64,000 bases of DNA from IMG/VR virus record IMGVR_UViG_3300035492_000037. One strand, written 5' to 3'. Numbering within the stretch: position 1 is the first letter of the stretch; each line of letters starts with the position of its first letter. Shown in pieces: positions 1-64,000 of this stretch. The notes beneath the pieces are model-generated. The model did not search any database. It had not been told where the DNA came from and worked only from the letters and a program-made list of their open reading frames with translations. Origin of the DNA: a virus. The translations under genes were made by a program, and so were the position numbers.

Positions 1-773
1 ATGACACCGGCATGGCTGGCAGCATCGGCGCCGTGGTCGAGATCAAGCTGGGCGACGACAAGGAAAGCGGCAAGCGCTACCAGATCGTCAGCCGAAACGC
101 ACCGAACAAGCGGCCTGACCTGTCCACCGAGGGTGGGCGCGCCAAGATCGCCGAAACAATCGACGCCCTAGGAGATGTGTTCGCCGCTAAGGTGGCGCGC
201 AACCTAGGCGTTGATCCTGAAGACGTGCCGGCCATGGGCGACCATGGCGGCATCAAGATGGGCGCCGCCGCCGTCGAGGCGGGTCTGGCCCACCGATTGG
301 GCTCGCTTGAGTCCGTGATCGCTGACCTGGCCCGCCCGGCAGCAAACCAACAGAGGAAACCCTCCATGCAGGTTAAAACCACTGCGGAGCTGCGTGCTGC
401 CATCGAGGCCGGCGCCGACCCGCTTACCATCGAGATCGCCGAGCCGGTCATGTCCGAACCTGTCGACGTCGACGCCATCAAGGCCGAAGCGTCTCAGGCC
501 GCAGTGACCGCCGAGCGTGAGCGCATCAAGGGCATCAACGCCCTGGCTGCAGTCGGCTTCGAAGAGGAAGTTTCGGCTGCCATCGATACCGGCCTGAGCG
601 TCGAGGCCACTGCGCTGAGCCTGTACAAGGCATCGCAGGACCGTGGCGTAACGCTGGGCGCGATCAAGAGCGACGCCAAGTCCGCAGCCGCTGCCAGTCC
701 CAAGGACGGCACCGACAAACCCACCATCTCCGCAAAATCCATCTGGGCACAACGCCAAGGCCGAGGAGCGTAA
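1..773 (+). CDS. S49-family head maturation protease/scaffold, 5'-truncated by the window edge
   Basis: Frame stays open to the window start; GSIG and A..AGLAHRLGSLE S49 motifs; sits before decoration and capsid genes as lambda C/Nu3 does. Confidence 0.8.
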   Translation, partial: DTGMAGSIGAVVEIKLGDDKESGKRYQIVSRNAPNKRPDLSTEGGRAKIAETIDALGDVFAAKVARNLGVDPEDVPAMGDHGGIKMGAAAVEAGLAHRLGSLESVIADLARPAANQQRKPSMQVKTTAELRAAIEAGADPLTIEIAEPVMSEPVDVDAIKAEASQAAVTAERERIKGINALAAVGFEEEVSAAIDTGLSVEATALSLYKASQDRGVTLGAIKSDAKSAAAASPKDGTDKPTISAKSIWAQRQGRGA

Positions 774-776
774 GAA

Positions 777-1130
777 ATGAGCTACGAAAAAGTAACCATG
801 GGCGCCCGCGTCGGCGAATTCCTGCTGAGCGAGGCCAATGGCGAGCGCTCCCGCGAAGAAGTCACCCTGGCTGCCACTGATGTCGCGCTGTCGGCCGGCA
901 CCGTACTGGGCAAGGTCACTGCGACTGGCCACTACGCGCCTTACAACGCTGCTGGCGCCGACGGTACCGAGACTGCCGCTGCGATCCTTTACGGCAACAA
1001 GCCGGTGTCCACCGAAGTGCAGCCAGCCGCTGTCGTCGTGCGTGATGCCGAAGTTGTCGGTGAACTGCTGGTCGGCTCAGACGCCGCCGCCGAAGTCGAA
1101 CTGCTCGCTCAGGGCATCGTCGTCCGCTAA
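777..1130 (+). CDS. Head decoration protein (lambda D-like)
   Basis: 117 aa; GTVLGKVTATGHYAPY and AAAILY motifs; position before the capsid gene. Confidence 0.85.
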   Translation: MSYEKVTMGARVGEFLLSEANGERSREEVTLAATDVALSAGTVLGKVTATGHYAPYNAAGADGTETAAAILYGNKPVSTEVQPAAVVVRDAEVVGELLVGSDAAAEVELLAQGIVVR

Positions 1131-1148
1131 CCCAACCCCTGCTTCCCG

Positions 1149-1172
1149 AAGCCGCCCTAGAGGCGGTTTTTT
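1149..1172 (+). terminator. Intrinsic terminator-like hairpin
   Basis: AAGCCGCC-CTAGA-GGCGGTTTTTT. Confidence 0.6.
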
Positions 1173-1190
1173 CGTTTCTGGAGAACGAAC

Positions 1191-2195
1191 ATGCCCGATT
1201 TGAACGTATTCGAAGGCGATGCCTTTTCGACCATCAGCCTGACCAAGGCCATCAACACCGCGCCGGACGGCCAGAAGGTTCCGACCCTGATCGATTCCCT
1301 CTTCGAAGAGGAAGGCATCAGCACCACGGCTGTGTTCATCGAACGCGACAACGACAGCCTGTCCCTGGTCCCGGCCAAGGATCGCGGCGCGCCGGCTGAC
1401 GTGACCGTCGGCAGCAAGCGCGACAAAATTCCGTTCCAGACTTTCCACCTGCCGACCCGCGGCAAGATCCTGGCCGACGAAGTGCAGAACATCCGTGCTT
1501 TCGGCTCGGAAACCGAGATGGAAAGCGTCGAAGCCATGGTGCAGAAGCATCTGATGAAGATGCGCAACCGCATCGACGCCACTATCCGCTTCCAGCGCGC
1601 TGGCGCCATCACCGGCAAGATCTACGACGCCGACGGCACCAAGGTGCTGCTGGACCTGCATGACCGCTTCGGCATCACGCAGAAGACCCAGGCGATGGCC
1701 CTCGGCACTGACACCACCAAGGTGCTGCAGAAGGTCACCGACGCCAAGCGCAAGTCCGAGGACAACATCGGCGACAGCGGCGTGATCACTGGCTGGATGG
1801 CCATCTGCGGTCGTGGCTTCTTCGATGCCTTCACCAACCACCCGGTTGTTGAAAAGGCGTTCGATCGCTTCAACGACGGCCAATTTCTGCGCGACGACAA
1901 GCGCATGTCCGGCTTCAGCTTCGGCGGCGTGATGTGGCAGGAGTTCTACGGCAAGGTCGGCAACATCGAGTTCGTCGGCACTGACGAGGCCTACCTGGTT
2001 CCGCTGGGCGTCGACGGCCTGTTCGTCACCAACTTCGCCCCGGCTGACTACATGGAAACCGTCAACACCAACGGCCTGCCGTACTACGCCAGCCAGGAAC
2101 TGCTGCCGCACAACAAGGGCGTTGACCTGGAAGCGCAGTCCAACCCGCTCAGCCTGTGCACCCGTCCGGGCGCAATCATCAAGCTGACCAAGTGA
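1191..2195 (+). CDS. Major capsid protein (lambda E family)
   Basis: 334 aa; F..ISLTKAIN N-terminus and QSNPLSLCTRP C-terminus typical of capsid E. Confidence 0.9.
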   Translation: MPDLNVFEGDAFSTISLTKAINTAPDGQKVPTLIDSLFEEEGISTTAVFIERDNDSLSLVPAKDRGAPADVTVGSKRDKIPFQTFHLPTRGKILADEVQNIRAFGSETEMESVEAMVQKHLMKMRNRIDATIRFQRAGAITGKIYDADGTKVLLDLHDRFGITQKTQAMALGTDTTKVLQKVTDAKRKSEDNIGDSGVITGWMAICGRGFFDAFTNHPVVEKAFDRFNDGQFLRDDKRMSGFSFGGVMWQEFYGKVGNIEFVGTDEAYLVPLGVDGLFVTNFAPADYMETVNTNGLPYYASQELLPHNKGVDLEAQSNPLSLCTRPGAIIKLTK

Positions 2196-2500
2196 TGTTT
2201 GGCGCCGACATTGACAGCGCTGTCATGGCGGCGCTGAACGATGGCTGCGGTGACTACTTCGACGCCGCGGGGCAACTCGCGGCGCGGGGTATTCCGCTGA
2301 TCGTGGATCACAACCTGGTGCAGAACGGCCCTGATGGGCTGTTTGTCAGCGACATGACCGGCATCACCTTCAGCAAGGCAGACCTGTGCAAGGTAAGCCG
2401 GGGCGGCGTGTTCGTCTTCGGCAAGCGGCGCTATCTGGTCGAAGAGCCGGTTTCTGACGACGGCCAGATGTGCACGATGGCCTGCATGGAGTCCCGATGA
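2195..2500 (+). CDS. Head-tail joining protein
   Basis: ATG overlaps the capsid stop (TGATG); size and position. Confidence 0.6.
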   Translation: MFGADIDSAVMAALNDGCGDYFDAAGQLAARGIPLIVDHNLVQNGPDGLFVSDMTGITFSKADLCKVSRGGVFVFGKRRYLVEEPVSDDGQMCTMACMESR

Positions 2501-2952
2501 ACATTCTCACCGAAGCGCGCCTGGCTCTTGTGGCCAGGTTGCAGACGATCACGGTTGCCAATGGCTACCGGACGAATGCGGGGCAGAACGTGAAGACGGG
2601 CTGGTTCAGCGAGATTCTAGAGTCGGACGACGTCGGATTTCCGCTGATCTGCTTGCAGAAGGCGAAGGGCGGCGATCCGGTCGAGGGGCCTGGCGTTATC
2701 CAGCTTGCGCCAGGTTTCTACGTCATTGGCGCAGTCGATGCCGGCCTGGACGACTACGACGACGCGCTGGAAGACATCGAGCTTGACCTTATCCGTTGCC
2801 TGATCACAGGCAAGGGCCGTCCGGTCGAGTGGATGCCGCGCGGTACGACCAGCGTGTCGCTATCGACATCTGAGCATTTCCCGCCAGGCAACGGTGAAAG
2901 GGCGTCGAGCGTGATGCTCCCGATCCAGCTGGCACTGAACATCCGGCCATAG
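2497..2952 (+). CDS. Tail terminator/completion protein
   Basis: ATGA overlap; RLQTITVANGYRTNAG motif; position before the tail tube gene. Confidence 0.65.
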   Translation: MNILTEARLALVARLQTITVANGYRTNAGQNVKTGWFSEILESDDVGFPLICLQKAKGGDPVEGPGVIQLAPGFYVIGAVDAGLDDYDDALEDIELDLIRCLITGKGRPVEWMPRGTTSVSLSTSEHFPPGNGERASSVMLPIQLALNIRP

Positions 2953-2969
2953 CGCCAAACCCAAACATC

Positions 2970-2996
2970 AAGCCCGCCATCGAGCGGGTTTTTTTT
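2970..2996 (+). terminator. Intrinsic terminator
   Basis: GCCCGC-CATCGA-GCGGGT followed by a T run. Confidence 0.7.
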
Positions 2997-3014
2997 CACC
3001 CGGAGAAAACTCGC

Positions 3015-3542
3015 ATGGCCAACTATGCATATATGGGCAAGGGCATCGTAAAGCTCGCCCCCGAAGGCGGCGGCACCGCGCGCGACGTGGGCAACGTGTC
3101 CGCGCTCAGCTTCAACGTCAACGAAAACATCATCAAGCTGCCGAACTACCGCACCGCTGGCGGCGGCACCTATGCTCAGGTGAACCGCATCGAGTCGGTC
3201 GAGTTCACGGCCACGCTGCACGACCTGAGCCCGGAGAACCTGGCGATGGTTCTGTTCGGCACGGTGACCGAGGATGCCGTTAACAACAAGGCCACTATCG
3301 AAGCACTGACCACTGGCGCGCAGACCTTCCTGATGACCTTCGAAGGCGTGAACGAGGCGGCCACCGGCAAGACTGTGACCGTGACCGTGCATCGCGCCAA
3401 GATCGGTGCCGCTCAAGGCCTCGGCTTCATCGGTGACGAATTCGGCGCGCTGGAGATCACCGGCGAGGTTCTGATTGACACCAGCATCGTGACTGCTGGC
3501 CTGTCGCAGTTCTTCAAGGTCGAGATGGACACCATCGCCTAA
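3015..3542 (+). CDS. Major tail tube protein
   Basis: YMGKGIV and VGNVSALSF motifs; position. Confidence 0.75.
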   Translation: MANYAYMGKGIVKLAPEGGGTARDVGNVSALSFNVNENIIKLPNYRTAGGGTYAQVNRIESVEFTATLHDLSPENLAMVLFGTVTEDAVNNKATIEALTTGAQTFLMTFEGVNEAATGKTVTVTVHRAKIGAAQGLGFIGDEFGALEITGEVLIDTSIVTAGLSQFFKVEMDTIA

Positions 3543-3625
3543 GCGCCCGAGTCCAAGCCCATCGGATCGGTGGGTTTTGGCGCGTGCGCCGTGGTAGATT
3601 TCCCTCATCAATGGGAGGGAACCTG

Positions 3626-4030
3626 ATGCAGTGCCCGAAATGCGGCTACGAGCCAACAATGAGCGAGATGCTGGGCAGCCCGGATGATTGCGTGAAGTGC
3701 GGCGCTAACTTTGCGACCTATAAAGCGCCAACTGTCGCCGAGAAGCTGGCGAAAGGCATGAAGGGCGCCCGAGCAGCTGTTGCAGAGGGTAGGGCGGCGC
3801 GCAATGGCAGCCTTTACTGTCCAGCGTGCGGAACGACAAGCGAAGGGCAAACGCATACGCGCGGCTCAATACTCATCGAGATCATCCTGTGGCTGTGCTT
3901 CCTGGTGCCCGGCATCATCTACAGCATCTGGCGCCTGACCACCCGTCAAAAGGTATGTCCGGCCTGCAAGAATCCAGGCGTGATTCCGACCAATTCGCCC
4001 AGAGCGAGGCGAGAACTCGGTATCGACTAA
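3626..4030 (+). CDS. Moron-type membrane protein with Zn-ribbon motifs
   Basis: CPKC..CVKC, CPAC..CPAC pairs and a hydrophobic segment (ILIEIILWLCFLVPGIIYSIW); GGGAGG RBS; terminators at 3555-3578 and 4049-4074. Confidence 0.7.
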   Translation: MQCPKCGYEPTMSEMLGSPDDCVKCGANFATYKAPTVAEKLAKGMKGARAAVAEGRAARNGSLYCPACGTTSEGQTHTRGSILIEIILWLCFLVPGIIYSIWRLTTRQKVCPACKNPGVIPTNSPRARRELGID

Positions 4031-4088
4031 GCCGCCACCCAACACACGAAACCCGCTTCGGCGGGTTTTTTATTGCCCGGAGTTTTGC

Positions 4089-4454
4089 ATGAGCGATCTG
4101 AAAATCCTGTTTCCCGAGCCAGTCACCGTCGAGGTGATGGGGCGCGACGTGCAGATCCTGCCGGTGAAACTGCGCCACTTCGAGCGCTACGGCAAATCGG
4201 CCGGCGCCCTGGTCGAGCTGTTCAGCCAGGCCAGTGTTCAGCAGATCAACCGCTACGCAGCCACGCATAGCCGCGAGCTGCGCCAGGTGCTGCTGGCCAC
4301 GACCAGCCTCAAGCGCTGGCAGTTGTGGTTCCTGCCCGCGACTGTTTCCGTGCAGCTGCTCGTCGAAGTAGTGCGGGTGAACTCGAGTTTTTTCGGCGAC
4401 GCCCTGCCGGCAATGGTCAGGGCGCTGAATGGAGCGCCGTCGTCCAACGGCTGA
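4089..4454 (+). CDS. Tail assembly chaperone (G-like)
   Basis: Between tail tube and tape measure genes; slippery T TTT TTC at 4388-4394. Confidence 0.75.
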   Translation: MSDLKILFPEPVTVEVMGRDVQILPVKLRHFERYGKSAGALVELFSQASVQQINRYAATHSRELRQVLLATTSLKRWQLWFLPATVSVQLLVEVVRVNSSFFGDALPAMVRALNGAPSSNG

Positions 4455-4630
4455 TCGCGGCAGGCCACGCGCTGGGCGATGTGCAGGACTACAGCCTGCC
4501 GCAGATCGAGGCATTCCTCGCAGCCGTTGATGCCGAGGACCGTGCCGCCAACCGGGTGGCGCTCATTGCTTCTAGGGCGGCCAACATCAAGCCGGACGAT
4601 TTCAAGCGACTGCTCAAGGAGTTCACCTGA
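4388..4630 (+). CDS. -1 frameshift extension of the tail assembly chaperone (GT-like)
   Basis: The -1 frame after TTTTTTC is open to 4630 and abuts the tape measure ATG. Confidence 0.65.
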   Translation, partial: FFRRRPAGNGQGAEWSAVVQRLIAAGHALGDVQDYSLPQIEAFLAAVDAEDRAANRVALIASRAANIKPDDFKRLLKEFT

Positions 4631-6774
4631 TGGCACAGGCGAAGACCAGCGTCATCATTGATGGCAAAAACAACACCAAGCAGGCGTTCGACGAGGTTAA
4701 TAACCAGATCGAGTCGATGAATAAAAAGCTCTCGGCGGCCGGCAAAGCGCTCAAGGGTGTGTTCACCGTCTCTGCAATAGCCGGCGCAATCCGCGGTATC
4801 GCCAATGCGGCCGACAGCTACAACCTGATGAACGCTCGCCTGAAGCTGGCGACCGAATCGCAGGAAGAGTTCAACACCGCGCAGTCCGAGCTGCGCCGCA
4901 TTGCACAGGCAACGCAGGCACCGCTGGAATCGCTGGCCACTCTGTACCAGCGCGTCAGTCGACCGCTGAAGGAAGCCGGCCGCAGCCAGGAAGAAATTCT
5001 GCAAGTCACCGAGGCTGTTGCGACATCGTTCCGCGTCTCCGGCGCAAGTGCTCAAGAGGCCGAGAACGGCGTGATCCAGTTCGCCCAGGCGCTCGGCTCT
5101 GGTGCGTTGCGCGGCGACGAGTTCAATAGCGTGGCCGAGCAGGCGCCGCGCCTGATGCAGGCGCTAGCCGACTCGCTTGGCGTGCCGGTCGGCGCGCTGA
5201 AGGAGATGGCGGCGCAGGGTGAATTGACGGCTGATGTCGTGACCGATGCCTTGGTCGGCCAGCTCGACACATTGCGGCGCGAGGCAGAGTCCCTGCCGCA
5301 AACCGTAGGTGGCGCGATGACCGAGCTGACCGATAGCTGGAACAAAGCTATCGGCCAGGCGAATGTGCAGCCACTGGTGGATGCGATCAAGTCGCTGTCT
5401 GAGACGCTGAGCGATCCGGTCGTAGTCGATAACCTGGTCAAGCTGGCTTCGGCGCTGGCTACGCTGGCCGGAACGGCTGTGGAGGGAGCTTCAGAGTTCG
5501 TTGATCTTGGCAAGCGCATCGCGTTCGTTGCCGCCAATGCGTCCGGCATGGTGACCGAGCTTGACCAGATCGACCAGCAGATAGCCGACCTCGACCGCAG
5601 CCTGCAGGGTACCGGCCTCAGCACAACCATTGACGGGTTGCTGTTCTCGCCAGAGGAGCTGCAAGCAAAGAAGGACGCGCTGGTTGCGTTCCGCGCGGCA
5701 ATCGTTGCCGAGCAAAGCGGTATGAACGCAGAGCTGCAGGCCGCCGCCGACATGGCAGCGAAAGCGGCGGCAGCTACCCGCCAAGAAGAGGTCAAGGCCC
5801 AGCGTGACTATGTTGCGGCGCTGAGCAGCACGCGCGATGAGTTGGTCAAGCAGGCAAAGGCCGGCGCCAAGCAATTGGTTTCGGCTGAGAAAAGTGCGCT
5901 GTCCGAACTCAAGAAGGTGCGCGATGAAAGGTTGAAGATCGAGGAGCGCTACCGCGAGGCGCTAGCAGGCCTGAATGGTCCTGGCGAGGCCTCCTACGGG
6001 GCTGCGCAATCGCTCAAGGTAGGCGCCCGCGAAGCGCTGCGCGCTGGCGATATCGAAGGCGCCAAGGCGCAGGCACAGGCCGCGCTCAAAATGCTGCAGG
6101 ACCTGGCCGCAGCAGGGGAGAACACCTACGGCTTCGCCGGCTTCATCGGCGAGCTGCAGGATATTGAGCTGGCCGCAAACGACATCGAGAAGAGCAACGC
6201 CGAGGCAAAGATTCAGTCAATCCGCGACGAGATGGCCGCGCTAAAGGAGCAGGCTGACAAGCTCAAGGATGCACCGATCAGCTTCAAGATGGACGAGGAA
6301 AGCCTAAACGGCGTGAAGAGCCAGATTCAGCAACTGGCCGAACAGCTCGGGCAGCAATTGGTGATTCCGGTCAAGGTTGCTGCCAACGACTTCACCCAGC
6401 CCTACACCCTGCAAGATCCCGGCCCCGCGCCGAGCGGCTTCGCCACGGGCGGCTACATCAGCGGGCCTGGCACCGGTACCAGCGACAGCATTCCAGCGCT
6501 TCTCTCGAATGGCGAGTACGTCATTCGCGCGGCAGCGGTGAAGAAGCTCGGCAAGGGCTATTTGGACTGGATCAACCGGGGCCTGCACGTCCCGCGGTTT
6601 GCGGACGGCGGCCTGGTCGGCGCTGTGTCATCGATGCAGCCGCAGCAGGGGCGTGACCTCGGCCGGGTGGACCTCAACGTTGGCGGCGAGTCGTTCTCGT
6701 TCCTCGCCGAGCGCGACCAGTTCGACCGGGTACTGAGCCGCACAAGGGCCAAATTCGGCCGCACTCACGGATAA
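4630..6774 (+). CDS. Tape measure protein
   Basis: 714 aa, Ala-rich and helical; GALRGDEFNS N-terminal tape-measure motif; GFATGGYISGPGTGTSDSIPALLSNGEYV C-terminal motif. Confidence 0.9.
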   Translation: MAQAKTSVIIDGKNNTKQAFDEVNNQIESMNKKLSAAGKALKGVFTVSAIAGAIRGIANAADSYNLMNARLKLATESQEEFNTAQSELRRIAQATQAPLESLATLYQRVSRPLKEAGRSQEEILQVTEAVATSFRVSGASAQEAENGVIQFAQALGSGALRGDEFNSVAEQAPRLMQALADSLGVPVGALKEMAAQGELTADVVTDALVGQLDTLRREAESLPQTVGGAMTELTDSWNKAIGQANVQPLVDAIKSLSETLSDPVVVDNLVKLASALATLAGTAVEGASEFVDLGKRIAFVAANASGMVTELDQIDQQIADLDRSLQGTGLSTTIDGLLFSPEELQAKKDALVAFRAAIVAEQSGMNAELQAAADMAAKAAAATRQEEVKAQRDYVAALSSTRDELVKQAKAGAKQLVSAEKSALSELKKVRDERLKIEERYREALAGLNGPGEASYGAAQSLKVGAREALRAGDIEGAKAQAQAALKMLQDLAAAGENTYGFAGFIGELQDIELAANDIEKSNAEAKIQSIRDEMAALKEQADKLKDAPISFKMDEESLNGVKSQIQQLAEQLGQQLVIPVKVAANDFTQPYTLQDPGPAPSGFATGGYISGPGTGTSDSIPALLSNGEYVIRAAAVKKLGKGYLDWINRGLHVPRFADGGLVGAVSSMQPQQGRDLGRVDLNVGGESFSFLAERDQFDRVLSRTRAKFGRTHG

Positions 6775-6784
6775 CGGAGCCACC

Positions 6785-7294
6785 ATGGCACAACCCACCA
6801 TCATGCTCGGCGGCGTGCCGATCGTGCTGCACGCCGGTGCGCCGGAGGAAAGCATCGGCGCCATCGGCGGCTCTACCGTGCTGCGTATGAGCGACGGCGC
6901 CGGGGTGAAGATGCAGCACTGGCAGCGCTCGGCCGGCAGCATTTCCGGCTCCGGCTGGATGCCGCCAGGCCTCGCCGGGCTGGACTACTCGCAGCCGCTT
7001 GAGCTGCGCAGCACCAAGGTGCTGAGCCACGTTGGCGCCGGCACAGCCTTCACGCTACTCGGCACGCCTCGGCCGGATGTCGCGCCTTGGGCGCATGCGC
7101 TGGTCGGCGATCAGTGGGTGCGCACCGCCTGCACCTACGCCGACGGCGTGGTCACCGTCACCCCTGTGGCCGGCGCCACCCTGTACCAGGCCTGCTACAT
7201 GCCGGTGTTCTCGGTGTTCGCCGAGCCGCCGAGCGAATCGCAGAGCGCCGGCACCGCCACGCACAGCTGGTCGATCAACTGGGAAGAAACCTAA
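6785..7294 (+). CDS. Minor tail protein (distal tail position)
   Basis: RBS GGAG; immediately after the tape measure gene. Confidence 0.55.
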   Translation: MAQPTIMLGGVPIVLHAGAPEESIGAIGGSTVLRMSDGAGVKMQHWQRSAGSISGSGWMPPGLAGLDYSQPLELRSTKVLSHVGAGTAFTLLGTPRPDVAPWAHALVGDQWVRTACTYADGVVTVTPVAGATLYQACYMPVFSVFAEPPSESQSAGTATHSWSINWEET

Positions 7295-9025
7295 ATGCTC
7301 AACGCCGCACCGCTCAACAGCGCGCCGCTCAACAGTGCCGGCAGCTCTACGCAGGAGCCTGTCTATGTGGTGCGCGGCCAGGCCTATACCTGGCGCCTGC
7401 GATTGGTGGTCGGCGGTGTGGATGTCACGGCCCAGCTCACCGGCACCGTCGAGGTGGACCGGGAAGAGGGCGCCGCGGCGGTCGGTTCGTTCGATCTCCA
7501 CCTGGCGCAGGGGCCCGTGGTGCCGAGCGATTGGGTCGGCCGCAGCGTGGCGCTCGACTACCTGAGCACAGCGGCCGGCGAGACAGTCGAGGCCCGGCGC
7601 CTGACCGGCCGCATCAGCAGCACGACCTGGAACCCCATTCGCCGCATCCTCAGCTGCGAGTGCTCCGACCAGCTGCAACAGCGCGTCGAGGGCATGGCCA
7701 TTGCCGACCTCGATGCCCTGATCGGCGGCTACTGGTCGGCCGATGTGTTCGAGCCGATCGAAGGGCGCAGCCATTGGGATTACGCGCTCGAGCGCCTGGA
7801 AACGCTCCCGGCCAGCCTCGACTGCTCGGTGACGGGCGAACTGCGCGTCACCTCGTGGTTCGCGACCGACGCTGCGTTCTCGTTCGGCCCTGGCACCACG
7901 CTCTACGAATCGGTGAGCGTGGACCTCGCGCCGCTCGGCAACATCACCAACCGCGTCGAGATCGAATTTGCCTACCGCTACCCGCGGCTCTGGCAGCTCA
8001 ACGAGGAGTACAGCTGGACGCACCCAGAAACCACCGGGCTCGGTGGCATACAGGGGTTCTGCGCCTGGCGGACATGGTCCACCGAGCTGCCGACCACCGA
8101 CATGATCGAGAGCGCCATCGAAGGCTCCGGGCGCACCCTGGTTGGCACCGTGACGGGCACCAAATTGCCGCTGTCCATGGCCAACCCCTGCGGCGACGGC
8201 AATGCCTGGGTCAACACGTTCGACAACCTCTGGCTGATCGCCAGCGTCTCCGGCGCCACGCGCTGGGCGCAAACGGTCACCGAGAACTACAAACTCACCC
8301 TGGCCACGCCGGAGGGCGAGGTGGCCGCTACGCAGATCATCCAGCGTGCGGCCTACACCCTCAGCATCGAGGACGACCGCGCGGACGACTGGTCGCGTGA
8401 CCCGATCACCGACGGGGAGACGGGCAGCCAGGATCTGACCGCGCCGGCCCGGCGCGACGCCGCCCTCGAGGTGGCGCTGCGCAGCGCTCAAACGGAAATC
8501 ATCGCTGCACACCGGCAAACGACCCTCAGCTGGCAGGTGCCTACCAGCCTCGCGCTGGGTATCGACCTCGTGCATACGCTCGAGCTGAACGACCAGGGCG
8601 CCCGCGGCACCGGCAAATGCCGGCGCATCGTCGACTCATTCGACCTCGGCGCGGGGCTGGCGACCACCACGCTGAGCATCGCCGTCATGCGCGGCAGCGG
8701 CACGAGCGATGCGCTCGGCCTGCCAGCGGCGCCGGACACCAGCCTGCCGCCGTTCGAGGCGATCCCCGAGTTCCAGGCGCTGCCCACCCAGCTCGGTGGG
8801 CGGCTGAACGACCCGTACACCGGCCAGCCGATTCCGCCGTATGACGACGAGATCGACGGGTTTTCCGGCAACTACGACGCCACCGATGACCTGACCGCCG
8901 AGACGTTCCCGCGGCGGTTCAGCATCCGCACCCGCGAGATCGGCGAGCAGTACCGCGACGAGCGCACGGCCGAGGCCGCCGCGCTGTACCGCGTGGGCAT
9001 CCCGAACGACAAACTGGAGCTGTGA
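7295..9025 (+). CDS. Minor tail/tail tip hub-like protein
   Basis: 576 aa, coupled to the upstream gene; beta-rich; N-terminal LNxAP repeats. Confidence 0.55.
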   Translation: MLNAAPLNSAPLNSAGSSTQEPVYVVRGQAYTWRLRLVVGGVDVTAQLTGTVEVDREEGAAAVGSFDLHLAQGPVVPSDWVGRSVALDYLSTAAGETVEARRLTGRISSTTWNPIRRILSCECSDQLQQRVEGMAIADLDALIGGYWSADVFEPIEGRSHWDYALERLETLPASLDCSVTGELRVTSWFATDAAFSFGPGTTLYESVSVDLAPLGNITNRVEIEFAYRYPRLWQLNEEYSWTHPETTGLGGIQGFCAWRTWSTELPTTDMIESAIEGSGRTLVGTVTGTKLPLSMANPCGDGNAWVNTFDNLWLIASVSGATRWAQTVTENYKLTLATPEGEVAATQIIQRAAYTLSIEDDRADDWSRDPITDGETGSQDLTAPARRDAALEVALRSAQTEIIAAHRQTTLSWQVPTSLALGIDLVHTLELNDQGARGTGKCRRIVDSFDLGAGLATTTLSIAVMRGSGTSDALGLPAAPDTSLPPFEAIPEFQALPTQLGGRLNDPYTGQPIPPYDDEIDGFSGNYDATDDLTAETFPRRFSIRTREIGEQYRDERTAEAAALYRVGIPNDKLEL

Positions 9026-9026
9026 C

Positions 9027-9461
9027 ATGGCATTGGGTGATGAACGCCGCGCCTCTGGCCGGCAGATGGAGCAATCTCGTCGCGCCGCCGGGCAGGCGAT
9101 GGAGGACGCACGCAGAGCGGGTGGCCGGCAGATGGAGGCGTCGCGCCGTGGCGAGGCCATGGTCGATGACATCAACAGCATCGTCCGCCCGCGCCGCCAG
9201 GCCACGCCGCTGCGCCGCGTCGATCCGGTCGGCCCGCTGCCTGCCACGCGCGGTACCGGTGTATACCAGGCGCCGGCCAGCGGTACGGGCGGCGGCATTG
9301 CCAGCCCCGTGACCGAGCCCAGCGCGGCCACGCGCACCTACTGGCCCGGTGGCTGGCCGAGCAACGACGGCCTATTGGTGCTGCCTGCCATTCGCCAGGT
9401 GCAGATGCAGGACGCCAACGGCGCCGAGGTGATATTCGACTACGCGGACCCGAGCGCATGA
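9027..9461 (+). CDS. Putative virion tail protein
   Basis: Tightly packed in the tail operon; N-terminal RRAxGxxME repeats. Confidence 0.5.
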   Translation: MALGDERRASGRQMEQSRRAAGQAMEDARRAGGRQMEASRRGEAMVDDINSIVRPRRQATPLRRVDPVGPLPATRGTGVYQAPASGTGGGIASPVTEPSAATRTYWPGGWPSNDGLLVLPAIRQVQMQDANGAEVIFDYADPSA

Positions 9462-11092
9462 CGCAGATCACCTGGGGCAACCCGTACCGCGGGCTGTGCC
9501 GAAACAGCAGCATTGCCCTGCCCAACGGCGCGAGCCGTGCCTGCCCGCAACCGTGGGGCGAGACGACCGACGACTACGGGCAGACGCTATTGCAGCGCGG
9601 GCCCGGCGCCTATGTGGTGCGCAGCCCCGAGGAGGCCGCGCGCGACGCCGAGCTGGGCTACACCTGGCGCACCGACGCGCTGCTCGCCGGCTCGGATTTC
9701 GAGCTGTACGGCCAGGTGCTCGGCGGCTACATCTACTGCGCGCCGGACGGCAGCCGCTGGCACATCGCGGCCATGTGGCCGACCGTGCAGGCGCAGCAGC
9801 CGCTCACCCTGAACATCACCGCCACCCGTTTCGGCGAGTTCGATGGCGCCGCGCCTGTGGTCCAGAGCCTGGTTGCCACGCTCGCTGACCTCGGCCAGGC
9901 CGAGCCCGACCCGGCCAAACCGGTGAGCGGTACGGTGAGCATCGCCGTGTGCGACCTGCAACCGGACGGCAGCCGGGCGCTGCTCATGCTCTACCTGCCG
10001 TTTGCCGTGCTCCAGCAGTGGGGCTACAGCAACGCCAACATCGGCAAACGCCCGCTGGGCTGGCTCGAACTCACCCTCAGCGGCGGGGCGGCCGGCCTCA
10101 GTGCCAGCCTCGTCGTGGTGCGTACCCGCGCGCAGGCGCTCGGCATGGCCGTCATCCGCGAATCGAACTGGAGCGGCAGCGGCCAGCTGACCCTGGCCGG
10201 CCTCAGCTCGAGCAGCGTGGACATGGGCGACTACACCGAGGTCACCTACACCTACCAGCCCGGGCTGGGTGAGACGTTCGGCTACGACCACTTGGCCGCC
10301 GACAACGAAATCAGCCTCAGCAGCCGCATCCTGGCGCTGTGGTATGCCGGCGCCGGGTTCGAGGAACTGACCCTCGACTACAGCTGGACCGAGACCGGCG
10401 GCAATGCCGTCCCGCAGGAGTCCACCAGCGGCCAGCGCGTCGAGCACCACCCGAAATCCGGCGGCGCCGTCACTGTGGTTGAGGACAGCCTCGAGCACAG
10501 CGTCAGCCGCAGCGGTCAGCTGGACGGCACCCTTGCCATCACGCTGCGCCGCGGTGCCGAGGTGGTTGCGCAGATCACCGGAGCCGCCAGCAACGTCATG
10601 GCGCTGAGCCGTGTGCTCGCCTCGCCATCCGGCGCCTCGCAGAGTTGGACAGAGACCGGCAGCGGCACGCTGGACAGCGCCGCCGGATCGATCGCGGAGG
10701 TGAAGAATTTCGACGCCAACACCCCGTTTTTCACCTATGTCAGCACCTCGCGTCTGGCCCCGCAGCTGCCGGAGCCAACCACCAACCTGCCGCGCCTCCA
10801 GGCGCTGGCCGGCGGATTCGGCGCGGAGCTGTACATGACCGACTGGCAGCGCACCAACGTCGCGCCGCGGCGCTACAGCAACAACCTGCTCGGCCTGCTC
10901 GTCGAGAGCGGCCCCTACGATTTCGACGCGGCCGTGTACCACTACACCCGCCGCACCACGGTCGCCGCCTACCCGGGCGGTAGCGATGCCGGCGGCCTGG
11001 CGGCCAATGCGGGCACGGCCTACTACGGCAGCTACAACCCGGCCACTGGCGCCGTGATACGCGATCAAACCGAACCCGTCTGCTGGATCTGA
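9458..11092 (+). CDS. Putative virion tail protein
   Basis: 544 aa, ATGA overlap, beta-rich composition. Confidence 0.55.
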   Translation: MTQITWGNPYRGLCRNSSIALPNGASRACPQPWGETTDDYGQTLLQRGPGAYVVRSPEEAARDAELGYTWRTDALLAGSDFELYGQVLGGYIYCAPDGSRWHIAAMWPTVQAQQPLTLNITATRFGEFDGAAPVVQSLVATLADLGQAEPDPAKPVSGTVSIAVCDLQPDGSRALLMLYLPFAVLQQWGYSNANIGKRPLGWLELTLSGGAAGLSASLVVVRTRAQALGMAVIRESNWSGSGQLTLAGLSSSSVDMGDYTEVTYTYQPGLGETFGYDHLAADNEISLSSRILALWYAGAGFEELTLDYSWTETGGNAVPQESTSGQRVEHHPKSGGAVTVVEDSLEHSVSRSGQLDGTLAITLRRGAEVVAQITGAASNVMALSRVLASPSGASQSWTETGSGTLDSAAGSIAEVKNFDANTPFFTYVSTSRLAPQLPEPTTNLPRLQALAGGFGAELYMTDWQRTNVAPRRYSNNLLGLLVESGPYDFDAAVYHYTRRTTVAAYPGGSDAGGLAANAGTAYYGSYNPATGAVIRDQTEPVCWI

Positions 11093-11104
11093 CCGAGGAC
11101 AACC

Positions 11105-11728
11105 ATGGATTTCGTGAACAACTGGAGCCGGCCGATCACGCTGGCGGCCGGGGCGACCTCGCTCGCCCTCGATCTGCCGGACGGCAGCTACCGCCTGACC
11201 CTGGCCGACAAAGCGGCCGGCGCCACCCGCTGGGAGATCATCGACGCCAGCGTCGCCTCCGGCACCGCCACGCTCACCCGTGCGCAGGAGGGCACTACCG
11301 ATCAGGCCTGGCCAGAGGGTAGCGTTATCTATTGCGCGCTCACGGCCGGCACCTTGGCCGATCTGTCCGCCCCTGCGGCGCCGGCGCGCTCTCCGGTCGT
11401 GCGGGTAGGCGCATCGCGATCGCTCACGCTCGCCGACGAGGGGGCGTTCGTGAAAATGACCAGCGGCAACATTGAGCTGACGGTGCCAGCCGAGGCCGAC
11501 GTGCCCTGGCCAGCCGGCGCGCAGATCACATTCGCCGGCTGGGGCGGCTACAGCATTGTCGGTGCTCCGGCCGGGGGTGACTACGTGGGTTTCATGTTCG
11601 GCGACTCGTTCGACAACAACATCCAGTCGGCGAGCGAATACGCCGTCATCACCATCAAGCGCATCGACGTCGATACCTGGATTGCCTGGGGCGATTTCAT
11701 GGCGAGCGCCGGACCAATCATCGCGTAA
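11105..11728 (+). CDS. Putative tail fibre-associated protein
   Basis: GAGG RBS; LTRAQEGT..WPEGS motif seen in tail fibre N-termini. Confidence 0.5.
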   Translation: MDFVNNWSRPITLAAGATSLALDLPDGSYRLTLADKAAGATRWEIIDASVASGTATLTRAQEGTTDQAWPEGSVIYCALTAGTLADLSAPAAPARSPVVRVGASRSLTLADEGAFVKMTSGNIELTVPAEADVPWPAGAQITFAGWGGYSIVGAPAGGDYVGFMFGDSFDNNIQSASEYAVITIKRIDVDTWIAWGDFMASAGPIIA

Positions 11729-11743
11729 TCGTCGGAGCATCCC

Positions 11744-12322
11744 ATGCTGCCAGCAAAACTCGATCTGCATATCGTGCAGGGCTCGACCCTGCGCGACACC
11801 CTGCGGCTGATGCAGCCGCGCTACGAATACCGGCCAATCACCGCCCTCGGCGGCTCGCCGCTGCGCCTGACCGTCGACCACGGCCTGCCGGGTAACTGGC
11901 TGGCCTGGGTGCAGGGCGTGAGCGGCATGCAGGGCGTAAACCGATCGCCCCAAACCGAGCACCCGCATCGCGTCAGCGTCGTTGACGACGCCACGCTGGA
12001 AATCAACGCGCTCTCGGCGTTTGGGCTCAGCCCCAGCGGCGGCCAACTGATCTACAAACCGCCCGTTGACCTGACCGGCGCCACCGCCCGCATGCAGATC
12101 CGCGCGCAAGTCGGCGGGGCGGTGCTGCTCGAGCTGACCACCGCCAATGGCGGCCTGGCGTTCACCGGCCCCGGCACCATCACCCGCACCCTGAGCGCAG
12201 CACAAACCGCAGCGCTCACCTGGACCGAGGCCGTCTATGACCTCGAGGTCGAGTACGCCGACGGCACCGTCCAGCGCTACCTGCAGGGGGACGTCACCGT
12301 GAGCCGCGAGGTGACCGTATGA
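11744..12322 (+). CDS. Putative baseplate-upper/tail adaptor protein
   Basis: LDLHIVQGST and PVDLTGATARMQIR…AVYDLEV motifs. Confidence 0.55.
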   Translation: MLPAKLDLHIVQGSTLRDTLRLMQPRYEYRPITALGGSPLRLTVDHGLPGNWLAWVQGVSGMQGVNRSPQTEHPHRVSVVDDATLEINALSAFGLSPSGGQLIYKPPVDLTGATARMQIRAQVGGAVLLELTTANGGLAFTGPGTITRTLSAAQTAALTWTEAVYDLEVEYADGTVQRYLQGDVTVSREVTV

Positions 12323-12600
12323 GCACCGTCGCGATCTGCGGTGACCCGGAGGTGCTGGTCATCGAGCACGGCGCCGAATACGCCGTCGGCCTGGAGCCGG
12401 ACGCAGAGACGGCTGTCGTCATGGCCGGCGAGCAGGGCCCGCCAGGGCCGCCTGGCCGTGACGCACCCGGCGCCGGCGGTGCGCCACTGATCAGCAACGA
12501 CCCCAGCAACCGCCTGACCCAGGGCAGCGACGACGGCCTCTACGTCCTCGACGACCTCGCGCCCGATCCGCTCGCCTATTACATCCTCGCAAAAGGCTGA
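12319..12600 (+). CDS. Small tail protein with a short collagen-like GxP stretch
   Basis: GEQGPPGPPG; ISNDPSNRLTQGSDDGLYV. Confidence 0.55.
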   Translation: MSTVAICGDPEVLVIEHGAEYAVGLEPDAETAVVMAGEQGPPGPPGRDAPGAGGAPLISNDPSNRLTQGSDDGLYVLDDLAPDPLAYYILAKG

Positions 12601-12604
12601 CTCC

Positions 12605-13099
12605 ATGACCCTCGAAACCAAGATCATCGCCGTCGTTCAAGCCATCGGCGCCGACATCAAAGACCTGCGCACCAAACAAGGCGACCTCACCGCACTGAGC
12701 ACAACTGCCAAGAGCAATCTCGTCGCGGCGATCAACGAACTGTACGGCCTGCTGGGTTCCTCCGGTGCCGTTATCGATGACGCAGCCGGCGACGGCGCTA
12801 CGGCTGTCACCTGGTCGGCCGACAAGATCTTCGACACGATCGAAGCGGCCAAGGCGGCGGTGAAGGCCGAACTCACCGACGGCGCCTCGACCGCACTCGA
12901 CACCCTGGCCGAACTGGCCGACGCGCTGGGCAACGACCCGAACTACGCCGCCACCATTGCCACCGAACTGGGAAACCGCGTGCGCTACGACGCCGCGCAA
13001 ACCCTCACTGCCGCGCAAAAGCTGCAGGCCTGCCAGAACATCGGTGTCGGTGACCCCGAGCACGATTTCGTTGCGGACTACACCACAGCCAAGGCGTAA
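12605..13099 (+). CDS. Fibre-like virion protein
   Basis: ALDTLAELADALGNDPNYA motif common in phage fibre proteins. Confidence 0.6.
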   Translation: MTLETKIIAVVQAIGADIKDLRTKQGDLTALSTTAKSNLVAAINELYGLLGSSGAVIDDAAGDGATAVTWSADKIFDTIEAAKAAVKAELTDGASTALDTLAELADALGNDPNYAATIATELGNRVRYDAAQTLTAAQKLQACQNIGVGDPEHDFVADYTTAKA

Positions 13100-13102
13100 A
13101 TC

Positions 13103-14362
13103 ATGAGCCTACAGCAGAGAGTCACGGCGCTTGCGCAGGCCGTAGGTGCGGATATTCGAAAGCTCGATGTGTCGCGGCACCCAGCAATCCGCCCTTCTTT
13201 GCGGTTGGATTTCATCAACTGTGCGCGGCTCGACCCGCGCATCACCTTCACCCGCGCCTCGGGTGGCGGTCGCCTCAACGCATCCGGCCAGTACGAATGG
13301 CTCCCCGCCAATCAGCCACGCTTCGACTTCGACCCTGTTACAGGTGAGGCGAAGGGGCTGCTGATCGAGGAGCAGCGGACGAATTTGCTACTGAACAGTA
13401 GCTCCTTGGCAGGATTTGGAGGGTTTAACGGCGCCACTATCACCGAAGACACTGAAACTTCTCCAGATGGCGTTAACAAATTCAAGCGTGTTAACCTGAG
13501 TGCGGGGACTTCGGCTTATGTTTCTCTCTCAGCAGTAAGTAGCTATGGCGCAACGACTCTAACCTATTCGTTCTTTGTAAAAGGGGTGGCGGGCGAGACC
13601 GTTGTTGTAAAGTTCAACACAAACGCACAAGCAAGCATCACGGCTTCAGATGGGAATTACACGGAAGTTACCATTGCCAAGAAAACCGTAATCCTAAACG
13701 GTTCAGTTCAGCGGCTCAGTATTACCGTAACGCTAAGTGCTGCGATAACTTCCGGGTACGTGTATCTCGGGGATCGACGTGGAGGTGAGACTGCCACTTC
13801 GTACCTGGTCTGGGGCGCCCAACTAGAAGCCGGCTCCTTCCCCACTTCCTACATCCCCACAACCACCGCCCAAGTAACCCGCGCTGCCGACGTGGCTAGC
13901 GTGAACACGTTGTCGCCGTGGTTCAACGCGAGCGAGGGGACGTTGTTTGTGGAGGTAGTGCCAGGACAAATAACTACGGCTAATTGGGCGGCCGCTCTCA
14001 GCAACTCGGCCACAGGCCTGAGTGACTTAATCGACCTGGGTTGGGGTTCTGCTTCGGGTACGACCCGGCCTACAAGAGGTCGTGTTCTGACCGGTGGTGT
14101 GACTCAGACGGAACAACAACTCGCAAATACAGTGGAGTCTGGTCAGCCAATCAAGATGGCCATCGCCTACGCCGCGAACAGTGTCCAGACTGCCGCTCGG
14201 GGCGTGGCGTCCGCTGAGGATACGTCAGCGGTAATCCCGGTGGTTGATCGCCTCCAGATCGGCAGGGTCGGAGCCTACGGCTATTCGCCCGGCCACATCC
14301 GCTCGATCCGCTACTACCCCAAACGTCTCTCCAACACCGAACTAAAGGCGATGACCGCATGA
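13103..14362 (+). CDS. Spike/fibre protein with carbohydrate-binding and LamG-like modules
   Basis: TFTRASGG..PRFDFDP..GLLIEEQRTNLL and WGAQLEAGSFPTSYIPT motifs; GHIRSIRYYPKRLSN C-terminus. Confidence 0.65.
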   Translation: MSLQQRVTALAQAVGADIRKLDVSRHPAIRPSLRLDFINCARLDPRITFTRASGGGRLNASGQYEWLPANQPRFDFDPVTGEAKGLLIEEQRTNLLLNSSSLAGFGGFNGATITEDTETSPDGVNKFKRVNLSAGTSAYVSLSAVSSYGATTLTYSFFVKGVAGETVVVKFNTNAQASITASDGNYTEVTIAKKTVILNGSVQRLSITVTLSAAITSGYVYLGDRRGGETATSYLVWGAQLEAGSFPTSYIPTTTAQVTRAADVASVNTLSPWFNASEGTLFVEVVPGQITTANWAAALSNSATGLSDLIDLGWGSASGTTRPTRGRVLTGGVTQTEQQLANTVESGQPIKMAIAYAANSVQTAARGVASAEDTSAVIPVVDRLQIGRVGAYGYSPGHIRSIRYYPKRLSNTELKAMTA

Positions 14363-14886
14363 AGACAGTTTCTAAAGTAGACCGCACGCAGAAAGGGTGG
14401 ATCAACAACTGTGAGGTCACCGATAGCGGGTGCTGGGTGTGGAGATTCGCCAAAAATCGAGACGGATACGGGACTCTCTACAAGTCAATAGAGAAGAAAG
14501 CTTACCGTGCGCACAGATATGCCTATGAGCTGTTTGTCGGCCCGATACCGCGCGGACTAGAGATAAGACATCAATGCTTCAACCGAGCGTGCGTAAATCC
14601 AGCTCACTTACTGCCGGGGACGCACCGAGAGAATGTGATGGACACCATCAATGCCGGGCTGCATTCGTATAGCCACGCCAAAGCCCCCAAGCCCGAAGAG
14701 CATCGAAGGAAGATCGCCGAGGGAGTCAGGGCGTCGACGAGCATTCTTAGCGAGGACGATGTGCGCGACATACGCGAGCGGTATGCGGCAGGCGAATCCA
14801 GCAAAAAGCTCCGCGAGATGTATGGGGTGAGCCGTTCAACCATCTACTCCATTACATCAAGAAGAGGCTGGAAATATGTTGCGTGA
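14359..14886 (+). CDS. HNH homing-endonuclease-like protein
   Basis: GCWVW..GYG…AHRYAYE…EIRHQCFNRACVNPAHL..GTHREN; C-terminal HTH. Confidence 0.85.
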   Translation: MKTVSKVDRTQKGWINNCEVTDSGCWVWRFAKNRDGYGTLYKSIEKKAYRAHRYAYELFVGPIPRGLEIRHQCFNRACVNPAHLLPGTHRENVMDTINAGLHSYSHAKAPKPEEHRRKIAEGVRASTSILSEDDVRDIRERYAAGESSKKLREMYGVSRSTIYSITSRRGWKYVA

Positions 14887-15142
14887 TTACTACCTGCAAA
14901 CGGCAGACGAACCCACCATGCGCGCCGCCCTGATCGCTGCTGGCGTGACGGATGACGAGGGCAACTCAACTCCCAGCCATGCGGTATCGGTCATCGGGAC
15001 ATGGTACGAGCAGCCAGACCCGGAAATCGAGCCTGTGGCGCTGCCCGGCTGGCACTTCAACGTCCGCTCCGCCGAGCCTGTCGAGTGGCCGGATAGCGTG
15101 ACGCTGGCTCAGCCGAAAACGCCGTGGAGGGTGTGGGGATGA
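14876..15142 (+). CDS. Small hypothetical virion-associated protein
   Basis: 88 aa; LPGWHFNVR and PKTPWRVW motifs typical after spike genes. Confidence 0.55.
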   Translation: MLRDYYLQTADEPTMRAALIAAGVTDDEGNSTPSHAVSVIGTWYEQPDPEIEPVALPGWHFNVRSAEPVEWPDSVTLAQPKTPWRVWG

Positions 15143-15456
15143 TCCGCGCGCTGATCCTCGCAGCCCTGCTTCTGGCAGGCTGCGACCAGGCTCCGGCACA
15201 GATCGAGCGCACCGAAGCCCTGGTGCATATCCGCCTGGTGGATCAGATCGACTACCGACCGGGCTACGACGCGCTCGGTCTGTCCCGCTGCGCCAACGGT
15301 GTGTGCGTGGTCGAGATTCGCCGCGACCTGTACCCGGCCTGCGTCACCCACGAGATACGGCATGTGTTCGAGGGTGACTGGCACGCAGGGCGAGAAACAA
15401 CTGAGGGGTGTGAATTATGGGTAGCATCGGAACCGGACCAAACCAGATTCCCGTAG
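15139..15456 (+). CDS. Putative lipoprotein with an HExxH motif
   Basis: Signal peptide with LAGC lipobox; CVTHEIRH. Confidence 0.55.
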   Translation: MIRALILAALLLAGCDQAPAQIERTEALVHIRLVDQIDYRPGYDALGLSRCANGVCVVEIRRDLYPACVTHEIRHVFEGDWHAGRETTEGCELWVASEPDQTRFP

Positions 15457-16568
15457 CAGGCATGCTCGGGACGATGGCGTTTCAGGACGCTGAGTCGGTC
15501 AATATCGAGGCGGGCCTGATCGGCACCAAGACTGTCGCCGAGCTGAATACCGCCGCATCGGACGCCCGCGAATGGACGGCTGAAACCGTCACGCAGACCG
15601 AGGCGGAGCAGGGCACGGGCACCACCCGCCGCGCATGGACGGCAGAGCGCGTGCGCCAGGCCATCGCTGCTTGGTGGGCTGCCAGCGCGATGAAGACGAA
15701 GCTGGACGGCATCGCTACCGGCGCCACGGCGAATGACACGGATGCCCAGCTGCGCGACCGGTCAACTCATACCGGCACCCAGGCGATCAGCACGGTGACT
15801 GGGCTGCAAACGGTGCTCGACGGGAAGATCAACGCTAGCGAGCGCGGTGTTTCGGGCGGCATCCCGACGCTGGACGAGTTCGCGCGGATTCCGCCCAGCC
15901 AGCTGCCGAGCTACGTCGAGGATCTGGCGCGCCTGGCGCCCGCCCCTTCGATTTCTGGTCAGTTCGTCTGGACGGCATCCGGGTGGGAAGCTGTTTCAGC
16001 CTCGAACCTCACCGGCTTGGCAGAAGCGATGTCCAACAAGTTGTCGACATCTGGGGGGAGCGTGTCAGGCAAGCTGACCGTCGACTTCAATGTTGGGGCC
16101 TCACCCACTTACGCCGATGGGCAAATCGAGCTTCGGAGTACAGATGGTGGCGACGTTTCTCTGGGCTTCCACCGCAGTGGCTACACGGCATGTCAGCTTC
16201 GCCACTCGAACAATGGGTTGATTCTTTCTGGAACAAGCAGGACTGCGGCAGCCGATCTGTACGTTTACGGAACCATTACGGCAGCATCTGACGTTAGGCT
16301 CAAGCGCGACATTCGAGTTATCGATGACGCCACTTCCCGGATAAGATCGCTGCGCGGAGTCACGTTTACTGCCATTTCGTCAGGCGAAAGGCTCACTGGA
16401 GTTATAGCTCAGGAAGTTCTAAGTGTTTTGCCGGAGGCGGTGAAGCTCGGCGAAGACGGTTTTTATTCTGTTGCGTATGGGAGCCTTGTTGGCCTGCTGA
16501 TTGAAGCTCTCAAAGAGCAGGCGGCGCGAATCGACAAGCTGGAGTCCGCCCATGACGCTCCCCAGTAG
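15417..16568 (+). CDS. Tail fibre with C-terminal peptidase S74 (intramolecular chaperone) domain
   Basis: ASDVRLKRDI…GVIAQEV..LPEAV…VAYGSLVGLLIEALKE. Confidence 0.8.
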   Translation: MGSIGTGPNQIPVAGMLGTMAFQDAESVNIEAGLIGTKTVAELNTAASDAREWTAETVTQTEAEQGTGTTRRAWTAERVRQAIAAWWAASAMKTKLDGIATGATANDTDAQLRDRSTHTGTQAISTVTGLQTVLDGKINASERGVSGGIPTLDEFARIPPSQLPSYVEDLARLAPAPSISGQFVWTASGWEAVSASNLTGLAEAMSNKLSTSGGSVSGKLTVDFNVGASPTYADGQIELRSTDGGDVSLGFHRSGYTACQLRHSNNGLILSGTSRTAAADLYVYGTITAASDVRLKRDIRVIDDATSRIRSLRGVTFTAISSGERLTGVIAQEVLSVLPEAVKLGEDGFYSVAYGSLVGLLIEALKEQAARIDKLESAHDAPQ

Positions 16569-17091
16569 CGGAACCATGACCACTGCGCAGCTGGCGCAAG
16601 AGTTGTACGGCAACAGCGGTGCCCCTGTAACGATACCGGATGCCGCCACCAGAGCGCTGACGGGTAAATCGACTGGCACGCTGGTGTTTCCTACTGATTT
16701 CTATGGCAAATCAGCCCGCTACGCCATCACCGCCACATTCGCGACATACCAGACCCTGACGACGGGCTACAGTCGTGGCGTGTACGGCTCGATCAGCCCG
16801 GCCTATGCCAACGTCGACGGCGTAACCAATGCCTCCGGCGCGGCGGGGCAGATCGACCTGCTGGCCACGACTCAGGACGAAGCGACGCTCGCCTATTCGC
16901 TCGAACTGGTCATTGTCGGCAGCTACACCCTAGCCAGCCTGCCATTCACGACCATGCGCGTAGCGGACGCCAACAACGTGACCTACAACAAGAGCGCCGC
17001 CACGCTGACCGTATCGGGCGGCAAGACCACGCTGCGCTGGGCGAATGCTGCGCGGTTCTTCACGGGGTCGGCGGCTGTCGTGTTCGGGTAG
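16552..17091 (+). CDS. Hypothetical fibre-associated protein
   Basis: MTLPSSGTMT N-terminus and FPTDFYGKS motif typical of genes after S74 fibres; GGAG RBS. Confidence 0.55.
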   Translation: MTLPSSGTMTTAQLAQELYGNSGAPVTIPDAATRALTGKSTGTLVFPTDFYGKSARYAITATFATYQTLTTGYSRGVYGSISPAYANVDGVTNASGAAGQIDLLATTQDEATLAYSLELVIVGSYTLASLPFTTMRVADANNVTYNKSAATLTVSGGKTTLRWANAARFFTGSAAVVFG

Positions 17092-17108
17092 CAGAGTTTC
17101 AGCCACAT

Positions 17109-17130
17109 CCCCGCCAGTCGGGGTTTTTTT
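17109..17130 (+). terminator. Intrinsic terminator
   Basis: CCCCG-CCAGT-CGGGG followed by a T run. Confidence 0.6.
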
Positions 17131-17146
17131 GCCTGGAAGAAAAATC

Positions 17147-17659
17147 ATGACCCTCTCTGAAATACGGGAGCGAGCCATAGCGCCCGCTCTCGCGCTGCTG
17201 CCTGCGCGGATGTCGAGCCGAGAGGCTGAGATTATGTTGCTAGCTATCGGGCTGCAGGAAAGCAGCTTCGTCCACCGTCGCCAGATGGGAAACGGCCCGG
17301 CCCGGTCGTTCTGGCAGGGTGAGCTCGGTGGCGGGATGGTGGCTGGCGTTCGCACGCATGAGGCCACAAAGGCCCATGCCGCAGCGCTGTACCGCGCCCG
17401 CGGCGTTGCTCCTGACAACCGATCGATCTGGAGCGCTATTGAGCATGACGACGTGCTCGCCGCTGGCCTGGCTCGCCTGCTGCTGTGGAGCGATCCCGGC
17501 CGGCTTCCGAGCTCGGATGACGTGGAAGGCGGTTGGCGGCTGTACCTGAAGACGTGGCGCCCTGGCGCATACGAACGCGGAACTGCTGAGCAACGCGCAG
17601 AGCTCCGCGCCAAGTGGGGCCGGAACTTCGCCGCGGCCGTGCGCGAGGTGATGCGATGA
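17147..17659 (+). CDS. Endolysin (lysozyme-like, Pseudomonas-prophage type)
   Basis: LLAIGLQES..HRRQ.GNGPARSFWQ.E…YLKTWRPG; directly upstream of the spanin genes. Confidence 0.75.
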   Translation: MTLSEIRERAIAPALALLPARMSSREAEIMLLAIGLQESSFVHRRQMGNGPARSFWQGELGGGMVAGVRTHEATKAHAAALYRARGVAPDNRSIWSAIEHDDVLAAGLARLLLWSDPGRLPSSDDVEGGWRLYLKTWRPGAYERGTAEQRAELRAKWGRNFAAAVREVMR

Positions 17660-18171
17660 CCGCCTGGCTGAAACTCGTGCCCGGCTGGGCCTATTGGCTG
17701 CTGGCCCTGGCCGTTGTAGCCGGCGGGCAGCAGATCCGGGTGCTATCGGCGCAGTCTGACGCCGCGCAGGCAAGAACCGATCTTGCCGACTACAGGACCG
17801 AGGTTAGCGAGCGCGACCGCCGCGCTGCGCTGTTCGTCATTCAGGAAAACCAGCGGCGCCAGGCCGCGACGGAGAAAGCAGATGCAGAGGCACAGGAACA
17901 ACTGGCTGCCGCACGTAGCGATGCTGAGCGTGCTGGTAGTGCTCTTGAGCGCCTGCAGCAGCGCCTCGCCGCAGCTGAGCAACGCAGTCGTGACGCCGGC
18001 AATGCCATCACTGCCCAGCTCAGCCAGGCAGCCGAAAGCGCCGCCCGAGTGCGAGCCGACCTGCTCGGCAGGGTTGGAGAGGCTGCTGAACTCTATGCTG
18101 GAGTCGCCGACGAGCGAGGAATAGCTGGGTCTGCGTGTGAGAAAGCGTATGACGCTGTGAAGGGGGATTAG
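17656..18171 (+). CDS. i-spanin (Rz-like)
   Basis: N-terminal TM, long coiled coil, C-terminal GSACEKAY; follows the endolysin. Confidence 0.8.
   Translation: MTAWLKLVPGWAYWLLALAVVAGGQQIRVLSAQSDAAQARTDLADYRTEVSERDRRAALFVIQENQRRQAATEKADAEAQEQLAAARSDAERAGSALERLQQRLAAAEQRSRDAGNAITAQLSQAAESAARVRADLLGRVGEAAELYAGVADERGIAGSACEKAYDAVKGD
17882..18124 (+). CDS. o-spanin (Rz1-like) lipoprotein embedded out of frame in the i-spanin
   Basis: GGAG RBS; hydrophobic core plus LSAC lipobox; Pro-rich mature part with two Cys. Confidence 0.7.
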   Translation: MQRHRNNWLPHVAMLSVLVVLLSACSSASPQLSNAVVTPAMPSLPSSARQPKAPPECEPTCSAGLERLLNSMLESPTSEE

Positions 18172-18533
18172 AGTTGCCCGGACGGGCGAGGACGGTAGAC
18201 CGGAACGCCGGCCTCCTGTGCTGCGGTGATCATGTCTTGCGTTCCGCGGCCGCCCAGGAAGGCGACCACGCCGTCTGGCTTCAGTTCGAGCATCTGCCTG
18301 TTCCGGATCGGCCCGGCGCGCTTGCCGTACTTCTCCCATTCGGCCCGGCACCTGGTGAGGGTCTTGCCCATATTAACTGCCCACTCCCGCGCCCACCGAT
18401 CGGCCCCGGTAGGGCACTCGCCCTGGATGATTTCGGAGATACCGCGGAGCGTGTGGATCTTGTCGAGCACCTGAAACACGAACGCCCGGTCGGTATAGTC
18501 GCGACCGCCGCAGACGATGATTCGGACGGGCAT
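18168..18533 (-). CDS. YspA-like SLOG-family protein
   Basis: RIIVCGGRDY…IIQGECPTGAD..A..WA…AEW.KYGKRAGPIRN.QM…VVAFLGGRGT.DM; GGAGG RBS. Confidence 0.8.
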   Translation of the reverse strand: MPVRIIVCGGRDYTDRAFVFQVLDKIHTLRGISEIIQGECPTGADRWAREWAVNMGKTLTRCRAEWEKYGKRAGPIRNRQMLELKPDGVVAFLGGRGTQDMITAAQEAGVPVYRPRPSGQL

Positions 18534-18568
18534 TTTGACCTTTCCTCCAGCGCCTTGCTTGAATTCTG

Positions 18569-18730
18569 CTACAGCAAAACGAAACGGCAGGATAAGCAAT
18601 TGATCTTATTGGCTTTTATTCGCCAATCAACACGATCCATCATCGGCGCGACGGAAAACCTCCTACTTACCGTGGCGCCTGCGTTTGCTGGCTTTGTGGC
18701 CTGAATTGCGGGGTTTGTCGCTTCACTCAT
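18569..18730 (-). pseudogene. dusA: Orphan 5' fragment of tRNA-dihydrouridine synthase A, running into unrelated DNA after the att core
   Basis: My translation: MSEATNPAIQATKPANAGATVSRRFSVAPMMD, then RVDWRIK… and a stop. FSVAPMMD is the DusA N-terminal motif, normally followed by WTDRHCR. Confidence 0.8.
18636..18646. other. Putative att core (junction of prophage 1 and prophage 2)
   Basis: TCCATCATCGG encodes PMMD on the minus strand, where DusA similarity stops. Confidence 0.6.
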
Positions 18731-18811
18731 TTGCTACCGTTTCCAGCCATTTTTGCTTGTTTCTGAAAGGCCGTTGCTACAATGTAGCAAGCCGTTCAAG
18801 TCATGTAGCAA
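18731..18811. repeat. TTGCTAC/GTAGCAA repeats, putative integrase arm-type sites
   Basis: TTGCTAC at 18731, palindrome TTGCTAC-AAT-GTAGCAA at 18774-18790, TGTAGCAA at 18804-18811. Confidence 0.6.
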
Positions 18812-18816
18812 AATCC

Positions 18817-19929
18817 ATGGGAACCATCACCACCCGCAAGCGCAAGGACGGGGCAACCCGGTATACCGCGCAGATCCGTATCATGCAGAAGGGCGTGACA
18901 GTCTACACCGAGAGCCAGACCTTTGACCGCAAAGCGACGGCGCAGGCGTGGATCAAGAAGCGCGAGACTGAGCTGGCCGAGCCTGGCGCGATTGCTAAAG
19001 CAAAGCGTAGCGGCGTCACGGTCAAGGAGATGATCACGCAGTATCTCGAGGAGTACGAGAAGATTCGGCCGCTGGGCAAGACCAAGCGCGCTACGCTGGC
19101 GGCTATCGGTGAGACGTGGTTGGGGCAGGTCGTAGACTCCGAACTGACAAGCCAGGTGCTCGTCGAGTATGGGAATCGACGCATGCAGGAGGATGGCGTC
19201 CAGGCGCAGACGGTCGGCAACGATCTAGCGCACCTGGGGGCCGTGCTCGCTGTAGCAAGGCCGGCATGGGGTTATGACATCGACCCGATGGCGATGCCTG
19301 ATGCCCGGCGTGTGTTGCGCAAGATGGGCGCGGTCAGCAAGAGCAAGGAGCGGGCCCGTCGCCCGACCCTAGACGAGCTGGACAAGATCCTGACCTACTT
19401 CTGCGAGATGCGCGACCGTCGCAAGCAGCAGATCGACATGGTTCGGGTCACGGCGTTTGCGCTGTTCTCGACTCGCCGACAAGAGGAAATCACGCGCATC
19501 CGCTGGGACGCCATGCGCGAGGATGAACAGTCGGTGCTAATCACTGACATGAAGAACCCCGGCCAGAAGCACGGCAACGATGTGTGGTGCCATGTGCCGG
19601 ACGAGGCATGGCGCATCCTAAAATCGATGCCCAGGGTCTCGGAGTTTGTGTTCCCGTACAACGCCCGGTCGGTGTCGGCGTCGTTCACGCGGGCCTGTCG
19701 CTTCCTGGAGATAGAAGACCTGCATTTCCACGACCTGCGGCACGATGGCGTCAGTCGTCTGTTTGAGCTTGGTTGGGATATTCCGAAAGCGGCCAGCGTG
19801 TCGGGCCACCGGGATTGGAACTCGATGCGGCGCTATACGCACCTGCGTGGGAAGGGCGATCCCTATGAAGGCTGGGCCTGGTTGGATCGGGTAATAACGG
19901 GCCCCGTGATTGGGGCCCGGCAGGATTAG
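18817..19929 (+). CDS. int: Tyrosine integrase (DusA-associated type)
   Basis: MGTITTRKRKDG start; R(RRQEEI), HDLRH, SGH…RRY catalytic motifs; divergent from the dusA fragment. Confidence 0.93.
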   Translation: MGTITTRKRKDGATRYTAQIRIMQKGVTVYTESQTFDRKATAQAWIKKRETELAEPGAIAKAKRSGVTVKEMITQYLEEYEKIRPLGKTKRATLAAIGETWLGQVVDSELTSQVLVEYGNRRMQEDGVQAQTVGNDLAHLGAVLAVARPAWGYDIDPMAMPDARRVLRKMGAVSKSKERARRPTLDELDKILTYFCEMRDRRKQQIDMVRVTAFALFSTRRQEEITRIRWDAMREDEQSVLITDMKNPGQKHGNDVWCHVPDEAWRILKSMPRVSEFVFPYNARSVSASFTRACRFLEIEDLHFHDLRHDGVSRLFELGWDIPKAASVSGHRDWNSMRRYTHLRGKGDPYEGWAWLDRVITGPVIGARQD

Positions 19930-20207
19930 GAAGCGCGGCGCAGGCCTCGCCCCATCAGCTTGTCATGTTCAGCCTTGGCGCTCCGGTGCTGGCTGTCCAA
20001 GTATGCAGCCAGGTCGCTCAGGTGTACGCCCCGGGCAGACTTCTGGCTTCGCTCCATCTGCACAAGCGGCAGGTCTATCTGGCCCGCCGCCACCTTCATC
20101 TTCATCTTCTCCGGAGTCAGGTGACTGAAATAGTCGGAGCAGACCCTCTCGAGCGGAATGATCGCCGCGCCGTTGTACTGAGCCATCAGTAGGAATGCTG
20201 TGTTCAT
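19926..20207 (-). CDS. PrtN (pyocin activator)-family HTH protein, likely excisionase/regulator
   Basis: MNTAFLLMAQY…IIPLERVCSDYF…KSARGVHLSDLAAYLD; convergent with int. Confidence 0.8.
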   Translation of the reverse strand: MNTAFLLMAQYNGAAIIPLERVCSDYFSHLTPEKMKMKVAAGQIDLPLVQMERSQKSARGVHLSDLAAYLDSQHRSAKAEHDKLMGRGLRRAS

Positions 20208-20210
20208 CCC

Positions 20211-20408
20211 TCACCCCTCCAATTCCCGGCAGCCGCAGTAACTGCAGCGCTTGCCGAGGATATTCTTCACGCATACGTTCGTGCGCTCGCCTTCTTCCTC
20301 AATCCAGACTTCCATGCGGATTCGCTGCATGTCCGATCTGGCGAGGATTTCAAACTGGCGTTTCTGCTCCTGCTCCGGCAGGCGCTTAAATGATTGCCAA
20401 AGGCTCAT
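20211..20408 (-). CDS. Hypothetical phage protein
   Basis: 65 aa with a C-terminal CSYCGC. Confidence 0.5.
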   Translation of the reverse strand: MSLWQSFKRLPEQEQKRQFEILARSDMQRIRMEVWIEEEGERTNVCVKNILGKRCSYCGCRELEG

Positions 20409-20410
20409 GC

Positions 20411-20644
20411 TCACCCCCTCACCGTTACGCCGGCTGCTTCGATGGAGCGCCGTGCTTCTGTGCGCCCAATCAGCCAATAGCCGTCTTCGTCAGTTCGATA
20501 CGCTGATGCCAGATCGATCACCAACTCCCGCCGAGACGCCAGCCACACATTCCGCATCTGGTCCTTCACGTCCTCGAACTGCTCGCGGTGAGGCTGCCTG
20601 TCCCACCACGCCTCGAACTCTGCTATCGCCTTGTCTGTGTGCAT
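20411..20644 (-). CDS. Hypothetical phage protein
   Basis: AIAEFEAWW…RNVWLASR motif common in phage early genes. Confidence 0.6.
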   Translation of the reverse strand: MHTDKAIAEFEAWWDRQPHREQFEDVKDQMRNVWLASRRELVIDLASAYRTDEDGYWLIGRTEARRSIEAAGVTVRG

Positions 20645-20653
20645 GTCTATCTC

Positions 20654-20977
20654 CTATCGACTTACCCGCACGATCGCGTCAGGGTTGGCAATGCACGCTT
20701 CCAGGTAGCGTGCCACGAACGGTACGAAGTGGACGTATCGACCCCAGCCGTTCGGCGAGTCGAACTGTTCAAAGTGGCTCGGTCGCTCGACCAGCTGGGC
20801 CAACCCAGCGCGCAGGGGCTCGATCAACTGGCTTGCCTTGGCCACGCCGATTTCATCCGGGCGCCAAAGGTGTTCGTAGATGCCGGCTTCGCCAGCCATC
20901 TTGTTGAGGTTGTGGGTGATGTTGGCGTCGTAAAGGCACTGTTCTTCGTCGTCGTAAAGCGAAACGTCTAGGCTCAT
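20654..20977 (-). CDS. Hypothetical phage protein
   Basis: MSLDVSL..ANITHNLNKMAGEAGIY…FDSPNGWG. Confidence 0.65.
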   Translation of the reverse strand: MSLDVSLYDDEEQCLYDANITHNLNKMAGEAGIYEHLWRPDEIGVAKASQLIEPLRAGLAQLVERPSHFEQFDSPNGWGRYVHFVPFVARYLEACIANPDAIVRVSR

Positions 20978-21067
20978 GGCGTGCAAATCCTCCCCGCCGA
21001 CTCTCGCCGGCAGGCTGTGTGTTTGGGTGGGGTTAGGGTGGGCGATACCTGACGCGGGGTCAGAGTG

Positions 21068-21562
21068 TCAGTCGTCCGGCCACGCCATGCAGAATGCATC
21101 GGCACATCCGCACTCTGGCGCCGCGCACTCCGGCCGATCTTTGTTGAGCAGCATGTCGTAGGCCAGTGCAGCCACGCGACCGAACTGCTCAGCGCGCATT
21201 TCCTCCTGAAACCCGTCTGGATGCGGCGTGCCGGTGACGTGCCCAATCTCATGAGCCAGCATGTGCAGAACGCGGCCTTTATCAGTATCAGGCGCTGCCC
21301 ACGCGTGAATGCAGCTACTCACCGTGTCCACAAAAGCCCAGCACCCCTGCGCGCGCATGCCTGAGATGTCACTTCCAGGCTCTAGCACCACCTCGTTGCC
21401 GTTATCGTCTAGGCCGCAGATTTCGCTATCGGCAAGAAGTTCGTCGTATGTCATGCCCTCGCCGATAGCCACCGACTCCCACATTGCACGATGCACGGCC
21501 TCCGGGCTTTCGTGCCAACAGATAGACATTTTTGGAGGGTTGGGATCAATGCTCCGTTTCAT
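21068..21562 (-). CDS. HExxH-motif protein (putative metallopeptidase)
   Basis: LAHEIGH…EE.RAE; its ATG lies in the IS target duplication. Confidence 0.6.
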   Translation of the reverse strand: MKRSIDPNPPKMSICWHESPEAVHRAMWESVAIGEGMTYDELLADSEICGLDDNGNEVVLEPGSDISGMRAQGCWAFVDTVSSCIHAWAAPDTDKGRVLHMLAHEIGHVTGTPHPDGFQEEMRAEQFGRVAALAYDMLLNKDRPECAAPECGCADAFCMAWPDD

Positions 21563-21564
21563 GG

Positions 21565-22932
21565 CTATTCGGAAAATAGTGTGGATTCGAAGAACTCATC
21601 AAGGTTGTCGTAGAACTCCTTGGCGTGTGTAATCGAGCGCTCGTTGCATTCCTTGCAGAGGCAGTGCCGGCGAGTGTCCCCCGACTCCACTGGCAGCCAG
21701 ACTGCGCGCTCATCCTCGAAGAACAGGCCGCCGCAGCTGACGCAGAACCACTCCGGCGACTGACCTGCACGAGCATTGTTGGAGAACAGCATGCGCGCTC
21801 TGATGATCTCGAACGTGTAGCCGCGCCCGTTACGGTTGATGACCTTCGTCATACCGTTCAGGGCTTCGGTGTAGCCGTTGGTGATGGGGTGATCGAAGTA
21901 GTTGACGATCTGCTGCCGCCAGTTCTTCAGGGCTGACAACAGGTCTTTGTAGTCAGCAACTACGTCACTCGCCTTCACCCGTTGAACCCATCTATCCATG
22001 GCAGGGATAGCGTCCGCCTTGGGCAGGTTGTACAGGGCATAGAAGTCTTCCTTCAGCTGGTAGGACTGGGCGACCTCGGGGTCATTGTCCAGCCACATAT
22101 CGAGGTTGAAGGACTGCTTGTCAGTGAGGTTCGCGGCGCTCTTGTTGAGCAGCACCTTGCTGCGCTTCCACTCCTTGTTGACTTTGACGCCCTGGGCTTT
22201 GCCTCGGCGAATACGGGTCTTGTCCAGCGCATAATTGGCCATCCTGACAACGTGGAACTTGTCGATCACGACCGGCACGCCTGGGGCCATCATGTTCACC
22301 ACGTTGAGGTATGGGCGCCACATATCGGTAGCCACCCCAAGCAGCGTTGAGCGGTCAGGGAAGGCTGCCAGCCAGCGCGCCAGGGTGTCCTGATCGCGGC
22401 TGGGGAGGATATCGATAGGCACGTTGCGGCCCACGTCTGTCAGGACGCAGCGCATGTCACCCGCAATCTTGGTTTCGTCGATCCCCAGCCAGTTAGGCAG
22501 GTATGGCCTGAACTGGGTGTTCATGTGCTCGACGTAATCGTTAGCGATGTTGCGAATGGTCTTCTCGTCGCAGCCGATGTGTTGCGACAGCCTGGTGAAG
22601 GTGTCCCGCATGCACTGCGTCTTGATGTACTCAACGCAGCGCTGGGTCATCCGCCTGTCAACCTCAACCCCGCCCAGTGGCTGCAAGGACGTTCCGCCGC
22701 ACTCCCGGCATTTGTACCGCTGAACCTTGGCTACCAGCTGCACATGAGCGCCCCTGATAGGGCTATCGCGATAGGTCGCTACCTTAGGGCCGTGACGGTA
22801 CAACTTGCCCACTACGCCGCACTTTGTGCAGGCCTGAAGCGGCTGGGTGTATTCAGCCTCGATGGTGTAGGTGCCGTCATCGAGGCGGGAGGTCAGGACG
22901 TTCCAATCTGGTAGGTCGAGGATATCAGTCAT
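21565..22932 (-). CDS. ISL3-family DDE transposase with an extra C-terminal Zn-finger-like tail
   Basis: CTKC…CREC Zn finger, LGIDE, VATDMWRPY, VVIDKFHVV, TNGYTEALN..K..R.GRGY. Confidence 0.92.
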   Translation of the reverse strand: MTDILDLPDWNVLTSRLDDGTYTIEAEYTQPLQACTKCGVVGKLYRHGPKVATYRDSPIRGAHVQLVAKVQRYKCRECGGTSLQPLGGVEVDRRMTQRCVEYIKTQCMRDTFTRLSQHIGCDEKTIRNIANDYVEHMNTQFRPYLPNWLGIDETKIAGDMRCVLTDVGRNVPIDILPSRDQDTLARWLAAFPDRSTLLGVATDMWRPYLNVVNMMAPGVPVVIDKFHVVRMANYALDKTRIRRGKAQGVKVNKEWKRSKVLLNKSAANLTDKQSFNLDMWLDNDPEVAQSYQLKEDFYALYNLPKADAIPAMDRWVQRVKASDVVADYKDLLSALKNWRQQIVNYFDHPITNGYTEALNGMTKVINRNGRGYTFEIIRARMLFSNNARAGQSPEWFCVSCGGLFFEDERAVWLPVESGDTRRHCLCKECNERSITHAKEFYDNLDEFFESTLFSE

Positions 22933-22935
22933 GCA

Positions 22936-23193
22936 TTACCGGGCTGGCAGGTCTGGATAGAGTGACAACGGGGCAAAGGTGTCGATGCTTCCGTCATCGA
23001 ATTGCAGAACAACCTCGTACCCAGAGTGGTGGCGAAGAGAGATTATCCCAACGCACCTGCCAGCCTGTCCACTCATTCGCCCGGTGCCGCCCACTCGCCA
23101 GCGGGCTCCATCAGTGACCGGCTCCCAGCGAATCAGCTTGGCAATGTTGATAGTTGTGACATCAAGACCTAGAGCGAGCTGAGGCGCTGTCAT
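22936..23193 (-). CDS. IS passenger gene B, unknown function
   Basis: 85 aa, inside the IRs, overlaps gene A by 4 nt, ends 3 nt before the transposase ATG. Confidence 0.6.
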   Translation of the reverse strand: MTAPQLALGLDVTTINIAKLIRWEPVTDGARWRVGGTGRMSGQAGRCVGIISLRHHSGYEVVLQFDDGSIDTFAPLSLYPDLPAR

Positions 23194-23681
23194 TTGGGAG
23201 CACTCGCGCCGAACAGGGCGGGCTTCCAGCGGTATTGGTTAGATCCACGAATGCGCCAGATGTTGTCCTCCCCGCGCTTCTTTAGCTTTCGCGCCCGACG
23301 CTTGCTGATGACTCGCTCTGGCCAATCAGTGAAACCGTAGCAGCCGCCCCCGTCGTGAAATGCGGGCCATTCCAGTTGTTCACACTCCTCCAGCGAGTGT
23401 CCTGTTTCAGGGTCGTACTGCGAGTCATCGGCATTGCCAAAGTCGGCCTCAATAGCCTCGTAGACCTCCTCCAGACGATCCATGTACACGTCATCGTCCC
23501 AATCGCTGCCGACCCGGACGATGTAGTAGTTCGGCCTAGTTGCAAGGGGGGTGTAGTAGATCAGGCGACGCCCATCACCAAAGACCGTCTCAATCAGTTT
23601 CGGGTCGCAGGTGCATGGCTGTCCCCAGAACGTGGTTTCGTATACGCCTTCGATGTGTTGGCGCAGTGTCTCATGTTTCAT
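23190..23681 (-). CDS. IS passenger gene A, acidic, unknown function
   Basis: GGAGG RBS; 163 aa inside the IRs. Confidence 0.7.
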   Translation of the reverse strand: MKHETLRQHIEGVYETTFWGQPCTCDPKLIETVFGDGRRLIYYTPLATRPNYYIVRVGSDWDDDVYMDRLEEVYEAIEADFGNADDSQYDPETGHSLEECEQLEWPAFHDGGGCYGFTDWPERVISKRRARKLKKRGEDNIWRIRGSNQYRWKPALFGASAPK

Positions 23682-23770
23682 TGTCGCCTCCTGATCCACA
23701 CGATAATCCGGATTTTGATTATACCGATGAATCAGGATTTACACACGATATTCCGAATAGCCCGTTTCAT

Positions 23771-24226
23771 TCACGCCTCCTTCGCAGCCATAGCGGGCGC
23801 TTCGCCATCAATCAGCGCATCTACCGCAGCGTTGATGTTTCCGCCGAATTCATCCAGATCGACGCGCAGCAGGTTGAGCCAGTGCATGTCATCACCCTGG
23901 AGGCTGACGTAGCGCCACCGCTCTGCATCCTCCCGCAGCCTATCCCGCTCGGCGGTCACGGCTGACAGGGCGGCGAGGTGCTGCGTGACAGTCATCAGCG
24001 CTTCGCCCTTCGCGCATGACTTCACGATTCTGACATGAGGGATATAGATGCTCGGCTGGTCGCGGCGGTAGTCGCCATCCATGTAGCCGATGATGTCCAA
24101 CCCTTCAGCCTCTGCGGGCTTGTCGAGGATGGCCTCCAGTTCTTTGAGTAGCGATGCTGCATGCGCATCCTTGGCAGCGTCGCAGCAGTTTTCCAGCAGC
24201 TCCCGATCAACCAATACCTTGCTCAC
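23771..24226 (-). CDS. Hypothetical phage protein
   Basis: VLVDRELL and RLREDAERWRY motifs of phage early genes; GTG start inferred. Confidence 0.6.
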   Translation of the reverse strand: MSKVLVDRELLENCCDAAKDAHAASLLKELEAILDKPAEAEGLDIIGYMDGDYRRDQPSIYIPHVRIVKSCAKGEALMTVTQHLAALSAVTAERDRLREDAERWRYVSLQGDDMHWLNLLRVDLDEFGGNINAAVDALIDGEAPAMAAKEA

Positions 24227-24299
24227 TTCCTTTCTCTCCTGCACCCTATGAGCGCCCTATATTTTCAGTGCCCGGCTGGACGCCTTGATTGCCGCTGGC

Positions 24300-24701
24300 T
24301 CAGCGGTGCTGATGCCCAGACTGATGATCAGGTAGCCACGGCCACGGCTCGCCGATGCGCTCGAGATACGCGCGCAGTTTCGCTGGCGTCGCGTAGCCGA
24401 TCAGCATGGCGGCACGGGTGCGAGACATCCCCTCTGCGGCCAGCCGGCGCGCTGCATCGGCAACCGACTCCCCCATCGCCTCCTGATAGCGCCTGGCGAC
24501 GCAACCGCGCCTCTGCCGCCATGGGTAGGCGATGCCGCGAGCCTGCAGGTAGCGCCGCAGCATCGCCGTCGTGCGGAACCCCAGCTCGCGCGCGATCTCG
24601 TCAGGGTGCCATTCGCTCATCCGCCGCGCTGCGTCCTGAACACGCTCTCCGGTTCGCTGGTAGTAGGCCGTGGCTACCTGGCGGGAGATGCAGGCGCTCA
24701 T
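24300..24701 (-). CDS. Hypothetical protein with two HTH-like repeats
   Basis: Y…GE.V.DAARR…IA..LG(F/Y).T…LR.YL occurs twice. Confidence 0.55.
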   Translation of the reverse strand: MSACISRQVATAYYQRTGERVQDAARRMSEWHPDEIARELGFRTTAMLRRYLQARGIAYPWRQRRGCVARRYQEAMGESVADAARRLAAEGMSRTRAAMLIGYATPAKLRAYLERIGEPWPWLPDHQSGHQHR

Positions 24702-25102
24702 TGCTCTATCTCCTTGATTGTGGCCAGCGGCAGCCCGCTCATTGCCAGCGGCTCGTCGTAGCAGACGCCCATCATCTCGGGCCATTTTCGCGGCTCGCCG
24801 GGCTGAATTACTCCAAGGTCGTGCGCGCGATCCCATGAGAGGCGATGCCGGATGACCTGGTACAGATCCCACGCAACGCCATCCTCGCGGCGCTTCGTGA
24901 CCTCCGGCATCAGTGAATTGGAAAGGCGCTGTATCTCGTGCCGCGTGGCGTGGACCTGCTCCCAGTCGCGCCGGTCGTAGAAGCCCGGCAGCCGCTCAAT
25001 GGCGTGATCGATCTGACCGATCTTGATCCGCGCCAGTAGCTCGCAGGCCTCTTGCAGCTCTGCTGCCTGGCGCTCGGTTACGGTGATGGTGTAGGTGCGC
25101 AT
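24698..25102 (-). CDS. Hypothetical phage protein
   Basis: GGAGG RBS; ATGA overlap with the next gene. Confidence 0.6.
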   Translation of the reverse strand: MRTYTITVTERQAAELQEACELLARIKIGQIDHAIERLPGFYDRRDWEQVHATRHEIQRLSNSLMPEVTKRREDGVAWDLYQVIRHRLSWDRAHDLGVIQPGEPRKWPEMMGVCYDEPLAMSGLPLATIKEIEQ

Positions 25103-25193
25103 GGCGCCTCCTTGGGGGCCTCCGGTGGGCGGCAGCGGTAGCAGTCACAGATGCCAATTCGCTGGCCAGGGGTGCGGCAGTAGGTCGGGGCGT

Positions 25194-25523
25194 TCACAAC
25201 TTCTCGCGCAGCCCCTCGTCGGTGATGATGCGGCGCACCGATCGGGAGTCGATGCCGATCCTCTCGCTGATCTGCACGCTGTTGAGCCCCTGTTTGAGAA
25301 GCGGCAGGATCGAGTCGATGTTGCGCTGCCGCTGTTCGCGGTGCTTGTCGGTGTTGCCACTCGTGCGCTTCTTCATGGCGCTGTTCTTGACGCCGCGGCG
25401 CCGGCTGGCATCCTCGGCCGCACGGTTGCCCTGGTTATTGTTCCAGGTGCGCTCAGGCATCGGGCGGTACTGGAAGCCATCTATGATTTGGATGCGCCCG
25501 CCTGCATTGAGGAACGCATGCAT
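25194..25523 (-). CDS. HTH DNA-binding phage protein
   Basis: C-terminal GLNSVQISERIGIDSRSVRRI. Confidence 0.6.
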   Translation of the reverse strand: MHAFLNAGGRIQIIDGFQYRPMPERTWNNNQGNRAAEDASRRRGVKNSAMKKRTSGNTDKHREQRQRNIDSILPLLKQGLNSVQISERIGIDSRSVRRIITDEGLREKL

Positions 25524-25583
25524 GGTTGTCTATGAGCATGGGTGTGTACCGGGGAGGAGGGCGCGCTGGGCGCCCGGGGTGGA

Positions 25584-26051
25584 TCAGGCGGCGGCGCGCT
25601 GCTTCATGGTGAAGTCGCGATGCAGTTTCGAGTGACACGAGACGCACAGCCAGACAACCGAAAGCGGTTTGTCGTAGTCGACGTGGTGTCCGTGCAGGCG
25701 CTCAGTGTTGAAGCAACCTGGCGCCATACAGCATGGTGATTTCCAGAGGCGCTTGTCCCTGACGGCGTTATCGACCGTACATGCTGCCGAGTACTTTTCT
25801 GGATTTCGCTCCACGTATGCGCGCTTTGCAGCGTTTGCGCGCTCTCGTCCGCGCTCAGTGCGCTGGTAATTTGCTCGGGCCTCAACACGGTGAGGAAGGT
25901 TTGCTCTGCGGCGCTCGTACTCGCGATACGCTTCACGGTTCCGTGCGTAATTCGCGCGCACGGCTGCCTTGCGACATTCCTTGCAGGTCTTGTCGCGGTT
26001 ATAGAAGTCAGTATCTGCTTTCTGATCGCCGCACTTAGCACAGTGCTTCAT
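25584..26051 (-). CDS. HNH-type Zn-binding endonuclease-like protein
   Basis: CAKC…CKEC; CMAPGC…HGHHVDYDKPLSVVWLCVSCHSKLH. Confidence 0.75.
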   Translation of the reverse strand: MKHCAKCGDQKADTDFYNRDKTCKECRKAAVRANYARNREAYREYERRRANLPHRVEARANYQRTERGRERANAAKRAYVERNPEKYSAACTVDNAVRDKRLWKSPCCMAPGCFNTERLHGHHVDYDKPLSVVWLCVSCHSKLHRDFTMKQRAAA

Positions 26052-26070
26052 GCGGCGCTCCTGAATGGGC

Positions 26071-26394
26071 TTATGCCCCAGCGAGGTGATGCAGGGGGAG
26101 GAAGGGAATTTCCGAGTCAAAATCATCCGGCGGCGCGGCCTGCTGACTCCGCTGCGCCTGTCGCGGCGCTTGCTGCTGCCCTTGCTGCTGCTCGTCGCGC
26201 GGCTCGAACAGGGCCAGCCACACGCCGCCATCGTCAGAGCGAGGGCAGCCGGCCGGATTGAATGAAGCGTCCAGCTTCAGTCGAAACCCTTTCGAGGTCT
26301 GGATCACCGCTCCAACATTCCGGGTGACGTACTTGGTCTGGCCGTCCTTCTCGTACTGGCCAATGGTTGCTACTACGTCGTATCGCTTACTCAT
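26071..26394 (-). CDS. Small ssDNA-binding-like protein
   Basis: Beta-rich N-terminus, Gln-rich linker, DDFDSEIPF acidic tail; next to recT/exonuclease. Confidence 0.55.
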   Translation of the reverse strand: MSKRYDVVATIGQYEKDGQTKYVTRNVGAVIQTSKGFRLKLDASFNPAGCPRSDDGGVWLALFEPRDEQQQGQQQAPRQAQRSQQAAPPDDFDSEIPFLPLHHLAGA

Positions 26395-27020
26395 GCCGCC
26401 TTACTCCTCATGCGCTCTCGCATTTCGTGTTCAAGTTCTGCCAGCTCTTCGAGGAAGAGCTTGATCTCGGTTTCCATCTGCCGAATGCGTGCCTCGTCGC
26501 GCTCCAGGCGGAAGCAGGCGTACTGCAGTTCATCCGGCAGCCGGTCGTCGAAGGTCACGAAGTCGACCCACTCCAGTTCGGCGCAAGCCATCTGCGCGAA
26601 CATCTGCCATTCGTACTGCGGGTCATGCTTGCCGGATTGGATAGTGGCGACGTGGGTGGCCGTATTCGGGCATTTGATCTCGAGGCCGCCGCGGGCGGAC
26701 AGGATCAGGCCGTCAGGCGAAGCACCGAAGCCTTCGATCGACGGGTGCAGGATCAGGCCAGCCTCGGTCACCTCTGCGTCCGCGTAGAGTTCGTATGCCA
26801 TCCTGGCAATCGGCTCCATTTCGTTGCCACGCTGCATCGCTGCGCTGGTGAACCCTTCTTCGCGCTTGCCGGTCAGCCGCTCGCACAGGAGCTGCATCAT
26901 GTAATTCTGGCGGGTAGCAGAAGGGGCGCCTCCGCGCCCCTTTGCCATTACGTCCCGAACCCGGCTGGCCGTAACGCGGCCGATTCGAGCGGAGAACCAT
27001 TCGTCAGTTTGCTGCTGCAT
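26391..27020 (-). CDS. YqaJ/lambda-exonuclease family recombination nuclease
   Basis: EWF.AR.GRVTAS…GNEMEPIAR..YE…GASPDG…LEIKCP…WQM. Confidence 0.9.
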   Translation of the reverse strand: MQQQTDEWFSARIGRVTASRVRDVMAKGRGGAPSATRQNYMMQLLCERLTGKREEGFTSAAMQRGNEMEPIARMAYELYADAEVTEAGLILHPSIEGFGASPDGLILSARGGLEIKCPNTATHVATIQSGKHDPQYEWQMFAQMACAELEWVDFVTFDDRLPDELQYACFRLERDEARIRQMETEIKLFLEELAELEHEMRERMRSKAA

Positions 27021-27933
27021 GGTCAGCCTCCTGCACCTCTCCCTCGATCGGTGCTGGTTGTGCGCTCAGTGCGGCCTTGCGGGCCTCGACGGCGGTCTTT
27101 AAGGATGAGAACGACGACACGTCTTTAGCGGCCTGCATCTCTGCCTTGCCTGCCAGCCAGACGCTTTGCAGTGCTTCCAGTGATTCAGCGTTCACGACCT
27201 GGGCAATCCACTTCTCGGCAAGCTCTCCGCCGCGTGGCTGCTCATTCATCGACGCCAGGCCTTCCCCTGAATCGGTGTTCAGGTGATGGATCGCCTTGTC
27301 GAGACGGTCAGTCTTTGGCCAGTACTTGTAGGCGCGCTTGACGACTGTTTTCTTCGCCATTTCGCCGTAGTCCGTCTTCCAGGGCGAGGAGCGGCCGGAC
27401 TTCACCGACTGCGACCGATTCATGATTGAATCAATCTCGTCGCGGCTCATGCAGGTTGTGAGGTAGTCGCCGTCGGCCGTCTTGACTACGACGTACACGC
27501 CAACGATCTGGCCTCGATCCTTCGAGAAGGGGTTGTACTGGTGCGCCGGGGGCTTGTCGAAGCCGTTCAGGGCGAAGGAATCGTTCTGGTAGACCAATTC
27601 AGCCTGCGCCCAGCGAATAGAGCCGGTGGCCATGGCCAAGTCCATCAGGCCCATGTAGCTGATGTCGAGGCAGATCTTGCCGTCGCGCGGCACCAGATAG
27701 GCCTGCCGCTTGGCGGGGTTGAGGCTGATCCCGATGGCCGCGATGTTGGTGACCGCGTTCACGACCGACTGGCGGTTGTTCATCGCGATCTTGGTGGCAA
27801 AGTCATTGCCCTGGATGGTCTGTATTGCGAACTCGGCTTCCCGCTCGAAGCTGAGCGTCTTGTCGGTCAGCACCTGGGCGAATGAATCGCGCGCGCCGTA
27901 GATGTCCTGCGCGATGGTTAGGGCGTTGCTCAT
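27004..27933 (-). CDS. recT: RecT-family single-strand annealing protein
   Basis: GISLNPAKRQAYLVP…ISYMGL…PWKTDYGEMAKKTVVKR. Confidence 0.85.
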   Translation of the reverse strand: MSNALTIAQDIYGARDSFAQVLTDKTLSFEREAEFAIQTIQGNDFATKIAMNNRQSVVNAVTNIAAIGISLNPAKRQAYLVPRDGKICLDISYMGLMDLAMATGSIRWAQAELVYQNDSFALNGFDKPPAHQYNPFSKDRGQIVGVYVVVKTADGDYLTTCMSRDEIDSIMNRSQSVKSGRSSPWKTDYGEMAKKTVVKRAYKYWPKTDRLDKAIHHLNTDSGEGLASMNEQPRGGELAEKWIAQVVNAESLEALQSVWLAGKAEMQAAKDVSSFSSLKTAVEARKAALSAQPAPIEGEVQEADHAAAN

Positions 27934-27959
27934 CGGATCTACCTCGGTAAGTGATCGGA

Positions 27960-28115
27960 TTAGAAAAAGTGATTAATCGCCGCCCACTGGAAGACGATAA
28001 GCATGTCCAGTGCTGCGAACCCCAGGAGAGCCCACCAAGCAGCTGCGAAGCTGTGGCCTGATGGGGTGTCGTCGTGCGGGCCGGTGTCGTAGGGGAGGGG
28101 GAGGGTGCGGTTCAT
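27960..28115 (-). CDS. Small membrane protein
   Basis: 51 aa with a hydrophobic C-terminal half. Confidence 0.45.
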   Translation of the reverse strand: MNRTLPLPYDTGPHDDTPSGHSFAAAWWALLGFAALDMLIVFQWAAINHFF

Positions 28116-28399
28116 ATGTACTGGTCCTTCGTAAGCTGGCCTAGGCACGCGATGGGCTTCAGGTAGTGCAGGTCAGATATGAAGCAATTGCGATCCCAGG
28201 ACGGGTTGACCAAAATGTGGTACCCGCCGGGGCTGCCCTTCTTGCGATCGCTTCGAATCCCATTGAGGAAGCCGGTGTAGAGCAGAGCCTTATGCACCGG
28301 GTTGCCTTGCCTGAATGCAACTTCAACCTGATACCAGCTGGATTCTTCCCATCCGCCATCTGGCGCGATGATCGTTCTTTCATCTGGCGGCATTTTCAT
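28112..28399 (-). CDS. Hypothetical phage protein
   Basis: 95 aa, overlapping start/stop with its neighbours. Confidence 0.55.
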   Translation of the reverse strand: MKMPPDERTIIAPDGGWEESSWYQVEVAFRQGNPVHKALLYTGFLNGIRSDRKKGSPGGYHILVNPSWDRNCFISDLHYLKPIACLGQLTKDQYI

Positions 28400-28515
28400 C
28401 CCGTCACCTTCCCTGCCAGTCCGCTAATCACAGCCAGCAGCGAGAACACTGCCAGGCCGTAGCCGTAGAATTTCCAGAACCAGATGCGCTTGGCGCGTTG
28501 GTAGGCTGATGCCAT
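28396..28515 (-). CDS. Small membrane peptide (39 aa), not in the ORF track
   Basis: My translation MASAYQRAKRIWFWKFYGYGLAVFSLLAVISGLAGKVTG; GGAGG RBS; ATGA overlap. Confidence 0.55.
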   Translation of the reverse strand: MASAYQRAKRIWFWKFYGYGLAVFSLLAVISGLAGKVTG

Positions 28516-28517
28516 GG

Positions 28518-28994
28518 CTAGCCTCCGAATATGTGCTTGTCACAAACGCTGTATGCAATCTTGCAGCGCTCTAGATCGAAGTGGCCGAAGTGGCATTCCT
28601 GCTTCGGTATGCCCATCTTCTTGGCGAGCCATTCGTATGCCTGATTGCGGCTCATGCCTTCGATGCTGCTGACCCGCTGCCAAAGGCTCTTCGCCTCCTT
28701 GCGGGCATCGCGAAGCTCTTTGTCAGCCATCGTGCCAAGCGGTAGATCGGTAGCAGGGTGAAGTCCAACCATTGCGTCGCAAGGCTGGCACCAGTACGCA
28801 TACGGCCAGTCGCCGTATTCACGGCCGCGATAGATCTCGCTGTTGTTCACCAGGCGAACAGGGCCATTGCAGTAAGGGCAGCGCGTTGGCGGTGGCATCC
28901 AGTCTTTTACCCGGCGCAGCGCGTGGCGGCTAACAACCGGCAGAGGCGCTGGCGGGACGATTCGGTCAGGGCTGTTCGCTCGTGGATCAGTCAT
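28518..28994 (-). CDS. DUF3268-like zinc-finger protein
   Basis: CPYC…NSEIYRGR.YG…C..CDA.VG.H..T..PLGT.A…R.AR. Confidence 0.75.
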   Translation of the reverse strand: MTDPRANSPDRIVPPAPLPVVSRHALRRVKDWMPPPTRCPYCNGPVRLVNNSEIYRGREYGDWPYAYWCQPCDAMVGLHPATDLPLGTMADKELRDARKEAKSLWQRVSSIEGMSRNQAYEWLAKKMGIPKQECHFGHFDLERCKIAYSVCDKHIFGG

Positions 28995-29092
28995 CACGCA
29001 CCCCCTATCAGCGCAACGTAACCAAGCCATCCGCAGAACGGCGCCACTCCGCCATACAGCAGGAAGGCGCCGGCTATGTTCTTGAGGGTCAT
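28994..29092 (-). CDS. Small membrane peptide (32 aa), not in the ORF track
   Basis: My translation MTLKNIAGAFLLYGGVAPFCGWLGYVALIGGA. Confidence 0.45.
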   Translation of the reverse strand: MTLKNIAGAFLLYGGVAPFCGWLGYVALIGGA

Positions 29093-29286
29093 GGCTGCTC
29101 TCCTTGCATGGCCTCGCCGAGAGTTGAAAACCGGAACGAATCAGGCAGCTTTACAGCCTCAATTGAGCCGCCAGATAGGGACTGGATCATGTGGATCAAA
29201 ACGTCCTGGCACTCGGCCGGGAATTTGATGTGGCATACCGCTCCGTCAATCTCTGCGGTGATCTGCAGCCGTGTGATTCGTGTCAT
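29089..29286 (-). CDS. Hypothetical phage protein
   Basis: 65 aa, ATGA overlaps. Confidence 0.5.
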   Translation of the reverse strand: MTRITRLQITAEIDGAVCHIKFPAECQDVLIHMIQSLSGGSIEAVKLPDSFRFSTLGEAMQGEQP

Positions 29287-29756
29287 GGCTGGGCTCCTTG
29301 CAGGGCGGCGCGGTCGATTCGCTCAATCTCAGCGAGAAGCAGGGCGGCTGCTCGGACATAGTTCGCTCTAGCATCTCGCGGCTTCCACCACTTGGCATGG
29401 AAAGGCCAGATGCACGGCGCGCACGGCGCTTCGTCATTGGCGCCGTTGAGCACGTACGCCGCCGCTGCGCGCGGTAGCTCGGCAGCGCTGTAAAGGTCGT
29501 CATGAGCAGGCGTCCATCCTTCGCGCTCGACTTGGCGTCTGCGCTCTGCCAGAACATCAGCAGAAGCTCGGGTTGGCCGATCACGCTCGTCAAGGAGTGC
29601 ATCCCGCTCAGCGAGAAGGGCGTCGTAGTCGCTATGGAGCACGTAGCGGCCATGAGGTCCTGCCTTCATCGTGGCGTCTGTTTCAATCTCGCCAGTGCCG
29701 TCGCCGGCATATCGGTTGACGATTCTCAGGTCCCACCGCTTCACTTCCTTGCTCAT
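29283..29756 (-). CDS. Hypothetical phage protein (Ead/Ea22-like N-terminal motif)
   Basis: GRYVLHSDYDAL; DVLAERRRQ…GWTPAHDD…R.N.VRAAALLLAEIERIDR. Confidence 0.7.
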   Translation of the reverse strand: MSKEVKRWDLRIVNRYAGDGTGEIETDATMKAGPHGRYVLHSDYDALLAERDALLDERDRPTRASADVLAERRRQVEREGWTPAHDDLYSAAELPRAAAAYVLNGANDEAPCAPCIWPFHAKWWKPRDARANYVRAAALLLAEIERIDRAALQGAQP

Positions 29757-30034
29757 GCCGCCTCCTGCTTGATCTGCTCTGCCTGCAATCCAGCCACGCT
29801 CGCCGTAATGCTGCGCAGCTTCTCCAGTACGTCCGCCTCGCTTTCGCCTGGCAGGCCGTCGAGGTAAACGCGAAGGTTGAGCAGCGGTTCCTTGGTCTTC
29901 ACGTTGTAGGCCCGGACATACAGCCCGTTGGTGTTGCCGGCGTAGTCCATGTGCACCTCGAAGCGGCCGGCTTGCGTGATGTCCACGCACAGGCAGAACA
30001 GGTCGAACACGGCTTGTTGGATTTCAGTGGTCAT
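29753..30034 (-). CDS. Hypothetical phage protein
   Basis: 93 aa ending KQEAA, coupled to the next gene. Confidence 0.55.
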   Translation of the reverse strand: MTTEIQQAVFDLFCLCVDITQAGRFEVHMDYAGNTNGLYVRAYNVKTKEPLLNLRVYLDGLPGESEADVLEKLRSITASVAGLQAEQIKQEAA

Positions 30035-30318
30035 GCTGCGCGCTCCTTGATAACGGGGTCGGTGATGGCCTGTAGCGCCTCAATGACGCCGCGCAGGGCC
30101 AGCGGGTAGGTGTCAGGCTTTGCATTCACCAGCGGCAACAGCTCGTCGCACAGGCGCAATACCGCGTCTTGGTCCGGGCCGCCGATGGCGTCGTACAGGT
30201 CCTTTGCGTCGAACAGGTCACGCGCTCGCTCAATGCGAAGATCGCGCGCCCACTCTCGGCCGGCAGCACGATCCCGCTGCGCCTCGTCGCCGGGCACAGG
30301 GCTGATGTAGATGCTCAT
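30031..30318 (-). CDS. Hypothetical phage protein
   Basis: GAGG RBS; 95 aa. Confidence 0.55.
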   Translation of the reverse strand: MSIYISPVPGDEAQRDRAAGREWARDLRIERARDLFDAKDLYDAIGGPDQDAVLRLCDELLPLVNAKPDTYPLALRGVIEALQAITDPVIKERAA

Positions 30319-30350
30319 GGGTGGCTACCTCGATGTGCCCGGACGGGCGA

Positions 30351-30638
30351 TTAGGCTTCGCGCTCTGCCTGGTCGAGAGCAGAGGCGCGCTTGTTGATCC
30401 GCTCGATGCGCTTGGCGATGTCGGCGCGCTGCTCGTCGATCTTCTTGCGGCCGGCTGCGATGGCTTCCTCCTTTGTCGGATAAAGATGCAGTTCCGTGCT
30501 GAACGCCTTGCCCTTGTCGCTTACGTCCCAGTGTTGGAATTGGCCCCATGTTGAGTACGCTCGGGTCAACTCAACCTCAACCGGTTTGAACGCTGGTGTC
30601 AGCGCCCATGCTTTGTACGGGTAGGTTCTTTCAGACAT
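30351..30638 (-). CDS. Hypothetical phage protein flanked by 16-bp direct repeats
   Basis: GGAG RBS; TGTGCCCGGACGGGCG at 30334-30349 and 30683-30698. Confidence 0.6.
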   Translation of the reverse strand: MSERTYPYKAWALTPAFKPVEVELTRAYSTWGQFQHWDVSDKGKAFSTELHLYPTKEEAIAAGRKKIDEQRADIAKRIERINKRASALDQAEREA

Positions 30639-30792
30639 AAGCTCTCCAAGCCGCGTCCTGCGCAGCGTTTAGATTGAGTGGGTGTGCCCGGACGGGCGGG
30701 GAAGGGTGATGCAGTGGCCGGTGCTGATCTCCGGCTTTGTCGGCAGTTGCCGAAATCCGACTGGTCCTTAGCGCATCAGCCTGCGCAACACT

Positions 30793-30928
30793 GCATCGGG
30801 GAGTGATCTGGCCGGGATTCGAACCCGTAAGACTTACGTCGATTTCGGCAGCGCTACCTAGTCGACCGCCCAGCACCCACTGGCGCCCCTGTCCCAAACG
30901 AGGCAAACACCAGATCACTCTCCGATGC
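30793..30928 (-). ncRNA. tRNA-like structured RNA enclosed by a 19-bp stem
   Basis: Arms 30793-30811 and 30910-30928 (18/19 complementary); on the minus strand a CGGG-TTCGAAT-CCCG T-arm and a 7-bp acceptor-like GATCTGG/CCAGATC followed by U8. Confidence 0.5.
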
Positions 30929-31089
30929 CGACTGGTAACGCCAGTCACTCGGCCTGCTACCGATTCCCCGGCAGGCGCGCGGCAGGAGTTGTCTTCCTTG
31001 ACGCCGGATCGGCTCCAGCGATGGTCGTGGCGCTCCCAGCACCGCGCGCCGTACGGTTATCGCAGACCTGGGGGTCTGGCCTGGCTGGT

Positions 31090-31173
31090 TCAGGGTTTAT
31101 GGCGCCACCACTCCAGCCCCCACAGCGCAGCTAGTACGCAGATGAGGAGGAGGGTTTCTGGTTCGGTTAGCAT
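31090..31173 (-). CDS. Small membrane peptide (27 aa)
   Basis: MLTEPETLLLICVLAALWGLEWWRHKP; overlaps the upstream stop. Confidence 0.35.
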   Translation of the reverse strand: MLTEPETLLLICVLAALWGLEWWRHKP

Positions 31174-31487
31174 GGGGTGCCGCGAGCCTTGGCGATGGCG
31201 GCGCGCATCGTTCTCAGTGCCGCCTGGGCATCCCTGACATAAGCAGGATCGAAGCCTCCGGCCAGATGGATCACCGCTTGGCACGCGTGCAACTCTTTGC
31301 AGGCCAGTTCTAGGGCGTGCAGCAGATCAGGCGCAGCGACAATCAGGTCCGCATCTGCCTCGGTGTAGACGTAGTCAGCAACCTGCTCGCCGTCGTCGTT
31401 GAAGTAGATTGGAAAGCCGTGGGCGTTGCCGCCGTAGCTGACGCGCTCGCCCTTGCGCCAAACGCCTTGCGTGATTCCATTGCTCAT
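31167..31487 (-). CDS. Hypothetical phage protein
   Basis: GGAGG RBS; TQGVW…ADADLIVAAPDLLHALE…AAIAKARG, a widespread phage early-gene motif. Confidence 0.75.
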   Translation of the reverse strand: MSNGITQGVWRKGERVSYGGNAHGFPIYFNDDGEQVADYVYTEADADLIVAAPDLLHALELACKELHACQAVIHLAGGFDPAYVRDAQAALRTMRAAIAKARGTPC

Positions 31488-31549
31488 CTCATCCTCCTAT
31501 GTGCTGATGGGTGCCCGCTGCAGCCTGTAGCCAAGCTGCGGGGGTGGGG

Positions 31550-31672
31550 TTAGGCCAGCCACTTGACAGGGGTGAACTCGCCGTCTGCGAAACCCACCTT
31601 GATCGAGTAGGCGCCCTCTGGCGTTATCCAGTGCCCGGTGCATTTGTCCAGGACAAGAATTGCTGCCTTCAT
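31550..31672 (-). CDS. Small hypothetical protein (40 aa), not in the ORF track
   Basis: GGAGG RBS; my translation MKAAILVLDKCTGHWITPEGAYSIKVGFADGEFTPVKWLA. Confidence 0.5.
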   Translation of the reverse strand: MKAAILVLDKCTGHWITPEGAYSIKVGFADGEFTPVKWLA

Positions 31673-31973
31673 GGTGTTCCTCCGTTCGTGTTGTGATTCA
31701 TCAAGCCACCAACTGCGCCTCTTCCATCCGCTGCGCTCTCACTACAACCTGAGAGCGGTGGGGTGGGGTGTGGTTATGCGTGCTAGTGCGTTGCAAATCG
31801 GCGATTCCAGCGCGCCACAATCTTGATTGCGCGCTCTCTGGATTGGATAAACCGGGCCGGTCGCATCTCCTCATCCGTAGGCAGCGGAAGGCGCCGGCAT
31901 TCTTCGTCACTCCAGCACCGCTGGATCGCCCATCCGTGGCGAGCCGCTCGGCCCTCTATGTAGAGCCTCACGA

Positions 31974-32132
31974 CTAAACCACCGAGGACCAAGTGTTGTT
32001 CGAGTACAGAACAGCCTCATACAGCTTCTTCCCGCGAGGCTTCTTCAGCGTGAAGATGGTGCGCGTGTCGCCTTTCACTTCGATCTGCCAGGACTTGAGC
32101 ACTTCGTACCGTTGGCCGTTGATCGTGATCAT
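31974..32132 (-). CDS. First gene of the leftward early operon, small basic protein (52 aa)
   Basis: GGAGG RBS; MITINGQRYEVLKSW…. Confidence 0.6.
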   Translation of the reverse strand: MITINGQRYEVLKSWQIEVKGDTRTIFTLKKPRGKKLYEAVLYSNNTWSSVV

Positions 32133-32381
32133 GTTGAATCCCTCCGGTTGTCTTCCCAATGCCGACTCATCGAATCGGCATCAGTGAATGTTCCGTTCTC
32201 CGTTGCGCGCTATGCCGAGTCGTCTCAGGCCCTAGTCAGCTACTGGCGTCTTCCAGGGCGGCGGTTGCGCAACTTCGCGTGGCTGCATGTGGAGCCACGG
32301 CCAGTTCCAGAGCTGGCATGGGGCGGGGAATTTGTTGATCGCGCTGTTCGGTTGCCCGGACCCCGCCGCGATGTTCCTGAA

Positions 32382-32393
32382 TTCTTAAAGAGC
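32382..32393 (-). promoter_or_regulatory. boxA-like antitermination element (nutL-like)
   Basis: Minus strand GCTCTTTAAGAA, close to the rrn/lambda boxA consensus, about 60 nt downstream of pL. Confidence 0.5.
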
Positions 32394-32453
32394 CTTCCGG
32401 GATCACCCGAGGCCTCTCGGCCTGTCGGCGCGGTGTGCTGCGTCGACGGGTGA

Positions 32454-32495
32454 ACGATACGATAGCGTATGGGTTGCGTCAATACGTTTTTGCAT
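32454..32495 (-). promoter_or_regulatory. pL promoter with two overlapping operators
   Basis: -35 TTGACG (32482-32477), 17 bp, -10 TATCGT (32459-32454); ATAC-N6-GTAT at 32457-32470 and ATAC-N6-GCAT at 32482-32495. Confidence 0.7.
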
Positions 32496-32513
32496 GAATT
32501 TTATTCCGGGCAT

Positions 32514-32539
32514 AAAAAAGCCCGCTCAGTGGCGGGCTC
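32514..32539 (-). terminator. Terminator downstream of cI
   Basis: GCCCGC/GCGGGC stem with a U tract on the minus strand. Confidence 0.7.
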
Positions 32540-32559
32540 TTCGTATTACGTTTGGAGGG

Positions 32560-33213
32560 TCAGAACATGGATTTCGGCAGCTTAGCGTCAATGACGCGAC
32601 CTATAAGAACGATCCGGTCATCCATCCGAATTGTCTCAAAGCTTGGGTTCAGCGGCTCGAGGTATTCGACCCCGGCGTCTCGGACGTACCGCTTAAAGGT
32701 CGTCTCACCGCTGTCCAGCATCTTCGCAATGTAGAACTTTCCACTTATGACGTCGAAGCCTTCAGGCTGAACCAAAATGCGCATCTTAGGCATAAAGCTC
32801 GGACCTTCTCGCGGCGACACCATCGAAAGGCCTTTTACTTCAAGCCAATAACCATATCGGCCAGCGTTCTCGTTCGACTCAATGAACTCCTCAGCCTGTC
32901 CTGGCTGGAAGTTGTCGCACGACTCCGCAAGCGCTCCCGCTGCTACCCAACTTATCAAGGGATACCGCCTCTCTTCCCGGTGTGGCTGTTCGGTTGCGCC
33001 TACGTTAGCGCCTCCGCTTCCAAATAATAGCCACTCCGGGGTTACGCCTAGCGGGCGCGCCAGCTTACTGACGGTGGTTTTCCGTGGGCTATCGCTTTCG
33101 CCGGATAGTATCCGATTGATAGTCGGCTGCGGGACTCCCGATCGGCGGGAAAGTTCACCTTCTGACCATCCCTTGACCCTCATCAACTCGCCCAGGCGGG
33201 CCGCAATAGTCAT
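32560..33213 (-). CDS. cI: CI-like repressor (XRE HTH plus S24 peptidase)
   Basis: SEGELSRRSGVPQPTINRIL HTH; YPLISWVAAG, WLEVKGLSM, TTFKRY self-cleavage domain. Confidence 0.93.
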   Translation of the reverse strand: MTIAARLGELMRVKGWSEGELSRRSGVPQPTINRILSGESDSPRKTTVSKLARPLGVTPEWLLFGSGGANVGATEQPHREERRYPLISWVAAGALAESCDNFQPGQAEEFIESNENAGRYGYWLEVKGLSMVSPREGPSFMPKMRILVQPEGFDVISGKFYIAKMLDSGETTFKRYVRDAGVEYLEPLNPSFETIRMDDRIVLIGRVIDAKLPKSMF

Positions 33214-33223
33214 GTCTGCCTCG

Positions 33224-33278
33224 ATACCTTTTTGTATATCGAGAGTGTATTGCCTGCGCCCATGCGAAAGCGTATCAT
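33224..33278 (+). promoter_or_regulatory. pR promoter and OR operators
   Basis: -35 TTGCCT (33250-33255), 17 bp, -10 TATCAT (33273-33278); ATAC-N6-GTAT at 33224-33237 and ATGC-N6-GTAT at 33262-33275. Confidence 0.7.
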
Positions 33279-33310
33279 CGGTCATACATAACCTGATTGG
33301 TGCTATGAGA

Positions 33311-33508
33311 ATGACCATCCAAGAAATGCTGCGCGACCTGGAGGCCTTCGGTTTCTCGCAGCGCGAAATCGCAGAGAAGTGCGGGACCAGCCAGCCGAAC
33401 ATCAGCCGAGCAATCAACGGCACCGCTGTTCGCTACGAACTCGGGAAGTGCATCGAGGAGATGCACAAGAAGGCTCGCCGCTCCGCTATGCGGAAGGCTG
33501 CAGCTTAA
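33311..33508 (+). CDS. cro: Cro-like repressor
   Basis: GFSQREIAEKCGTSQPNISRA HTH; divergent from cI. Confidence 0.85.
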   Translation: MTIQEMLRDLEAFGFSQREIAEKCGTSQPNISRAINGTAVRYELGKCIEEMHKKARRSAMRKAAA

Positions 33509-33621
33509 TCCTTGGTTCTTGCGCGTTTGCATAAGCGACATCCCTGTCAGTGGTTTCCATGAATCCAGTATTGCCCGACGAACGGTAGGGCGCCACGGAA
33601 AGAGACAAGAGGTTTTACGAG

Positions 33622-34044
33622 ATGGAAGATTTTCTGAGAGCTGCCCAATCCGCGGTGCTGGATCACGAAGCCAAGAGCCTGGCCGCCAAGATGGGCGTTC
33701 CGCATGTGAGCCTGCTGCAGCGCGCCAACCCGGACAACGATGCGCATCACCTGACCATCGAGCACCTGTTCGGGATCCTGCTCCACACCGGCGACATGCG
33801 CCCCCTGGAGGCGCTGGCTGAGGCCTTTGGCTTTGAGTTGGTGGCCAAGGAGCAGCCCAAGGCGCGCGACCTGTCCGCCGCGATGCTCCACGTGACCAAA
33901 GAATTCGCAGACGTTGCTCGCTCCGTGAGCGATGCGATGGATGACGGCCGTATCTCCCAGCACGAGCGTGCGCAGATCAGCCGCGAGATCAACGAAGCCC
34001 GCCACAGCCTCGATGTGATGGCGGCTTCGGTAAAGGTCGCCTGA
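33622..34044 (+). CDS. Phage regulatory CII-family protein
   Basis: LAAKMG…LLQRANPDNDAHHLT; position after cro. Confidence 0.75.
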   Translation: MEDFLRAAQSAVLDHEAKSLAAKMGVPHVSLLQRANPDNDAHHLTIEHLFGILLHTGDMRPLEALAEAFGFELVAKEQPKARDLSAAMLHVTKEFADVARSVSDAMDDGRISQHERAQISREINEARHSLDVMAASVKVA

Positions 34045-34116
34045 CAGACAGGCACAAAAAAGCCACCGGGCAAGGGTGGCTTCTTCAACAGCGGTACAAC
34101 TGAACTGGAGTGAATT

Positions 34117-34347
34117 ATGCGCCAACACGACTTCCACCGCAACACCATCGACCAGCAGCGCGCAAGCGCCGTTATCGCAGGGCCGTGGCCTTCCTACTCG
34201 GCATTCAAGCATCTGCCTGAGCGTGAGCGCTGGGTGCTCTACGGATCGGCCAAGGCCTATCGCGGCGCTCTGGAAGAGCTGGGCATTCAGATGGCCGAGA
34301 GCTACGACGAATTCATCAAGCGCGTCACTGACGAGCTGGAGATTTGA
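34117..34347 (+). CDS. Hypothetical phage protein
   Basis: GGAG RBS; 76 aa. Confidence 0.65.
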   Translation: MRQHDFHRNTIDQQRASAVIAGPWPSYSAFKHLPERERWVLYGSAKAYRGALEELGIQMAESYDEFIKRVTDELEI

Positions 34348-34349
34348 GC

Positions 34350-35279
34350 ATGAATTTCTATCCCTTCCACCCGGGCGATTACATGCTCCGCACAGCTCAC
34401 CTCGACGTTGTTGAGGACCTGGCGTATCGCCGCCTGCTGGACCTGTACTACATCAACGAGCAGCCGATTCAAGGTGCTGCAGAAGCCATTGCTCGTGTTA
34501 TCCGTATGCGTTCAAACGTAGCTGAGGTCGCTGCAGTTCTGGCTGAGTTCTTCGTGGAGACCGAGGCCGGCTGGCAGCATAGCCACTGCGATCAGGTTAT
34601 CGCTCAGTACCAAGCCAAAGCCCGCCAGGCGGCAGAGAACGGCAAGCGCGGAGGTCGCCCGCGCAAAGCTGAAGCTTCAGAAAACGAAACCGAAAATAAC
34701 CCAGAAAAAACCCAGCCGGTTATTTCCGCTAACCCAGAAGAAAGCGGATCGAAAACTAACCAAGAACCAATAACCAAAACCAAAGAAGAGCAAGAGCAAA
34801 AAGCTCTTGTGCCATCTGCCGATGACACGAGCGCCTACTCGGCTGAGTTCGAAGCGTTCTGGGCTGAGTACCCGAAGCGTGAAGGCGGAAATTCCAAGAA
34901 GGGCGCCTTCAAGGCTTGGAATGCTCGCCTCCGCTCTGGCGTGAAGGCCGAAGACCTGATCCTGTCGGCCAAGCGTTACGCCGACCAGATGCAGGCCAAG
35001 GGCAACGTCGGCACGTCGTTCGTCAAGCAGGCCGCCACGTTCCTCGGGCCGGACGAGCACTGGCGCGAGGCGCTGGCTTCGAACGTCCACCCGCTGCGCA
35101 CCACCGCCTCCGGTGGCGTCGTGAAGGGTGATTCCCGTACCTGCCCGCCGCTGACCCGCAAGGGCGATTTCGAGTACTGGAACGCCATCGAGAACCGCTG
35201 GGAAGTCCGCAACTCCGAAACCCACGATCCGGCCACCGGCTACGCCTGGTCCTACCTGAAGTCCAGGGGGATGGCATGA
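34350..35279 (+). CDS. Replication initiator (YdaU/DUF1376-like, lambda O position)
   Basis: MNFYPFHPGDY..T.HL..EDLAYRRLLDLYY; FEAFWAEYPKR…KQAATFL. Confidence 0.85.
   Translation: MNFYPFHPGDYMLRTAHLDVVEDLAYRRLLDLYYINEQPIQGAAEAIARVIRMRSNVAEVAAVLAEFFVETEAGWQHSHCDQVIAQYQAKARQAAENGKRGGRPRKAEASENETENNPEKTQPVISANPEESGSKTNQEPITKTKEEQEQKALVPSADDTSAYSAEFEAFWAEYPKREGGNSKKGAFKAWNARLRSGVKAEDLILSAKRYADQMQAKGNVGTSFVKQAATFLGPDEHWREALASNVHPLRTTASGGVVKGDSRTCPPLTRKGDFEYWNAIENRWEVRNSETHDPATGYAWSYLKSRGMA
34697..34785 (+). repeat. Putative replication-origin iterons inside the initiator gene
   Basis: AACCCAG three times and AACCAA four times in an A-rich tract. Confidence 0.5.
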
Positions 35280-37111
35280 CTCCCTCCGAGATTGCCAGCC
35301 GCCTGGCTGATCGCGTCAACGACGTGTGCCACTACCTGCTGCCGGCCGGTAAGCGCGAAGGCTCCGAGTGGCGCGTGGGCAGCACCAATGGCGAGAAGGG
35401 GCAGAGTCTCGGCGTTCACCTGAAGGGCGAGAAAGCCGGCGTCTGGTGCGATTTCTCAACCGGAGAGACGGGTGACCTGCTGGACCTGTGGCGCGCGACT
35501 CGTGGTTGCGATATGCGCACCGCGCTCAGCGAGGCCAAGAGCTACCTCGGCGTTCACGAGCCGAAACTGGAATCGCCCAAGGTCAAGGAATTTGCCCGCC
35601 CGGATCGCCCGAAGTGTGCCACGCCGAAAGCCGATAGCCCGGTCATGGCCTACCTGAAGGGCCGCGGCCTGAAGGCTGAAACCATCGCCAAGTTCAAGAT
35701 CGCAGAGCAGGGTCGGCTGATCGTCTTTCCCTACCTGCGTGACGGCGGCCTGGTTCACTGGAAGACCATTGGCATTGATCGCGACGAGAACGGCAAGAAG
35801 ACCGGCATTCGCACATCGCCAGGCACTGAGCCGTGCCTGTTCGGCTGGCAGGCAGTTCCGGCCGACGCCCGCGAAGTCACCATCGTGGAAGGCGAGATCG
35901 ACGCCATGACCGCCTGGCAGTACGGCAAGCCGGCATTGTCGGTCCCGTTCGGCGGCGGCAGCGGCAACAAGCAGGCCTGGATCGAGCACGAGTATTCCAA
36001 CCTGGAGCGCTTCGACACGATCTACCTGTGCCTTGACGCGGACGAGGAAGGCGAGAAGGCCACCGAGGAAATCATCAAGCGCCTCGGGCGTGAGCGCTGC
36101 CGCTTGGTCAGCCTTGGCTGCAAGGATTTCAACTACGCGCTCGACACGCTGATGTTGACCGAAGACGACATCGACGAGTGCTACGCCAAGGCGAAGAGCC
36201 TTGATCCGGACAAGCTGGCCGGCGTGCTCGACTTCGCGGACGAGGTTTGCGCTGAGTTCTTCGAGCGCAATCCGACCGTCAGCGGCATGGAAGTGCCGTG
36301 GGAGAAGGCTCGCGACGTGATCCGGTTCCGCTCCTCCGAGCTGAGCGTCTGGACGGGCTGGTCTGGCCACGGCAAGTCGCAGCTCCTGAACTACCTGGCC
36401 TATCACGGTATGCGCAAGGGCGAGAAGTTCTGCATCGCCTCGATGGAGATGCCGGCTCGTCGCACTCTTCAGCGGATGGTTCGCCAGGCTTCCGGCTTGT
36501 GCTACCCGACCCGCGGCTACATCAACGCCATCCTCGAATCTCTGGCCGGCAAGCTCTGGATTTACAACCAAGTCGGTTCGGCCAAGACGAGCGAAATGCT
36601 CGAAACCTTCCGGTATGCCGCCCGCCGCTATGGCGTGACGCACTTCATCGTGGACAGCCTGGCCAAGCTGGGCATGGCAGAGGATGACTACAACGGCCAG
36701 AAGCAGGCCATGGAAGCGCTGGTCGGCTTTGCTCACGAGATGGGCGTGCATGTGCATCTGGTCGCCCACCCGCGCAAGGCGGAAGACGAGTCGAAGGCGC
36801 CCGGCAAGCTCGACGTTCGCGGCGGCGCCATCCTCACCGATCTGGCAGACAACGTGATTACGGTCTGGCGGAACAAGAAGAAGGAAGACGCCATGAAGCA
36901 GGGCGGGGAAGACGCCGAACGCTTCGAGGACCAATCCGACGTTCACATGATCATCAGCAAGCAGCGGCTTACCGGCGAGGAAGGAAAGATCCCGCTGTGG
37001 TTTGACCCTGCCTCCGCGCAATACCTCGAACGAGCCGAAAGCAGGCCGCGCCAGTGGGTGAACTACTCCGGTCCGGTAGAGCAGCGCCATGACCTTAAGG
37101 AGTCCGCATAA
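35276..37111 (+). CDS. Toprim primase-SF4 helicase fusion (T7 gp4/Twinkle-like)
   Basis: IVEGEIDA, CLDAD.EG Toprim motifs; Walker A GWSGHGKS; IVDSL, HLVAHPRK. Confidence 0.9.
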   Translation: MTPSEIASRLADRVNDVCHYLLPAGKREGSEWRVGSTNGEKGQSLGVHLKGEKAGVWCDFSTGETGDLLDLWRATRGCDMRTALSEAKSYLGVHEPKLESPKVKEFARPDRPKCATPKADSPVMAYLKGRGLKAETIAKFKIAEQGRLIVFPYLRDGGLVHWKTIGIDRDENGKKTGIRTSPGTEPCLFGWQAVPADAREVTIVEGEIDAMTAWQYGKPALSVPFGGGSGNKQAWIEHEYSNLERFDTIYLCLDADEEGEKATEEIIKRLGRERCRLVSLGCKDFNYALDTLMLTEDDIDECYAKAKSLDPDKLAGVLDFADEVCAEFFERNPTVSGMEVPWEKARDVIRFRSSELSVWTGWSGHGKSQLLNYLAYHGMRKGEKFCIASMEMPARRTLQRMVRQASGLCYPTRGYINAILESLAGKLWIYNQVGSAKTSEMLETFRYAARRYGVTHFIVDSLAKLGMAEDDYNGQKQAMEALVGFAHEMGVHVHLVAHPRKAEDESKAPGKLDVRGGAILTDLADNVITVWRNKKKEDAMKQGGEDAERFEDQSDVHMIISKQRLTGEEGKIPLWFDPASAQYLERAESRPRQWVNYSGPVEQRHDLKESA

Positions 37112-37372
37112 ATGTCTGATTTCACCGAAATGGCCTCCGCCTACGAGCAGGCCCGCACAGCTCCTGATCCAGTAGACCGCGCCTCTGGCTTAGAGGAAGC
37201 AGACCGCATCGGTGGCGTGGCGCTGGTACAGGCCAGGCTGCAGGGGCAGGGCGCTGAGTTCTGCATCGACTGCGACGAGGAGATTCCGGCCAAGCGTCGC
37301 GCTGCTGCTCCGTGGGCAGAGCGCTGCATCTCCTGCCAGGACGACCACGACAAGCGGGAGGCGCGGAAATGA
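37112..37372 (+). CDS. TraR/DksA C4-type zinc-finger protein
   Basis: DPVDRAS…CIDCDEEIPAKRR…CISCQ. Confidence 0.8.
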   Translation: MSDFTEMASAYEQARTAPDPVDRASGLEEADRIGGVALVQARLQGQGAEFCIDCDEEIPAKRRAAAPWAERCISCQDDHDKREARK

Positions 37373-37554
37373 AGCTTCTGCTCTACGTCCTGTTCGGCTT
37401 CGACCTGTTCGCCTGCCTGGTAATCATGATTCTCGCGGCGACCGGCAAGGATGTCGGGGAGGCACAGCGTTATAACGGGCTGCGTCTGCTGATTGAGGTC
37501 GCCGCCCTGGCTGTTATCTCTGAGATCGGCAAGCGGGGTGCTGCCCGTGGCTGA
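37369..37554 (+). CDS. Small two-TM membrane protein
   Basis: ATGA overlap; hydrophobic segments. Confidence 0.45.
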   Translation: MKLLLYVLFGFDLFACLVIMILAATGKDVGEAQRYNGLRLLIEVAALAVISEIGKRGAARG

Positions 37555-38017
37555 GCGTATAGCAATAAACAGCGCGTCAAGGCTTTCCGAAGCCATCAAC
37601 CGCATCACGATCCTGTACCGGGAGAAGAAGTATCTGGTTCTGAGTCTGCGCGAAGGCAAGGACCGGACCCTCGACCAGAACGCTCTCTGGTTCTCCCTGT
37701 ACGAGCGCATCGCGCAGATGACGCAGATTGGCGACGTGGACGATGCCCGCCGCTACTGCAAGCTGCACTTCGGCGTTCCGATCATGCGCCGCGACTGCGA
37801 GGAGTTCCGCGACGGCTGGAATCGGATCTTCCTGCACCTGCCGTATGAGGAAAAGCTGCGCCTGATGGGCGAGTGCTCGCTGATGGGGCCGGACGGCTTC
37901 CCTGTGACTCGCCTGTTCAACCGCAAGCAGGGCATCGAGTACACCGATCGCATTGTGGCCGAGTTCGCCGGCCGCGGTGTGTTCTTCGGCGACCTGCTCG
38001 GGGAGGCTGCAGCATGA
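37547..38017 (+). CDS. NinB-like recombination protein
   Basis: RTLDQNALWF…YCKLHFG..; nin-region position. Confidence 0.6.
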   Translation: MAERIAINSASRLSEAINRITILYREKKYLVLSLREGKDRTLDQNALWFSLYERIAQMTQIGDVDDARRYCKLHFGVPIMRRDCEEFRDGWNRIFLHLPYEEKLRLMGECSLMGPDGFPVTRLFNRKQGIEYTDRIVAEFAGRGVFFGDLLGEAAA

Positions 38018-38178
38018 CATCTATGCAAATAGTAGCGCTGACTTTTGTTGTCTGGATGTGGCTTTTTGGCCTCATAGACGCCGCGCTTCCAGAGAGCCCG
38101 ATAAACCGGATCTTCGGCATCAGTCAGGCGCTGGTCGCGCTCTTCCTCCTCTGGAATGTCGAGGCCTGGCTTCTATGA
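38014..38178 (+). CDS. Small membrane protein
   Basis: ATGA overlaps; two hydrophobic segments. Confidence 0.45.
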   Translation: MTSMQIVALTFVVWMWLFGLIDAALPESPINRIFGISQALVALFLLWNVEAWLL

Positions 38179-38480
38179 GCAAGCAAACCAAGCTCACAAA
38201 GGCCGCCCACGGTCGAGACTGTCAGGTGCGCCTTCCCGGTTGTCCCAACAACACCGAAACGACCGTCCTCGCGCATTACCGCCTGGCCGGCACCTGCGGC
38301 GTCGGGATCAAGCCGAACAACCTGCAGGGCGCATGGTGCTGTGACTACTGCCACAGCGTCTGCGATGGCCGGATCAAGGCGCCGGAGGGCATGACCCGCG
38401 AGGACATCCGCCTGGCTCACGCTGAAGGCGTTATGCGGACGATCGACATTCTGGTTCGTGAGGGAGTCGTCGCCGCATGA
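38175..38480 (+). CDS. DUF1364/YbcO-like Zn-binding nuclease-like protein
   Basis: AAHGRDCQVRLPGC….TTVLAH.R…G.G.KP…AWCC..CH..CDGR. Confidence 0.8.
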   Translation: MSKQTKLTKAAHGRDCQVRLPGCPNNTETTVLAHYRLAGTCGVGIKPNNLQGAWCCDYCHSVCDGRIKAPEGMTREDIRLAHAEGVMRTIDILVREGVVAA

Positions 38481-38635
38481 AGACCTGCCCCGTAGACGCC
38501 ACCCACAAGACCACCGGCTACAGCCTACGGCAGACCCTGTACTGCCACGACTGCCGCAAGGAACACCCATGGCCGCTAAAGCCCGGCCAGCTCCCCCTGA
38601 TCGCAAACAACAGAGCCACAAGGAAGCCGCAATGA
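38477..38635 (+). CDS. Small Zn-ribbon protein (52 aa), not in the ORF track
   Basis: My translation MKTCPVDATH…YCHDCRKEHPW…; ATGA overlaps at both ends. Confidence 0.5.
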   Translation: MKTCPVDATHKTTGYSLRQTLYCHDCRKEHPWPLKPGQLPLIANNRATRKPQ

Positions 38636-38741
38636 GCTGGCTAGAGATCGCGCTAATCGTCTTTGTCGCCGTCCTTGCCCCGCTAGCGGCCGCATGGGCA
38701 GACATGAAAGTAACCGAATTGAACGAGAAGGAAGCCAGCCA

Positions 38742-39263
38742 GTGAAAGCCCATCAGATCCTCGAAGCCGGCCTAGGCCACATGAAGGACCGATCTGCCAC
38801 CTACGACAAGCCGGCAGGCGAGCGGAGCATGGGCGCCACAGTTGACGCCTTCCGCGCAATCACTGGCCACGACCTGACCGAAGAACAGGGCTGGCTCTTC
38901 ATGGGGCTGCTCAAGATGGTTCGCAGCCAGCAAGGCGGGTTCCGCGCTGACAACTACGAAGACCTTGCCGCATATGCCGGGCTCCAGGGTGAGGCCGCAT
39001 GGGCTGAGCGCGCCAATCAGGACTTCGGCCAGCAGAACACCATCGACTACCGCAGCGCTGAGCAAAAGGGGTTCAACGACCCTCGCACCGTTGCCGGCGT
39101 AGACGTGTCGTTCCCGACCGAGAAGCACATGAGCTTCGCGCCGGAGTGCGAGCACAACTTCGAGGACCACGGCTCCTATCGGTTCGGTTCACGTGGTCAG
39201 CAGCTGACTATCCTGAACTGCGGCAAGTGTGGTGCTGAGCAAGTCGAGGCCGAAGATGAATGA
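38742..39263 (+). CDS. DUF6378-like protein with a C-terminal Zn ribbon
   Basis: DRSATYD..ERSM…FMGLLKMVR…DNYEDLAAY; CEH…CGKC. Confidence 0.65.
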   Translation: MKAHQILEAGLGHMKDRSATYDKPAGERSMGATVDAFRAITGHDLTEEQGWLFMGLLKMVRSQQGGFRADNYEDLAAYAGLQGEAAWAERANQDFGQQNTIDYRSAEQKGFNDPRTVAGVDVSFPTEKHMSFAPECEHNFEDHGSYRFGSRGQQLTILNCGKCGAEQVEAEDE

Positions 39264-39481
39264 GCGCGTCGGAGATGAATGGCTCGCTAAATCTGGCCTG
39301 CTTGACGATGACGGAGCGGCAGTTGATCAACGCGGACAAGCAAGCCTGCCTCATCCGATGGAAGGTGCGCGACCTCAAGGGGCCGGAGAAGGAACGGCAG
39401 GGCCGCGTTCTGCTGGCAGCTGTTCCGGAGAGTGCGCGACCTGCCGTTGTGGCGGCTCTGAAGGCGAGGGCAGGTAAATGA
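39260..39481 (+). CDS. Hypothetical phage protein
   Basis: 73 aa, overlapping neighbours. Confidence 0.55.
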   Translation: MSASEMNGSLNLACLTMTERQLINADKQACLIRWKVRDLKGPEKERQGRVLLAAVPESARPAVVAALKARAGK

Positions 39482-39951
39482 TCATCGGAATCGACCCTGG
39501 CTGCACTGGCGCCATCGTAGTGATGACCGAGAGCCGCAACTACGTGGCTCACCTCAACATGCCGACCATCAAGGTAGGCACGAAGAGTCGCGTGAACGGC
39601 GCCGCCGTCGCTGCCTTCCTGCGCGAGACGGTCGGGGAGTTCACCGCTCATGCCTATCTGGAGCAGGTCGGCGCCATGCCTGGCCAGGGCGTTTCCTCGA
39701 TGTTCACCTTTGGCCATGCCGCTGGCGTGGTCGAGGGCATCCTTCAAGGAGCGTGCATCCCGTACACATTGGTCACCCCGCAATCATGGAAGAAAAGAGC
39801 GGGCCTCATTGGGGCCGACAAGGATGCTGCACGCTCCCGCGCAATCCAGCTCTACCCGGACCTCCGCATTCTCGACCTGAAAGGGAAGGGGCAAGCGGTG
39901 GCCGACGCCATTTTGATCGCCCGGTTTGGGGCTAAAGGGGAGGCAGCCTGA
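39478..39951 (+). CDS. RuvC-like Holliday junction resolvase
   Basis: IIGIDPG, AYLEQV, FTFG, VTPQSWKK, ADAILIA. Confidence 0.88.
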   Translation: MIIGIDPGCTGAIVVMTESRNYVAHLNMPTIKVGTKSRVNGAAVAAFLRETVGEFTAHAYLEQVGAMPGQGVSSMFTFGHAAGVVEGILQGACIPYTLVTPQSWKKRAGLIGADKDAARSRAIQLYPDLRILDLKGKGQAVADAILIARFGAKGEAA

Positions 39952-41087
39952 TGGCCGCACGCAAAGCGACAGACGACGAAATCAAGGCTGCGCTGACTGG
40001 CCGCACTGTGGCAGAGGCTGCGCAGATCCTCGGGCTGCACGAGCGCAATGTCTACACCCACAAGGCGCGCCTGGCTCGCCAAGGGTGGAGCCCGGAGCAC
40101 GGGCTGAACACGGAGTACCCTGACGGCTTCAAGATGGGCAAGGTTACCATCCAGCGGAACGGGCAGGGCGAGATCGTCAACACGTGGGAGCGGATGTGCG
40201 AGGACTCCGAGCGGCAGATGCAGATGATGCAGAGTGCCATCGAGACGCTGTGCAATCGCGTCCCTGCGGTAGCAAGGAGGAAGGCGGTTGGCAGCTTCGA
40301 CGAAAAGCTGTGCGTTGGATATCCAATCGGAGATCCGCATTTCGGCGAATACATCTGGGGCGCCGAAGCTGGCGGCGATTGGGATCTGACCATAGCGCGC
40401 CAAACCCACATCGACGCCATGGCTGCCCTGGTAGAGGGCGACCCGAGGGCTGAGCGCGGGCTGATCGTCAACCTTGGCGATGTCCTGCACTACGACTCAC
40501 TGATGCCGAAGACGCCGCGCTCAGGCCACATCCTGAACTCGGATGGCCGTTTCTCCAAGATGGTTGACGTGCTGATCGACACGATGGTGACAATGATCGA
40601 GATGGGGCTTGATCGGCACAAGACACTGCACGTCATCAATGTCCAAGGCAACCACGACGAGACGGGCTCTCAGTGGCTGTCCCGTGTGCTGGCTGCTCGG
40701 TTTATCAACGAGCCACGCATCACTTTCGACTTAACGCCAAGCGTCTTCAACTACTACCGCTTCGGCAAAGTTCTGGTTGGCAGTCATCACGGACATTCAG
40801 CCAAGCCGGCAGCGCTCCCAGGAGTGATGGCTGCAGATAGACCTATTGACTGGGGCGAGACCATCCACCGCTACTGGTGGACCGGTCACATTCACCACGA
40901 ATCCAAGAAGGAGTTCCCAGGCGTATCGGTTGAGTCGTTCAACACGGTAGCGCCGGCTGATCCTTATGCCTACAACGCCGGTTACCGCTCGCGCCAGACA
41001 ATGAAGTCAATCGTCCTGCACTGCGAGAACGGAGAGGTATCGAGGCAAACGGTTCATCCGGACATGGTGAAAGGGGTGGCAGCATGA
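39951..41087 (+). CDS. HTH plus calcineurin-like metallophosphoesterase
   Basis: N-terminal TVAEAAQILGLHERNV HTH; GDPH, LGDVLH, GNHD, HHGH, GHIH metal-binding motifs. Confidence 0.8.
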   Translation: MAARKATDDEIKAALTGRTVAEAAQILGLHERNVYTHKARLARQGWSPEHGLNTEYPDGFKMGKVTIQRNGQGEIVNTWERMCEDSERQMQMMQSAIETLCNRVPAVARRKAVGSFDEKLCVGYPIGDPHFGEYIWGAEAGGDWDLTIARQTHIDAMAALVEGDPRAERGLIVNLGDVLHYDSLMPKTPRSGHILNSDGRFSKMVDVLIDTMVTMIEMGLDRHKTLHVINVQGNHDETGSQWLSRVLAARFINEPRITFDLTPSVFNYYRFGKVLVGSHHGHSAKPAALPGVMAADRPIDWGETIHRYWWTGHIHHESKKEFPGVSVESFNTVAPADPYAYNAGYRSRQTMKSIVLHCENGEVSRQTVHPDMVKGVAA

Positions 41088-41629
41088 CCTATCGCAACGT
41101 GGTTTCCGCAGTAGTCCGCGCCCTGGCGTCGGAGGTGATTAACTCGGCTGGTGGGTGTGATTTTGAGCCAAAGGTGCAGGCTGCCCGAGTGCCCGGCGCC
41201 ATCTGCGGCAAGGAAGAGGCGTTCCTGACGGACTGCTGGGTGTTCTCACGCCTGCACACGATGTTGGGCCCTGAGCACTGGCGCGCATTGGTGGCGCAGT
41301 ATTCGACGCACGCCGACCGCAAGCGCATTGCCATCGCTGAGTTGGTCGGCACGATCCAATCCCCGGCGCCGGTTCGGTTCATCAACTGCTGTGTGGTGAC
41401 GTGGGCCTATCCGAAGCTTCCGGGCGCAGAGGGCAAGCGGTCAACCAATGTGCTGCCGGCCGGGTGGTACAACATGGACAACTGGAGCGATGACCCGGTG
41501 CCGGTGAAGACCCAAGAGCGCTGGCGTCGTGACATCCGCAAGGGCTTGAAGCAGGCCGTTGACCAGGCGCTGATCGAGGCGCACGAGATCCTGGCTGCTG
41601 AGGGATTGGTGGCAGGCGAGGCGGCGTGA
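41084..41629 (+). CDS. Late antiterminator Q-like protein
   Basis: Last gene of the nin region before the late promoter; C-terminal helical DNA-binding region. Confidence 0.65.
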   Translation: MTYRNVVSAVVRALASEVINSAGGCDFEPKVQAARVPGAICGKEEAFLTDCWVFSRLHTMLGPEHWRALVAQYSTHADRKRIAIAELVGTIQSPAPVRFINCCVVTWAYPKLPGAEGKRSTNVLPAGWYNMDNWSDDPVPVKTQERWRRDIRKGLKQAVDQALIEAHEILAAEGLVAGEAA

Positions 41630-41649
41630 AATAAATTTGCGAAAGGGCG

Positions 41650-41678
41650 TTGACTAGGAACAGTGTTCCTCCTATAGT
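41650..41678 (+). promoter_or_regulatory. acr operon sigma70 promoter with an Aca1-type operator in the spacer
   Basis: TTGACT (41650-41655), 17 bp, TATAGT (41673-41678); palindrome AGGAAC-AGT-GTTCCT at 41656-41670. Confidence 0.85.
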
Positions 41679-41724
41679 GAAGCCATGCCAGTCAGCCGGC
41701 GCGGCGAAACCAAGGAGAGACACC

Positions 41725-41946
41725 ATGTACGCAGGATACCAAGCAGCAAAAGTCGAGTTTGAAGGCCGCACTGTAGTCGTTGATATGGTGACGATTGGTG
41801 GGCTAGTAGGCGACTGGAAGGCGCGCAGCGAGGAAGACAAGTATTGGATTGGAGACCTGATCGGCTTTAATCGCGCCCTCAGCATGGCAATCGACAGCGA
41901 AGACGGCATTGCTGAATACAAGTCCGTTCGCGTAACTATGCAATAA
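41725..41946 (+). CDS. Candidate anti-CRISPR protein A (73 aa)
   Basis: AGGAG RBS; first gene of the aca1 operon; net acidic. Confidence 0.7.
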   Translation: MYAGYQAAKVEFEGRTVVVDMVTIGGLVGDWKARSEEDKYWIGDLIGFNRALSMAIDSEDGIAEYKSVRVTMQ

Positions 41947-41973
41947 ACAGCATACGATAAAAGGAATTTACAA

Positions 41974-42267
41974 ATGAGCCTCACTCATATCTACAGCGGG
42001 AACGCCTACGAGCATGACAATGTTGACAGTCGCGCCGACCTATCGAAAGCCGCGTCGCGAACGGCTGTTGCTGAGCGAGTGCTGCGCGCAAAGCGGCCGT
42101 TCAGCATGGATGAGCGGCGCTGGAATGAACTGAGCGAGTGGGCGAATCAGCAGATCAATGGCTGCGACTCGCTGCCGCCTATGGCTGTCACTGCCATTGT
42201 TGCGTGCCGGTGGCCTGGCGAGCCCGTGCAAAACAATGGCGTTAGGTCTGAAAGCAACGCCAAATGA
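41974..42267 (+). CDS. Candidate anti-CRISPR protein B (97 aa)
   Basis: AAGGA RBS; ATGA overlap with aca1. Confidence 0.65.
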   Translation: MSLTHIYSGNAYEHDNVDSRADLSKAASRTAVAERVLRAKRPFSMDERRWNELSEWANQQINGCDSLPPMAVTAIVACRWPGEPVQNNGVRSESNAK

Positions 42268-42485
42268 AGCCTGACGCCAGCGCCCGTAACCCCGCCCCGG
42301 ATTATCTCCGGGGTCTCATCGAACAGGCAGGCATATCGCAGCGCGAGGCAGCAGAGCTAATCGGCATCGAGCCTCGCCTGCTGCGGTACTACCTGACGGA
42401 CCCGGCGAGCGGGAAACAGTTTCGAGTGGCGCCGTACCCGGTCCAGTTTGCCCTGGAATGTCTCGCGCCATGCAAAGAGGGTTGA
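42264..42485 (+). CDS. aca1: Anti-CRISPR-associated HTH repressor Aca1
   Basis: PDAS..NP.P.YLRGL…AGISQR.AAELIG…R..RYYL…R.APY.VQFALECLA matches the Aca1 sequence as I recall it almost throughout. Confidence 0.92.
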   Translation: MKPDASARNPAPDYLRGLIEQAGISQREAAELIGIEPRLLRYYLTDPASGKQFRVAPYPVQFALECLAPCKEG

Positions 42486-42511
42486 CAGGAGTGCTCTAAT
42501 GAGCCTAAAGT
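42482..42511 (+). promoter_or_regulatory. Putative late promoter pR'
   Basis: TTGACA at 42482-42487 and TAAAGT at 42506-42511 (18 bp spacer), followed by a terminator. Confidence 0.5.
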
Positions 42512-42559
42512 AAGCCATCCTGTCGATCTTGCGCGTTAAGGAATGACATACAGCACATG

Positions 42560-42599
42560 AAGCCCCGGCACAGAGCAATCTGGTCGGGGCTTTTTTATT
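42560..42599 (+). terminator. tR'-like terminator
   Basis: AGCCCCG…CGGGGCT stem followed by TTTTTT. Confidence 0.7.
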
Positions 42600-42839
42600 C
42601 CCATCGAATTCGATGTGTTTGCGCGAACGGCTGATTAGGGCTCGACCACCCGGCGCCCAATTCAATACATCCGCCATGCCTCTGATCATTTTCCTGGCGT
42701 CACGCAAATGATCATGCACAAATCGCGCGGATTTTCATTCGCCTCACGGCAACCCTCTTCCGGCCCCATGCCTGCCTCCTTGCCCCGAGCGGATCGCACG
42801 CGCATGTGAGGCCGGACCAAACACCAACGAGACTCCACT

Positions 42840-43154
42840 ATGACCGACAGCCATGAGGGCAGGACAGTGCATGAGCGAGTCGGCGCCCTGGAGCAAGAGG
42901 CAGCCGTCACTCGGCATCGCCTAGACAGATTCGACCGGGACCACGCGCAGTCACCCAACCGCCTGACCAAGCTTGAGCAGCAGTTCGAGCACATGACCCG
43001 CCAGCTCACCGCGATCGGAGAGAGCCAGGACGAGGTAGCCGGGAAGGTGGACACACTGAGCAACAAGCTCACCTATGGGATTGGCGCCGGCGTGGTGCTG
43101 GTTGCCGTGTTCGACAAGCTGTGGCCGTTCGTTGCCAAGGGGTTCGGCGCATGA
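42840..43154 (+). CDS. Coiled-coil membrane protein of the lysis cassette (holin-associated)
   Basis: Heptad region plus a C-terminal TM; precedes the holin. Confidence 0.55.
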   Translation: MTDSHEGRTVHERVGALEQEAAVTRHRLDRFDRDHAQSPNRLTKLEQQFEHMTRQLTAIGESQDEVAGKVDTLSNKLTYGIGAGVVLVAVFDKLWPFVAKGFGA

Positions 43155-43363
43155 ACCTGATCCCCGAATGGCGCAAGTCATGGCGCCTCACCAGTGTGCA
43201 GCTCGCCATCCTGACAGCCGTGCTAAACGCAGCAGCCGGTGCATGGGTAGCGTTCGAAGGCCACATCAACCCCGTCGCATGGGCCAGCGTGAACATGGTT
43301 CTCGGCGTGGCTATGGCTATCGCCAGGGTCGTGTCGCAGCCGAAGGTGACTGGCAATGAGTGA
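43151..43363 (+). CDS. Holin
   Basis: 70 aa, two TMs, LIPEWRKSWRLTSVQ…ARVVSQP motif. Confidence 0.7.
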   Translation: MNLIPEWRKSWRLTSVQLAILTAVLNAAAGAWVAFEGHINPVAWASVNMVLGVAMAIARVVSQPKVTGNE

Positions 43364-43538
43364 AGAGTACGACGGCCTTATCGACGGACGGGAAGATTAC
43401 GTCGGGTTCGGCGAGAGCATTAGCGAAGAGACGATATGAAACGCCTCCACGCCAGCCTGATACTGATATGCCTCGCAGCCTGTGTCGCTGTGATGATTGG
43501 GAGGGAGGTGTGGGTGTACTCACGCAAGAGGAAAGGCA

Positions 43539-43793
43539 ATGACCGAAAGACCAAAGGTCGTCGAGTTCAAGCGTGAAGGATGGCGAGACGCTATCAAGAC
43601 ACTCCGCACCATTGCCGACCAGATGGAGTCGGGCGAAGTGCCTCGCTGCGACGTTGGCATCCTCGTGACGATGGGTCCAGACGGAGAGATCGACACATAC
43701 GGCATGGGCGGCAAAGGCGAAGACCTGGCGCTGCTCGGCCTGCTCCGGTGCGCTGAGCAAGTGATTATCGAGAGCACCCTATACCCGGAGTGA
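43539..43793 (+). CDS. Hypothetical phage protein
   Basis: AGGAAAGG RBS; 84 aa before the small terminase. Confidence 0.6.
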   Translation: MTERPKVVEFKREGWRDAIKTLRTIADQMESGEVPRCDVGILVTMGPDGEIDTYGMGGKGEDLALLGLLRCAEQVIIESTLYPE

Positions 43794-43796
43794 CCT

Positions 43797-44423
43797 ATGG
43801 CCCTGACTCAGAAGCAGGAAGCCTTCGCGCTTGCCTACTTTGAGACGGGCAATGCCAGCGAGGCATACAGGCGTTCGTACAACGCCGAGAACATGAGCCC
43901 TAACGTGATTCACAACAAGGCCAGCGCATTGATGGCTAAGGGTGATGTCAGGGTTAGGATTGAACAGCTCCGCGCCAAGGCTGAAACGGCCTCAGTAATG
44001 AGTCGGCAGGAGGCCCTGGAGCGACTTTCGACCTTCGCCCGCACCGATATATCCGACCTGGTCGAGTTCGGCGCGTATGAGCTTGGCCAGGACGATGACG
44101 GCAAGCCGATTGTCCAGGCTGCCTGGAAGATCCGCGATTCTGTCCTGCAAGACCCGAAGAAGCTGGCGGCGATATCTGAACTGTCCGCTGGCCGTGACGG
44201 GATCAAGATCAAGACCCATTCGCCGCTTCAGGCGATCCAGCAACTTGCCAAGCTGCAGGGCTGGGACGTTCACGAGCTTGACATTGAAGGCAAGCGCCTG
44301 GCTAACGAGAAGGCGCGCCGCGAGCTTGAAGGCGAGCAGACAGTGCCCGTGGCCAAGATAGAGATCGAGGTGGTAGGTGGAAGGACGGACGCTAAGGCTT
44401 CAGATGACGGAGCCGCAGGCTAG
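43797..44423 (+). CDS. terS: Terminase small subunit
   Basis: LTQKQEAFALAY..TGNASEAYRRSY. Confidence 0.9.
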   Translation: MALTQKQEAFALAYFETGNASEAYRRSYNAENMSPNVIHNKASALMAKGDVRVRIEQLRAKAETASVMSRQEALERLSTFARTDISDLVEFGAYELGQDDDGKPIVQAAWKIRDSVLQDPKKLAAISELSAGRDGIKIKTHSPLQAIQQLAKLQGWDVHELDIEGKRLANEKARRELEGEQTVPVAKIEIEVVGGRTDAKASDDGAAG

Positions 44424-45654
44424 GTTCTTCCAGCTGCGCGACAAGTACCCGGCATTCGTGGGCGGGTTTGGTACCGGCAAGACTGAGACGCTAGCCAATT
44501 GCGCGATCCGTGACGGCCTTGAGTCGTCCTCTGCCCTGATTGCCCTCTATGAGCCGACCTATGATCTGGTCCGCCTGATCCTGGCGCCGCGGATGGAGGA
44601 GAAGCTTTCTTCGCTGGGCATCCGGTACAAGTACAACAAGCAAGAGAACATCATCTACACCAGCTCAGGCCAGTGTGGTGACTTCGTGCTTCGTACCCTG
44701 GAGAACCCGGCGCGGATCATCGGCTACGAGTCGTACCGAGCGCACGTCGACGAGATCGACACGCTCAAGAAGGATCAGGCAAAGCTCGCCTGGCAGAAGA
44801 TCATCGCGCGGAATCGGCAGCGGCCTGATGGCATTGCTGACCCGTTCAACCGCGTTTCGGCTTACACCACGCCGGAAGGCTACCGGTTCGTTTACGACAC
44901 CTGGGGCCGCAATCCTAAGCCTGGCTACGTGATGGTCCAGGCTGCCACGTACAGCAACCCATTCCTGCCGGATGACTACGTGCAGACCCTGCGCGACAGC
45001 TATCCGGCCGCCCTGATCGATGCCTATATCGAAGGGCGATTCACGAACCTGACATCGGGCAGCGTCTACCCCGACTTTGACCGCGCGCTGAATCACTCAG
45101 ACGCCACGCTGCAAGAAGGTGAGCCGGCCCTTATCGGGATGGACTTCAACCGTTTGCACATGAGTGCCGTGATCTACGTCATGCGCGATGGCTGGCCGGT
45201 GGCCGTGGACGAGATCACTGACGGGCGTGATACGCCGCAGATGGTCGAGCTGTTCCTCGAGCGCTACAAGCGCCGCGGGCACGCCGTGACGATCTTCCCT
45301 GACGCCAGCGGACAGAACAGCAGCAGCAAGAATGCCAGCGAGTCGGACCTGAGCATCATTCGGCAGGCAGGCCTTGCTGTGCGGGTGAACAGTACGAACC
45401 CAGCCATCATGGACCGCGTGAACGCCGTCAATGCCTTGATCCTGAATGGGCAGGGTGAGCGCCGCCTGAAGGTCAACACGCACCGCTGCCCGCATTTGAC
45501 GGATGGCCTAGAGCAGCAGGCGTTCGACAAGAACGGAATGCCCGACAAGTCCAGCGGTATCGATCACGTCATCGACGCGGCCGGCTATCCGCTGGCTCAC
45601 ATGTTCCCCGTATCTAAACCTGTCACCTCACTCAAACTCGGATTTGCACGATGA
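44377..45654 (+). CDS. terL: Terminase large subunit (PBSX-like)
   Basis: GGFGTGKT Walker A, HVDE Walker B, GMDFN and DHVIDAAGY nuclease motifs. Confidence 0.93.
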   Translation: MEGRTLRLQMTEPQARFFQLRDKYPAFVGGFGTGKTETLANCAIRDGLESSSALIALYEPTYDLVRLILAPRMEEKLSSLGIRYKYNKQENIIYTSSGQCGDFVLRTLENPARIIGYESYRAHVDEIDTLKKDQAKLAWQKIIARNRQRPDGIADPFNRVSAYTTPEGYRFVYDTWGRNPKPGYVMVQAATYSNPFLPDDYVQTLRDSYPAALIDAYIEGRFTNLTSGSVYPDFDRALNHSDATLQEGEPALIGMDFNRLHMSAVIYVMRDGWPVAVDEITDGRDTPQMVELFLERYKRRGHAVTIFPDASGQNSSSKNASESDLSIIRQAGLAVRVNSTNPAIMDRVNAVNALILNGQGERRLKVNTHRCPHLTDGLEQQAFDKNGMPDKSSGIDHVIDAAGYPLAHMFPVSKPVTSLKLGFAR

Positions 45655-47096
45655 CCGATGTCACCTATCAGCGCCAGGACTACAAGGACGCCCTGTACCG
45701 TTGGCGCTTGGTGCGCGACGTGTGCAAAGGCTCCGAGGCGGTCAAGAACGAGCGCACGCGGTACCTGCCGCAGCCTAACGCGCAGGACGAAAGCGACGAG
45801 AACAAAGCCCGTTACGATGCCTATCTGGCGCGGGCCGTGTTCTACAACGCCACTGGCCGCACGAAAGGCAGCCTCGTCGGTGCCGTGTTTCGCACCTGGC
45901 CCGTTGTCACGCTGCCGAAGCTGCTGGAGTACGTCACCAAGGACGTAGACGGGCAGGGCGTGAGCATCTACCAACAGTCGCAGTCGGTTATCGGGCATCT
46001 GCTCGAAACCGGCCGGCATGGTCTGCTCGTGGACTACCCATCAGTTGAGCCGGGCACCGTCAGCCAGGCGGACATGGCATCCGGCGCGATTCGGCCGACT
46101 GTCTCCAGCTACCCGGCTGAGGCCATCATCAACTGGAAGACTCGCAAGGTTGGTGGCCGGCATGTGCTGTCGCTGATCGTTCTGCGAGAGACGGTTGACG
46201 AGGACACAGAAGACGGCTTCGGCGTCGAGTCCAAAGACCAGTACCGCGTTCTGCGGCTGAATGAGTCCGGCCAGTACCAGCAAGAGCTATGGCGTCAGGC
46301 TGGCGGCGGCTGGATGGTCGAAGACCCGCGCATTCCGCTGGATGGCTCCGGCAAGCCCTGGACTGTAATCCCGTTCCAGTTCGTCGGCAGCGAGAACAAC
46401 GACACGTCGATTGATGAGTCGCCGCTGTACGACATGGCTGAGATCAACATCGGTCACTATCACAACAGCGCGGACTATGAGGAAGCGGCCTACCTGGTCG
46501 GCCAGCCTCAGCCGTGGATGTCTGGCCTTGACGAGCAGTGGCGCGACCACTTCGAAGAGACGGGCATCTACCTCGGCTCTCGTGCCCCCTGGCTGCTTCC
46601 GGTCAATGGTGCGTGCGGCGTCTGGCAGGCCCAGCCCAACACGGTCGCCAAAGAGGCCATGGACGCCAAAGAGCGCCAGATGGTGGCTCTTGGTGCCCGC
46701 CTGATCGAGAAAGGTAGCGCGGTCAAGACCGCCACTCAGTCCGAGGCAGAGACGGCGGCAGAGCATAGCGCCCTGTCGCTGATCGTCAGCAACGTGTCGG
46801 AAGCCTACACGCAGTGTCTGATGTGGATGGCTCAGTTCCTGAACGTCAGCGGCGAGATCGAATACACGCTGAATCAGGACTTCACCCAATCCAACCTTGA
46901 CCCGCAGATGCTGCAGCAGATCCTGCAAGCGGTCATGGCCGGCAAGATGCCTGAGTCTGACTTCTGGCGTTACCTGCGCGACTTCCAGCTGATCGATCCC
47001 GAGAAGACCGACGAGGAAATTCGGGAAGAGATCGCGGGCAGTGGCACCGGCCTGAACCTGGAGGATGACAATGGCGACGGCGGAGCGACTGATTGA
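45651..47096 (+). CDS. Portal protein (DUF4055-like)
   Basis: 481 aa after terL; YLPQP…YLARAVFYN; PLYDMAEINIGHY..SAD. Confidence 0.88.
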   Translation: MTDVTYQRQDYKDALYRWRLVRDVCKGSEAVKNERTRYLPQPNAQDESDENKARYDAYLARAVFYNATGRTKGSLVGAVFRTWPVVTLPKLLEYVTKDVDGQGVSIYQQSQSVIGHLLETGRHGLLVDYPSVEPGTVSQADMASGAIRPTVSSYPAEAIINWKTRKVGGRHVLSLIVLRETVDEDTEDGFGVESKDQYRVLRLNESGQYQQELWRQAGGGWMVEDPRIPLDGSGKPWTVIPFQFVGSENNDTSIDESPLYDMAEINIGHYHNSADYEEAAYLVGQPQPWMSGLDEQWRDHFEETGIYLGSRAPWLLPVNGACGVWQAQPNTVAKEAMDAKERQMVALGARLIEKGSAVKTATQSEAETAAEHSALSLIVSNVSEAYTQCLMWMAQFLNVSGEIEYTLNQDFTQSNLDPQMLQQILQAVMAGKMPESDFWRYLRDFQLIDPEKTDEEIREEIAGSGTGLNLEDDNGDGGATD

Positions 47097-48138
47097 GGCG
47101 GCGACTCGCAACGGCGTGATGCTCGAGCGCCTGAAGGCTGGAGAGGTCCAGAAGATCGATCCATTCCTTCGGCGCATCGACAAGGACATCCGGGAGCGAC
47201 TGAGCCGTGATGCGCTGACCGCGTACAGTCGGCAGCGGCTGGAAACGATGCTCGCCACGATCGACGCGATGATTGCGAAGGTCCACGGCGAGTTTTCCGA
47301 GCAGCTACTGCTAGACCTGTTCGATATTGGCAGCTACGAGGCCGAGTTTGAAGCAAGGTCGCTCGATCAGGTGCTGGTCAACATCTCGGTAGCGACCCCT
47401 ACCGTTCAAGCGATACAGGCCGCTGTGAAGGCTCAGCCGCTGAGCGTGACCGGGCCGGATGGCGGCAAGCTGCTGGAGCCGTTCATTGCCGACTGGCTGC
47501 AGGCTGAGCGCAACCGGGTCACTGGCGCGATTCGTATGGGCTATGTCCAGGGTGAGACGAATCAGGCCATCATCAACCGTATTCGTGGCACCAAGGCGCT
47601 GCAGTACAGCGACGGCTTGCTGGCGATCAGCAAGCGCAATGCCGAAGCCGTGGTCAGGACTGGCATCCAGCACGTCGCAAGCGTGGCGCGCATGGAGACG
47701 TGGAAGGCCAACAGTGACGTGGTAACCGGCTATCGCTGGGTTTCGACCCTTGACGGCCGCACCTCCAATACCTGCAAAAGCCTCGATGGCCGATCGTTCA
47801 AGATGGGCAAAGGACCACTGCCGCCGATCCACATCCGCTGCCGCAGCACGACGGCCGCAGAGCTGGACGCTCGCTACTCGTTCCTCGACGACGACGCGAC
47901 ACGCGCGTCCAAGGACGGCTACGTCGATGCCGGCGAGTCGTATTACTCGTGGCTGCAGAAACAGCCGGCCTCCTTCCAAGACATTGCGCTTGGAAAGGAG
48001 CGGGCAACCCTGTTCCGCAAGGGTGGGCTGAGCGCTGAGCGCTTCGCCGAACTCCAGCTAGACCGCAACTTCAAGCCTCTGACCCTCGACCAGCTCCGCG
48101 CACTGGAGCCGGCAGCGTTTGAGCGCGCAGGAATCTGA
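47065..48138 (+). CDS. Minor head protein (SPP1 gp7/Mu F family)
   Basis: WVSTLDGRTS..C..LDG…PPIHIRCRS. Confidence 0.88.
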   Translation: MTMATAERLIEAATRNGVMLERLKAGEVQKIDPFLRRIDKDIRERLSRDALTAYSRQRLETMLATIDAMIAKVHGEFSEQLLLDLFDIGSYEAEFEARSLDQVLVNISVATPTVQAIQAAVKAQPLSVTGPDGGKLLEPFIADWLQAERNRVTGAIRMGYVQGETNQAIINRIRGTKALQYSDGLLAISKRNAEAVVRTGIQHVASVARMETWKANSDVVTGYRWVSTLDGRTSNTCKSLDGRSFKMGKGPLPPIHIRCRSTTAAELDARYSFLDDDATRASKDGYVDAGESYYSWLQKQPASFQDIALGKERATLFRKGGLSAERFAELQLDRNFKPLTLDQLRALEPAAFERAGI

Positions 48139-48187
48139 TTCACCTCCGCAGGCTGGGCCTGCAACCACTGTCTCCGGGAGACAAGCG

Positions 48188-48901
48188 ATGACCCTGAAAT
48201 ACCAACTGGACAGCCTGGAAGGGCTGGAGCCGGCCGTGGCTGCCATGTACGAAGAGAAGGATGGGAAGTTCGTCCTGAAGGTCGAAGGCATCCCGCAGCC
48301 AGAGGACACTACCGGCCTTCGCAACAAGGTCGAAGAGCTGCTTCGAGAGAAGAAGGACGAGAAGGCGCGCCGTGAGCAGGCTGAAGAAGCCGCCCGCATC
48401 GCCGCCGAGGAGGCCGCCCGCAAGAATGGCGACACCGAAGCGCTCGACCGCAGCTGGAATGAGAAGTACAGCAAGGCGCTCGGCGAGAAGGATCAGGCAC
48501 TGAGCGCGCTTCAGGCTCAGGTGCATGCGCTGACCGTTGGCGCTACTGCCGCACGCCTGGCTGGCGAACTCGCCGTGCAGGGGTCATCCGCGGTCCTGCA
48601 GCGCCTTATCGAGCCTCGCCTGTCCATGGATATGCGCGACGGCAAACCGGTTGTTGTGGTGCTCGACAACGAAGGGCGCCCAACCGCTCTGACTCCCGAT
48701 GAGCTGAAGAACGAGATCATCAGCGACGCCGCTCTGGCGCCGTTGGTGGCTGGAAGCAAGGCAACTGGCGGCGGGGCTGCCGGTAGCAAAGGCGGCGGGG
48801 CCGCAAAAACGTGGGACCAACTCTCCGGTATGGAGCGCGTAGAGCTTCGCCGAACCAACCCCGCCGAGCATGCCCGCCTGAAGGCAGCAGCAGGCCAGTA
48901 A
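48188..48901 (+). CDS. Capsid scaffolding protein
   Basis: Charged coiled coil; GGGAAG near the C-terminus; precedes the capsid gene. Confidence 0.75.
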   Translation: MTLKYQLDSLEGLEPAVAAMYEEKDGKFVLKVEGIPQPEDTTGLRNKVEELLREKKDEKARREQAEEAARIAAEEAARKNGDTEALDRSWNEKYSKALGEKDQALSALQAQVHALTVGATAARLAGELAVQGSSAVLQRLIEPRLSMDMRDGKPVVVVLDNEGRPTALTPDELKNEIISDAALAPLVAGSKATGGGAAGSKGGGAAKTWDQLSGMERVELRRTNPAEHARLKAAAGQ

Positions 48902-48917
48902 CCAAGGAATCACAGAT

Positions 48918-49928
48918 ATGCCTACCATCCTTTCCGACGTAGTCTTCCGCGACGAATTGCGCGACTACATCAACGTCACCAGCGTGGAGCAGACCGCGTT
49001 CTTCTCCTCGGGCATCCTCGTCCAGAACAACGATATGTCCCAGCTGCTGGCCAGCCCGTCCAACACCTTCACCATTCCCTGGTGGGTTGACCTGGACGCC
49101 TCGGTCGAGTCGAACTACTCGAACGACGTGTACACCGACATCGCGACTCCGCTGTCCGTGGCCACCTCCAGCATGCAGGCTCGCGCTGCCTACCTGAACG
49201 AAGGTTGGAACGCGATGAACCTGGTGAAGAACATCACCAAGCAAGACCCGCTGGAGTACGTCGGCTCGCGCCTGATGAGCTACTGGCAGAAGGTTGCCCA
49301 GCGCCGCACCATCGCGACCGCTGTCGGCTTGTACAACGACAACGTGGCTTCCAATGGCGGCGACATGGTCGTCGACGCAGGCGGTCCGATCACTGCGGCT
49401 GCGATCATCAACGCTCGCGCCACCATGGGCGACTACGGCGGTTCAAGCCTGGGCGTCATTGCGATGCACTCCGCCGTGCACACCGAACTGCAGATCCTCA
49501 ACCTGATCGATTACACCCCGATCGCCGACCAGATCCCTGAGTTCGGTCGCTATCAGGGTATGCGCGTCGTGGTTGACGACGGCATGCCGGTCATCGCGGG
49601 CACCCCGAACAAGTACCTGTCCATCATCTTCCGCCCGGGCGCCATAGGTTATGCCGAACAGCAGCCGGCCGGTGAGGATGGTCTGGAGTACGTGCGCGAG
49701 CCCGAGCGCGGCAACGGCGGCGGCGCTGAGACCCTGTGGAGCCGTCGCAACTTCGTGATCCATCCGCTGGGTTACGCGTTCACCTCCACGACCATCACCG
49801 GCAACGGCACCGAAACCCGCCCGGCCTCGGCCTCGTGGGCCGACCTGGCGCTCGCTGCCAACTGGGAGCGCAAGCTGGATCGCAAGCAGGTTCCGATTGC
49901 GTTCGTGCTGTCCAGCGTCGCTGGCTAA
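48918..49928 (+). CDS. Major capsid protein
   Basis: 336 aa; FFSSGI…IPWW.DLD; VIAMHSAV…VVVDDGMP…ANWER. Confidence 0.88.
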   Translation: MPTILSDVVFRDELRDYINVTSVEQTAFFSSGILVQNNDMSQLLASPSNTFTIPWWVDLDASVESNYSNDVYTDIATPLSVATSSMQARAAYLNEGWNAMNLVKNITKQDPLEYVGSRLMSYWQKVAQRRTIATAVGLYNDNVASNGGDMVVDAGGPITAAAIINARATMGDYGGSSLGVIAMHSAVHTELQILNLIDYTPIADQIPEFGRYQGMRVVVDDGMPVIAGTPNKYLSIIFRPGAIGYAEQQPAGEDGLEYVREPERGNGGGAETLWSRRNFVIHPLGYAFTSTTITGNGTETRPASASWADLALAANWERKLDRKQVPIAFVLSSVAG

Positions 49929-49980
49929 CCTGGTTCCGGCCTCCTCGTGAGGCCGGCCCTTCAAGCATCAGGAGATTCCC

Positions 49981-50193
49981 ATGCAAGAAGACAAGTACAT
50001 GAACCCCAACAGCAAAGCGCGCTGGGGCTTCGGCGGTGACGCAGGTAACATCACCGTTGGCCCGAAGACTGTCGGTGAGACTGGCGGCGTCGAGCACGGC
50101 CGCAGCGAGCCAAAGGACGAAGGCGCTACACGCAACGGCGGCGGCGACGCACAGCCGCAAGCACGCAGCCGCAAGCGCGCCACCGAGGAATAA
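49981..50193 (+). CDS. Small hypothetical head-region protein
   Basis: GGAG RBS; 70 aa. Confidence 0.5.
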   Translation: MQEDKYMNPNSKARWGFGGDAGNITVGPKTVGETGGVEHGRSEPKDEGATRNGGGDAQPQARSRKRATEE

Positions 50194-50196
50194 AGC

Positions 50197-50694
50197 ATGG
50201 CTCTCATCGTAGAGGACGGAACGAGCAAGGTTGACGCCGAGAGTTATGCGACAGCCGCTGAACTGGTGGTATATGCCGCCAAATACGGCCGCACGATACC
50301 TGCCGCGGAAGCCGAGCAGGAGGCACTGCTGCGCCGCGCCGCCGATGCGATGAATGTCATGTCGTGGAAGGGCAAGAAGACCAGTTCAGGCCAGGCGCTT
50401 GCCTTTCCGCGCACCGGGGTAGAGGTAGACGGCGAAATCAAGCCTTCAACCCTGATTCCCCGCCAAATTCAGTACGGCCAGATGGCTCTGGCTGCCGAGA
50501 TTCACGCGGACGACATCGACCCGCCTGCCCAGCGCCAGGGCGCAGTGATCCGCGAACGCGTAGATGGCGCCGTAGACGTGCAGTACGCCGAGAACAAGTC
50601 GGGCTATCTGCTGCCGGCCGCTCCCGATCGGCAAAGCCGGACGCAGTTCGCTGACTATCTGGTCAAACGTGGCCTATTTGCCGTGAGGGCGTGA
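50197..50694 (+). CDS. Head-tail connector (DnaT-like phage family)
   Basis: LIVEDGT…AESY..EALLRRA…QALAFPR.G…VDVQY. Confidence 0.8.
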   Translation: MALIVEDGTSKVDAESYATAAELVVYAAKYGRTIPAAEAEQEALLRRAADAMNVMSWKGKKTSSGQALAFPRTGVEVDGEIKPSTLIPRQIQYGQMALAAEIHADDIDPPAQRQGAVIRERVDGAVDVQYAENKSGYLLPAAPDRQSRTQFADYLVKRGLFAVRA

Positions 50695-50695
50695 C

Positions 50696-51073
50696 ATGTC
50701 GCAGTTCTACGACCGCATGGCCTCGACCGCTCTGCGGTTGATAGAACGCTTCGGCCAGACCATTATCCTGCGCGACACGGTGCCGGGCGAGTACGACCCT
50801 GTGACCGGAGGGCAGACGCCTGACGTTGAGGTCAACCAGCCCGCACAGGCCATCCTGCAGGACTACGCGCTACAGCAGTCCGGGATGACCTACGCCGAGG
50901 GCACAGTCATCAAGCAGGGCGACAAGAAGATCCTCGTCGCAGCCCAGGGCATCACACCGCCGACGCTCACCACGACCGTCACCGCAGGCGGCGCAACCTG
51001 GACCATCGTAAACATCAAAGAGATCAACCCGGCCGGTACGCCACTGGTGTACGAGCTGCAGGGGAGGCGGTGA
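50696..51073 (+). CDS. Head closure protein
   Basis: YDRMASTALRLIERFG…YDP.TG…LVYELQGR. Confidence 0.75.
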   Translation: MSQFYDRMASTALRLIERFGQTIILRDTVPGEYDPVTGGQTPDVEVNQPAQAILQDYALQQSGMTYAEGTVIKQGDKKILVAAQGITPPTLTTTVTAGGATWTIVNIKEINPAGTPLVYELQGRR

Positions 51074-51468
51074 TGGCATTCGCTGACGATGTGCGCCGAT
51101 TCGCTGTGAAGGCTGGCGATTCGAGCGACAAGATTGTCCGCGCCGTCACGCTGTCGCTGTTCAATGGGATCATCCGTGACGTTCCGGTAGATACCGGGCG
51201 TGCGCGCGGATCGTTCGAAACCACCGTAGGTCAGCCGGCCACTACGACGCCAGATCGGCTTGACCCAAGCGGCAGGCAAGCAATGGCTGAGATTGAGGCC
51301 AATGTGCCTCAGGGCGCCGGTCAGGAAACCTACATCGCGTCGAATCTGCCTTACATCGTCCAGCTGGAAGAGGGCAGCTCAAAGCAAGCCCCTGAGGGTT
51401 TCGTGCGAAGAAACATGGACAGGATAGAGCGGAATCTAAGTCGAGCGGTACGCAACAATAAGGTTTAG
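51073..51468 (+). CDS. Tail completion protein (HK97 gp10-like)
   Basis: PVDTGRARGS…NLPYI..LEEGSS.QAP.G. Confidence 0.8.
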   Translation: MAFADDVRRFAVKAGDSSDKIVRAVTLSLFNGIIRDVPVDTGRARGSFETTVGQPATTTPDRLDPSGRQAMAEIEANVPQGAGQETYIASNLPYIVQLEEGSSKQAPEGFVRRNMDRIERNLSRAVRNNKV

Positions 51469-51526
51469 CGTGTAAGCGCTAGCGGAAAGTGGCATAATGA
51501 GCCTTCTCAGATAAAGAGGCTCGCCC

Positions 51527-52345
51527 ATGTCTTACGTCGGATCAGTGTTTGGCCAGCTAACAATCCTTAGCGAGCATGCAAAGGGTTACGACAAGCGCGC
51601 TATGTGTCGCTGCTCGTGCGGCAGGGTCAAGGATATTCGCCTGCACCGAGTCATAACCGGATTTACAAGGACTTGCGGATGCGCTAACAGACGTCATGCG
51701 GTAGAGCCTGGCCGAAAGTATGGCCGCCTTACTGTGCTTTCGCTGGATTACCAGACGATAAAAGGCCACCTGAAGGTTCCGGTGAGATGTGATTGCGGCA
51801 ATGAAAAACTCATCGGCGTAGCAGAGATAGCCACCGGGAAAACGCAATCGTGCGGCTGCCTTTCTGTTGACAAGCTAGTGGCTATGAGCACGAAGCACGG
51901 CGGAGAGAAAACAGCTCTTTATTCAGTATTGCGATCAATGAAGAGTCGGTGCCTATACCCAACAGCTGAATCATTCGGCAACTATGGCGGAAGAGGAATA
52001 ACAGTCTGCCAGGATTGGCTTGATAGCTTTGAGTCATTCCGCGACTGGGCAAACTCCACCGGTTACCGGGCCGGGCTTCAGATTGATCGAATTGACGTTA
52101 ATGGAAACTATGAGCCGGCCAACTGCCGCTGGGTTACGCCAAAAGTCAACGGTAACAATCGGCGAAACAATGTTCTGCTGACCGCTTTCGAAGAGACGAA
52201 AACAATGTCGGATTGGGCTGGCGATCCGCGCTGCAAGGTTAGCTATGCGGTGCTCAAGGAGCGAATCAGCAGGCTTGGCTGGCCCCACCTTGAGGCTATA
52301 ACGACTCCCAAAGAGCCAAGACAGAAGAAGATCAAGCCCGCCTAG
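51527..52345 (+). CDS. HNH endonuclease-like protein inserted in the neck/tail operon
   Basis: Two G..FG.LT…C.C.CG…SCGC repeats; YGGRGI.VC..W; IDRIDVNGNYEPANCRW. Confidence 0.85.
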   Translation: MSYVGSVFGQLTILSEHAKGYDKRAMCRCSCGRVKDIRLHRVITGFTRTCGCANRRHAVEPGRKYGRLTVLSLDYQTIKGHLKVPVRCDCGNEKLIGVAEIATGKTQSCGCLSVDKLVAMSTKHGGEKTALYSVLRSMKSRCLYPTAESFGNYGGRGITVCQDWLDSFESFRDWANSTGYRAGLQIDRIDVNGNYEPANCRWVTPKVNGNNRRNNVLLTAFEETKTMSDWAGDPRCKVSYAVLKERISRLGWPHLEAITTPKEPRQKKIKPA

Positions 52346-52371
52346 AGCGGGCTTTTTATTGGGGCTACGAA

Positions 52372-52788
52372 ATGTCCGAATCCAAGATCCACAGCGCCCT
52401 TGTTTCGGCCTATGTCGCGTCAGGCGTCATGCCTGTGGCGCGAACTAAGTTTGAGGGGAAAGCTTTCAGTCCGCCGACAGGGCAGAGCTGGGCGCGATTA
52501 ACCGGCCTGCCAACTGGCAGAGCGCCCGCCGCTCAGGGCAAGAACGCCGCACAAGAATGGACCGGGATTTTGGTGATCGACGTTTATCACCCGATCAATA
52601 CGGGTCACGCTGGATTGCTGGCTGACGCGGACACGCTATTGGCATTCTTTTCGTCCGGCAAGCGCCTCGACTATCAAGGACAAGGAGTTCATATCCGGCG
52701 AGCTGAGCGATCTCAAATCAAAGAAGAGGCCGTCTGGCAGTCGGTCAGCGTCAGCGTCTACTGCACCGCCTGGTCATTCCCGGCGTAA
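52372..52788 (+). CDS. Tail terminator protein
   Basis: Position before the tail tube gene; GILVIDVY motif. Confidence 0.7.
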   Translation: MSESKIHSALVSAYVASGVMPVARTKFEGKAFSPPTGQSWARLTGLPTGRAPAAQGKNAAQEWTGILVIDVYHPINTGHAGLLADADTLLAFFSSGKRLDYQGQGVHIRRAERSQIKEEAVWQSVSVSVYCTAWSFPA

Positions 52789-52848
52789 CCACAACCCGAA
52801 ACACCGCGGCCCGCCTTGAGCGGGCTTTTGCATTTCTGGAGATAGCAA

Positions 52849-53757
52849 ATGCCCTATGCACAAGGCGTCAATCAGAACACCTACATCAAACTGGAGGGTG
52901 TCGGCGGCACTCTTGACCCGGCCGTCGCCTGGATTCCGCTGCGCCTCATCACCAATGGCCTGAGCCAGTCGGTCGAGGAGTTGGAGTCCGACGAGATGCT
53001 GCCCGGCCGCCATATGGCAGAGTCCCGCAGCGGCGTCTCCAGCGTGGCCGGCGACCTCGAAGCCGAGCTAACCTACGGCACCTTCGATATGCTGCTGGAA
53101 GCGGCCTTTCACGGCACCTGGACCGCCAACGTCCTGAAGACCGGCAGCACTCGCCGCAAGTTCGCCATCCTCAAGCACAACGAGGACATCGGCCGCTGGC
53201 TGATCTACCGCGGCTGCGAGGTCGGCAGCGTTGCGATCGACTGCCCGCTGCAGGGCAAGATCGGCATCACCTTCTCCATGATCGGCACCAAGGAGGAAGC
53301 CTACGTCTTCGATGGCGTGACCGAGAGCATCGCCGATCCGACCGAAACCGTGATGATGACCACGTTCGAGGGCTCGCTGACCGAAGGCGGAACCGGCCTC
53401 AACCACGCGACCGCGCTCAACCTGTCGCTCGATAACGGCATGGAGGCGATCTACCGCCTGTTCAGCCGCGACGCCTACGACATCAAGCTGGGCCGCATCA
53501 ACGTCTCCGGCAGCCTGTCCGCCTACATCGAGGACAACCGCCTCAAGGACAAGTACCTCGGCGAGACCAAGACCCCGTTGGTCGTGACCCTGACCGATGG
53601 CGAGAACAGCTATCAGATCAGCATGACCCAGGCCAAGCTGACGACCTCGAGCGAGGAAGGTAGTGGAGACGATCCGATCATCCAGAATTACGACTTCCGG
53701 GCATTCAATGACCAGGCGGTCGACACTGAGATCACCATCACCCGCATTCCGGCATAA
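52849..53757 (+). CDS. Major tail tube protein
   Basis: LESDE…VAGDL..EL..G.FD.LLEAA…GRINVSGSLSAY. Confidence 0.85.
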   Translation: MPYAQGVNQNTYIKLEGVGGTLDPAVAWIPLRLITNGLSQSVEELESDEMLPGRHMAESRSGVSSVAGDLEAELTYGTFDMLLEAAFHGTWTANVLKTGSTRRKFAILKHNEDIGRWLIYRGCEVGSVAIDCPLQGKIGITFSMIGTKEEAYVFDGVTESIADPTETVMMTTFEGSLTEGGTGLNHATALNLSLDNGMEAIYRLFSRDAYDIKLGRINVSGSLSAYIEDNRLKDKYLGETKTPLVVTLTDGENSYQISMTQAKLTTSSEEGSGDDPIIQNYDFRAFNDQAVDTEITITRIPA

Positions 53758-53767
53758 GGGGGCTCGC

Positions 53768-54160
53768 ATGAAACCGAGTGACTTTTTCACCCGGGCCAAG
53801 GCGAACGAGGGGGAGCGCATGCCGCTCTCCCTGCCTGATGGCACGCCTACCGATGAGTGGCTGATGATCCGCGGCGTGGATTCAGATCAGTTTCGTCATG
53901 CCCTTGATGAATTCCGGCGCAAGTCTCTGACCGCTGCCTCCATAAAAGATCTGGAAGAAAAAGCCGAGAAGGCGGAGGCGGCACGGCTCGAGCTAAATGC
54001 CGCTCTAGTGATCGGCTGGTCGCTTGACGCAGAGTTCACCGAGGCAGCGCTGCTGGAGTTCCTGCGCGAGGCACCATACGTCGCCGCAGAGGTGGACCGG
54101 TTCGCGAGTGACCGCCGCCGTTTTTTTGGGAAACGCTCGACGGGCTCGCAGAACAGCTAA
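53768..54160 (+). CDS. Tail assembly chaperone
   Basis: After the tail tube gene; slippery T TTT TTT at 54121-54127. Confidence 0.8.
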   Translation: MKPSDFFTRAKANEGERMPLSLPDGTPTDEWLMIRGVDSDQFRHALDEFRRKSLTAASIKDLEEKAEKAEAARLELNAALVIGWSLDAEFTEAALLEFLREAPYVAAEVDRFASDRRRFFGKRSTGSQNS

Positions 54161-54480
54161 TCGAGCACGCCGAGCATCAACTAGGGCTTCTGCGACCAGC
54201 CGGGCCGAGGCCCAAGAAAGGGCCGGACAAGCGCATTACCGTCCGCGCACAGTTGGAAGCCATCGCGGAGAAGACTGGCAAGCGTCCGTCCCGCCTGGAT
54301 GGGCCGCCGTGCCCGCCTGAACTGGCCTACATCTGGGAGTGGTACTGCTCAGCAAGGCCGATAGGCTCGCTCGTCGAACTGAAGGCTTGGGCGGACCTAT
54401 ACGGGCACACGCTGAAGCCGCACGAGATCATGCTGCTGCGCCGACTGGCTTCGGTCGAGGATCGCGTGGCGAGCCAGTAG
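54121..54480 (+). CDS. -1 frameshift extension of the tail assembly chaperone
   Basis: The -1 frame is open from the T7 run to 54480 (…PPCPPELAYIWEWY…ELKAW). Confidence 0.7.
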   Translation, partial: FFWETLDGLAEQLIEHAEHQLGLLRPAGPRPKKGPDKRITVRAQLEAIAEKTGKRPSRLDGPPCPPELAYIWEWYCSARPIGSLVELKAWADLYGHTLKPHEIMLLRRLASVEDRVASQ

Positions 54481-54526
54481 GGCGCCGATTTGGTACTCTG
54501 GCGCTTTCTGACAGGGAGCGCGTCCA

Positions 54527-54706
54527 ATGGAGTTCATCATGTTGGCGGTGATGGTCGCCGCCTATTTCCTGCCCGGCCTGATTGCCTACATGCGAGGCCA
54601 TCACAACGCGGTGTCGATCATGCTGCTCAACCTGTTCCTCGGCTGGACGCTGCTGGGATGGATTGGCGCGCTGGTGTGGTCGGCGACCTCGAGCAAGCCG
54701 CAATGA
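54527..54706 (+). CDS. Superinfection immunity protein (T4 Imm-like), not in the ORF track
   Basis: My translation MEFIMLAVMVAAYFLPGLIAYMRGHHNAVSIMLLNLFLGWTLLGWIGALVWSATSSKPQ; YFLP..IA..R.H.N…NLFLGWT..GW..ALVW is the Imm signature. Confidence 0.88.
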   Translation: MEFIMLAVMVAAYFLPGLIAYMRGHHNAVSIMLLNLFLGWTLLGWIGALVWSATSSKPQ

Positions 54707-55062
54707 GGGGCTTGATGGTGTGTGCCTCGGCCATGTTTGCGCTCGCCGGTTGTGACACGCGCGAGCAGGCCTGCAATGACGCTGATGCTGCTTATCTAGC
54801 CGCACAGGAGCTTGTCGCAGAGCGGCTCGTCTCGCCTGCGACAGCTAGCTTCCCGGTGGCTGGCGAGAAAGGCGCGCACGTCGATAAGTCAGACGGCTGC
54901 AGGTATTTGATCAGCAGTTACGTCGATTCACAGAACCTGTTCGGTGCCGTGGTGCGCAGCAAGTTTGACGCCATCATGGTTCTCTCGCCGGATGGAGCGT
55001 GGAGGCCGGACGGCTTTAACCTTTCCGAGTTCCAAGGAAACGGCGCAGTCAAACGAGACTGA
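54703..55062 (+). CDS. Moron lipoprotein
   Basis: LAGC lipobox; L.SPATA.FP…YVDSQN.FGA motif; ATGA overlap with imm. Confidence 0.75.
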   Translation: MRGLMVCASAMFALAGCDTREQACNDADAAYLAAQELVAERLVSPATASFPVAGEKGAHVDKSDGCRYLISSYVDSQNLFGAVVRSKFDAIMVLSPDGAWRPDGFNLSEFQGNGAVKRD

Positions 55063-55078
55063 CCGCAAGATTCACAAG

Positions 55079-55101
55079 AGCCCGCCTAGTGCGGGCTTTT
55101 T
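55079..55101 (+). terminator. Moron terminator
   Basis: AGCCCGC-CTAGT-GCGGGCT followed by a T run. Confidence 0.7.
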
Positions 55102-55116
55102 CATGCCGGAGAAAAG

Positions 55117-55467
55117 ATGCGCCCGCAGGATTTCTATACGAATACGAGGGCCAGCGAGGGCGTCGTTGTCGAGTTCGCCGACCCGGCAGGCAGCAGAGAG
55201 TGGATACGCATCAGGTCCGTGTTGAGCGACGAGTTCAAAACCGCCTCGCTGTTGGCTCTAGAAGATGCGGCGCGGATCTCGGCCGAGTCAGGAAAGGAAA
55301 AGGCCAGACGGCTACGCGCGCGTCTTGCTGCTGCGCTTGTCGCTGACTGGTCGCTGCCTGGCGATGTCGATCCGATTCAGTTGCTCATTGAGGCACCACG
55401 CCTGCGCCGGCAAATCGAGCGCATAGCCGAGAACAACTCACTGCACTTTGGGGTACTCCATGACTGA
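55117..55467 (+). CDS. Second tail assembly chaperone paralogue
   Basis: MRPQDFYT..ASEG…EWIRIRSV.SDEF resembles MKPSDFFT..ANEG…EWLMIRGV.SDQF of 53768. Confidence 0.7.
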   Translation: MRPQDFYTNTRASEGVVVEFADPAGSREWIRIRSVLSDEFKTASLLALEDAARISAESGKEKARRLRARLAAALVADWSLPGDVDPIQLLIEAPRLRRQIERIAENNSLHFGVLHD

Positions 55468-57769
55468 ATATGCACGGCTGGTCGTGGCAGTAGACAGCAC
55501 GCAGGCTGCAAAGGCGCGCGCAGAGCTTGAAAAGCTACCAGCGTCAGCACGCAAGGCCAGTGCCGGCGCCGATGCCATGTCATCGAGCTTCCGCAAGCTT
55601 GGTGGCGTGCTGGGAACCTACTTCAGCGTGCGGGAGGTGGTGAGGGCCGCGGAGGCTTACACCACGATCAACAACCGCCTTCGGCTGGTCACTTCTAGCT
55701 CGGAAGATCTAGCCAGGGCGCAGAGTGACCTGTTCCAGATCGCGCAGAACTCTCGTCAGCCGCTTACCGAGACTGCAGAGCTTTACCAGCGAATCGCTAC
55801 CAATCAGAAAGAGCTTGGCCTTACCGGCGCCGGAGTGGCTCGCATTACCGAAGTGATCAACAAGTCGCTTGCAGTGTCAGGCACTTCGGCTGCATCCGCA
55901 GCGGGCGCGCTGACGCAGCTAGGGCAGGCCTTCGCATCTGGCCAGCTGCGCGGCGAAGAGCTGAACTCAGTGCTGGAGAATGCCCCCGCCCTGGCGCAAG
56001 CCCTTGCCCGCGGCATGGGCGTTACCGTGGGCCAGCTTCGTGCGCTAGGCGCTGAAGGAAAGATTTCTGCGCAAGCTGTAGTCGACGCTCTGCTCAGCCA
56101 AGGAGAGGCGCTGGATCAACAATTTGCCACGCTGGCTCCTACTGTTTCCGGCGCAATGACCACGGTCGGCAATGCGTTCGTCCAGCTCGTCGGGCAAATG
56201 GACCAGGCTACTGGCGCCTCTGCAGGTGCTGCTGCCGAAATTATGAAGTTGGCCGACATTCTTTCCGATCCTGCGACCGTAAAGGCTGCGCAGGATCTCG
56301 CGGCTGGTATCGCGACAGCTCTTGGCTGGGTTGTTGAGGCCGCAACATCGACTGTTGGTGCCGTCAAGTGGATGTCCGAGGAGCTGGCTGTACTCTTCAA
56401 CGGGATCGGTTTGCATGACATTGACCGCCTCGAGCAGGAAGCGTCTCGCCTGCAAGAACTGCTCAACAAGATGGAGCAGCGCGGCGAGACCGGGTATGCA
56501 ATCTACGGCAGCAAAAAGGAAAGCTACGACAAGGTTAAACGCCAGCTGGATCAGGCGTATGAGCTGGCGGATCTGGCCTCTTCGCTGCAAAAAGGAAGCG
56601 CCGCGTCTGCTCCGCGGACTAACCCGTCAGATCGGCCCGCGCTTAGAACCGCAACCGGCGGCAGTGGCGTTATTGAGCAAGATGTCAAGAACTCGAAGGC
56701 TTTGCAGGCGCAACTCAAAGCAGAGCTGGCAGCAAAGCGCGAGCTGACCGCACAGGAACAGATCCGCATCGACATCCTGCGCGAGTCCGGCCAGCTGCGC
56801 GCCGCCAATGACGCGCAGTTCCAGCTCGAGTACGCCGAGAAGATCGCCGAGTACGAGCGCCAGGGGAACGTCGAGGCACTGCAGCGGCTTGAGACTCTGC
56901 GTCGCATCCGCGAAGTGCAGATGAGTGCCGACCAAGCGCCCGGCACTGTTGAAGGTGTCAGCAAGGCGCCTAACTCCGGTTTTGTGTCGCCCGAGATTGG
57001 CGGGGCTGCTAGCGAGTTCATGCGCCTGCAGGAGCAGGCCACGCAGCTAGAGCAATGGCGTGCAACGGAACTGGAGAAACAGCGCGGATTTCTCGAGGCG
57101 AAAGCGATCAACGAGGAGCAGTACGCCGAGCGCGTTCGCAACATTCAGGAGCAACACCAGCAGCAGGTCGAACAGCTCGAGCAGGCGCGCTATCAGGTGT
57201 CGCTCTCCAGTGCGACGGACCTGTTCGGCAACCTGGCCGATATCACCGCGCAGTTCGCCGGCGAGCAGTCCGGTATCTACAAGGCGATGTTCATAGCGCA
57301 AAAGGCGTTTGCTATCGCTCAGTCGATGATTGCGATCCAGCAGGGTATTGCCTTGGCTGCGGCAAACCCGTGGCCGCTGAACCTGGGCGCAATGGCCTCG
57401 GTCGCTGCGGCTACGGCCGGCCTTGTCTCGAACATCGCGGCTGTAGGCCTCTCATTCGACGGAGGCGGCTACACCGGCAACGGCCCGCGCAGTGGCGGCC
57501 TGGACGGCAAGGGCGGCTTCCTCGCGATGATGCACCCGCAGGAAACCGTCATTGATCACACGAAGCAGCGCGGCAATAGCGGGTCTGGCGGCGGCGTGAT
57601 GGTCAACGTCAACCTGATCGAGGACGCGAGCAGGGCTGGCACAGTGGAGAAGAGCCAGAACCCGGATGGCTCATGGGACGTGAAGGCCTTTGTTGCTGAC
57701 CTGCACGGCGACGGGCCTGCTGCCAAGGCGATCAGTCAGTATTTCGGAATCCAGAAGGTGGGCAGATGA
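55460..57769 (+). CDS. Tape measure protein
   Basis: 769 aa; GQLRGEELNS N-terminal motif; FDGGGYTG…GGLDGKGGF…HPQE. Confidence 0.92.
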   Translation: MTEYARLVVAVDSTQAAKARAELEKLPASARKASAGADAMSSSFRKLGGVLGTYFSVREVVRAAEAYTTINNRLRLVTSSSEDLARAQSDLFQIAQNSRQPLTETAELYQRIATNQKELGLTGAGVARITEVINKSLAVSGTSAASAAGALTQLGQAFASGQLRGEELNSVLENAPALAQALARGMGVTVGQLRALGAEGKISAQAVVDALLSQGEALDQQFATLAPTVSGAMTTVGNAFVQLVGQMDQATGASAGAAAEIMKLADILSDPATVKAAQDLAAGIATALGWVVEAATSTVGAVKWMSEELAVLFNGIGLHDIDRLEQEASRLQELLNKMEQRGETGYAIYGSKKESYDKVKRQLDQAYELADLASSLQKGSAASAPRTNPSDRPALRTATGGSGVIEQDVKNSKALQAQLKAELAAKRELTAQEQIRIDILRESGQLRAANDAQFQLEYAEKIAEYERQGNVEALQRLETLRRIREVQMSADQAPGTVEGVSKAPNSGFVSPEIGGAASEFMRLQEQATQLEQWRATELEKQRGFLEAKAINEEQYAERVRNIQEQHQQQVEQLEQARYQVSLSSATDLFGNLADITAQFAGEQSGIYKAMFIAQKAFAIAQSMIAIQQGIALAAANPWPLNLGAMASVAAATAGLVSNIAAVGLSFDGGGYTGNGPRSGGLDGKGGFLAMMHPQETVIDHTKQRGNSGSGGGVMVNVNLIEDASRAGTVEKSQNPDGSWDVKAFVADLHGDGPAAKAISQYFGIQKVGR

Positions 57770-58230
57770 TCGAGTATCCCGCAGAACTGCCTTACCCCGA
57801 CCTTTCCGGCTACTCGCTGGAGCACGCGCCCAACCTAACGCGAACTCCGATGGTTAGTGGCCGCGCCAGGCAGCGCCGCAAATACACCAGCGTGCCGAGC
57901 TTCGTGACTCTTTCCTGGGGGATGCCTCAGAAAGAGTTCGAGCTGTTCGAGGCCTGGTTCCGCTGGTCACTGAAGGACGGCGAGGAGTGGTTCACTGGCT
58001 GGGCTCAGACATCTGGGCCTGGCCGGCAGACGACGATGCGCTTCATGGGTTCAGATGGATCGCCTGCCTACACCGCGCGCCTAGATGGCCCCGATTACTG
58101 GCGCATCAGCTGCAGGCTGGAGATCCGCGAGCGGCAAACGCTCAGTGATGGCTGGCAGCTTCTTCCTCAGTACGTCCTTGATCCTTCGATTCTCGACCTT
58201 GCACTCAACAGGGAGTGGCCAGAGGCATGA
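57766..58230 (+). CDS. Distal tail protein-like
   Basis: RTPMVSGRARQRR; immediately after the tape measure gene. Confidence 0.7.
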   Translation: MIEYPAELPYPDLSGYSLEHAPNLTRTPMVSGRARQRRKYTSVPSFVTLSWGMPQKEFELFEAWFRWSLKDGEEWFTGWAQTSGPGRQTTMRFMGSDGSPAYTARLDGPDYWRISCRLEIRERQTLSDGWQLLPQYVLDPSILDLALNREWPEA

Positions 58231-58709
58231 CCATTCTCGAGCGAGTGTATGCGTCGGGTGGCGACGTGATCATCCCGGCTATCGAGCTGATCTGCGCCGC
58301 GTGGGCTGAACCGATCCTGATCTGCAACGGTTTTGAGAACCAGTCGGTTATCGACGAAGACGGCCGTGCGCTGACGTTCCTCGCAGCCGGCATCGATGTC
58401 GCGCTCCCCGAGAAATCGAACCGCGGCTCGCAGACGCTGACCTTCGCGATCGACAACGTGACCGGGGAGGCGCAGCAGCAGATCGACGCGGCGCTTGAGG
58501 CGCAGGAGCGCGTGACGCTGATGTACCGCACCTACCTGGCCAGTGATCTGTCTGCGCCGGCCGAACGCCCGCTACGTATGAGCGTGCTGGGTGGCTCGAT
58601 CGTCGGCACGCAGATCCAGATTCAGGCCGGCTTTTTCGACCTAATCAACGTGGCCTGGCCGCGCGACCTCTACACCACCAAATTCGCCCCGGCGCTCAAA
58701 TACCTATGA
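58227..58709 (+). CDS. DUF1833-like tail protein
   Basis: LTFAIDNVTG…YRTYLASDLSAP…FAPAL. Confidence 0.75.
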   Translation: MTILERVYASGGDVIIPAIELICAAWAEPILICNGFENQSVIDEDGRALTFLAAGIDVALPEKSNRGSQTLTFAIDNVTGEAQQQIDAALEAQERVTLMYRTYLASDLSAPAERPLRMSVLGGSIVGTQIQIQAGFFDLINVAWPRDLYTTKFAPALKYL

Positions 58710-59104
58710 CCTGGATCGACCACTACCTTCGCGCGACGTACCAGGACGGCGCACGCGGGCCGGATCGGTACGACTGCTGGGGGCTGGTCAGGGAGGTTCG
58801 ACACGTCATCTACGGCAAGCGCTTGCTGCCTTCGTGGGGGAATGTCAGGAACACGCAGCCGGCCGAGTTCACCCGGGCGTACCGGGCAGAGGCAGCGACG
58901 ATGGAGGAGTGCGCGCCGGAAGCTGGGGCAATCGCCGCCTGCTTCCGCGGCTCGCTCTGCCTGCATGTTGCCGTTGTGGTTGACCTCGGCGAGGGACTGC
59001 GAGTGCTGGAGATCCGCAACGCCAAGACCAGCGCCAGGCTGCTTCGCCTGACAGACTTCGAGCGCCACTACGCGCGCGTCATCTACTACCGGGACAAGTC
59101 ATGA
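58706..59104 (+). CDS. NlpC/P60-like tail tip protein
   Basis: GARGPDRYDCWGLV…HVAV. Confidence 0.8.
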   Translation: MTWIDHYLRATYQDGARGPDRYDCWGLVREVRHVIYGKRLLPSWGNVRNTQPAEFTRAYRAEAATMEECAPEAGAIAACFRGSLCLHVAVVVDLGEGLRVLEIRNAKTSARLLRLTDFERHYARVIYYRDKS

Positions 59105-61785
59105 TCGAGATTTATCCGAGCAAGTTGCCCGGCGCGCCTATCGAAACACACCGCACCCTGCAGCGAATGACGGTCGAGTCATGGCTGCGCGCGAATGTGC
59201 CGAGCTATGAGCAGCGCGAGGCGCCGCCGATCAGCGTCGAGATCAACGGTGTTCTGATTTCACCGGATGCCTGGGTGACTGCTGAGTTCGGGCCTGATGA
59301 TATCGTCGCGATCCGTGTCGAGCCGAAAGGCGTCGAATCACTGATTGCGGTCGCGACCATCGTTGCCGCGGTTAGCGTGGTCACAGGGCTGTTCATGCCC
59401 AAGTTGCCGTCCACGCCGAAGAACAACACGACGCAGGGCGACAAGCTGGCCGAGGCAGCGGCCAAGGGCAACAAAGTCCGCATCAACTCGCCTATCCGCG
59501 AGATCGCGGGACGGCGCAAGGTGTACCCGGACTACCTGACACCGCCGCACCGGTACTTCCAGGCCGGCAGCCCGAAGTCGCAGTGGGTCGAGATGCTGCT
59601 GTGCATCGGCAAGGGCAAGTACCAGATCAACGCCAGCGAGATCCTAGTCGGCGACACGCCTGTCATCTCGCTGGGCGCCGACGCCGAATACGCGATCTAT
59701 CAGCCGGGCGCTAGCGTTGCGGCTGAACGTGCGGCCGATTGGTGGCATACCGCGACCGAGGTTGGTTCAACCAGCAGCGGAACGGCAGGTCTCGAGCTGC
59801 GTGCGACCTATGCGGTTGATCCAGTATCTACGGCCTCGAGCTACATTTTCAGCGGCGACACCATCACCGTTCCCTCTGGCGCTGGCGCGTTCCCGGACGG
59901 CTGGGACGCCGGCATGATCGTGCGCATCGAGCAATACCTGACGTATACGGTTGGTTCCGACGGAGGATCTCTCGAGGGCAACCTGACCCAGCTCGAGCCG
60001 TTCGCTGGGATGGTCATCGAGTTGGCTGGTGATATCGCTGGCGCATTCGTGGTTGCCTCTGTAACCACTGCAGGCCCCTCCGACCCTACGCCTGTTTCGA
60101 TCGCCCTGAACTACGAGAACGGCAGCCCCGTGGTTGGCCTGTCGCCGGGCTCTGCACGCCTGGCAGTAGGCTACGACGGTATGCGCTACCGCCTGACTGC
60201 AGGAAGCACAACCGCCATCAGCGTCGATCGGCTCACTGATACCGGGTCTACAGACACGGCATGGAGTGGATTCACTCCGGTGACCATGAGCGATGCAGAG
60301 CTGACGCTCGACGCCAGCACGCAGGAGGGAGACTGGGCCGGCCCGTTTGCCGTATGCCCGGCAGGCGAGACGACGGATGAACTTGAGTTCGACTTCATGT
60401 TCCCGGGCGGCCTGATCCACATCGGATCGAAGGGGCAGCTGATCTATCGCTCTGTCACGGTTGAGATGCAGTACCGCGACATGGCCACCGCAGGTGCATG
60501 GACGACCGTTCGGAAGACCTACACAGCCAGGACGCTGGACCAGCTCGGCTATACCGAGAAAATATCGATTGGCTCTGCTATCAGGCCGGAGGCTCGCGTT
60601 CGGCGTATCGGTGCGAAATCGACAAACCCGAACATCCAGGACACGGTTCAGTGGTACGGCCTGCGGTCAAAGTTGCAGCCGCCAACCAGCTATGAGGACG
60701 TCACGACGCTGGCCATCCGCGTGCGCGGCGGTCATCGCCTGGCCTCGCAGTCTGAGCAGCTGGTGTCGGTCGTGGCCACCCGAGTTCTGCCGGTACGCAA
60801 CGGTGGAGCGTGGGATGTCGAAACGCCAACTCGCGACATCGCGCCGTGGTTCGCCTACGTCGCGCATTCGATCGGCTACACGGACGACGATATCGATTTC
60901 GAGGAGCTGGACCGCCTCGATGCAATCTGGCGCGCGCGTGGGGACACGTTCGACGCTGCGATTGATAGCTCTGGCACGGTGAAGGAGTGGCTCAACGACG
61001 CGCTGATGGCCGGATTTGCAGAGCTAACCGTTGATCGAGGCCTCATCCGCCCCGTGCGCGATGAGCCTCGCACGACGTTCGAGCACATGTACACGCCGCA
61101 GAACATGACCGAGCAGCTGACGCGCCAGTTCGCGGCGTTCCAGCCTGATGATTTCGACGGTGTAGACGTGGAGTACACGGACGGAATCACCTGGCAGAAA
61201 GAGACTGTCGAGTGCCGCCTGCCTGGAGACCTTGGCCGGCGCGTCGAGAAGATCAAGGTCGAAGGGGTGACTGACGAGACGCGCGCCTGGCGCATCGGCA
61301 TGCGGCGCAGGATGGAGCAGCTCTATCGCCGCTGGTCCTATGGCTGGTCGACAGAACTTGACGCGCTCAACTCGCGGTACCTGTCGTACTGCGCTGCGGC
61401 AGATGACGTGCCCGGCTATGGCCAGAGCGCGCTGCTGCTTGATTTCGTCTCTGGCAACGGGATGACCATGCTGGAATCGTCCGAGCCGCTGACATGGGGC
61501 GACGGCGAGCACGTCGTGGCCATCAGGCGGCCGGATGGCACGCTGTCAGGGCCATACACAGCAACGCGAGTCGATGACTACCGGATGACCGTGCCTGCGC
61601 TTGATTTCGAGCCAGACACCAGCTGGAGCATTGAGCCGCCGCACCTGCTGTTCGGCCCGCTGAATCGCTGGAGCTATCCGGTGCTTATCACCTCTATCAG
61701 CCCGAGCGGCGATAGCGGAGCCTCAGTGCAGGCCGTCAACTACGACGCGCGCATCTATCAGTACGACGACGCCACACCCGCCTAA
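59101..61785 (+). CDS. Central tail fibre/host specificity protein (J-like)
   Basis: 894 aa; PIREIAG…YPDY; FDGVDVEY.D..TW; AVNYDARIY. Confidence 0.85.
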   Translation: MIEIYPSKLPGAPIETHRTLQRMTVESWLRANVPSYEQREAPPISVEINGVLISPDAWVTAEFGPDDIVAIRVEPKGVESLIAVATIVAAVSVVTGLFMPKLPSTPKNNTTQGDKLAEAAAKGNKVRINSPIREIAGRRKVYPDYLTPPHRYFQAGSPKSQWVEMLLCIGKGKYQINASEILVGDTPVISLGADAEYAIYQPGASVAAERAADWWHTATEVGSTSSGTAGLELRATYAVDPVSTASSYIFSGDTITVPSGAGAFPDGWDAGMIVRIEQYLTYTVGSDGGSLEGNLTQLEPFAGMVIELAGDIAGAFVVASVTTAGPSDPTPVSIALNYENGSPVVGLSPGSARLAVGYDGMRYRLTAGSTTAISVDRLTDTGSTDTAWSGFTPVTMSDAELTLDASTQEGDWAGPFAVCPAGETTDELEFDFMFPGGLIHIGSKGQLIYRSVTVEMQYRDMATAGAWTTVRKTYTARTLDQLGYTEKISIGSAIRPEARVRRIGAKSTNPNIQDTVQWYGLRSKLQPPTSYEDVTTLAIRVRGGHRLASQSEQLVSVVATRVLPVRNGGAWDVETPTRDIAPWFAYVAHSIGYTDDDIDFEELDRLDAIWRARGDTFDAAIDSSGTVKEWLNDALMAGFAELTVDRGLIRPVRDEPRTTFEHMYTPQNMTEQLTRQFAAFQPDDFDGVDVEYTDGITWQKETVECRLPGDLGRRVEKIKVEGVTDETRAWRIGMRRRMEQLYRRWSYGWSTELDALNSRYLSYCAAADDVPGYGQSALLLDFVSGNGMTMLESSEPLTWGDGEHVVAIRRPDGTLSGPYTATRVDDYRMTVPALDFEPDTSWSIEPPHLLFGPLNRWSYPVLITSISPSGDSGASVQAVNYDARIYQYDDATPA

Positions 61786-61858
61786 CAACTAGCCAACACC
61801 ACACACCGGACACGGCCCACACGGACGCCGTGCGATTTCGTTCGCCTGGAGTAAACGC

Positions 61859-64000
61859 ATGACTTTCAACACCGGAAACCCTGTTGGCTCGACCGACGCG
61901 CGGGATCTGTACGACGACGCGCAGAATTTCGACAAGTTGAGCGTAGGGCCTGAGCGCTCCTATCCTGATCGACTTGGCGTGTCGCGCAAGAGCTGGGCAG
62001 GAATGGAGGCGGATTTTACAGACTTCCTGGCCGCGTCAGGCTTCGAGCCTGACGTTCTGGAATACATCGATGGCACCCCGTTGACGATCGACCGGCCCAC
62101 CCAGCTGATCGAGCGCGCGGCCACTCCCGGGATCCTGTACGCGATCAAGCTGCCTTCGGCGTTTCCTGCTTCGCTCTCCGGAAACTGGGCAGACGACGAT
62201 GCGCTTCTTGTTATTCGGGTTGATGACTCGCTGCGACAGGAGCTGGCAGGAAGCGGCGGAGCGGGCATGCTTGGCTTCTCTCCATCTGGATCCTACCCCG
62301 CAGGAACTGTAGGCGAGGCGCTGCGCAGCACAATCAAGCCGGCAATTGCCTACGACTGGAACGGCGCGTCCGGCTCTGATGGGGCTCCCGCGATTCAGCA
62401 AGCCATAGACTCGACGGTAAAAGTTGCCGGCACGGTCAACCGAGGAGCTATTGAGCTTTTTGGTGGCGGTGAGTTCGCGATCTCGGCGCAGGTTGAAATC
62501 GATCAGAAAGCGCTTCTGCTAAGTGGTAATAAAGCGCTGGTGAAGTGGACCGGAAGCGGTGCATCTTCTTCTATGATCCGCATTGTCGATTCTTCCCAGT
62601 GCCACCTAAAAGACTTGGCGCTGATCGGCGATGCCGCTAACCCCCCGTTCGCGGCAATCTATGGCGAGGCCCTTTCTCCGCGCAGAGTAAAAGGCACAAA
62701 TGAGTATTGCACGCTAGAAAACATCATAATTGGCCGCCGTTTTATGCTGGACACGGACACGGGCGGCAGCATTTCAAATGACGGCGCTGGCAGGGTGCAG
62801 AACGGCATTGTCATCGGCGGGGCTTTCGACGGCGACAACGACGAGTGGCGCATTCGTAACGTCCAAGTAAGCGGTCATACAGGCGTAGCGTTCGATTTCC
62901 GTAACGCCCAAAGTATTTGGTCCAGTATCTACGATACTTTCGCAAACAATGGCGGGACCGGATATCGCCTTGGATGCAACATGACAATGTTTAACGTCAC
63001 CAGCAACCGGCAGACAGTTGCGGACATTGAAGGCATTCGCAATATTGAAGTGAGCATCTTCGGCATACAAGCCGAGCACTCAAACGTATTCATTCTTTCG
63101 AAGAGCGGCGCATCGTTCTTTGTGAAGGGTGGCGAGCTACAGATGAAGACCACAACGGCAGGGAACTTTTTCCGGTGGGAAAATGGCGGCTCGATGGTTC
63201 TGGAAGACCTGTATGTTGAAAACATCGAAAGCGGCTACAAAACCATCTACTACCGGCCAGGGTCCGTCAAGGGCGGCCTGATCCGAGTCCGAAACTGCAC
63301 GATCCAAGGCGGCGATCTGCGGGATACTTGGGACATTGATACAAGCTCATCCGTGGCGATGCCTGTGGAAATCGACATTGACCACGGCATCTTCAAATGG
63401 AAGACGGCGCGCCCATACGCTGACAGAGCCCTGACGATGCCGGCAGTTGCTGCGTCCGCATCTGGAATTGTTGCATCAGGTAACGCTAAGACGCCGTTTG
63501 GCGAGTTTTTCCATGCAGCATATCAGTTTAACCCGCAAGGACAGCACATAACGCCAGCAATCGACGCCGATAACCAGATTAGGGCAAGGATTTTCAACGT
63601 GACCGGGTCAGCAGTCACATTGCCGTCTGGCCGAATGCGCTGGATGGATGTTGGCGACCACGTTATTTCGCGCGGGTCGGCTTTGATAGACGCGCCGCTT
63701 ATGGCGAACAACACAGGGCACACAGCTACAATTAGTGTGCCAGGCGTGCGGCTAGGTGATTTTGTGGCATGGGGCGCTGGCGCAAGTTACATCAATAACA
63801 TCGTGGCTGCGTATGTGAGTGCCGATGATACTGTTTCGCTGCGTATCCATAACGCCACAGGCGGAAATAGCGACCCAGCAGCTACGACACTGTACGCAGC
63901 AAAGCTGCGTGAGTTCGGGCGCTTCCAGGGCGGGTTGGTTTACACTCCAGCTGCCATTGCAAACGGTGCGACGGTCACGCTTAGCGTGAGTATCCCTGGT
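61859..64000 (+). CDS. Tailspike/receptor-binding protein with a probable beta-helix, 3'-truncated by the window edge
   Basis: GGAG RBS; FNTGNPVGSTDARDLYD.AQNFD N-terminus; D.APAIQQAID start of a pectate-lyase-like domain; no stop seen by eye before 64000, hence absent from the ORF track. Confidence 0.8.
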   Translation, partial: MTFNTGNPVGSTDARDLYDDAQNFDKLSVGPERSYPDRLGVSRKSWAGMEADFTDFLAASGFEPDVLEYIDGTPLTIDRPTQLIERAATPGILYAIKLPSAFPASLSGNWADDDALLVIRVDDSLRQELAGSGGAGMLGFSPSGSYPAGTVGEALRSTIKPAIAYDWNGASGSDGAPAIQQAIDSTVKVAGTVNRGAIELFGGGEFAISAQVEIDQKALLLSGNKALVKWTGSGASSSMIRIVDSSQCHLKDLALIGDAANPPFAAIYGEALSPRRVKGTNEYCTLENIIIGRRFMLDTDTGGSISNDGAGRVQNGIVIGGAFDGDNDEWRIRNVQVSGHTGVAFDFRNAQSIWSSIYDTFANNGGTGYRLGCNMTMFNVTSNRQTVADIEGIRNIEVSIFGIQAEHSNVFILSKSGASFFVKGGELQMKTTTAGNFFRWENGGSMVLEDLYVENIESGYKTIYYRPGSVKGGLIRVRNCTIQGGDLRDTWDIDTSSSVAMPVEIDIDHGIFKWKTARPYADRALTMPAVAASASGIVASGNAKTPFGEFFHAAYQFNPQGQHITPAIDADNQIRARIFNVTGSAVTLPSGRMRWMDVGDHVISRGSALIDAPLMANNTGHTATISVPGVRLGDFVAWGAGASYINNIVAAYVSADDTVSLRIHNATGGNSDPAATTLYAAKLREFGRFQGGLVYTPAAIANGATVTLSVSIPG

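What the first reader, a model, noticed from the sequence alone, without database searches (positions are those of the whole stretch)
30793..30928. tRNA-like RNA embedded in a long stem within the pL transcript
Seen on the minus strand: 7-bp acceptor-like stem GATCTGG/CCAGATC with U8, a 5-bp GTCGA/TCGAC stem closing a 19-nt loop where the anticodon arm would be, a GTAAG/CTTAC variable-arm-like element, and a T-arm with the TTCGAAT loop. The body is 113 nt, has no encoded CCA, and the acceptor helix extends to 19 bp. Established: P4 CI and P1 c4 immunity RNAs are cut from structured precursors by RNase P. Inference: not a decoding tRNA but a tRNA mimic, such as a processing signal, regulatory RNA or decoy for anticodon nucleases.
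Basis: partly seen in the sequence, partly recalled or inferred. Interest (0 to 1): 0.6.

Follow-up and report, generated by a model that had tools for sequence, protein, structure and literature searches.

The report
tRNA-shaped RNA in phage clamp
This is a real, conserved non-coding RNA shaped partly like a tRNA but unable to decode; it is one of many interchangeable RNA inserts held by a conserved 20-base-pair stem in the early transcript of Pseudomonas lambda-like phages, and I found no published description or known function.

Summary
On the minus strand at 30793-30928, a 19-bp helix closes a 98-nt interior with an invariant tRNA T-arm.

It is not a tRNA. ARAGORN and Rfam find nothing, and the interior is a five-way junction with no anticodon loop.

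The fold is real. Across 30 distinct homologues, 25 of 42 pairs show compensatory changes, against 5.5 in shuffles. The covariance model scores 136-165 bits on the sense strand and 34-42 on the antisense strand.

The helix belongs to a conserved "clamp". The clamp has a conserved leader and trailer and sits in the early-left operon of Pseudomonas lambdoid phages. Other phages carry about 20 unrelated interiors in the same clamp, and clamp length stays at 18-22 bp.

My best reading is an RNase III-type processing stem that releases a stable tRNA-shaped small RNA of accessory function. Cleavage and function are inferred, not shown.

The Y RNA, P4 CI/P1 C4, put and anticodon-nuclease-decoy readings each failed the tests I could run.

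This scan already reported the same clamp family on other DNA (e1-1938450, e1-3600389, e1-3642064, e1-5354807). My tests agree with those reports independently.

The parts
30793..30928 (-). The whole clamp-plus-cargo RNA element (136 nt). It belongs to cargo class 0, the tRNA-shaped class.
   Evidence: The exact 136-nt module matches Pseudomonas phages Orimi01 and Orisa01-03 at 84% identity. The class occurs in 45 held loci. The covariance model R1 scores 136-165 bits on the sense strand.
30910..30928 (-). Clamp 5' strand. P1 is GCAUCGG (30928-30922). An A at 30921 lies opposite a C. P2 is GAGUGAUCUGG (30920-30910), and its top 7 bp form the acceptor-like stem.
   Evidence: In helix 1, 12 of 19 pairs change on both sides and 98.1% of cells are paired.
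30793..30811 (-). Clamp 3' strand. P2' is CCAGAUCACUC (30811-30801). P1' is CCGAUGC (30799-30793).
   Evidence: inverted repeat I2: 19 nt, 95% complementary.
30884..30905 (-). P3, a D-arm-like hairpin: UGCCUC / 10-nt loop GUUUGGGACA / GGGGCG. The loop has an invariant G within a near-invariant GG.
   Evidence: Helix 2 is 98.9% paired, and 2 pairs change on both sides. Invariant columns are listed.
30870..30883 (-). P4, a short hairpin of variable sequence (CCAG UGGGUG CUGG).
   Evidence: Homologues keep a hairpin here with different sequences, such as CCCUGC-GU-GCGGGG, AUGCC-AGCG-GGCAU and CACCA-AGC-UGGUG. Helix 3 is reported.
30838..30866 (-). P5, a bipartite hairpin in the 'anticodon-arm' position: GUCGA, internal loop CUA/GAAA, GGUA, GCGC tetraloop, UGCC, UCGAC.
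   Evidence: Helices 4 and 5 are 99-100% paired, and 7 of 9 pairs change on both sides.
30829..30837 (-). Conserved single-stranded linker, CGUAAKUCUUU with its flanking bases. It is not a conserved helix.
   Evidence: No complementary site exists elsewhere in the window.
30812..30828 (-). T-arm: a 4-5 bp stem with the invariant loop UUCGAAU. It abuts the clamp 3' strand with no spacer.
   Evidence: Helix 6 is reported. The same arrangement occurs in three other cargo classes (L039, L069, L071).
30930..30954 (-). Pre-clamp segment. It holds CCGA (complementary to the UCGG of P1) and a small hairpin, GACUGG CGUUA CCAGUC, directly 5' of the clamp.
   Evidence: A hairpin with different, self-complementary sequences sits here in all homologues. 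Examples are CUCUC UAU GAGAG and GGCUC ACGUAAC GAGCC.
31054..31091 (-). Leader motif: GAACCAGCC.., a hairpin AGACC CCC AGGUCU, then GAUAAC. It is homologous to the leader AACAACCAGCGCCA-hairpin-UUAACUG of other phages. In this window about 95 nt are inserted between it and the clamp.
   Evidence: It occurs once in the window.
30708..30797 (-). Second structured domain in the trailer. Its closing stem is GAUGCAGUG (30797-30789) with CACUGCAUC (30716-30708). It holds three hairpins at 30787-30771, 30761-30739 and 30735-30717. The closing stem shares 5 nt with the P1 3' strand.
   Evidence: The same module is the cargo inside a canonical clamp in L073 and L075. The closing stem covaries: AGUG/CACU in some sequences, AGAUG/CAUCU in others.

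Best explanation
**What it is.** The element is a strand-specific, non-coding, structured RNA made as part of the leftward early (pL-type) transcript of a Pseudomonas lambdoid prophage. It has two parts.

1. **The clamp.** This is a conserved helix of about 19 bp with base GCAUCGG/CCGAUGC. It comes with a conserved leader and trailer and occupies a fixed intercistronic slot in these phages.
2. **The cargo.** This is a 98-nt five-way junction that copies the acceptor/T-arm stack and the D-loop/T-loop elbow of a tRNA. It has no anticodon arm, so it cannot decode.

**Most likely mechanism (inferred, not shown).**
- The two-turn clamp is cut by host RNase III, as happens with the intergenic hairpins of T7 early mRNA, the lambda N-leader and sib sites, and rRNA precursor stems.
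- Cutting segments the polycistronic early RNA. It also frees the cargo as a discrete, compact, nuclease-resistant small RNA.
- The remaining helix extension may then be trimmed by RNase P and 3' exonucleases, because the T-arm sits exactly where it would on a tRNA minihelix.
- The freed tRNA-shaped RNA then acts in trans by occupying a tRNA-binding host or phage protein.

**Role.** Related phages put about 20 unrelated RNAs in the same clamp. The slot therefore behaves like an exchangeable accessory locus, an RNA counterpart of early-operon morons and anti-defence genes, rather than a core regulator.
For: **Real RNA structure**
- 25 of 42 pairs change on both sides, against 5.5 in shuffles (0 of 500). 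RNAalifold gives 24 of 40.
- Conserved G.U pairs are present. R1 scores 136-165 bits on the sense strand and 34-42 on the antisense strand.
- The full-context fold keeps the clamp.

**Non-coding**
- Homologues are 135-138 nt long, so their indels break any reading frame.
- The overlapping ORFs have no family hits.

**Part of the operon transcript**
- It is co-oriented with the CI gene, the flanking small ORFs and RecT/exonuclease.
- A promoter-like site lies at 32482-32454 on the minus strand. No terminator-like site lies next to the element.
- In Orimi01 it sits 180 nt downstream of a 10/12 sigma70-like promoter.

**Shared clamp**
- The same stem, leader and trailer carry unrelated interiors in MD8, SC_8_H2H8, PS-1 and many IMG/VR and genome loci.
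- Clamp length is 18-22 bp in 62 of 65 clamps, while total element length ranges from 46 to 155 nt.
- Tandem clamps follow successive genes, each with its own leader.

**tRNA mimicry**
- The T-loop is invariant and the T-stem abuts the clamp.
- A hairpin with GG in its loop is present in 3 of 4 independent T-loop-bearing cargo classes.
Against: - There is no expression or cleavage data. Discrete RNA ends are not shown.
- RNase III has little sequence specificity, yet the P1 sequence GCAUCGG is almost invariant. Related motifs also recur in the leader (CCCGAU) and trailer (CUGCAUCAC). This hints at an additional sequence-specific partner or folding pathway that my model does not explain.
- RNase P would have to cut inside a duplex unless RNase III acts first.
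- No CCA is encoded.
- No trans target or binding protein is identified.
- My samples were gathered partly with patterns that fixed P1 and the T-loop. Their invariance is therefore partly ascertainment. It was relieved only by BLAST hits and covariance-model hits.
Confidence: 0.5

Rival explanations
1. It is a purely cis-acting intercistronic element. The clamp would be an RNase III site, an mRNA-stability barrier or a shield against Rho. The interior would only decorate the hairpin tip and have no function of its own.
For: - Some clamps are plain hairpins of 46-82 nt with no elaborate cargo.
- Clamps sit directly after stop codons and can recur after successive genes.
- Clamp length is constant.
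Against: - The class 0 interior is under strong structural selection. Helices P3, P5a and P5b covary, and the T-loop, GCGC loop and 11-nt linker are invariant.
- The class is kept in 45 loci whose flanking genes differ.
- A neutral tip would not retain a tRNA elbow in four independent cargo classes.
Confidence: 0.2
2. It is a processive antitermination site of the early-left operon. It would be put-like RNA acting on RNA polymerase, or a nut-like site made of the leader hairpin plus a boxA-like UUAAC.
For: - It is located in the early-left transcript. In Orimi01 it lies in the 5' leader.
- The leader has a covarying hairpin followed by a conserved single-stranded (U/A)AACUGCCCGAU.
- I recognised no N-like gene.
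Against: - The window holds only one copy, and the rightward operon has none.
- Here it lies about 1.5 kb downstream of the promoter-like site.
- Clamps recur after several genes in one operon.
- Unrelated interiors fit poorly with a surface that must contact polymerase.
- The boxA resemblance is 5-7 nt, and part of it lies inside a helix.
Confidence: 0.12
3. It is a decayed or captured tRNA gene with no present function of its own. On this reading the structure is a relic.
For: - The T-arm matches the tRNA consensus exactly.
- Some cargo classes (L039, L071) look closer to a cloverleaf.
Against: - Compensatory changes maintain the non-tRNA helices as well.
- No tRNA model match is found at E<=10.
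- ARAGORN finds nothing in any of the 65 clamps.
- The element is conserved across many mosaic phages.
Confidence: 0.05
4. It is a DNA-level element. The 19-bp arms would be terminal inverted repeats of a miniature transposon, or a recombination or protein-binding palindrome.
For: - It is a perfect-looking inverted repeat flanking variable DNA.
- Both arms change together.
- The GCATC/GATGC motifs are repeated nearby.
Against: - Conserved G.U pairs and a roughly 100-bit strand asymmetry of the covariance model.
- The interior hairpins covary.
- There is no target-site duplication.
- Each genome has a single copy at a fixed slot, rather than dispersed copies.
- The orientation is always the same as transcription.
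Confidence: 0.04
5. It is a trans-acting antisense or immunity RNA cut out by RNase P, like P4 CI or P1/P7 C4.
For: - It has a tRNA-like acceptor/T minihelix.
- It is embedded in an early phage transcript.
Against: - No match to Rfam C4 or any other family.
- No CCA.
- The acceptor helix continues as duplex past the expected RNase P site.
- The conserved linker has no complementary site in the window.
- The one local complementarity (30745-30758 with the P5 3' half) is not kept in L038.
Confidence: 0.06

Closest known systems
RNase III processing hairpins of phage and rRNA precursors. Examples are the T7 early intergenic sites R0.3-R1.3, the lambda N-leader and sib sites, and the stems that bracket 16S and 23S rRNA. 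This comparison rests on established knowledge, not on a test here.
   Same: - A helix of about two turns made by sequences that flank an RNA segment.
- Placement between genes of a polycistronic early transcript.
- Recurrence after successive genes.
- Length held at 18-22 bp.
   Different: - The clamp base sequence is nearly invariant.
- It comes with a conserved leader and trailer.
- It encloses elaborate, exchangeable structured RNAs.
- Cleavage has not been demonstrated.
Non-decoding tRNA-like stable RNAs of phages. Examples are T4 species 1 and 2 RNAs, which rest on established knowledge. Related notes e1-162090 and e1-226327 from this scan are untested here.
   Same: - They are made from a phage transcript.
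- They have tRNA-type arms and cannot decode.
- Their function is unknown.
   Different: - The element here is embedded in a 19-bp clamp rather than in a tRNA gene cluster.
- It is a five-way junction.
- It is restricted, as far as I searched, to Pseudomonas lambdoid phages.
YrlA bacterial Y RNA (Rfam RF02553; Chen et al. 2014, PMC4201824)
   Same: - A long stem formed by the 5' and 3' ends.
- A tRNA-like module with a T-arm.
- It is a weak sub-threshold Rfam hit.
   Different: - It scores 14.5 bits against a gathering score of 69.
- The order of the arms is not permuted as it is in YrlA.
- No Ro60/TROVE gene is found in five host genomes that carry the element.
P4 CI RNA and P1/P7 C4 RNA (RNase P-processed immunity RNAs)
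   Same: Both are small structured RNAs excised from a phage transcript by a tRNA-processing route.
   Different: - No model match.
- No CCA.
- No complementary target found.
- The element is not in the immunity control position.
DicF of the Qin prophage dicBF operon. This was a lead from e1-5354807 and e1-300162, and it also rests on established knowledge.
   Same: It is an sRNA released from a polycistronic prophage early transcript by RNase III and RNase E.
   Different: - The sequence, fold and host are unrelated.
- DicF is a base-pairing sRNA.
- No seed or target is evident here.

Membership tests
tRNA (Rfam RF00005; ARAGORN) | Four-arm cloverleaf with a 7-nt anticodon loop, recognised by tRNA models | tested here: not met
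   ARAGORN finds 0 genes in the window, in related loci and in all 65 clamps. No RF00005 match appears even at E<=10. The interior is a five-way junction.
tRNA (Rfam RF00005; ARAGORN) | T-arm with a UUCGAAU-type loop stacked on the acceptor helix | tested here: met
   The loop is invariant and the T-stem abuts the clamp 3' strand.
tmRNA | tRNA-like domain plus a tag reading frame, detected by ARAGORN or Rfam | tested here: not met
YrlA / bacterial Y RNA (RF02553) | Score above the Rfam gathering threshold | tested here: not met
   14.5 bits against 69.
YrlA / bacterial Y RNA (RF02553) | The host or phage encodes the Ro60 (TROVE) partner | tested here: not met
   PF05731 is absent from 5 of 5 host genomes that carry the element. 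The positive controls did give hits.
C4 antisense RNA / P4 CI RNA | Model match, and a complementary target sequence in the same phage | tested here: not met
   No Rfam match. The conserved linker has no complement in the 64-kb window. Other segments were not tested exhaustively.
Proteo-phage-1 motif (RF03044; lead from e1-3642064) | Match to the Rfam model | tested here: not met
   It is not among the matches at E<=10 in 30400-30300+1000 (window 30400-31300). It is also not among the matches at E<=0.5 in eight related loci.
HK022-type put RNA | Two-hairpin RNA just downstream of the early promoters, present in both early operons | tested here: not met
   The window holds a single copy and the rightward operon has none. 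The element lies about 1.5 kb from the promoter-like site. Antitermination activity cannot be tested here.
RNase III processing stem | Continuous double helix of about two turns (around 20 bp) | tested here: met
   19 positions with one mismatch in the window. 18-22 bp in 62 of 65 clamps, regardless of cargo size.
RNase III processing stem | Staggered cleavage by RNase III in vivo or in vitro | not testable with these tools
   No transcript or cleavage data could be obtained, and no paper was found.
Pseudomonas prophage 'clamp with swappable cargo' (earlier findings of this scan) | A conserved stem of about 19-20 bp with base GCAUCGG/CCGAUGC, a conserved leader and trailer, and a fixed slot in the early-left operon | tested here: met

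The most novel reading that the evidence does not exclude
The clamp is a general 'expression cassette' for phage non-coding RNAs. Under this reading, RNase III excises whichever cargo lies in the slot, and phages trade cargos by recombination in the conserved arms. The tRNA-shaped cargo of this window would be a protein-directed decoy. It would titrate or misdirect a host tRNA-recognising factor, such as a processing or modification enzyme or a tRNA-sensing immune nuclease. That would make the locus an RNA-based counterpart of anti-defence gene islands.
Probability: 0.25. Interest if true: 0.85.

Novelty: new variant of a known kind. Interest (0 to 1): 0.62.

Why it matters
Temperate-phage early operons are annotated almost entirely as protein genes. 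This element shows that a fixed slot in many Pseudomonas lambdoid phages holds conserved, exchangeable structured RNAs instead. The phages include the named isolates Orimi01, Orisa01-03, PS-1, MD8 and SC_8_H2H8.

The RNAs are absent from Rfam and from genome annotation. The element is currently unannotated or overlapped by 'hypothetical protein' calls.

If the clamp is a processing device and the cargos act in trans, three things follow:

- It defines a new class of phage accessory factors.
- It gives a natural scaffold for expressing stable RNAs in Pseudomonas.
- It offers a testable case of tRNA mimicry without decoding.

Tried and rejected
- **tRNA, tmRNA and every Rfam family.** None matched. 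The sub-threshold RtT (18.5 bits) and YrlA (14.5 bits) hits rest only on the T-arm.
- **Protein-coding.** The ORFs across the element (30631-30948 minus, 30737-31237 plus) have no PHROG or Pfam hits. Homologues differ by 1-3-nt indels.
- **Riboswitch- or attenuator-like switching.** I considered switching between the leader CCCGAU, the two P1 strands and the trailer CUGCAUC. In full-context folds the 19-bp clamp wins in both the window and a type-B locus. In MD8 the trailer motif abuts the clamp, so it cannot pair with it.
- **Pseudoknot between the P3 loop and the conserved linker.** I inspected the alignment and found no consistent covariation.
- **K-turn in the P5 internal loop.** The sequence does not fit the motif.
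- **Pseudomonas Chi (GCTGGCGC, PMC12315714) in the leader.** It is not present.
- **Second copy of the leader or clamp in the window (a nutR analogue).** None found.
- **Antisense target of the conserved linker.** None found.
- **Hits outside Pseudomonas in the genome-contig scan.** These are chance flanks of ordinary tRNA genes.
- **Literature searches.** None returned a description of the element.
- **Unpublished data.** One cargo class in my tally (L074) comes from the unpublished genome G104.

Full report
**Observation**

On the minus strand, window 30928-30793 reads as a 136-nt element.

- A 19-position helix closes it: 30928-30910 with 30811-30793, with one A.C mismatch (also, inverted repeat I2).
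- The T-arm (30828-30812, loop UUCGAAU) abuts the 3' strand of that helix with no spacer, as in a tRNA.
- The single sequence folds at -66.4 kcal/mol with z = -4.6.

**Not a tRNA**

- ARAGORN finds no tRNA or tmRNA in the whole window.
- Rfam finds nothing at gathering thresholds.
- At E<=10 the only hits over the element are RtT (18.5 bits; threshold 45) and YrlA (14.5 bits; threshold 69). Both rest on the T-arm.

**Context**

The window holds a lambdoid prophage.

- CI repressor (HTH plus S24 peptidase) lies at 32560-33423 on the minus strand.
- DUF1376 and a primase-helicase run rightward from 34344.
- RecT (27004-27933) and an exonuclease (26391-27020) run leftward.
- A promoter-like site lies just downstream of the CI gene on the minus strand (32482-32454). 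No terminator-like site flanks the element.

The element lies in a 528-nt gene-free gap between two small leftward ORFs, 31167-31487 and 30351-30638. If a discrete RNA exists, it must arise by processing.

**Homologues and covariation**

- BLAST against phage records hits exactly the 136 nt, at 84% identity, in Pseudomonas phages Orimi01 and Orisa01-03. The element is unannotated there.
- Pattern scans of IMG/VR and of one genome per species gave 45 loci of this class. The true genome hits were all Pseudomonas. The hits outside Pseudomonas were chance flanks of ordinary tRNAs.
- Thirty distinct sequences align over 141 columns (A2).
- RNAalifold predicts the clamp, a D-arm-like hairpin (P3), a short variable hairpin (P4), a bipartite hairpin capped by GCGC (P5), and the T-arm. 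24 of its 40 pairs show double-sided changes.
- With a 5-bp T-stem added, 96.2% of cells pair. 25 of 42 pairs change on both sides, against 5.5 +/- 1.8 in shuffles (0 of 500) and 3-6 in slid controls.
- The model R1 scores 136-165 bits on the sense strand and 34-42 on the antisense strand at the same loci. With the conserved G.U pairs, this points to RNA rather than duplex DNA.
- Lengths of 135-138 nt and the lack of family hits for the overlapping ORFs exclude a coding reading.

- The '19-nt loop' is a covarying 4-bp helix with a GCGC tetraloop.
- The 'variable arm' is not a conserved helix but a conserved single strand, CGUAAKUCUUU.

**The clamp is shared and the interior is not**

- PS-1 has the same outer stem with a different, shorter interior.
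- Scanning 151 Pseudomonas species genomes with R1 gave 3 strong hits and 6 weak ones. The weak hits have the same stem, leader and trailer but unrelated interiors.
- P. aeruginosa phage MD8 and phage SC_8_H2H8 carry further interiors.
- In the DNA I held, 65 distinct clamps fall into about 20 or more interior classes.
  - Plain hairpins of 46-82 nt are among them.
  - None contains a tRNA that ARAGORN recognises.
- Clamp length is 18-22 bp in 62 of 65 clamps, whatever the cargo size.
- Three phages carry two clamps, each directly after a gene and each with its own leader.
- The leader consists of the following parts in order:
  - AACAACCAGCGCCA;
  - a covarying hairpin;
  - (U/A)AACUG;
  - CCCGAU;
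  - a second small covarying hairpin directly before the clamp.
- In the window the first part of the leader lies at 31091-31054. The small hairpin lies at 30946-30930.
- The trailer carries a conserved CUGCAUCAC.
- In the window the trailer holds a second domain (30797-30708). That domain is itself the cargo of a canonical clamp in other genomes.

**tRNA likeness**

Four independent interior classes keep a consensus T-arm placed against or next to the clamp 3' strand: class 0, L039, L069 and L071. Three of the four also have a hairpin with GG in its loop. This is the acceptor/T minihelix plus elbow of a tRNA, not the decoding half.

**Mechanism**

Shown:
- It is a conserved, strand-specific RNA fold inside an operon transcript.
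- It has a two-turn clamp of fixed length.
- Its cargos are exchangeable.

Inferred:
- RNase III cuts the clamp, by analogy with T7 early intergenic sites, the lambda N-leader and sib sites, rRNA stems and DicF (established knowledge).
- RNase P and exonucleases may trim the product.
- The cargo acts in trans through tRNA mimicry.

Weak points of the model:
- P1 is nearly invariant, and related motifs recur in the leader and trailer. RNase III alone does not explain this.
- I tested an attenuator-like reading of these motifs. Full-context folds keep the clamp, and the MD8 geometry forbids one of the required pairings.

**Rivals tested**

- **Y RNA.** The score is far below threshold, and five host genomes lack Ro60/TROVE.
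- **P4 CI / P1 C4.** There is no model match, no CCA, and no complementary target for the conserved linker.
- **put or nut.** The window has a single copy, the rightward operon has none, and clamps recur within one operon.
- **Transposon or palindrome.** This is countered by strand asymmetry, G.U pairs, a single fixed slot per genome and the lack of target duplication.
- **Decayed tRNA.** The non-tRNA arms covary too.

**Prior knowledge**

No Rfam family matches. Papers on MD8 and on Pseudomonas lambdoid phages do not mention the element, and other searches found nothing.

Earlier reports of this scan describe the same clamp family on other genomes: e1-1938450, e1-3600389, e1-3642064 and e1-5354807. 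I reached the same picture from my own data. I also tested one of their leads, Proteo-phage-1 RF03044, and it does not match here.

**Verdict**

The element is real. It is uncatalogued in Rfam and absent from the literature I searched. It is correctly seen as a tRNA mimic that does not decode. The specific functional guesses remain unproven, and the decoy-for-anticodon-nuclease idea lacks its key feature.

One interior class in my tally (L074) comes from the unpublished genome G104. No claim depends on it.

Noticed in passing
window 30708-30797 (minus strand): A second structured domain lies directly 3' of the element. A 9-bp closing stem encloses three hairpins, one of which has a conserved AGGCUGA loop. 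In L073 and L075 the same module is the cargo inside a canonical clamp. The closing stem reuses the last 5 nt of the clamp 3' strand.
   Followed up: partly
window 31054-31091 (minus strand); L026:9566-9629 and others: A conserved leader precedes the clamps: AACAACCAGCGCCA, a covarying hairpin, (U/A)AACUG and CCCGAU. In the window about 95 nt are inserted between the leader and the clamp. The CCCGAU can pair with the clamp 5' strand. Its role is unknown.
   Followed up: partly
L077:2757-2778; also L018, L005, L024, L035, L068, L069 downstream of the trailer: Strong Shine-Dalgarno sequences are followed by start-stop or 2-3-codon mini-ORFs (ATG-TGA, ATG-TAA, ATG-CAC-CAG-TAA) just after the clamp trailer in several related phages. 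They recall the lambda bar minigenes. The window has none.
   Followed up: no
window 21565-22932 (minus strand): An ISL3-family transposase (DDE_Tnp_ISL3 plus zinc ribbon plus HTH) sits between the integrase and the recombination genes. It is probably an insertion sequence inside the prophage.
   Followed up: no
window 1-19929 versus 44377-64000: There are two unrelated sets of virion genes. The first set is capsid E (1191-2195), tape measure (4630-6774), tail-fibre chaperone domain (15417-16568), then an integrase (18685-19929). The second set starts with terminase (44377) and portal (45651). The two sets share no nucleotide similarity. This suggests tandem prophages, or a prophage next to a remnant.
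   Followed up: partly
window 32560-33423 (minus strand): The CI ORF as listed is 287 aa, but the HTH starts near residue 65-73. The true start is probably internal.
   Followed up: no
window 30745-30758 and 30847-30858: An 11-nt stretch in trailer hairpin Hb is complementary to the 3' half of P5. The sub-threshold YrlA and RtT alignments used this pairing. It is not kept in L038, so it is probably local chance.
   Followed up: partly
L043:2950-3074, L044:7158-7282, L053:7619-7743: In three Azoarcus/Aromatoleum genomes an ordinary tRNA is bracketed by GCATCGGG...CCCCGATGC, the same 8-mer pair as the clamp base. About 5-15 such chance flanks of ordinary tRNAs were expected genome-wide, but the same bracket recurs in three related species. 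Not examined further.
   Followed up: no

What the first reader, a model, noticed from the sequence alone, without database searches (positions are those of the whole stretch)
41650..42485. Anti-CRISPR operon: promoter, two unrecognised ORFs and aca1, inserted between Q and pR'
Seen: near-consensus promoter, two small ORFs with good RBS, then a 73-aa HTH gene coupled by ATGA. Established: the HTH matches Aca1, which is encoded at the end of acr operons in Pseudomonas phages, and genes upstream of aca1 have repeatedly proved to be type I-E, I-F or I-C inhibitors. From memory, neither ORF resembles AcrIF1-7, IF11-12, IE1-7, IE9 or IC3-8. Inference: two new anti-CRISPR or other anti-defence proteins. 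The Q-to-late-promoter position differs from the head-gene location in JBD30-like phages.
Basis: partly seen in the sequence, partly recalled or inferred. Interest (0 to 1): 0.93.

Follow-up and report, generated by a model that had tools for sequence, protein, structure and literature searches.

The report
Aca1-controlled operon with two orphan genes
A prophage from a tar-pit metagenome carries a textbook Aca1-repressed "anti-CRISPR" operon whose two small cargo genes belong to rare protein families with no known relative, so they are strong but untested candidates for new inhibitors of bacterial immunity.

Summary
Window 41650-42485 contains a sigma-70 promoter, two small SD-preceded ORFs (73 aa and 97 aa) and a 73-aa gene overlapping ORF2 by ATGA. 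That gene is a true Aca1 homologue: E 4e-21 to solved JBD30 Aca1, about 63% identity, with all base-contacting residues kept.

The promoter, operator and 5'UTR are homologous to the acr promoters of phages MP29 and DMS3. The operator is AGGAAC-AGT-GTTCCT, against AGGCAC-AAT-GTGCCT in JBD30 IR2. The published Aca1 RNA hairpin is also present.

Both ORFs are real genes (dN/dS about 0.1-0.3). Neither matches Pfam, PHROGs, NCBIfam, PDB sequences, 50,697 phage genomes, or any predicted or solved fold. Relatives are few and purely metagenomic: 12 clusters for ORF1 and 8 for ORF2.

In other contigs the two genes shuffle independently but always sit in the same kind of place. ORF1 is the first gene of at least five different acr-aca1 operons. 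ORF2 lies upstream of Aca1, XRE or KorA-like regulators and is once fused to an RHH domain.

Best reading: a genuine acr-aca1 operon with two new candidate anti-CRISPR (or other anti-defence) proteins. Their target is unknown, because no host genome is available. The upstream "Q" is only positional, with no Q homology. This scan has no earlier finding of these genes on other DNA.

The parts
41084..41629 (+). It is context, not part of the operon.
   Evidence: PHROG hit at 1.3e-67, no Pfam family. No BLASTP similarity to the PF06530 Q of L012. No PDB relative.
41650..41678 (+). Sigma-70 promoter: TTGACT, 17-nt spacer, TATAGT.
   Evidence: Scored 10/12. Aligns with the acr promoters of MP29 and DMS3.
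41656..41670 (.). Single Aca1 operator, AGGAAC-AGT-GTTCCT, inside the promoter spacer. It has the same 5-3-5 geometry and the same position as JBD30 IR2 (AGGCAC-AAT-GTGCCT). No upstream IR1 copy is present.
   Evidence: Sequence and alignment. IR2 sequence and base contacts come from PMC8633003. The same GGAAC half-site occurs in the L020 acr-aca1 promoter.
41687..41705 (+). 5'UTR hairpin: GCC-A-GUC-(AGCC)-GGC-GC-GGC. It ends 19 nt before the ORF1 start codon and corresponds to the Aca1-bound RNA motif of acr-aca1 mRNAs.
   Evidence: Minimum-free-energy fold. The motif is described in PMC13551039. The canonical version (GCC-A-GCC-ACAAC-GGC-GA-GGC) is present in MP29, DMS3, L003, L012, L018, L020 and L022.
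41725..41946 (+). ORF1, 73 aa, acidic (pI 4.6). Predicted fold is beta3-alpha2-beta2. Orphan family; candidate inhibitor A.
   Evidence: It is the first gene of acr-aca1 operons in L012/13/16, L018/19, L020/21 and L022/23, and of operons with other regulators in L001 and L004.
41974..42267 (+). ORF2, 97 aa, pI 6.7. Predicted helical-hairpin core, with a conserved N-terminal SGNAYE.DN.DSRAD motif and a C-terminal RWPGE...NG.R motif. Orphan family; candidate inhibitor B.
   Evidence: It lies next to Aca1 in L003, is fused to an RHH domain in L004, and sits upstream of XRE-type or KorA-like HTH genes in L011, L007 and L001.
42264..42485 (+). aca1 homologue, 73 aa, translationally coupled to ORF2 by an ATGA overlap.
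   Evidence: PDB 7c0g/7fa3 Aca1 at E 4e-21. 63% identity to Aca1 of DMS3, MP29 and 126 other Pseudomonas phage records. phrog_3865 at 2.8e-28.
42482..42511 (+). pR'-like promoter (TTGACA, 18-nt spacer, TAAAGT) immediately after aca1. Context.
   Evidence: A homologous module follows aca1 in L012.
42559..42601 (+). Intrinsic terminator: a GC-rich hairpin followed by a U-run. It is the likely end of the acr transcript and the tR'-like element of the late leader.
   Evidence: Inverted repeat I3. Fold of -33.3 kcal/mol, z = -3.5. Conserved in L012.

Best explanation
This is a genuine Aca1-autoregulated acr-type operon in a lambdoid prophage.

Proposed regulation: a strong sigma-70 promoter fires as soon as the DNA is available to host RNA polymerase. 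ORF1 and ORF2 are each translated from their own Shine-Dalgarno sequence. aca1 is translated by coupling (ATGA), so repressor builds up in step with the cargo. The Aca1 dimer then binds the single palindromic operator that fills the promoter spacer. As shown for JBD30 Aca1, it probably also binds the hairpin at the 5' end of the mRNA. Together these shut the operon down.

Proposed cargo function: ORF1 (73 aa, acidic) and ORF2 (97 aa) are two independent, previously undescribed small inhibitors. Most likely they are stoichiometric binders of a type I CRISPR-Cas effector or Cas3 of the unknown gammaproteobacterial host.

Shown here: the operon anatomy, Aca1 homology, operator and RNA-motif homology, that both ORFs are coding sequences under purifying selection, and their recurrent, modular association with Aca-type regulators.

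Inferred: the timing of expression, repression by this Aca1, and the inhibitory activity and target of ORF1 and ORF2.
For: 1. ORF3 is Aca1: E 4e-21 to the solved protein. The residues that contact the operator in JBD30 Aca1 are conserved (R44/R47/Y48/R59 correspond to R38/R41/Y42/R54), and V45 becomes L (PMC8633003).

2. The promoter, operator and UTR align with the MP29 acrIF2 and DMS3 acrIE3 promoters. The operator differs from IR2 only at the C6 position, which that paper says contributes less to specificity, and at the central spacer base.

3. The 5'UTR hairpin matches the Aca1 RNA motif in position and shape.

4. Both ORFs evolve as proteins, with dN/dS of 0.07-0.43.

5. ORF1 homologues are the promoter-proximal gene of at least five different acr-aca1 operons carrying the same operator and RNA motif, with varying middle genes (ORF2, a 112-aa family, a 79-aa protein).

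6. ORF2 homologues lie directly upstream of Aca1 with a different first gene (L003). One is fused to a ribbon-helix-helix domain (L004). Others sit upstream of XRE-type HTH genes (L011, L007). One shares an operon with a homologue of the AcrVA4 N-terminal domain, E 8e-11 (L001).

7. Three different promoter, operator and regulator sets drive the same cargo. This modular shuffling is the known behaviour of acr genes.
Against: No activity data exist, and no host genome or CRISPR array is available, so neither self-targeting nor the CRISPR type can be checked.

PMC13551039 reports that fewer than half of the genes under predicted Aca1/Aca2 control have an assigned function. It also reports that Aca proteins control non-CRISPR anti-defence genes. 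Aca1 linkage therefore does not by itself prove a CRISPR target.

The models are of moderate confidence (pLDDT 79 and 71, from 5-row alignments) and give no mechanistic clue.

The AcrVA4 N-terminal domain found next to the pair in L001 is itself dispensable for Cas12a inhibition (PMC6711708), so it is only weak support.
Confidence: 0.62

Rival explanations
1. The operon is Aca1-regulated, but its cargo counteracts a defence other than CRISPR-Cas (restriction-modification, an abortive-infection or signalling system), or blocks a competing phage.
For: PMC13551039 finds many non-Acr and unannotated genes under predicted Aca control and shows an Aca repressing other anti-defence operons. ORF2 relatives also occur in arrays of many small ORFs beside integrases and KorA/Arc regulators, which look like general anti-defence islands (L014, L017, L007). 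Neither ORF resembles any known Acr.
Against: Historically, genes sitting directly between an Aca1-controlled promoter and aca1 have mostly proved to be type I Acrs (established knowledge; León et al. 2021 candidate table). The cassette is homologous to promoters that drive acrIF2 and acrIE3.
Confidence: 0.22
2. ORF1 and ORF2 are a two-part unit, either a complex or a sequentially acting pair, rather than two independent inhibitors.
For: They are adjacent, in the same order, in three operons that use three different regulators (window, L001/L002, L004). This holds even though synonymous sites are close to saturation.
Against: Each is found without the other. ORF1 occurs with a 112/113-aa or a 79-aa partner in four operon types. 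ORF2 occurs with a 60-aa partner or alone in L003, L011, L007 and L014.
Confidence: 0.1
3. The cargo genes are morons unrelated to immunity, for example superinfection exclusion, host physiology or a toxin-like function, that merely borrowed an Aca1-controlled promoter.
For: No functional evidence of any kind. The location next to the late promoter is a common moron site in lambdoid phages (established knowledge).
Against: Both families are restricted to Aca-terminated operons or small-ORF islands of mobile elements in every context recovered. Neither has a signal peptide or membrane segment (sequences; GRAVY -0.11 and -0.69).
Confidence: 0.06

Closest known systems
acr-aca1 operons of Pseudomonas Casadabanvirus phages (JBD30 acrIF1-aca1, MP29 acrIF2-aca1, DMS3 acrIE3-aca1)
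   Same: The terminal aca1 is about 63% identical. The promoter has the Aca1 operator in the spacer, a homologous 5'UTR with the Aca1 RNA hairpin, and near-identical Shine-Dalgarno context (the AAGGAGAGACACC-ATG stretch is shared with MP29). The cargo genes are small.
   Different: The cargo proteins are unrelated. The operator half-site is GGAAC, not GGCAC, and there is no IR1. The upper stem of the hairpin has a G-U pair and a 4-nt loop. The operon sits between the Q-slot gene and the late promoter of a lambdoid prophage, not in the head-gene region of a Mu-like phage.
Metagenomic acr-aca1 operons recovered here (L012/L013/L016, L018-L023, L003)
   Same: Same regulatory cassette, same ORF1 or ORF2 family (54-71% identity) and the same three-gene layout. 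L012 has the same insertion site, downstream of the late-regulator gene and upstream of a homologous pR'-tR' module.
   Different: The middle or first gene is swapped (a 112/113-aa family, a 79-aa or a 60-aa protein). Most of these operons lie between the integrase and the lysis cassette at a prophage end. L012 has a true Q (PF06530) where the window has phrog_3412.
Acr-regulator fusions, as described for AcrIF24 and AcrIIA15 (PMC9638941 and PMC10901769, abstracts only), and the RHH regulator Aca14 (PMC13551039)
   Same: The ORF2 homologue in L004 carries a C-terminal extension whose sequence looks like a ribbon-helix-helix DNA-binding domain, as self-regulating Acrs do (alignment).
   Different: The window's ORF2 has no DNA-binding domain. 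The RHH assignment in L004 comes from reading the sequence only; Pfam gave no hit.

Membership tests
acr-aca1 operon (Aca1-regulated) | The last gene encodes an Aca1-family HTH protein. | tested here: met
   phmmer against PDB Aca1 (7c0g, 7fa3, 7vjn), E 4e-21 over residues 2-68. tblastn gives 63% identity to 128 Pseudomonas phage records. phrog_3865 at 2.8e-28.
acr-aca1 operon (Aca1-regulated) | The DNA-contacting residues of JBD30 Aca1 (R44, R47, Y48, R59, plus backbone contacts R22, S31, Q32, R33) are conserved. | tested here: met
   The alignment shows R38, R41, Y42, R54, R16, S25, Q26 and R27 present. V45 becomes L39 and S42 becomes E36. Residue roles are from PMC8633003.
acr-aca1 operon (Aca1-regulated) | An inverted-repeat operator (half-site GGCAC, 3-bp spacer) overlaps the promoter. 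| tested here: met
   AGGAAC-AGT-GTTCCT at 41656-41670, between the -35 and -10 elements. It aligns with IR2 of MP29 and DMS3. The half-site differs at one weakly read position. The same variant occurs in L020.
acr-aca1 operon (Aca1-regulated) | A conserved RNA hairpin lies just downstream of the transcription start and ends about 20 nt before the first start codon. | tested here: met
   Hairpin at 41687-41705 with a 3-bp lower stem, a 1-nt bulge and a 3-bp upper stem. It ends 19 nt before the ATG. The description is in PMC13551039. The fold energy alone is not significant (z = +0.74); the match rests on homology and position.
acr-aca1 operon (Aca1-regulated) | Aca1 binds the operator and represses transcription. 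| not testable with these tools
   Needs an EMSA or a reporter assay.
Anti-CRISPR proteins (functional class) | A small gene lies between an Aca-controlled promoter and an aca gene, and this recurs across elements with shuffled partners. | tested here: met
   ORF1 in 7 operon types and ORF2 in at least 7 contexts.
Anti-CRISPR proteins (functional class) | Inhibits a CRISPR-Cas system in vivo or in vitro. | not testable with these tools
Anti-CRISPR proteins (functional class) | The host carries a CRISPR-Cas system, ideally with a self-targeting spacer. | not testable with these tools
   No genome is held. The contig comes from a tar-pit metagenome and the window is entirely prophage.
Described Acr families (AcrIF, AcrIE, AcrIC and others) | Sequence similarity to a described Acr. 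| tested here: not met
   No hit in PDB sequences at E<=10, Pfam, PHROGs or NCBIfam, or by tblastn of phage genomes and plasmids. No homologue carries a name. Limit: Anti-CRISPRdb and dbAPIS are not available, and Acrs known only by accession (for example the León 2021 candidates) could not be compared directly.
Described Acr families (AcrIF, AcrIE, AcrIC and others) | Fold similarity to a solved Acr. | tested here: inconclusive
   The best Foldseek PDB E-value is 3 or more. VIA-align wide gives a best Z of 3.1 for ORF1 and 4.0 for ORF2. BFVD and AFDB clusters give nothing below E 0.5. The models have only moderate confidence.
Lambda-type Q antiterminator (for the upstream gene P0004) | Similarity to a Q family (for example PF06530). 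| tested here: not met
   No Pfam Q hit. No BLASTP alignment to the PF06530 Q of L012. No PDB hit. Only the gene's position matches.

The most novel reading that the evidence does not exclude
ORF1 and ORF2 found new inhibitor families with folds that have no known relative. At least one of them acts by a mechanism or on a target not yet described for Aca1-linked genes, for example a non-CRISPR defence or a CRISPR type outside I-C, I-E and I-F. The recurrent ORF1-ORF2 pairing would then reflect a functional two-step or dual-target unit.
Probability: 0.2. Interest if true: 0.75.

Novelty: new member of a known kind. Interest (0 to 1): 0.58.

Why it matters
New Acr families are still found mainly by guilt by association with aca genes. 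Each one has given new mechanistic insight or an off-switch for CRISPR tools.

This work yields two candidate families, plus three further uncharacterised partner families seen in related operons: a 112-aa family, a 79-aa protein and a 60-aa protein. All are small, absent from cultured-phage databases, and have no detectable fold relatives.

The work also documents a natural operator variant for Aca1 (GGAAC half-site) and a second genomic niche for acr-aca1 operons, between the late-regulator gene and the late promoter of lambdoid prophages. That niche could be mined systematically.

Tried and rejected
- Known-Acr identity: rejected as far as the tools reach.
- Fold searches (PDB Foldseek, VIA-align wide, BFVD, AFDB clusters): only noise. 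The weak PDZ-like rows for ORF1 (Z 3.1) and the helical-hairpin rows for ORF2 (Z up to 4.0) are not taken as relationships.
- ESM Atlas feature search for ORF1: no usable hit.
- Pattern scans for ORF1 and ORF2 in species-representative genomes and IMG/VR: nothing. A scan for close Aca1 copies in genomes: nothing. The metagenome scan added one partial locus, L016.
- Host identification: no genome held, L015 not usable as a handle, and the window is all prophage. The TerL best hit is a Xanthomonas phage at 77%, while Aca1 and the RNA motif point to the Pseudomonadaceae type. The host therefore stays unresolved.
- Sequencing runs: only the two tar-pit runs hold the stretch, and these may be the source. 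No RNA holder is listed.
- ORF1+ORF2 complex prediction: no verdict (median score 0.18, mark 0.32). It is not used either way.
- Literature searches for peptide strings in full text and in the supplements of León 2021 and Pinilla-Redondo 2020: no occurrence. However, the León 2021 candidate table lists accessions only, so this is uninformative.
Both were established by reading and folding instead.
- Rfam: no family at gathering score in 41500-42750.

Full report
**What is in the sequence**

Reading window 41400-42800 and the ORF list gives the following layout.

| Element | Coordinates | Detail |
|---|---|---|
| -35 | 41650-41655 | TTGACT |
| Spacer | 41656-41672 | 17 nt |
| -10 | 41673-41678 | TATAGT |
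| ORF1 | 41725-41946 | 73 aa; AAGGAG seven bases upstream |
| ORF2 | 41974-42267 | 97 aa; AAGGA upstream |
| ORF3 | 42264-42485 | 73 aa; its ATG overlaps the ORF2 stop as ATGA |

- The consensus scan scores the promoter 10/12.
- That scan alone is not significant: 2 sites against 0.7 expected in shuffles.
- The spacer holds the perfect palindrome AGGAAC-AGT-GTTCCT at 41656-41670.
- After ORF3 come a second promoter-like site (42482-42511, 10/12) and a strong hairpin plus U-run at 42559-42601 (repeat I3, -33.3 kcal/mol, z = -3.5).

**ORF3 is Aca1**

- It matches the solved JBD30 Aca1 chains (7c0g, 7fa3, 7vjn) at E 4e-21 over residues 2-68.
- It matches 128 Pseudomonas phage records at about 63% identity, at the position of the gene that follows annotated acr genes in DMS3, MP29 and Spike. 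It also hits phrog_3865.
- In the alignment, the residues that PMC8633003 shows to read the operator bases are all present: R44, R47, Y48 and R59 correspond to R38, R41, Y42 and R54. The backbone-gripping residues R22, S31, Q32 and R33 are present too. V45 is replaced by leucine.

**The regulatory cassette is homologous to known acr promoters**

I fetched the acr promoters of DMS3 (acrIE3) and MP29 (acrIF2) and aligned them with window 41625-41740.

- The operator lines up with JBD30-type IR2 (AGGCAC-AAT-GTGCCT). It has the same 5-3-5 geometry and sits in the spacer.
- Each half-site changes only at the C6 position, which the structure paper says contributes less to specificity.
- There is no upstream IR1. 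The same paper reports that only IR2 mediates repression.
- Downstream, the leader is also homologous. The stretch from the ribosome-binding site to the ATG is shared with MP29.
- PMC13551039 (NAR 2026) describes a hairpin just after the transcription start of 207 acr-aca1 operons, which JBD30 Aca1 binds in vitro. It has a lower stem of three conserved pairs, a bulge, and a three-pair covarying upper stem, and it ends about 20 nt before the start codon.
- The window folds into exactly this shape at 41687-41705: GCC-A-GUC-(AGCC)-GGC-GC-GGC, ending 19 nt before the ATG.
- The fold energy is not remarkable on its own. The evidence is position and homology.

**ORF1 and ORF2 are real genes without known relatives**

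- Neither hits Pfam or PHROGs, NCBIfam or PDB sequences at E<=10.
- Neither hits 50,697 phage genomes by tblastn. ORF2 also has no hit in 72,556 plasmids.
- In the 5.8-billion-protein collection, ORF1 has 11 other clusters.
- A profile of ORF2 finds only 8 clusters among 1.84 billion representatives.
- All homologues come from metagenome or read-archive assemblies and none is named. The only NCBI-sourced members are a divergent truncated ORF2 copy (P0015) and an 82-aa ORF2 copy (P0020).
- Pattern scans of species-representative genomes and IMG/VR found nothing.
- Pairwise Nei-Gojobori counts give dN/dS of 0.12-0.23 for ORF1 and 0.07-0.43 for ORF2, with synonymous sites near saturation. Both are therefore maintained as proteins.
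- ORF1 is acidic (pI 4.6) and ORF2 is near neutral.
- The AlphaFold2 model of ORF1 has pLDDT 79 and a beta3-alpha2-beta2 fold. The ORF2 model has pLDDT 71, with two long helices and low-confidence conserved termini.
- Neither model has a credible match in the PDB (Foldseek; VIA-align wide, best Z 3.1 and 4.0). BFVD (ORF1 model only) and AFDB clusters gave nothing either.

**Genomic contexts of the relatives**

This is the main new evidence.

ORF1 family:

| Locus | Gene order |
|---|---|
| L012/L013/L016 | Q (PF06530) - promoter with Aca1-type operator and canonical RNA motif - ORF1 homologue - 112-aa protein - Aca1 homologue |
| L018/19 and L020/21 | integrase - same cassette - ORF1 homologue - 113/112-aa protein - Aca1 homologue (69 aa) - lysis genes |
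| L022/23 | as above, but with a 79-aa middle gene |
| L001/L002 | a different promoter with its own palindrome - ORF1 homologue - ORF2 homologue - 133-aa protein - KorA-like HTH |
| L004 | a third promoter - ORF1 homologue - ORF2 homologue with a C-terminal ribbon-helix-helix-like extension - MarR-like gene |

- The L020 operator is AGGAAC-AAT-GTTCCT, the same GGAAC half-site as in the window.
- The 133-aa protein in L001 matches the N-terminal domain of AcrVA4 (E 8e-11). That domain is dispensable for Cas12a inhibition and its role is unknown (PMC6711708), so I count it only as weak support.

ORF2 family:

| Locus | Gene order |
|---|---|
| L003 | RNA motif - unrelated 60-aa gene - ORF2 homologue - Aca1 homologue, upstream of terminase |
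| L011 | integrase - ORF2 homologue - XRE-type HTH overlapping its stop |
| L007-L010 | an island of small ORFs with an HTH one gene downstream and another at the end |
| L014 and L017 | integrase and KorA/Arc regulators with arrays of small ORFs |

The two families therefore move independently. They are driven by at least three unrelated promoter, operator and regulator sets, and they are always cargo of regulator-terminated operons in mobile elements. This is how anti-CRISPR genes behave (established knowledge).

**Position in the prophage**

- The whole window is two stacked prophages.
- The operon follows a RuvC-like resolvase, an HTH-metallophosphoesterase (phrog_704) and P0004 (phrog_3412). 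It precedes the pR'-like promoter and terminator, small lysis-region-like genes and the terminase.
- L012 has the same order: a phosphoesterase homologue, then a true Q, then the acr operon, then a promoter-terminator-leader module that aligns with the window's.
- The site, between the late regulator and the late promoter, is thus shared. However, P0004 has no similarity to Q, so it should be called a Q-slot gene only.

**Mechanism, most likely**

- The promoter fires on DNA entry or induction.
- ORF1 and ORF2 are made first. Aca1 follows by translational coupling.
- Aca1 then represses transcription at the operator, and probably also translation at the leader hairpin.
- The cargo proteins most likely bind and block a type I CRISPR-Cas effector or Cas3.

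The regulatory part is strongly supported by homology. The inhibitory part is inference.

| Reading | Estimated odds |
|---|---|
| At least one ORF is an anti-CRISPR | about 0.6 |
| Another anti-defence function | about 0.2 |
| An obligate ORF1-ORF2 pair | about 0.1 (overlaps the two above, so the four figures do not sum to one) |
| Unrelated to immunity | about 0.06 |

PMC13551039 notes that fewer than half of the 450 genes under predicted Aca1/Aca2 control have an assigned function, and that Aca proteins also control other anti-defence genes. A complex prediction for ORF1+ORF2 gave no verdict.

**Limits**

- The contig comes from a tar-pit metagenome.
- No host genome, cas genes or arrays are available, so self-targeting and the CRISPR type cannot be examined.
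- Anti-CRISPRdb and dbAPIS were not available.
- Some described Acrs are known to me only by accession.

**Verdict**

- This is a new member of a known kind: a bona fide acr-aca1 operon with two orphan cargo families.
- It is of moderate-to-good interest as a source of testable new inhibitors. It is not a new kind of system.

Noticed in passing
L012:3893-4231; L016:163-501; L018:3737-4078; L020:2363-2701: A 112/113-aa protein family (50-71% identity among copies) is the middle gene of four different acr-aca1 operons that start with an ORF1 homologue. It has no Pfam, NCBIfam, PDB or phage-genome match, so it is a third candidate inhibitor family.
   Followed up: partly
L001:6731-7132: A stand-alone 133-aa homologue of the N-terminal domain of AcrVA4 (PDB 6p7m, E 8e-11) lies between the ORF2 homologue and a KorA-like HTH gene. 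The function of this domain is unknown even in AcrVA4.
   Followed up: partly
L004:396-833: An ORF2 homologue is extended by about 48 residues that read like a ribbon-helix-helix DNA-binding domain, and it is followed by a MarR-like gene. This may be a self-regulating fusion. Pfam gives no hit for the extension.
   Followed up: partly
L016:471-764: The gene in the aca1 position keeps Aca1-like N- and C-terminal ends, but its core is replaced by an unrelated segment that looks like a ribbon-helix-helix domain. It may be a recombinant regulator.
   Followed up: no
window 41084-41629: P0004 (181 aa, phrog_3412, unknown function) sits where lambdoid phages encode Q but has no Q similarity. It may be an undescribed late regulator.
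   Followed up: partly
window 39951-41087 and L012:2030-3205: An HTH-metallophosphoesterase (phrog_704, 'DNA repair exonuclease') is conserved just upstream of the Q-slot gene in both prophages.
   Followed up: no
window 42670-42732: A sub-threshold Rfam match to the abiF RNA motif (29.5 bits against a gathering score of 37, E 0.006) lies on the + strand just downstream of the terminator.
   Followed up: no
L007:4675-7247 (also L008-L010): A chromosomal island lies between an SRAP gene and an integrase. It carries eight small + strand ORFs, including an ORF2 homologue, an XRE-type HTH (N-terminus MPNHPNR...) and a terminal HTH_31 gene. It looks like a multi-gene anti-defence operon.
   Followed up: no
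L003:39-221 and L022:3026-3265: A 60-aa and a 79-aa protein occupy acr positions in canonical acr-aca1 operons. Both lack any PDB or phage-genome match (the 60-aa protein also has no Pfam or NCBIfam hit).
   Followed up: partly

What the first reader, a model, noticed from the sequence alone, without database searches (positions are those of the whole stretch)
41725..41946. Candidate Acr A: 73-aa acidic, beta-rich protein
Seen: first gene of the operon; 12 Asp/Glu against 8 Lys/Arg; alternating hydrophobic strands. Established: many Acrs are small acidic DNA mimics. Inference: a Cascade- or Cas3-binding inhibitor.
Basis: partly seen in the sequence, partly recalled or inferred. Interest (0 to 1): 0.8.

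Follow-up and report, generated by a model that had tools for sequence, protein, structure and literature searches.

The report
Untested anti-CRISPR candidate in Aca1 operon
A real 73-residue phage gene sits first in a self-contained, swappable operon controlled by the known anti-CRISPR regulator Aca1, so it is a well-supported but untested candidate for a new family of bacterial-immunity inhibitors; nothing shows that it mimics DNA.

Summary
41725-41946 (+) is a 73-aa gene with a good ribosome-binding site, 12 Asp/Glu against 8 Lys/Arg and pI 4.6. It is under purifying selection (dN/dS 0.10-0.34 against five homologues). It is the first gene of a bounded operon: sigma-70 promoter, 15-bp palindrome in the spacer, gene A, a 97-aa gene B, aca1, intrinsic terminator.

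The last gene is a clear Aca1 homologue (PDB 7c0g, E 4e-21). The palindrome AGGAAC-AGT-GTTCCT differs by one base per half-site from the JBD30 Aca1 operator AGGCAC-AAT-GTGCC.

The A family is tiny, with about seven close members, all from metagenomes. In every locus read it comes first after a palindrome-bearing promoter and upstream of Aca1 or another HTH gene. One locus also carries a homologue of the AcrVA4 N-terminal domain. In sibling phages from other metagenomes exactly this operon (41652-42582) is replaced between conserved flanks.

A confident model (pLDDT 90) gives three strands, two helices, two strands. It matches no solved or predicted structure and no known Acr. The most likely reading is a new candidate Acr family (about 0.55). 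The target subtype is unknown, and DNA mimicry is unsupported. The scan has found other Aca1 operons with unnamed cargo on other DNA, but not this protein.

The parts
41650..41678 (+). sigma-70-type promoter of the operon: TTGACT (41650-41655), 17-nt spacer, TATAGT (41673-41678)
   Evidence: 10 of 12 consensus matches; sequence
41656..41670 (.). Aca1-type operator: perfect palindrome AGGAAC-AGT-GTTCCT inside the promoter spacer
   Evidence: Sequence. It is the only exact copy in the window. The same half-sites stand before the A homologue and Aca1 of L013. The JBD30 Aca1 site IR2 is AGGCAC-AAT-GTGCC (PMC8633003). Binding was not tested.
41712..41717 (+). ribosome-binding site AAGGAG, 7 nt before the ATG of gene A
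41725..41946 (+). gene A: 73-aa mildly acidic alpha/beta protein, the candidate anti-CRISPR (the finding)
41974..42267 (+). gene B: 97-aa protein of no known family, second cargo gene; homologues follow A in L001 and L006
42264..42485 (+). aca1: 73-aa HTH repressor, homologue of Aca1 of Pseudomonas phage JBD30
   Evidence: PDB 7c0g E 4e-21, 7fa3 E 4.8e-21; R44, R47, Y48, R59 equivalents kept in the printed alignment; phrog_3865 E 2.8e-28; 128 phage records, 127 of them Pseudomonas
42559..42601 (+). intrinsic terminator of the operon: 15-pair hairpin followed by UUUUUUAUU
   Evidence: -25.7 kcal/mol, z -5.7; none of 200 shuffles folds as well; the consensus scan missed it
41652..42582 (.). limits of the exchangeable cassette: the flanks are kept in sibling phages of other metagenomes, this stretch is replaced
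   Evidence: tables 2, 5, 7, 8: an X7 contig joins 41652 to 42582 with 1482 other letters between; X3 contigs diverge after 41652 into an L007-type operator

Best explanation
Gene A encodes a small soluble protein that a temperate Pseudomonas-type (probably Stutzerimonas or Pseudomonas) lambdoid phage makes right after its DNA enters a cell, to switch off the host's CRISPR-Cas system. That system is most likely type I (I-F, I-E or I-C), and the most likely mode is stoichiometric binding to the surveillance complex or to Cas3. Shown here: A is a real, conserved gene. It is the first cistron of a promoter-to-terminator unit whose last cistron is a true Aca1 homologue. The promoter spacer holds an Aca1-type palindrome. 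The A family keeps this position beside Aca1 or other HTH genes in different genomic places. The unit is exchanged as a cassette between near-identical phages. Inferred: the strong promoter fires early, Aca1 builds up and represses it through the palindrome (as shown for JBD30), and A is an inhibitor of CRISPR-Cas. The binding surface is probably the conserved W-K-A-R-S/N strand and the two conserved acidic turns flanking the helices (E37-D38 and D57-S58-E59-D60), not a general DNA-like charge array. The target subtype and subunit are unknown.
For: Aca1 homology: PDB 7c0g E 4e-21, with the DNA-contact residues kept. All but one of 128 phage records holding a homologue are Pseudomonas phages, and several are annotated with AcrF1, F2 or F3 next to it.

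Operator: AGGAAC-AGT-GTTCCT fills 15 of the 17 spacer bases. It is unique in the window and has the 6-3-6 geometry of JBD30 IR2, with one base changed per half-site. AGGAAC-AAT-GTTCCT stands before the A homologue and Aca1 in L013.

Guilt by association in independent contexts:
- Window: A-B-Aca1, between a nin-region gene and the holin.
- L013: A-D-Aca1, between the integrase and the lysis genes.
- L003: A-D-Aca1, beside a Q antiterminator gene.
- L001: A-B'-C-HTH. C is homologous to the N-terminal domain of AcrVA4 (E 7.8e-11), and the promoter holds a different palindrome.
- L006: A-B''-wHTH.

Cassette behaviour: the flanks are 90-99% identical in four other runs while 41652-42582 is replaced. 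In the related phages psageK9 and PS-1 the same slot holds other genes.

Real protein: dN/dS 0.10-0.34; AF2 pLDDT 89.8 and pTM 0.77 with all five models above 82.
Against: No functional data of any kind exist. No Cas genes, CRISPR arrays or self-targeting spacers could be examined, because the window comes from a tar-pit metagenome contig and no genome is held.

Genes next to aca1 are not always Acrs. In Leon et al. [quoted passage not shown]

The more distant A homologues in low-GC lambdoid phages sit after ninG without a recognisable Aca1. The family is therefore not tied to Aca1 throughout.
Confidence: 0.55

Rival explanations
1. A inhibits a different bacterial defence (restriction-modification, an abortive-infection or signalling system) and merely shares the Aca1-controlled early-expression cassette.
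For: The control logic (strong early promoter plus autorepressor) suits any anti-defence gene. The literature describes clustering of anti-defence genes beside aca genes (PMC7648647, title and abstract). Many aca-linked genes fail CRISPR assays (PMC7913775). Distant A homologues occur in nin regions without Aca1.
Against: Aca1 itself is so far known as the regulator of type I Acr genes in Pseudomonas elements. One A locus carries a homologue of an AcrVA4 domain. A has no similarity to any known anti-restriction or other anti-defence family in Pfam, PHROGs or NCBIfam.
Confidence: 0.2
2. A is an accessory (moron) protein with a role unrelated to host immunity, for example in lysogeny, superinfection exclusion or host physiology. 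Alternatively it is a helper that works only together with the second gene (B or D).
For: No function is shown. A is always followed by a second small gene, B in three loci and D in three. The slot after the 181-aa gene holds unrelated genes in other phages.
Against: The partner changes (B or D) while A stays, which argues for an independent module. Aca-type autorepressed cassettes are so far known for counter-defence genes. A has no signal peptide, membrane segment or DNA-binding motif.
Confidence: 0.2
3. One reading: A is an acidic DNA mimic that occupies the DNA-binding face of Cascade/Csy or Cas3.
For: Net negative charge in all six close homologues (10-13 D/E against 6-9 K/R, pI 4.2-5.2). 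Two acidic patches are conserved (positions 37-38 and 57-60). Several Pseudomonas Acrs are acidic, among them the DNA mimic AcrIF2 (PMC7913775 abstract).
Against: The charge is modest (net -4 in 73 residues). The best conserved motif holds two basic residues (K32, R34). The model is a compact alpha/beta domain with no resemblance to solved DNA-mimic proteins among the search results.
Confidence: 0.1
4. The ORF is a chance open frame or a mis-called gene.
For: It is short, lies in 60% G+C DNA with many spurious ORFs on both strands, and has no family hit.
Against: RBS and conserved start; purifying selection in 15 of 15 pairs; homologues down to 32-44% identity; a confident fold prediction that improved with alignment depth.
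Confidence: 0.01

Closest known systems
acrIF1-aca1 operon of Pseudomonas phage JBD30, and the other aca1 operons of JBD/D3112/MP29-type phages
   Same: The regulator is the same (Aca1, E 4e-21, DNA-contact residues kept). The operator has the same geometry (6-bp half-sites, 3-bp spacer, AGGNAC). The layout is the same: strong promoter, one to three small cargo genes, aca1 last. It lies in a temperate Pseudomonas-type phage.
   Different: There is a single operator, lying in the spacer, instead of IR1 and IR2 (IR2 being the site responsible for repression). The half-site is AGGAAC instead of AGGCAC. The host phage is lambdoid (slot between the nin region and the lysis genes), not Mu-like. The cargo proteins A and B match none of the Acrs annotated in those phages: tblastn of A against 50,697 phage records found nothing.
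Small alpha/beta type I anti-CRISPRs with solved structures (such as AcrIF1, about 78 aa; recalled from memory, not tested by name)
   Same: Size class, mixed strand and helix composition, mild acidity, first position in an aca1 operon.
   Different: No sequence match to any PDB chain at E up to 10. No fold match: best Z 4.0, to protease inhibitors; the only Acr listed is AcrVA3 at Z 2.6. Whether the strand order resembles any Acr could not be settled.
AcrVA4 N-terminal domain (Moraxella bovoculi; PDB 6p7m, 6kl9)
   Same: A homologue of this domain (133 aa, E 7.8e-11) is a co-cargo gene of the A-family operon in L001. This links the A family to the known anti-CRISPR gene pool.
   Different: It is a neighbour, not a relative of A. 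The domain is dispensable for Cas12a inhibition and its role is unknown (PMC6711708). It is absent from the window.

Membership tests
Aca1-regulated acr operon | Last gene encodes an Aca1-family HTH repressor | tested here: met
   PDB 7c0g/7fa3 Aca1, E 4e-21 over residues 2-68; phrog_3865 E 2.8e-28; homologues in 127 Pseudomonas phage records
Aca1-regulated acr operon | Promoter carries an inverted repeat of the Aca1 operator type | tested here: met
   AGGAAC-AGT-GTTCCT at 41656-41670 in the spacer of TTGACT-17-TATAGT, against JBD30 IR2 AGGCAC-AAT-GTGCC. The same half-sites occur in L013. Physical binding was not tested.
Aca1-regulated acr operon | Small cargo genes of variable identity between promoter and aca, on a mobile element | tested here: met
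   A-B here, A-D in L003 and L013. The cassette is replaced between conserved flanks. Prophage context.
Anti-CRISPR protein (functional class) | Inhibits a CRISPR-Cas system in vivo or in vitro | not testable with these tools
   Needs plaque or transformation assays, or biochemistry.
Anti-CRISPR protein (functional class) | Host carries a CRISPR-Cas system, ideally with self-targeting spacers tolerated in the lysogen | not testable with these tools
   No genome is held for this metagenome contig.
Anti-CRISPR protein (functional class) | Homology to an experimentally validated Acr family | tested here: inconclusive
   No hit in Pfam, PHROGs, NCBIfam, PDB sequences or phage records. No fold match. 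Acr families without a solved structure or a profile could not be compared.
DNA-mimic anti-CRISPRs (AcrIF2 type) | Strongly acidic surface arranged like a DNA backbone | tested here: inconclusive
   Net charge only -4, pI 4.58, with conserved K32 and R34.

The most novel reading that the evidence does not exclude
A founds a new anti-defence protein family with a fold not represented in any structure library. It acts by a mode or on a target not yet described for Aca1-linked genes, for example a non-type-I CRISPR system, a non-CRISPR defence, or joint action with the variable second gene.
Probability: 0.25. Interest if true: 0.6.

Novelty: new member of a known kind. Interest (0 to 1): 0.45.

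Why it matters
If A inhibits CRISPR-Cas it would be a new Acr family with an unmatched fold. It comes from uncultivated Pseudomonas/Stutzerimonas-type phages of hydrocarbon and wastewater habitats. It would add a possible off-switch for type I CRISPR tools and another case of cargo swapping in Aca1 cassettes. The kind of locus and the discovery logic (guilt by association with aca1) are well established, so the gain is incremental until a target is known.

Tried and rejected
Database searches for A:
- Pfam, PHROGs, NCBIfam, PDB sequences, tblastn against 50,697 phage records and the ESM Atlas features search gave no match.

Exhaustive HMMER search:
- The high-ranking long proteins P0008, P0012 and P0014 are made of F5/8-C, Calx-beta and fn3 repeats. 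I rejected them as summed weak repeat hits. P0016 (3749 aa, four stretches, E 2.1e-4) was not scanned and is set aside as the same kind of hit.

Fold searches with two models:
- Nothing convincing appeared. Inh/APRin protease inhibitors scored Z 4.0, CdiI-type immunity proteins Z 3.1-3.8 and AcrVA3 Z 2.6 for the better model. An AbrB/MazE-like AFDB entry had TM 0.45 at rmsd 8.8.
- All are below the level where the tools' notes allow a fold call.

Collection scans:
- The A profile found no relative in 185,579 species genomes.
- Aca1 as a single query found none either (single queries find only close relatives).
- The metagenome scan added only a duplicate of L013 and a fragment.

Host genome:
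- Not held, so there was no Cas typing and no spacer search.

Literature:
- The sequence motifs of A and B are not in the full text of the paper library.
- They are not in the held supplements of Leon 2021 or Gussow 2020. The 2025 Acr census has no supplement held.

Expression:
- The RNA-library contigs laid on the region cover only the flanks, and one ends at the start codon of A. This gives no evidence for or against transcription of A.

Complex prediction:
- Not run. No host Cas protein is available, and stand-ins from P. aeruginosa would give a very low prior per target.
- The partner gene changes between loci (B or D), so an A-B test was not justified by neighbourhood alone.

Full report
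**1. What is at the coordinates**

41725-41946 (+) is an ATG-to-TAA frame of 73 codons. AAGGAG lies 7 nt upstream.

The window is 60% G+C and full of spurious frames on both strands. I therefore tested coding by selection. Against five homologues from other samples, dN/dS is 0.10-0.34 in all 15 pairs, with dS about 0.7-1.6. The gene is real and its protein is constrained.

**2. The operon**

- Promoter: 75 nt upstream lies the best sigma-70 match of the region, TTGACT-17-TATAGT at 41650-41678.
- Operator: 15 of the 17 spacer bases are the perfect palindrome AGGAAC-AGT-GTTCCT at 41656-41670. It is the only exact copy in 64 kb.
- Genes: A is followed by a 97-aa gene B (41974-42267) with its own RBS. 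A 73-aa gene follows, whose ATG overlaps the stop of B (42264-42485).
- Terminator: 74 nt after that gene comes a 15-pair hairpin and a U-run at 42559-42601 (-25.7 kcal/mol, z -5.7). The consensus scan had missed it.

So the unit runs from promoter to terminator, and A is its first cistron.

**3. The regulator**

The third protein matches the solved Aca1 of Pseudomonas phage JBD30 at E 4e-21 over residues 2-68. The equivalents of R44, R47, Y48 and R59 are kept. Mutating these residues abolishes or weakens operator binding (PMC8633003).

JBD30 Aca1 binds IR2, ATT-AGGCAC-AAT-GTGCCT-AAT. The palindrome here has the same 6-3-6 geometry and differs by one base per half-site.

tblastn finds Aca1 homologues in 128 phage records. 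Of these, 127 are Pseudomonas phages, and several have annotated AcrF1, F2 or F3 genes beside them.

This is therefore an acr-aca1-type operon by the sequence-level criteria. Binding and repression are inferred by homology.

**4. The A family**

A search of 5.8 billion clustered proteins gave four relatives of 65-71% identity, all from metagenomes. An exhaustive HMMER profile search of 1.84 billion representatives added a few small proteins of 32-57% identity (P0010, P0011, P0013, P0015, P0017). It also returned four long repetitive proteins. Three of them were scanned and are repeat artefacts; I set the fourth aside as the same kind of hit.

IMG/VR added one more locus, L013, at 58% identity. 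185,579 species genomes gave none.

Invariant positions are W31, A33, G47, L52 and A55. The conserved motifs are G-D-W-K-A-R-S/N and A-L-S-R-A-I/L-D/E-S, with acidic pairs at positions 37-38 and 57-60.

**5. Contexts of the relatives**

| Locus | Gene order | Place and notes |
|---|---|---|
| L013 | A-D(112 aa)-Aca1 | Between an integrase and the lysis genes; promoter TTGCCA..TATAAT around AGGAAC-AAT-GTTCCT |
| L003 | A-D-Aca1 | Beside a Q antiterminator gene |
| L007 | A-D... | Same slot as in the window (after the 181-aa gene) but with a different palindrome, GCGTTAGTT-AACTAACGC; the contig ends before the regulator |
| L001 | A-B'-C-HTH | Between an HNH gene and the lysis genes, with yet another palindrome (AAAGCTC-AA-GAGCTTT) |
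| L006 | A-B''-wHTH | B'' carries a C-terminal extension that looks like a ribbon-helix-helix |

In L001, C (133 aa) is homologous to residues 4-130 of AcrVA4 (E 7.8e-11). That domain is dispensable for Cas12a inhibition and has no known role (PMC6711708). The regulator in L001 is a different 73-aa HTH.

So A always comes first after a palindrome-bearing strong promoter. It is always followed by a small variable gene and a regulator, and the palindrome changes with the regulator.

The more distant low-GC homologues lie after ninG in lambdoid phages, on short contigs without a recognisable Aca1.

**6. Cassette behaviour**

The window's region was laid against contigs of four other runs: subsurface and wastewater DNA, and two RNA libraries. 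The flanks 41075-41652 and 42582-43000 are present at 90-99% identity. The stretch between them is not present.

- A 12.6-kb wastewater contig joins 41652 to 42582 with 1482 other letters between.
- Subsurface contigs leave the window at 41652 and continue with the L007-type palindrome and a TATAAT.
- Others share the promoter up to 41669 and then diverge.

The break points fall at the -35 box and inside the terminator hairpin.

In the related phages psageK9 and PS-1, the homologue of the 181-aa gene is followed by other genes. The operon is thus an exchangeable accessory module, as acr loci typically are.

**7. Structure**

With 5 sequences AF2 gave pLDDT 79. With 11 it gave pLDDT 89.8 and pTM 0.77, with all five models above 82.

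The topology is the same in both:
- strands 7-12, 15-24 and 27-33
- helices 36-43 and 48-57
- strands 62-65 and 68-72

No library gave a credible match:
- Foldseek against PDB: best E 0.36.
- VIA-align against 48,161 chains: best Z 4.0 (Inh/APRin protease inhibitors, 61 aligned, 2.9 A). The only Acr listed is AcrVA3 at Z 2.6.
- AFDB clusters: best E 0.19.
- BFVD and the ESM Atlas: nothing above TM 0.45.

 By the tools' own notes this shows neither that the fold is new nor that it is unrelated to an Acr. It does mean that no known structure explains the protein.

**8. Host and source**

The window comes from a tar-pit metagenome, from a JGI contig of 85,674 bp. No genome is held.

Aca1 and the neighbouring 181-aa gene point to Pseudomonas-type phages. 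A member of the D family occurs in Stutzerimonas stutzeri. The host's cas genes, arrays and self-targeting could not be examined.

**9. Interpretation**

The context evidence is about as strong as guilt by association gets, so A is most probably a counter-defence protein. An anti-CRISPR is the best single reading (0.55), because Aca1 is so far the regulator of type I Acr genes.

The base rate is a caution. In Leon et al. [quoted passage not shown] Anti-defence genes of other kinds also cluster beside aca genes.

Nothing supports DNA mimicry in particular. The net charge is -4, and the best conserved motif is partly basic. I favour a specific protein-protein interface formed by the W-K-A-R strand and the two acidic turns. 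That is inference.

**10. Novelty and score**

This is a new, very rare candidate family inside a well-known kind of locus. Standard acr-aca mining would flag the operon. This scan has already reported several Aca1 operons with unnamed cargo on other DNA, though none with this protein.

It is interesting as a concrete, cheap-to-test candidate with an unmatched fold. It is not surprising to a specialist. Interest 0.45.

Noticed in passing
L001:6731-7132: A 133-aa gene in the A-family operon of another metagenome is homologous to the N-terminal domain of AcrVA4 (E 7.8e-11). That domain is dispensable for Cas12a inhibition and has no known role. Here it occurs as a free-standing protein in a Pseudomonas-type acr-like operon, which suggests it is an independent module.
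   Followed up: partly
L006:396-833: The B homologue here is 145 aa. It is the B domain plus a C-terminal extension that reads like a ribbon-helix-helix (...RRNITLDDDRAEFAARLG...). It is followed by a 102-aa winged-helix gene instead of Aca1. This may be a cargo-regulator fusion like those known for some Acrs.
   Followed up: no
window 41652-42582, L007:190-235: Sibling phages in subsurface, wastewater and biofilm samples keep the flanks at 90-99% identity but carry other cassettes in this slot. One has the palindrome GCGTTAGTT-AACTAACGC in its promoter, implying a different repressor. One is a 1482-bp insert that could not be read here.
   Followed up: partly
window 42482-42511: A second promoter-like site, TTGACA-18-TAAAGT, overlaps the aca1 stop codon, upstream of the operon terminator. 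Its role is unclear; it may be chance.
   Followed up: no
L016:950-2242: A homologue of the D protein (the usual partner of A in Aca1 loci) lies without A or Aca1 in a row of small genes next to an Endonuclease_1 gene, an EAL gene and a UvrD-type helicase. A near-identical protein is annotated as hypothetical in Stutzerimonas stutzeri.
   Followed up: no
L010:58-755, L012:113-903: Distant A homologues (32-40% identity) in low-GC lambdoid phages sit just after ninG. They are followed by a very acidic 61-64-aa protein, or by a gene with a possible ribbon-helix-helix N-terminus fused to a weak DUF551 match. These may be equivalent cassettes with other regulators.
   Followed up: no
window 39951-41087: The 378-aa gene two genes upstream matches phage 'DNA repair exonuclease' phrog_704 over its full length (E 6.5e-108). 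The 181-aa gene just before the operon (phrog_3412) has no known function. It is the last nin-region gene in Pseudomonas phages psageK9, MR13 and PS-1.
   Followed up: partly
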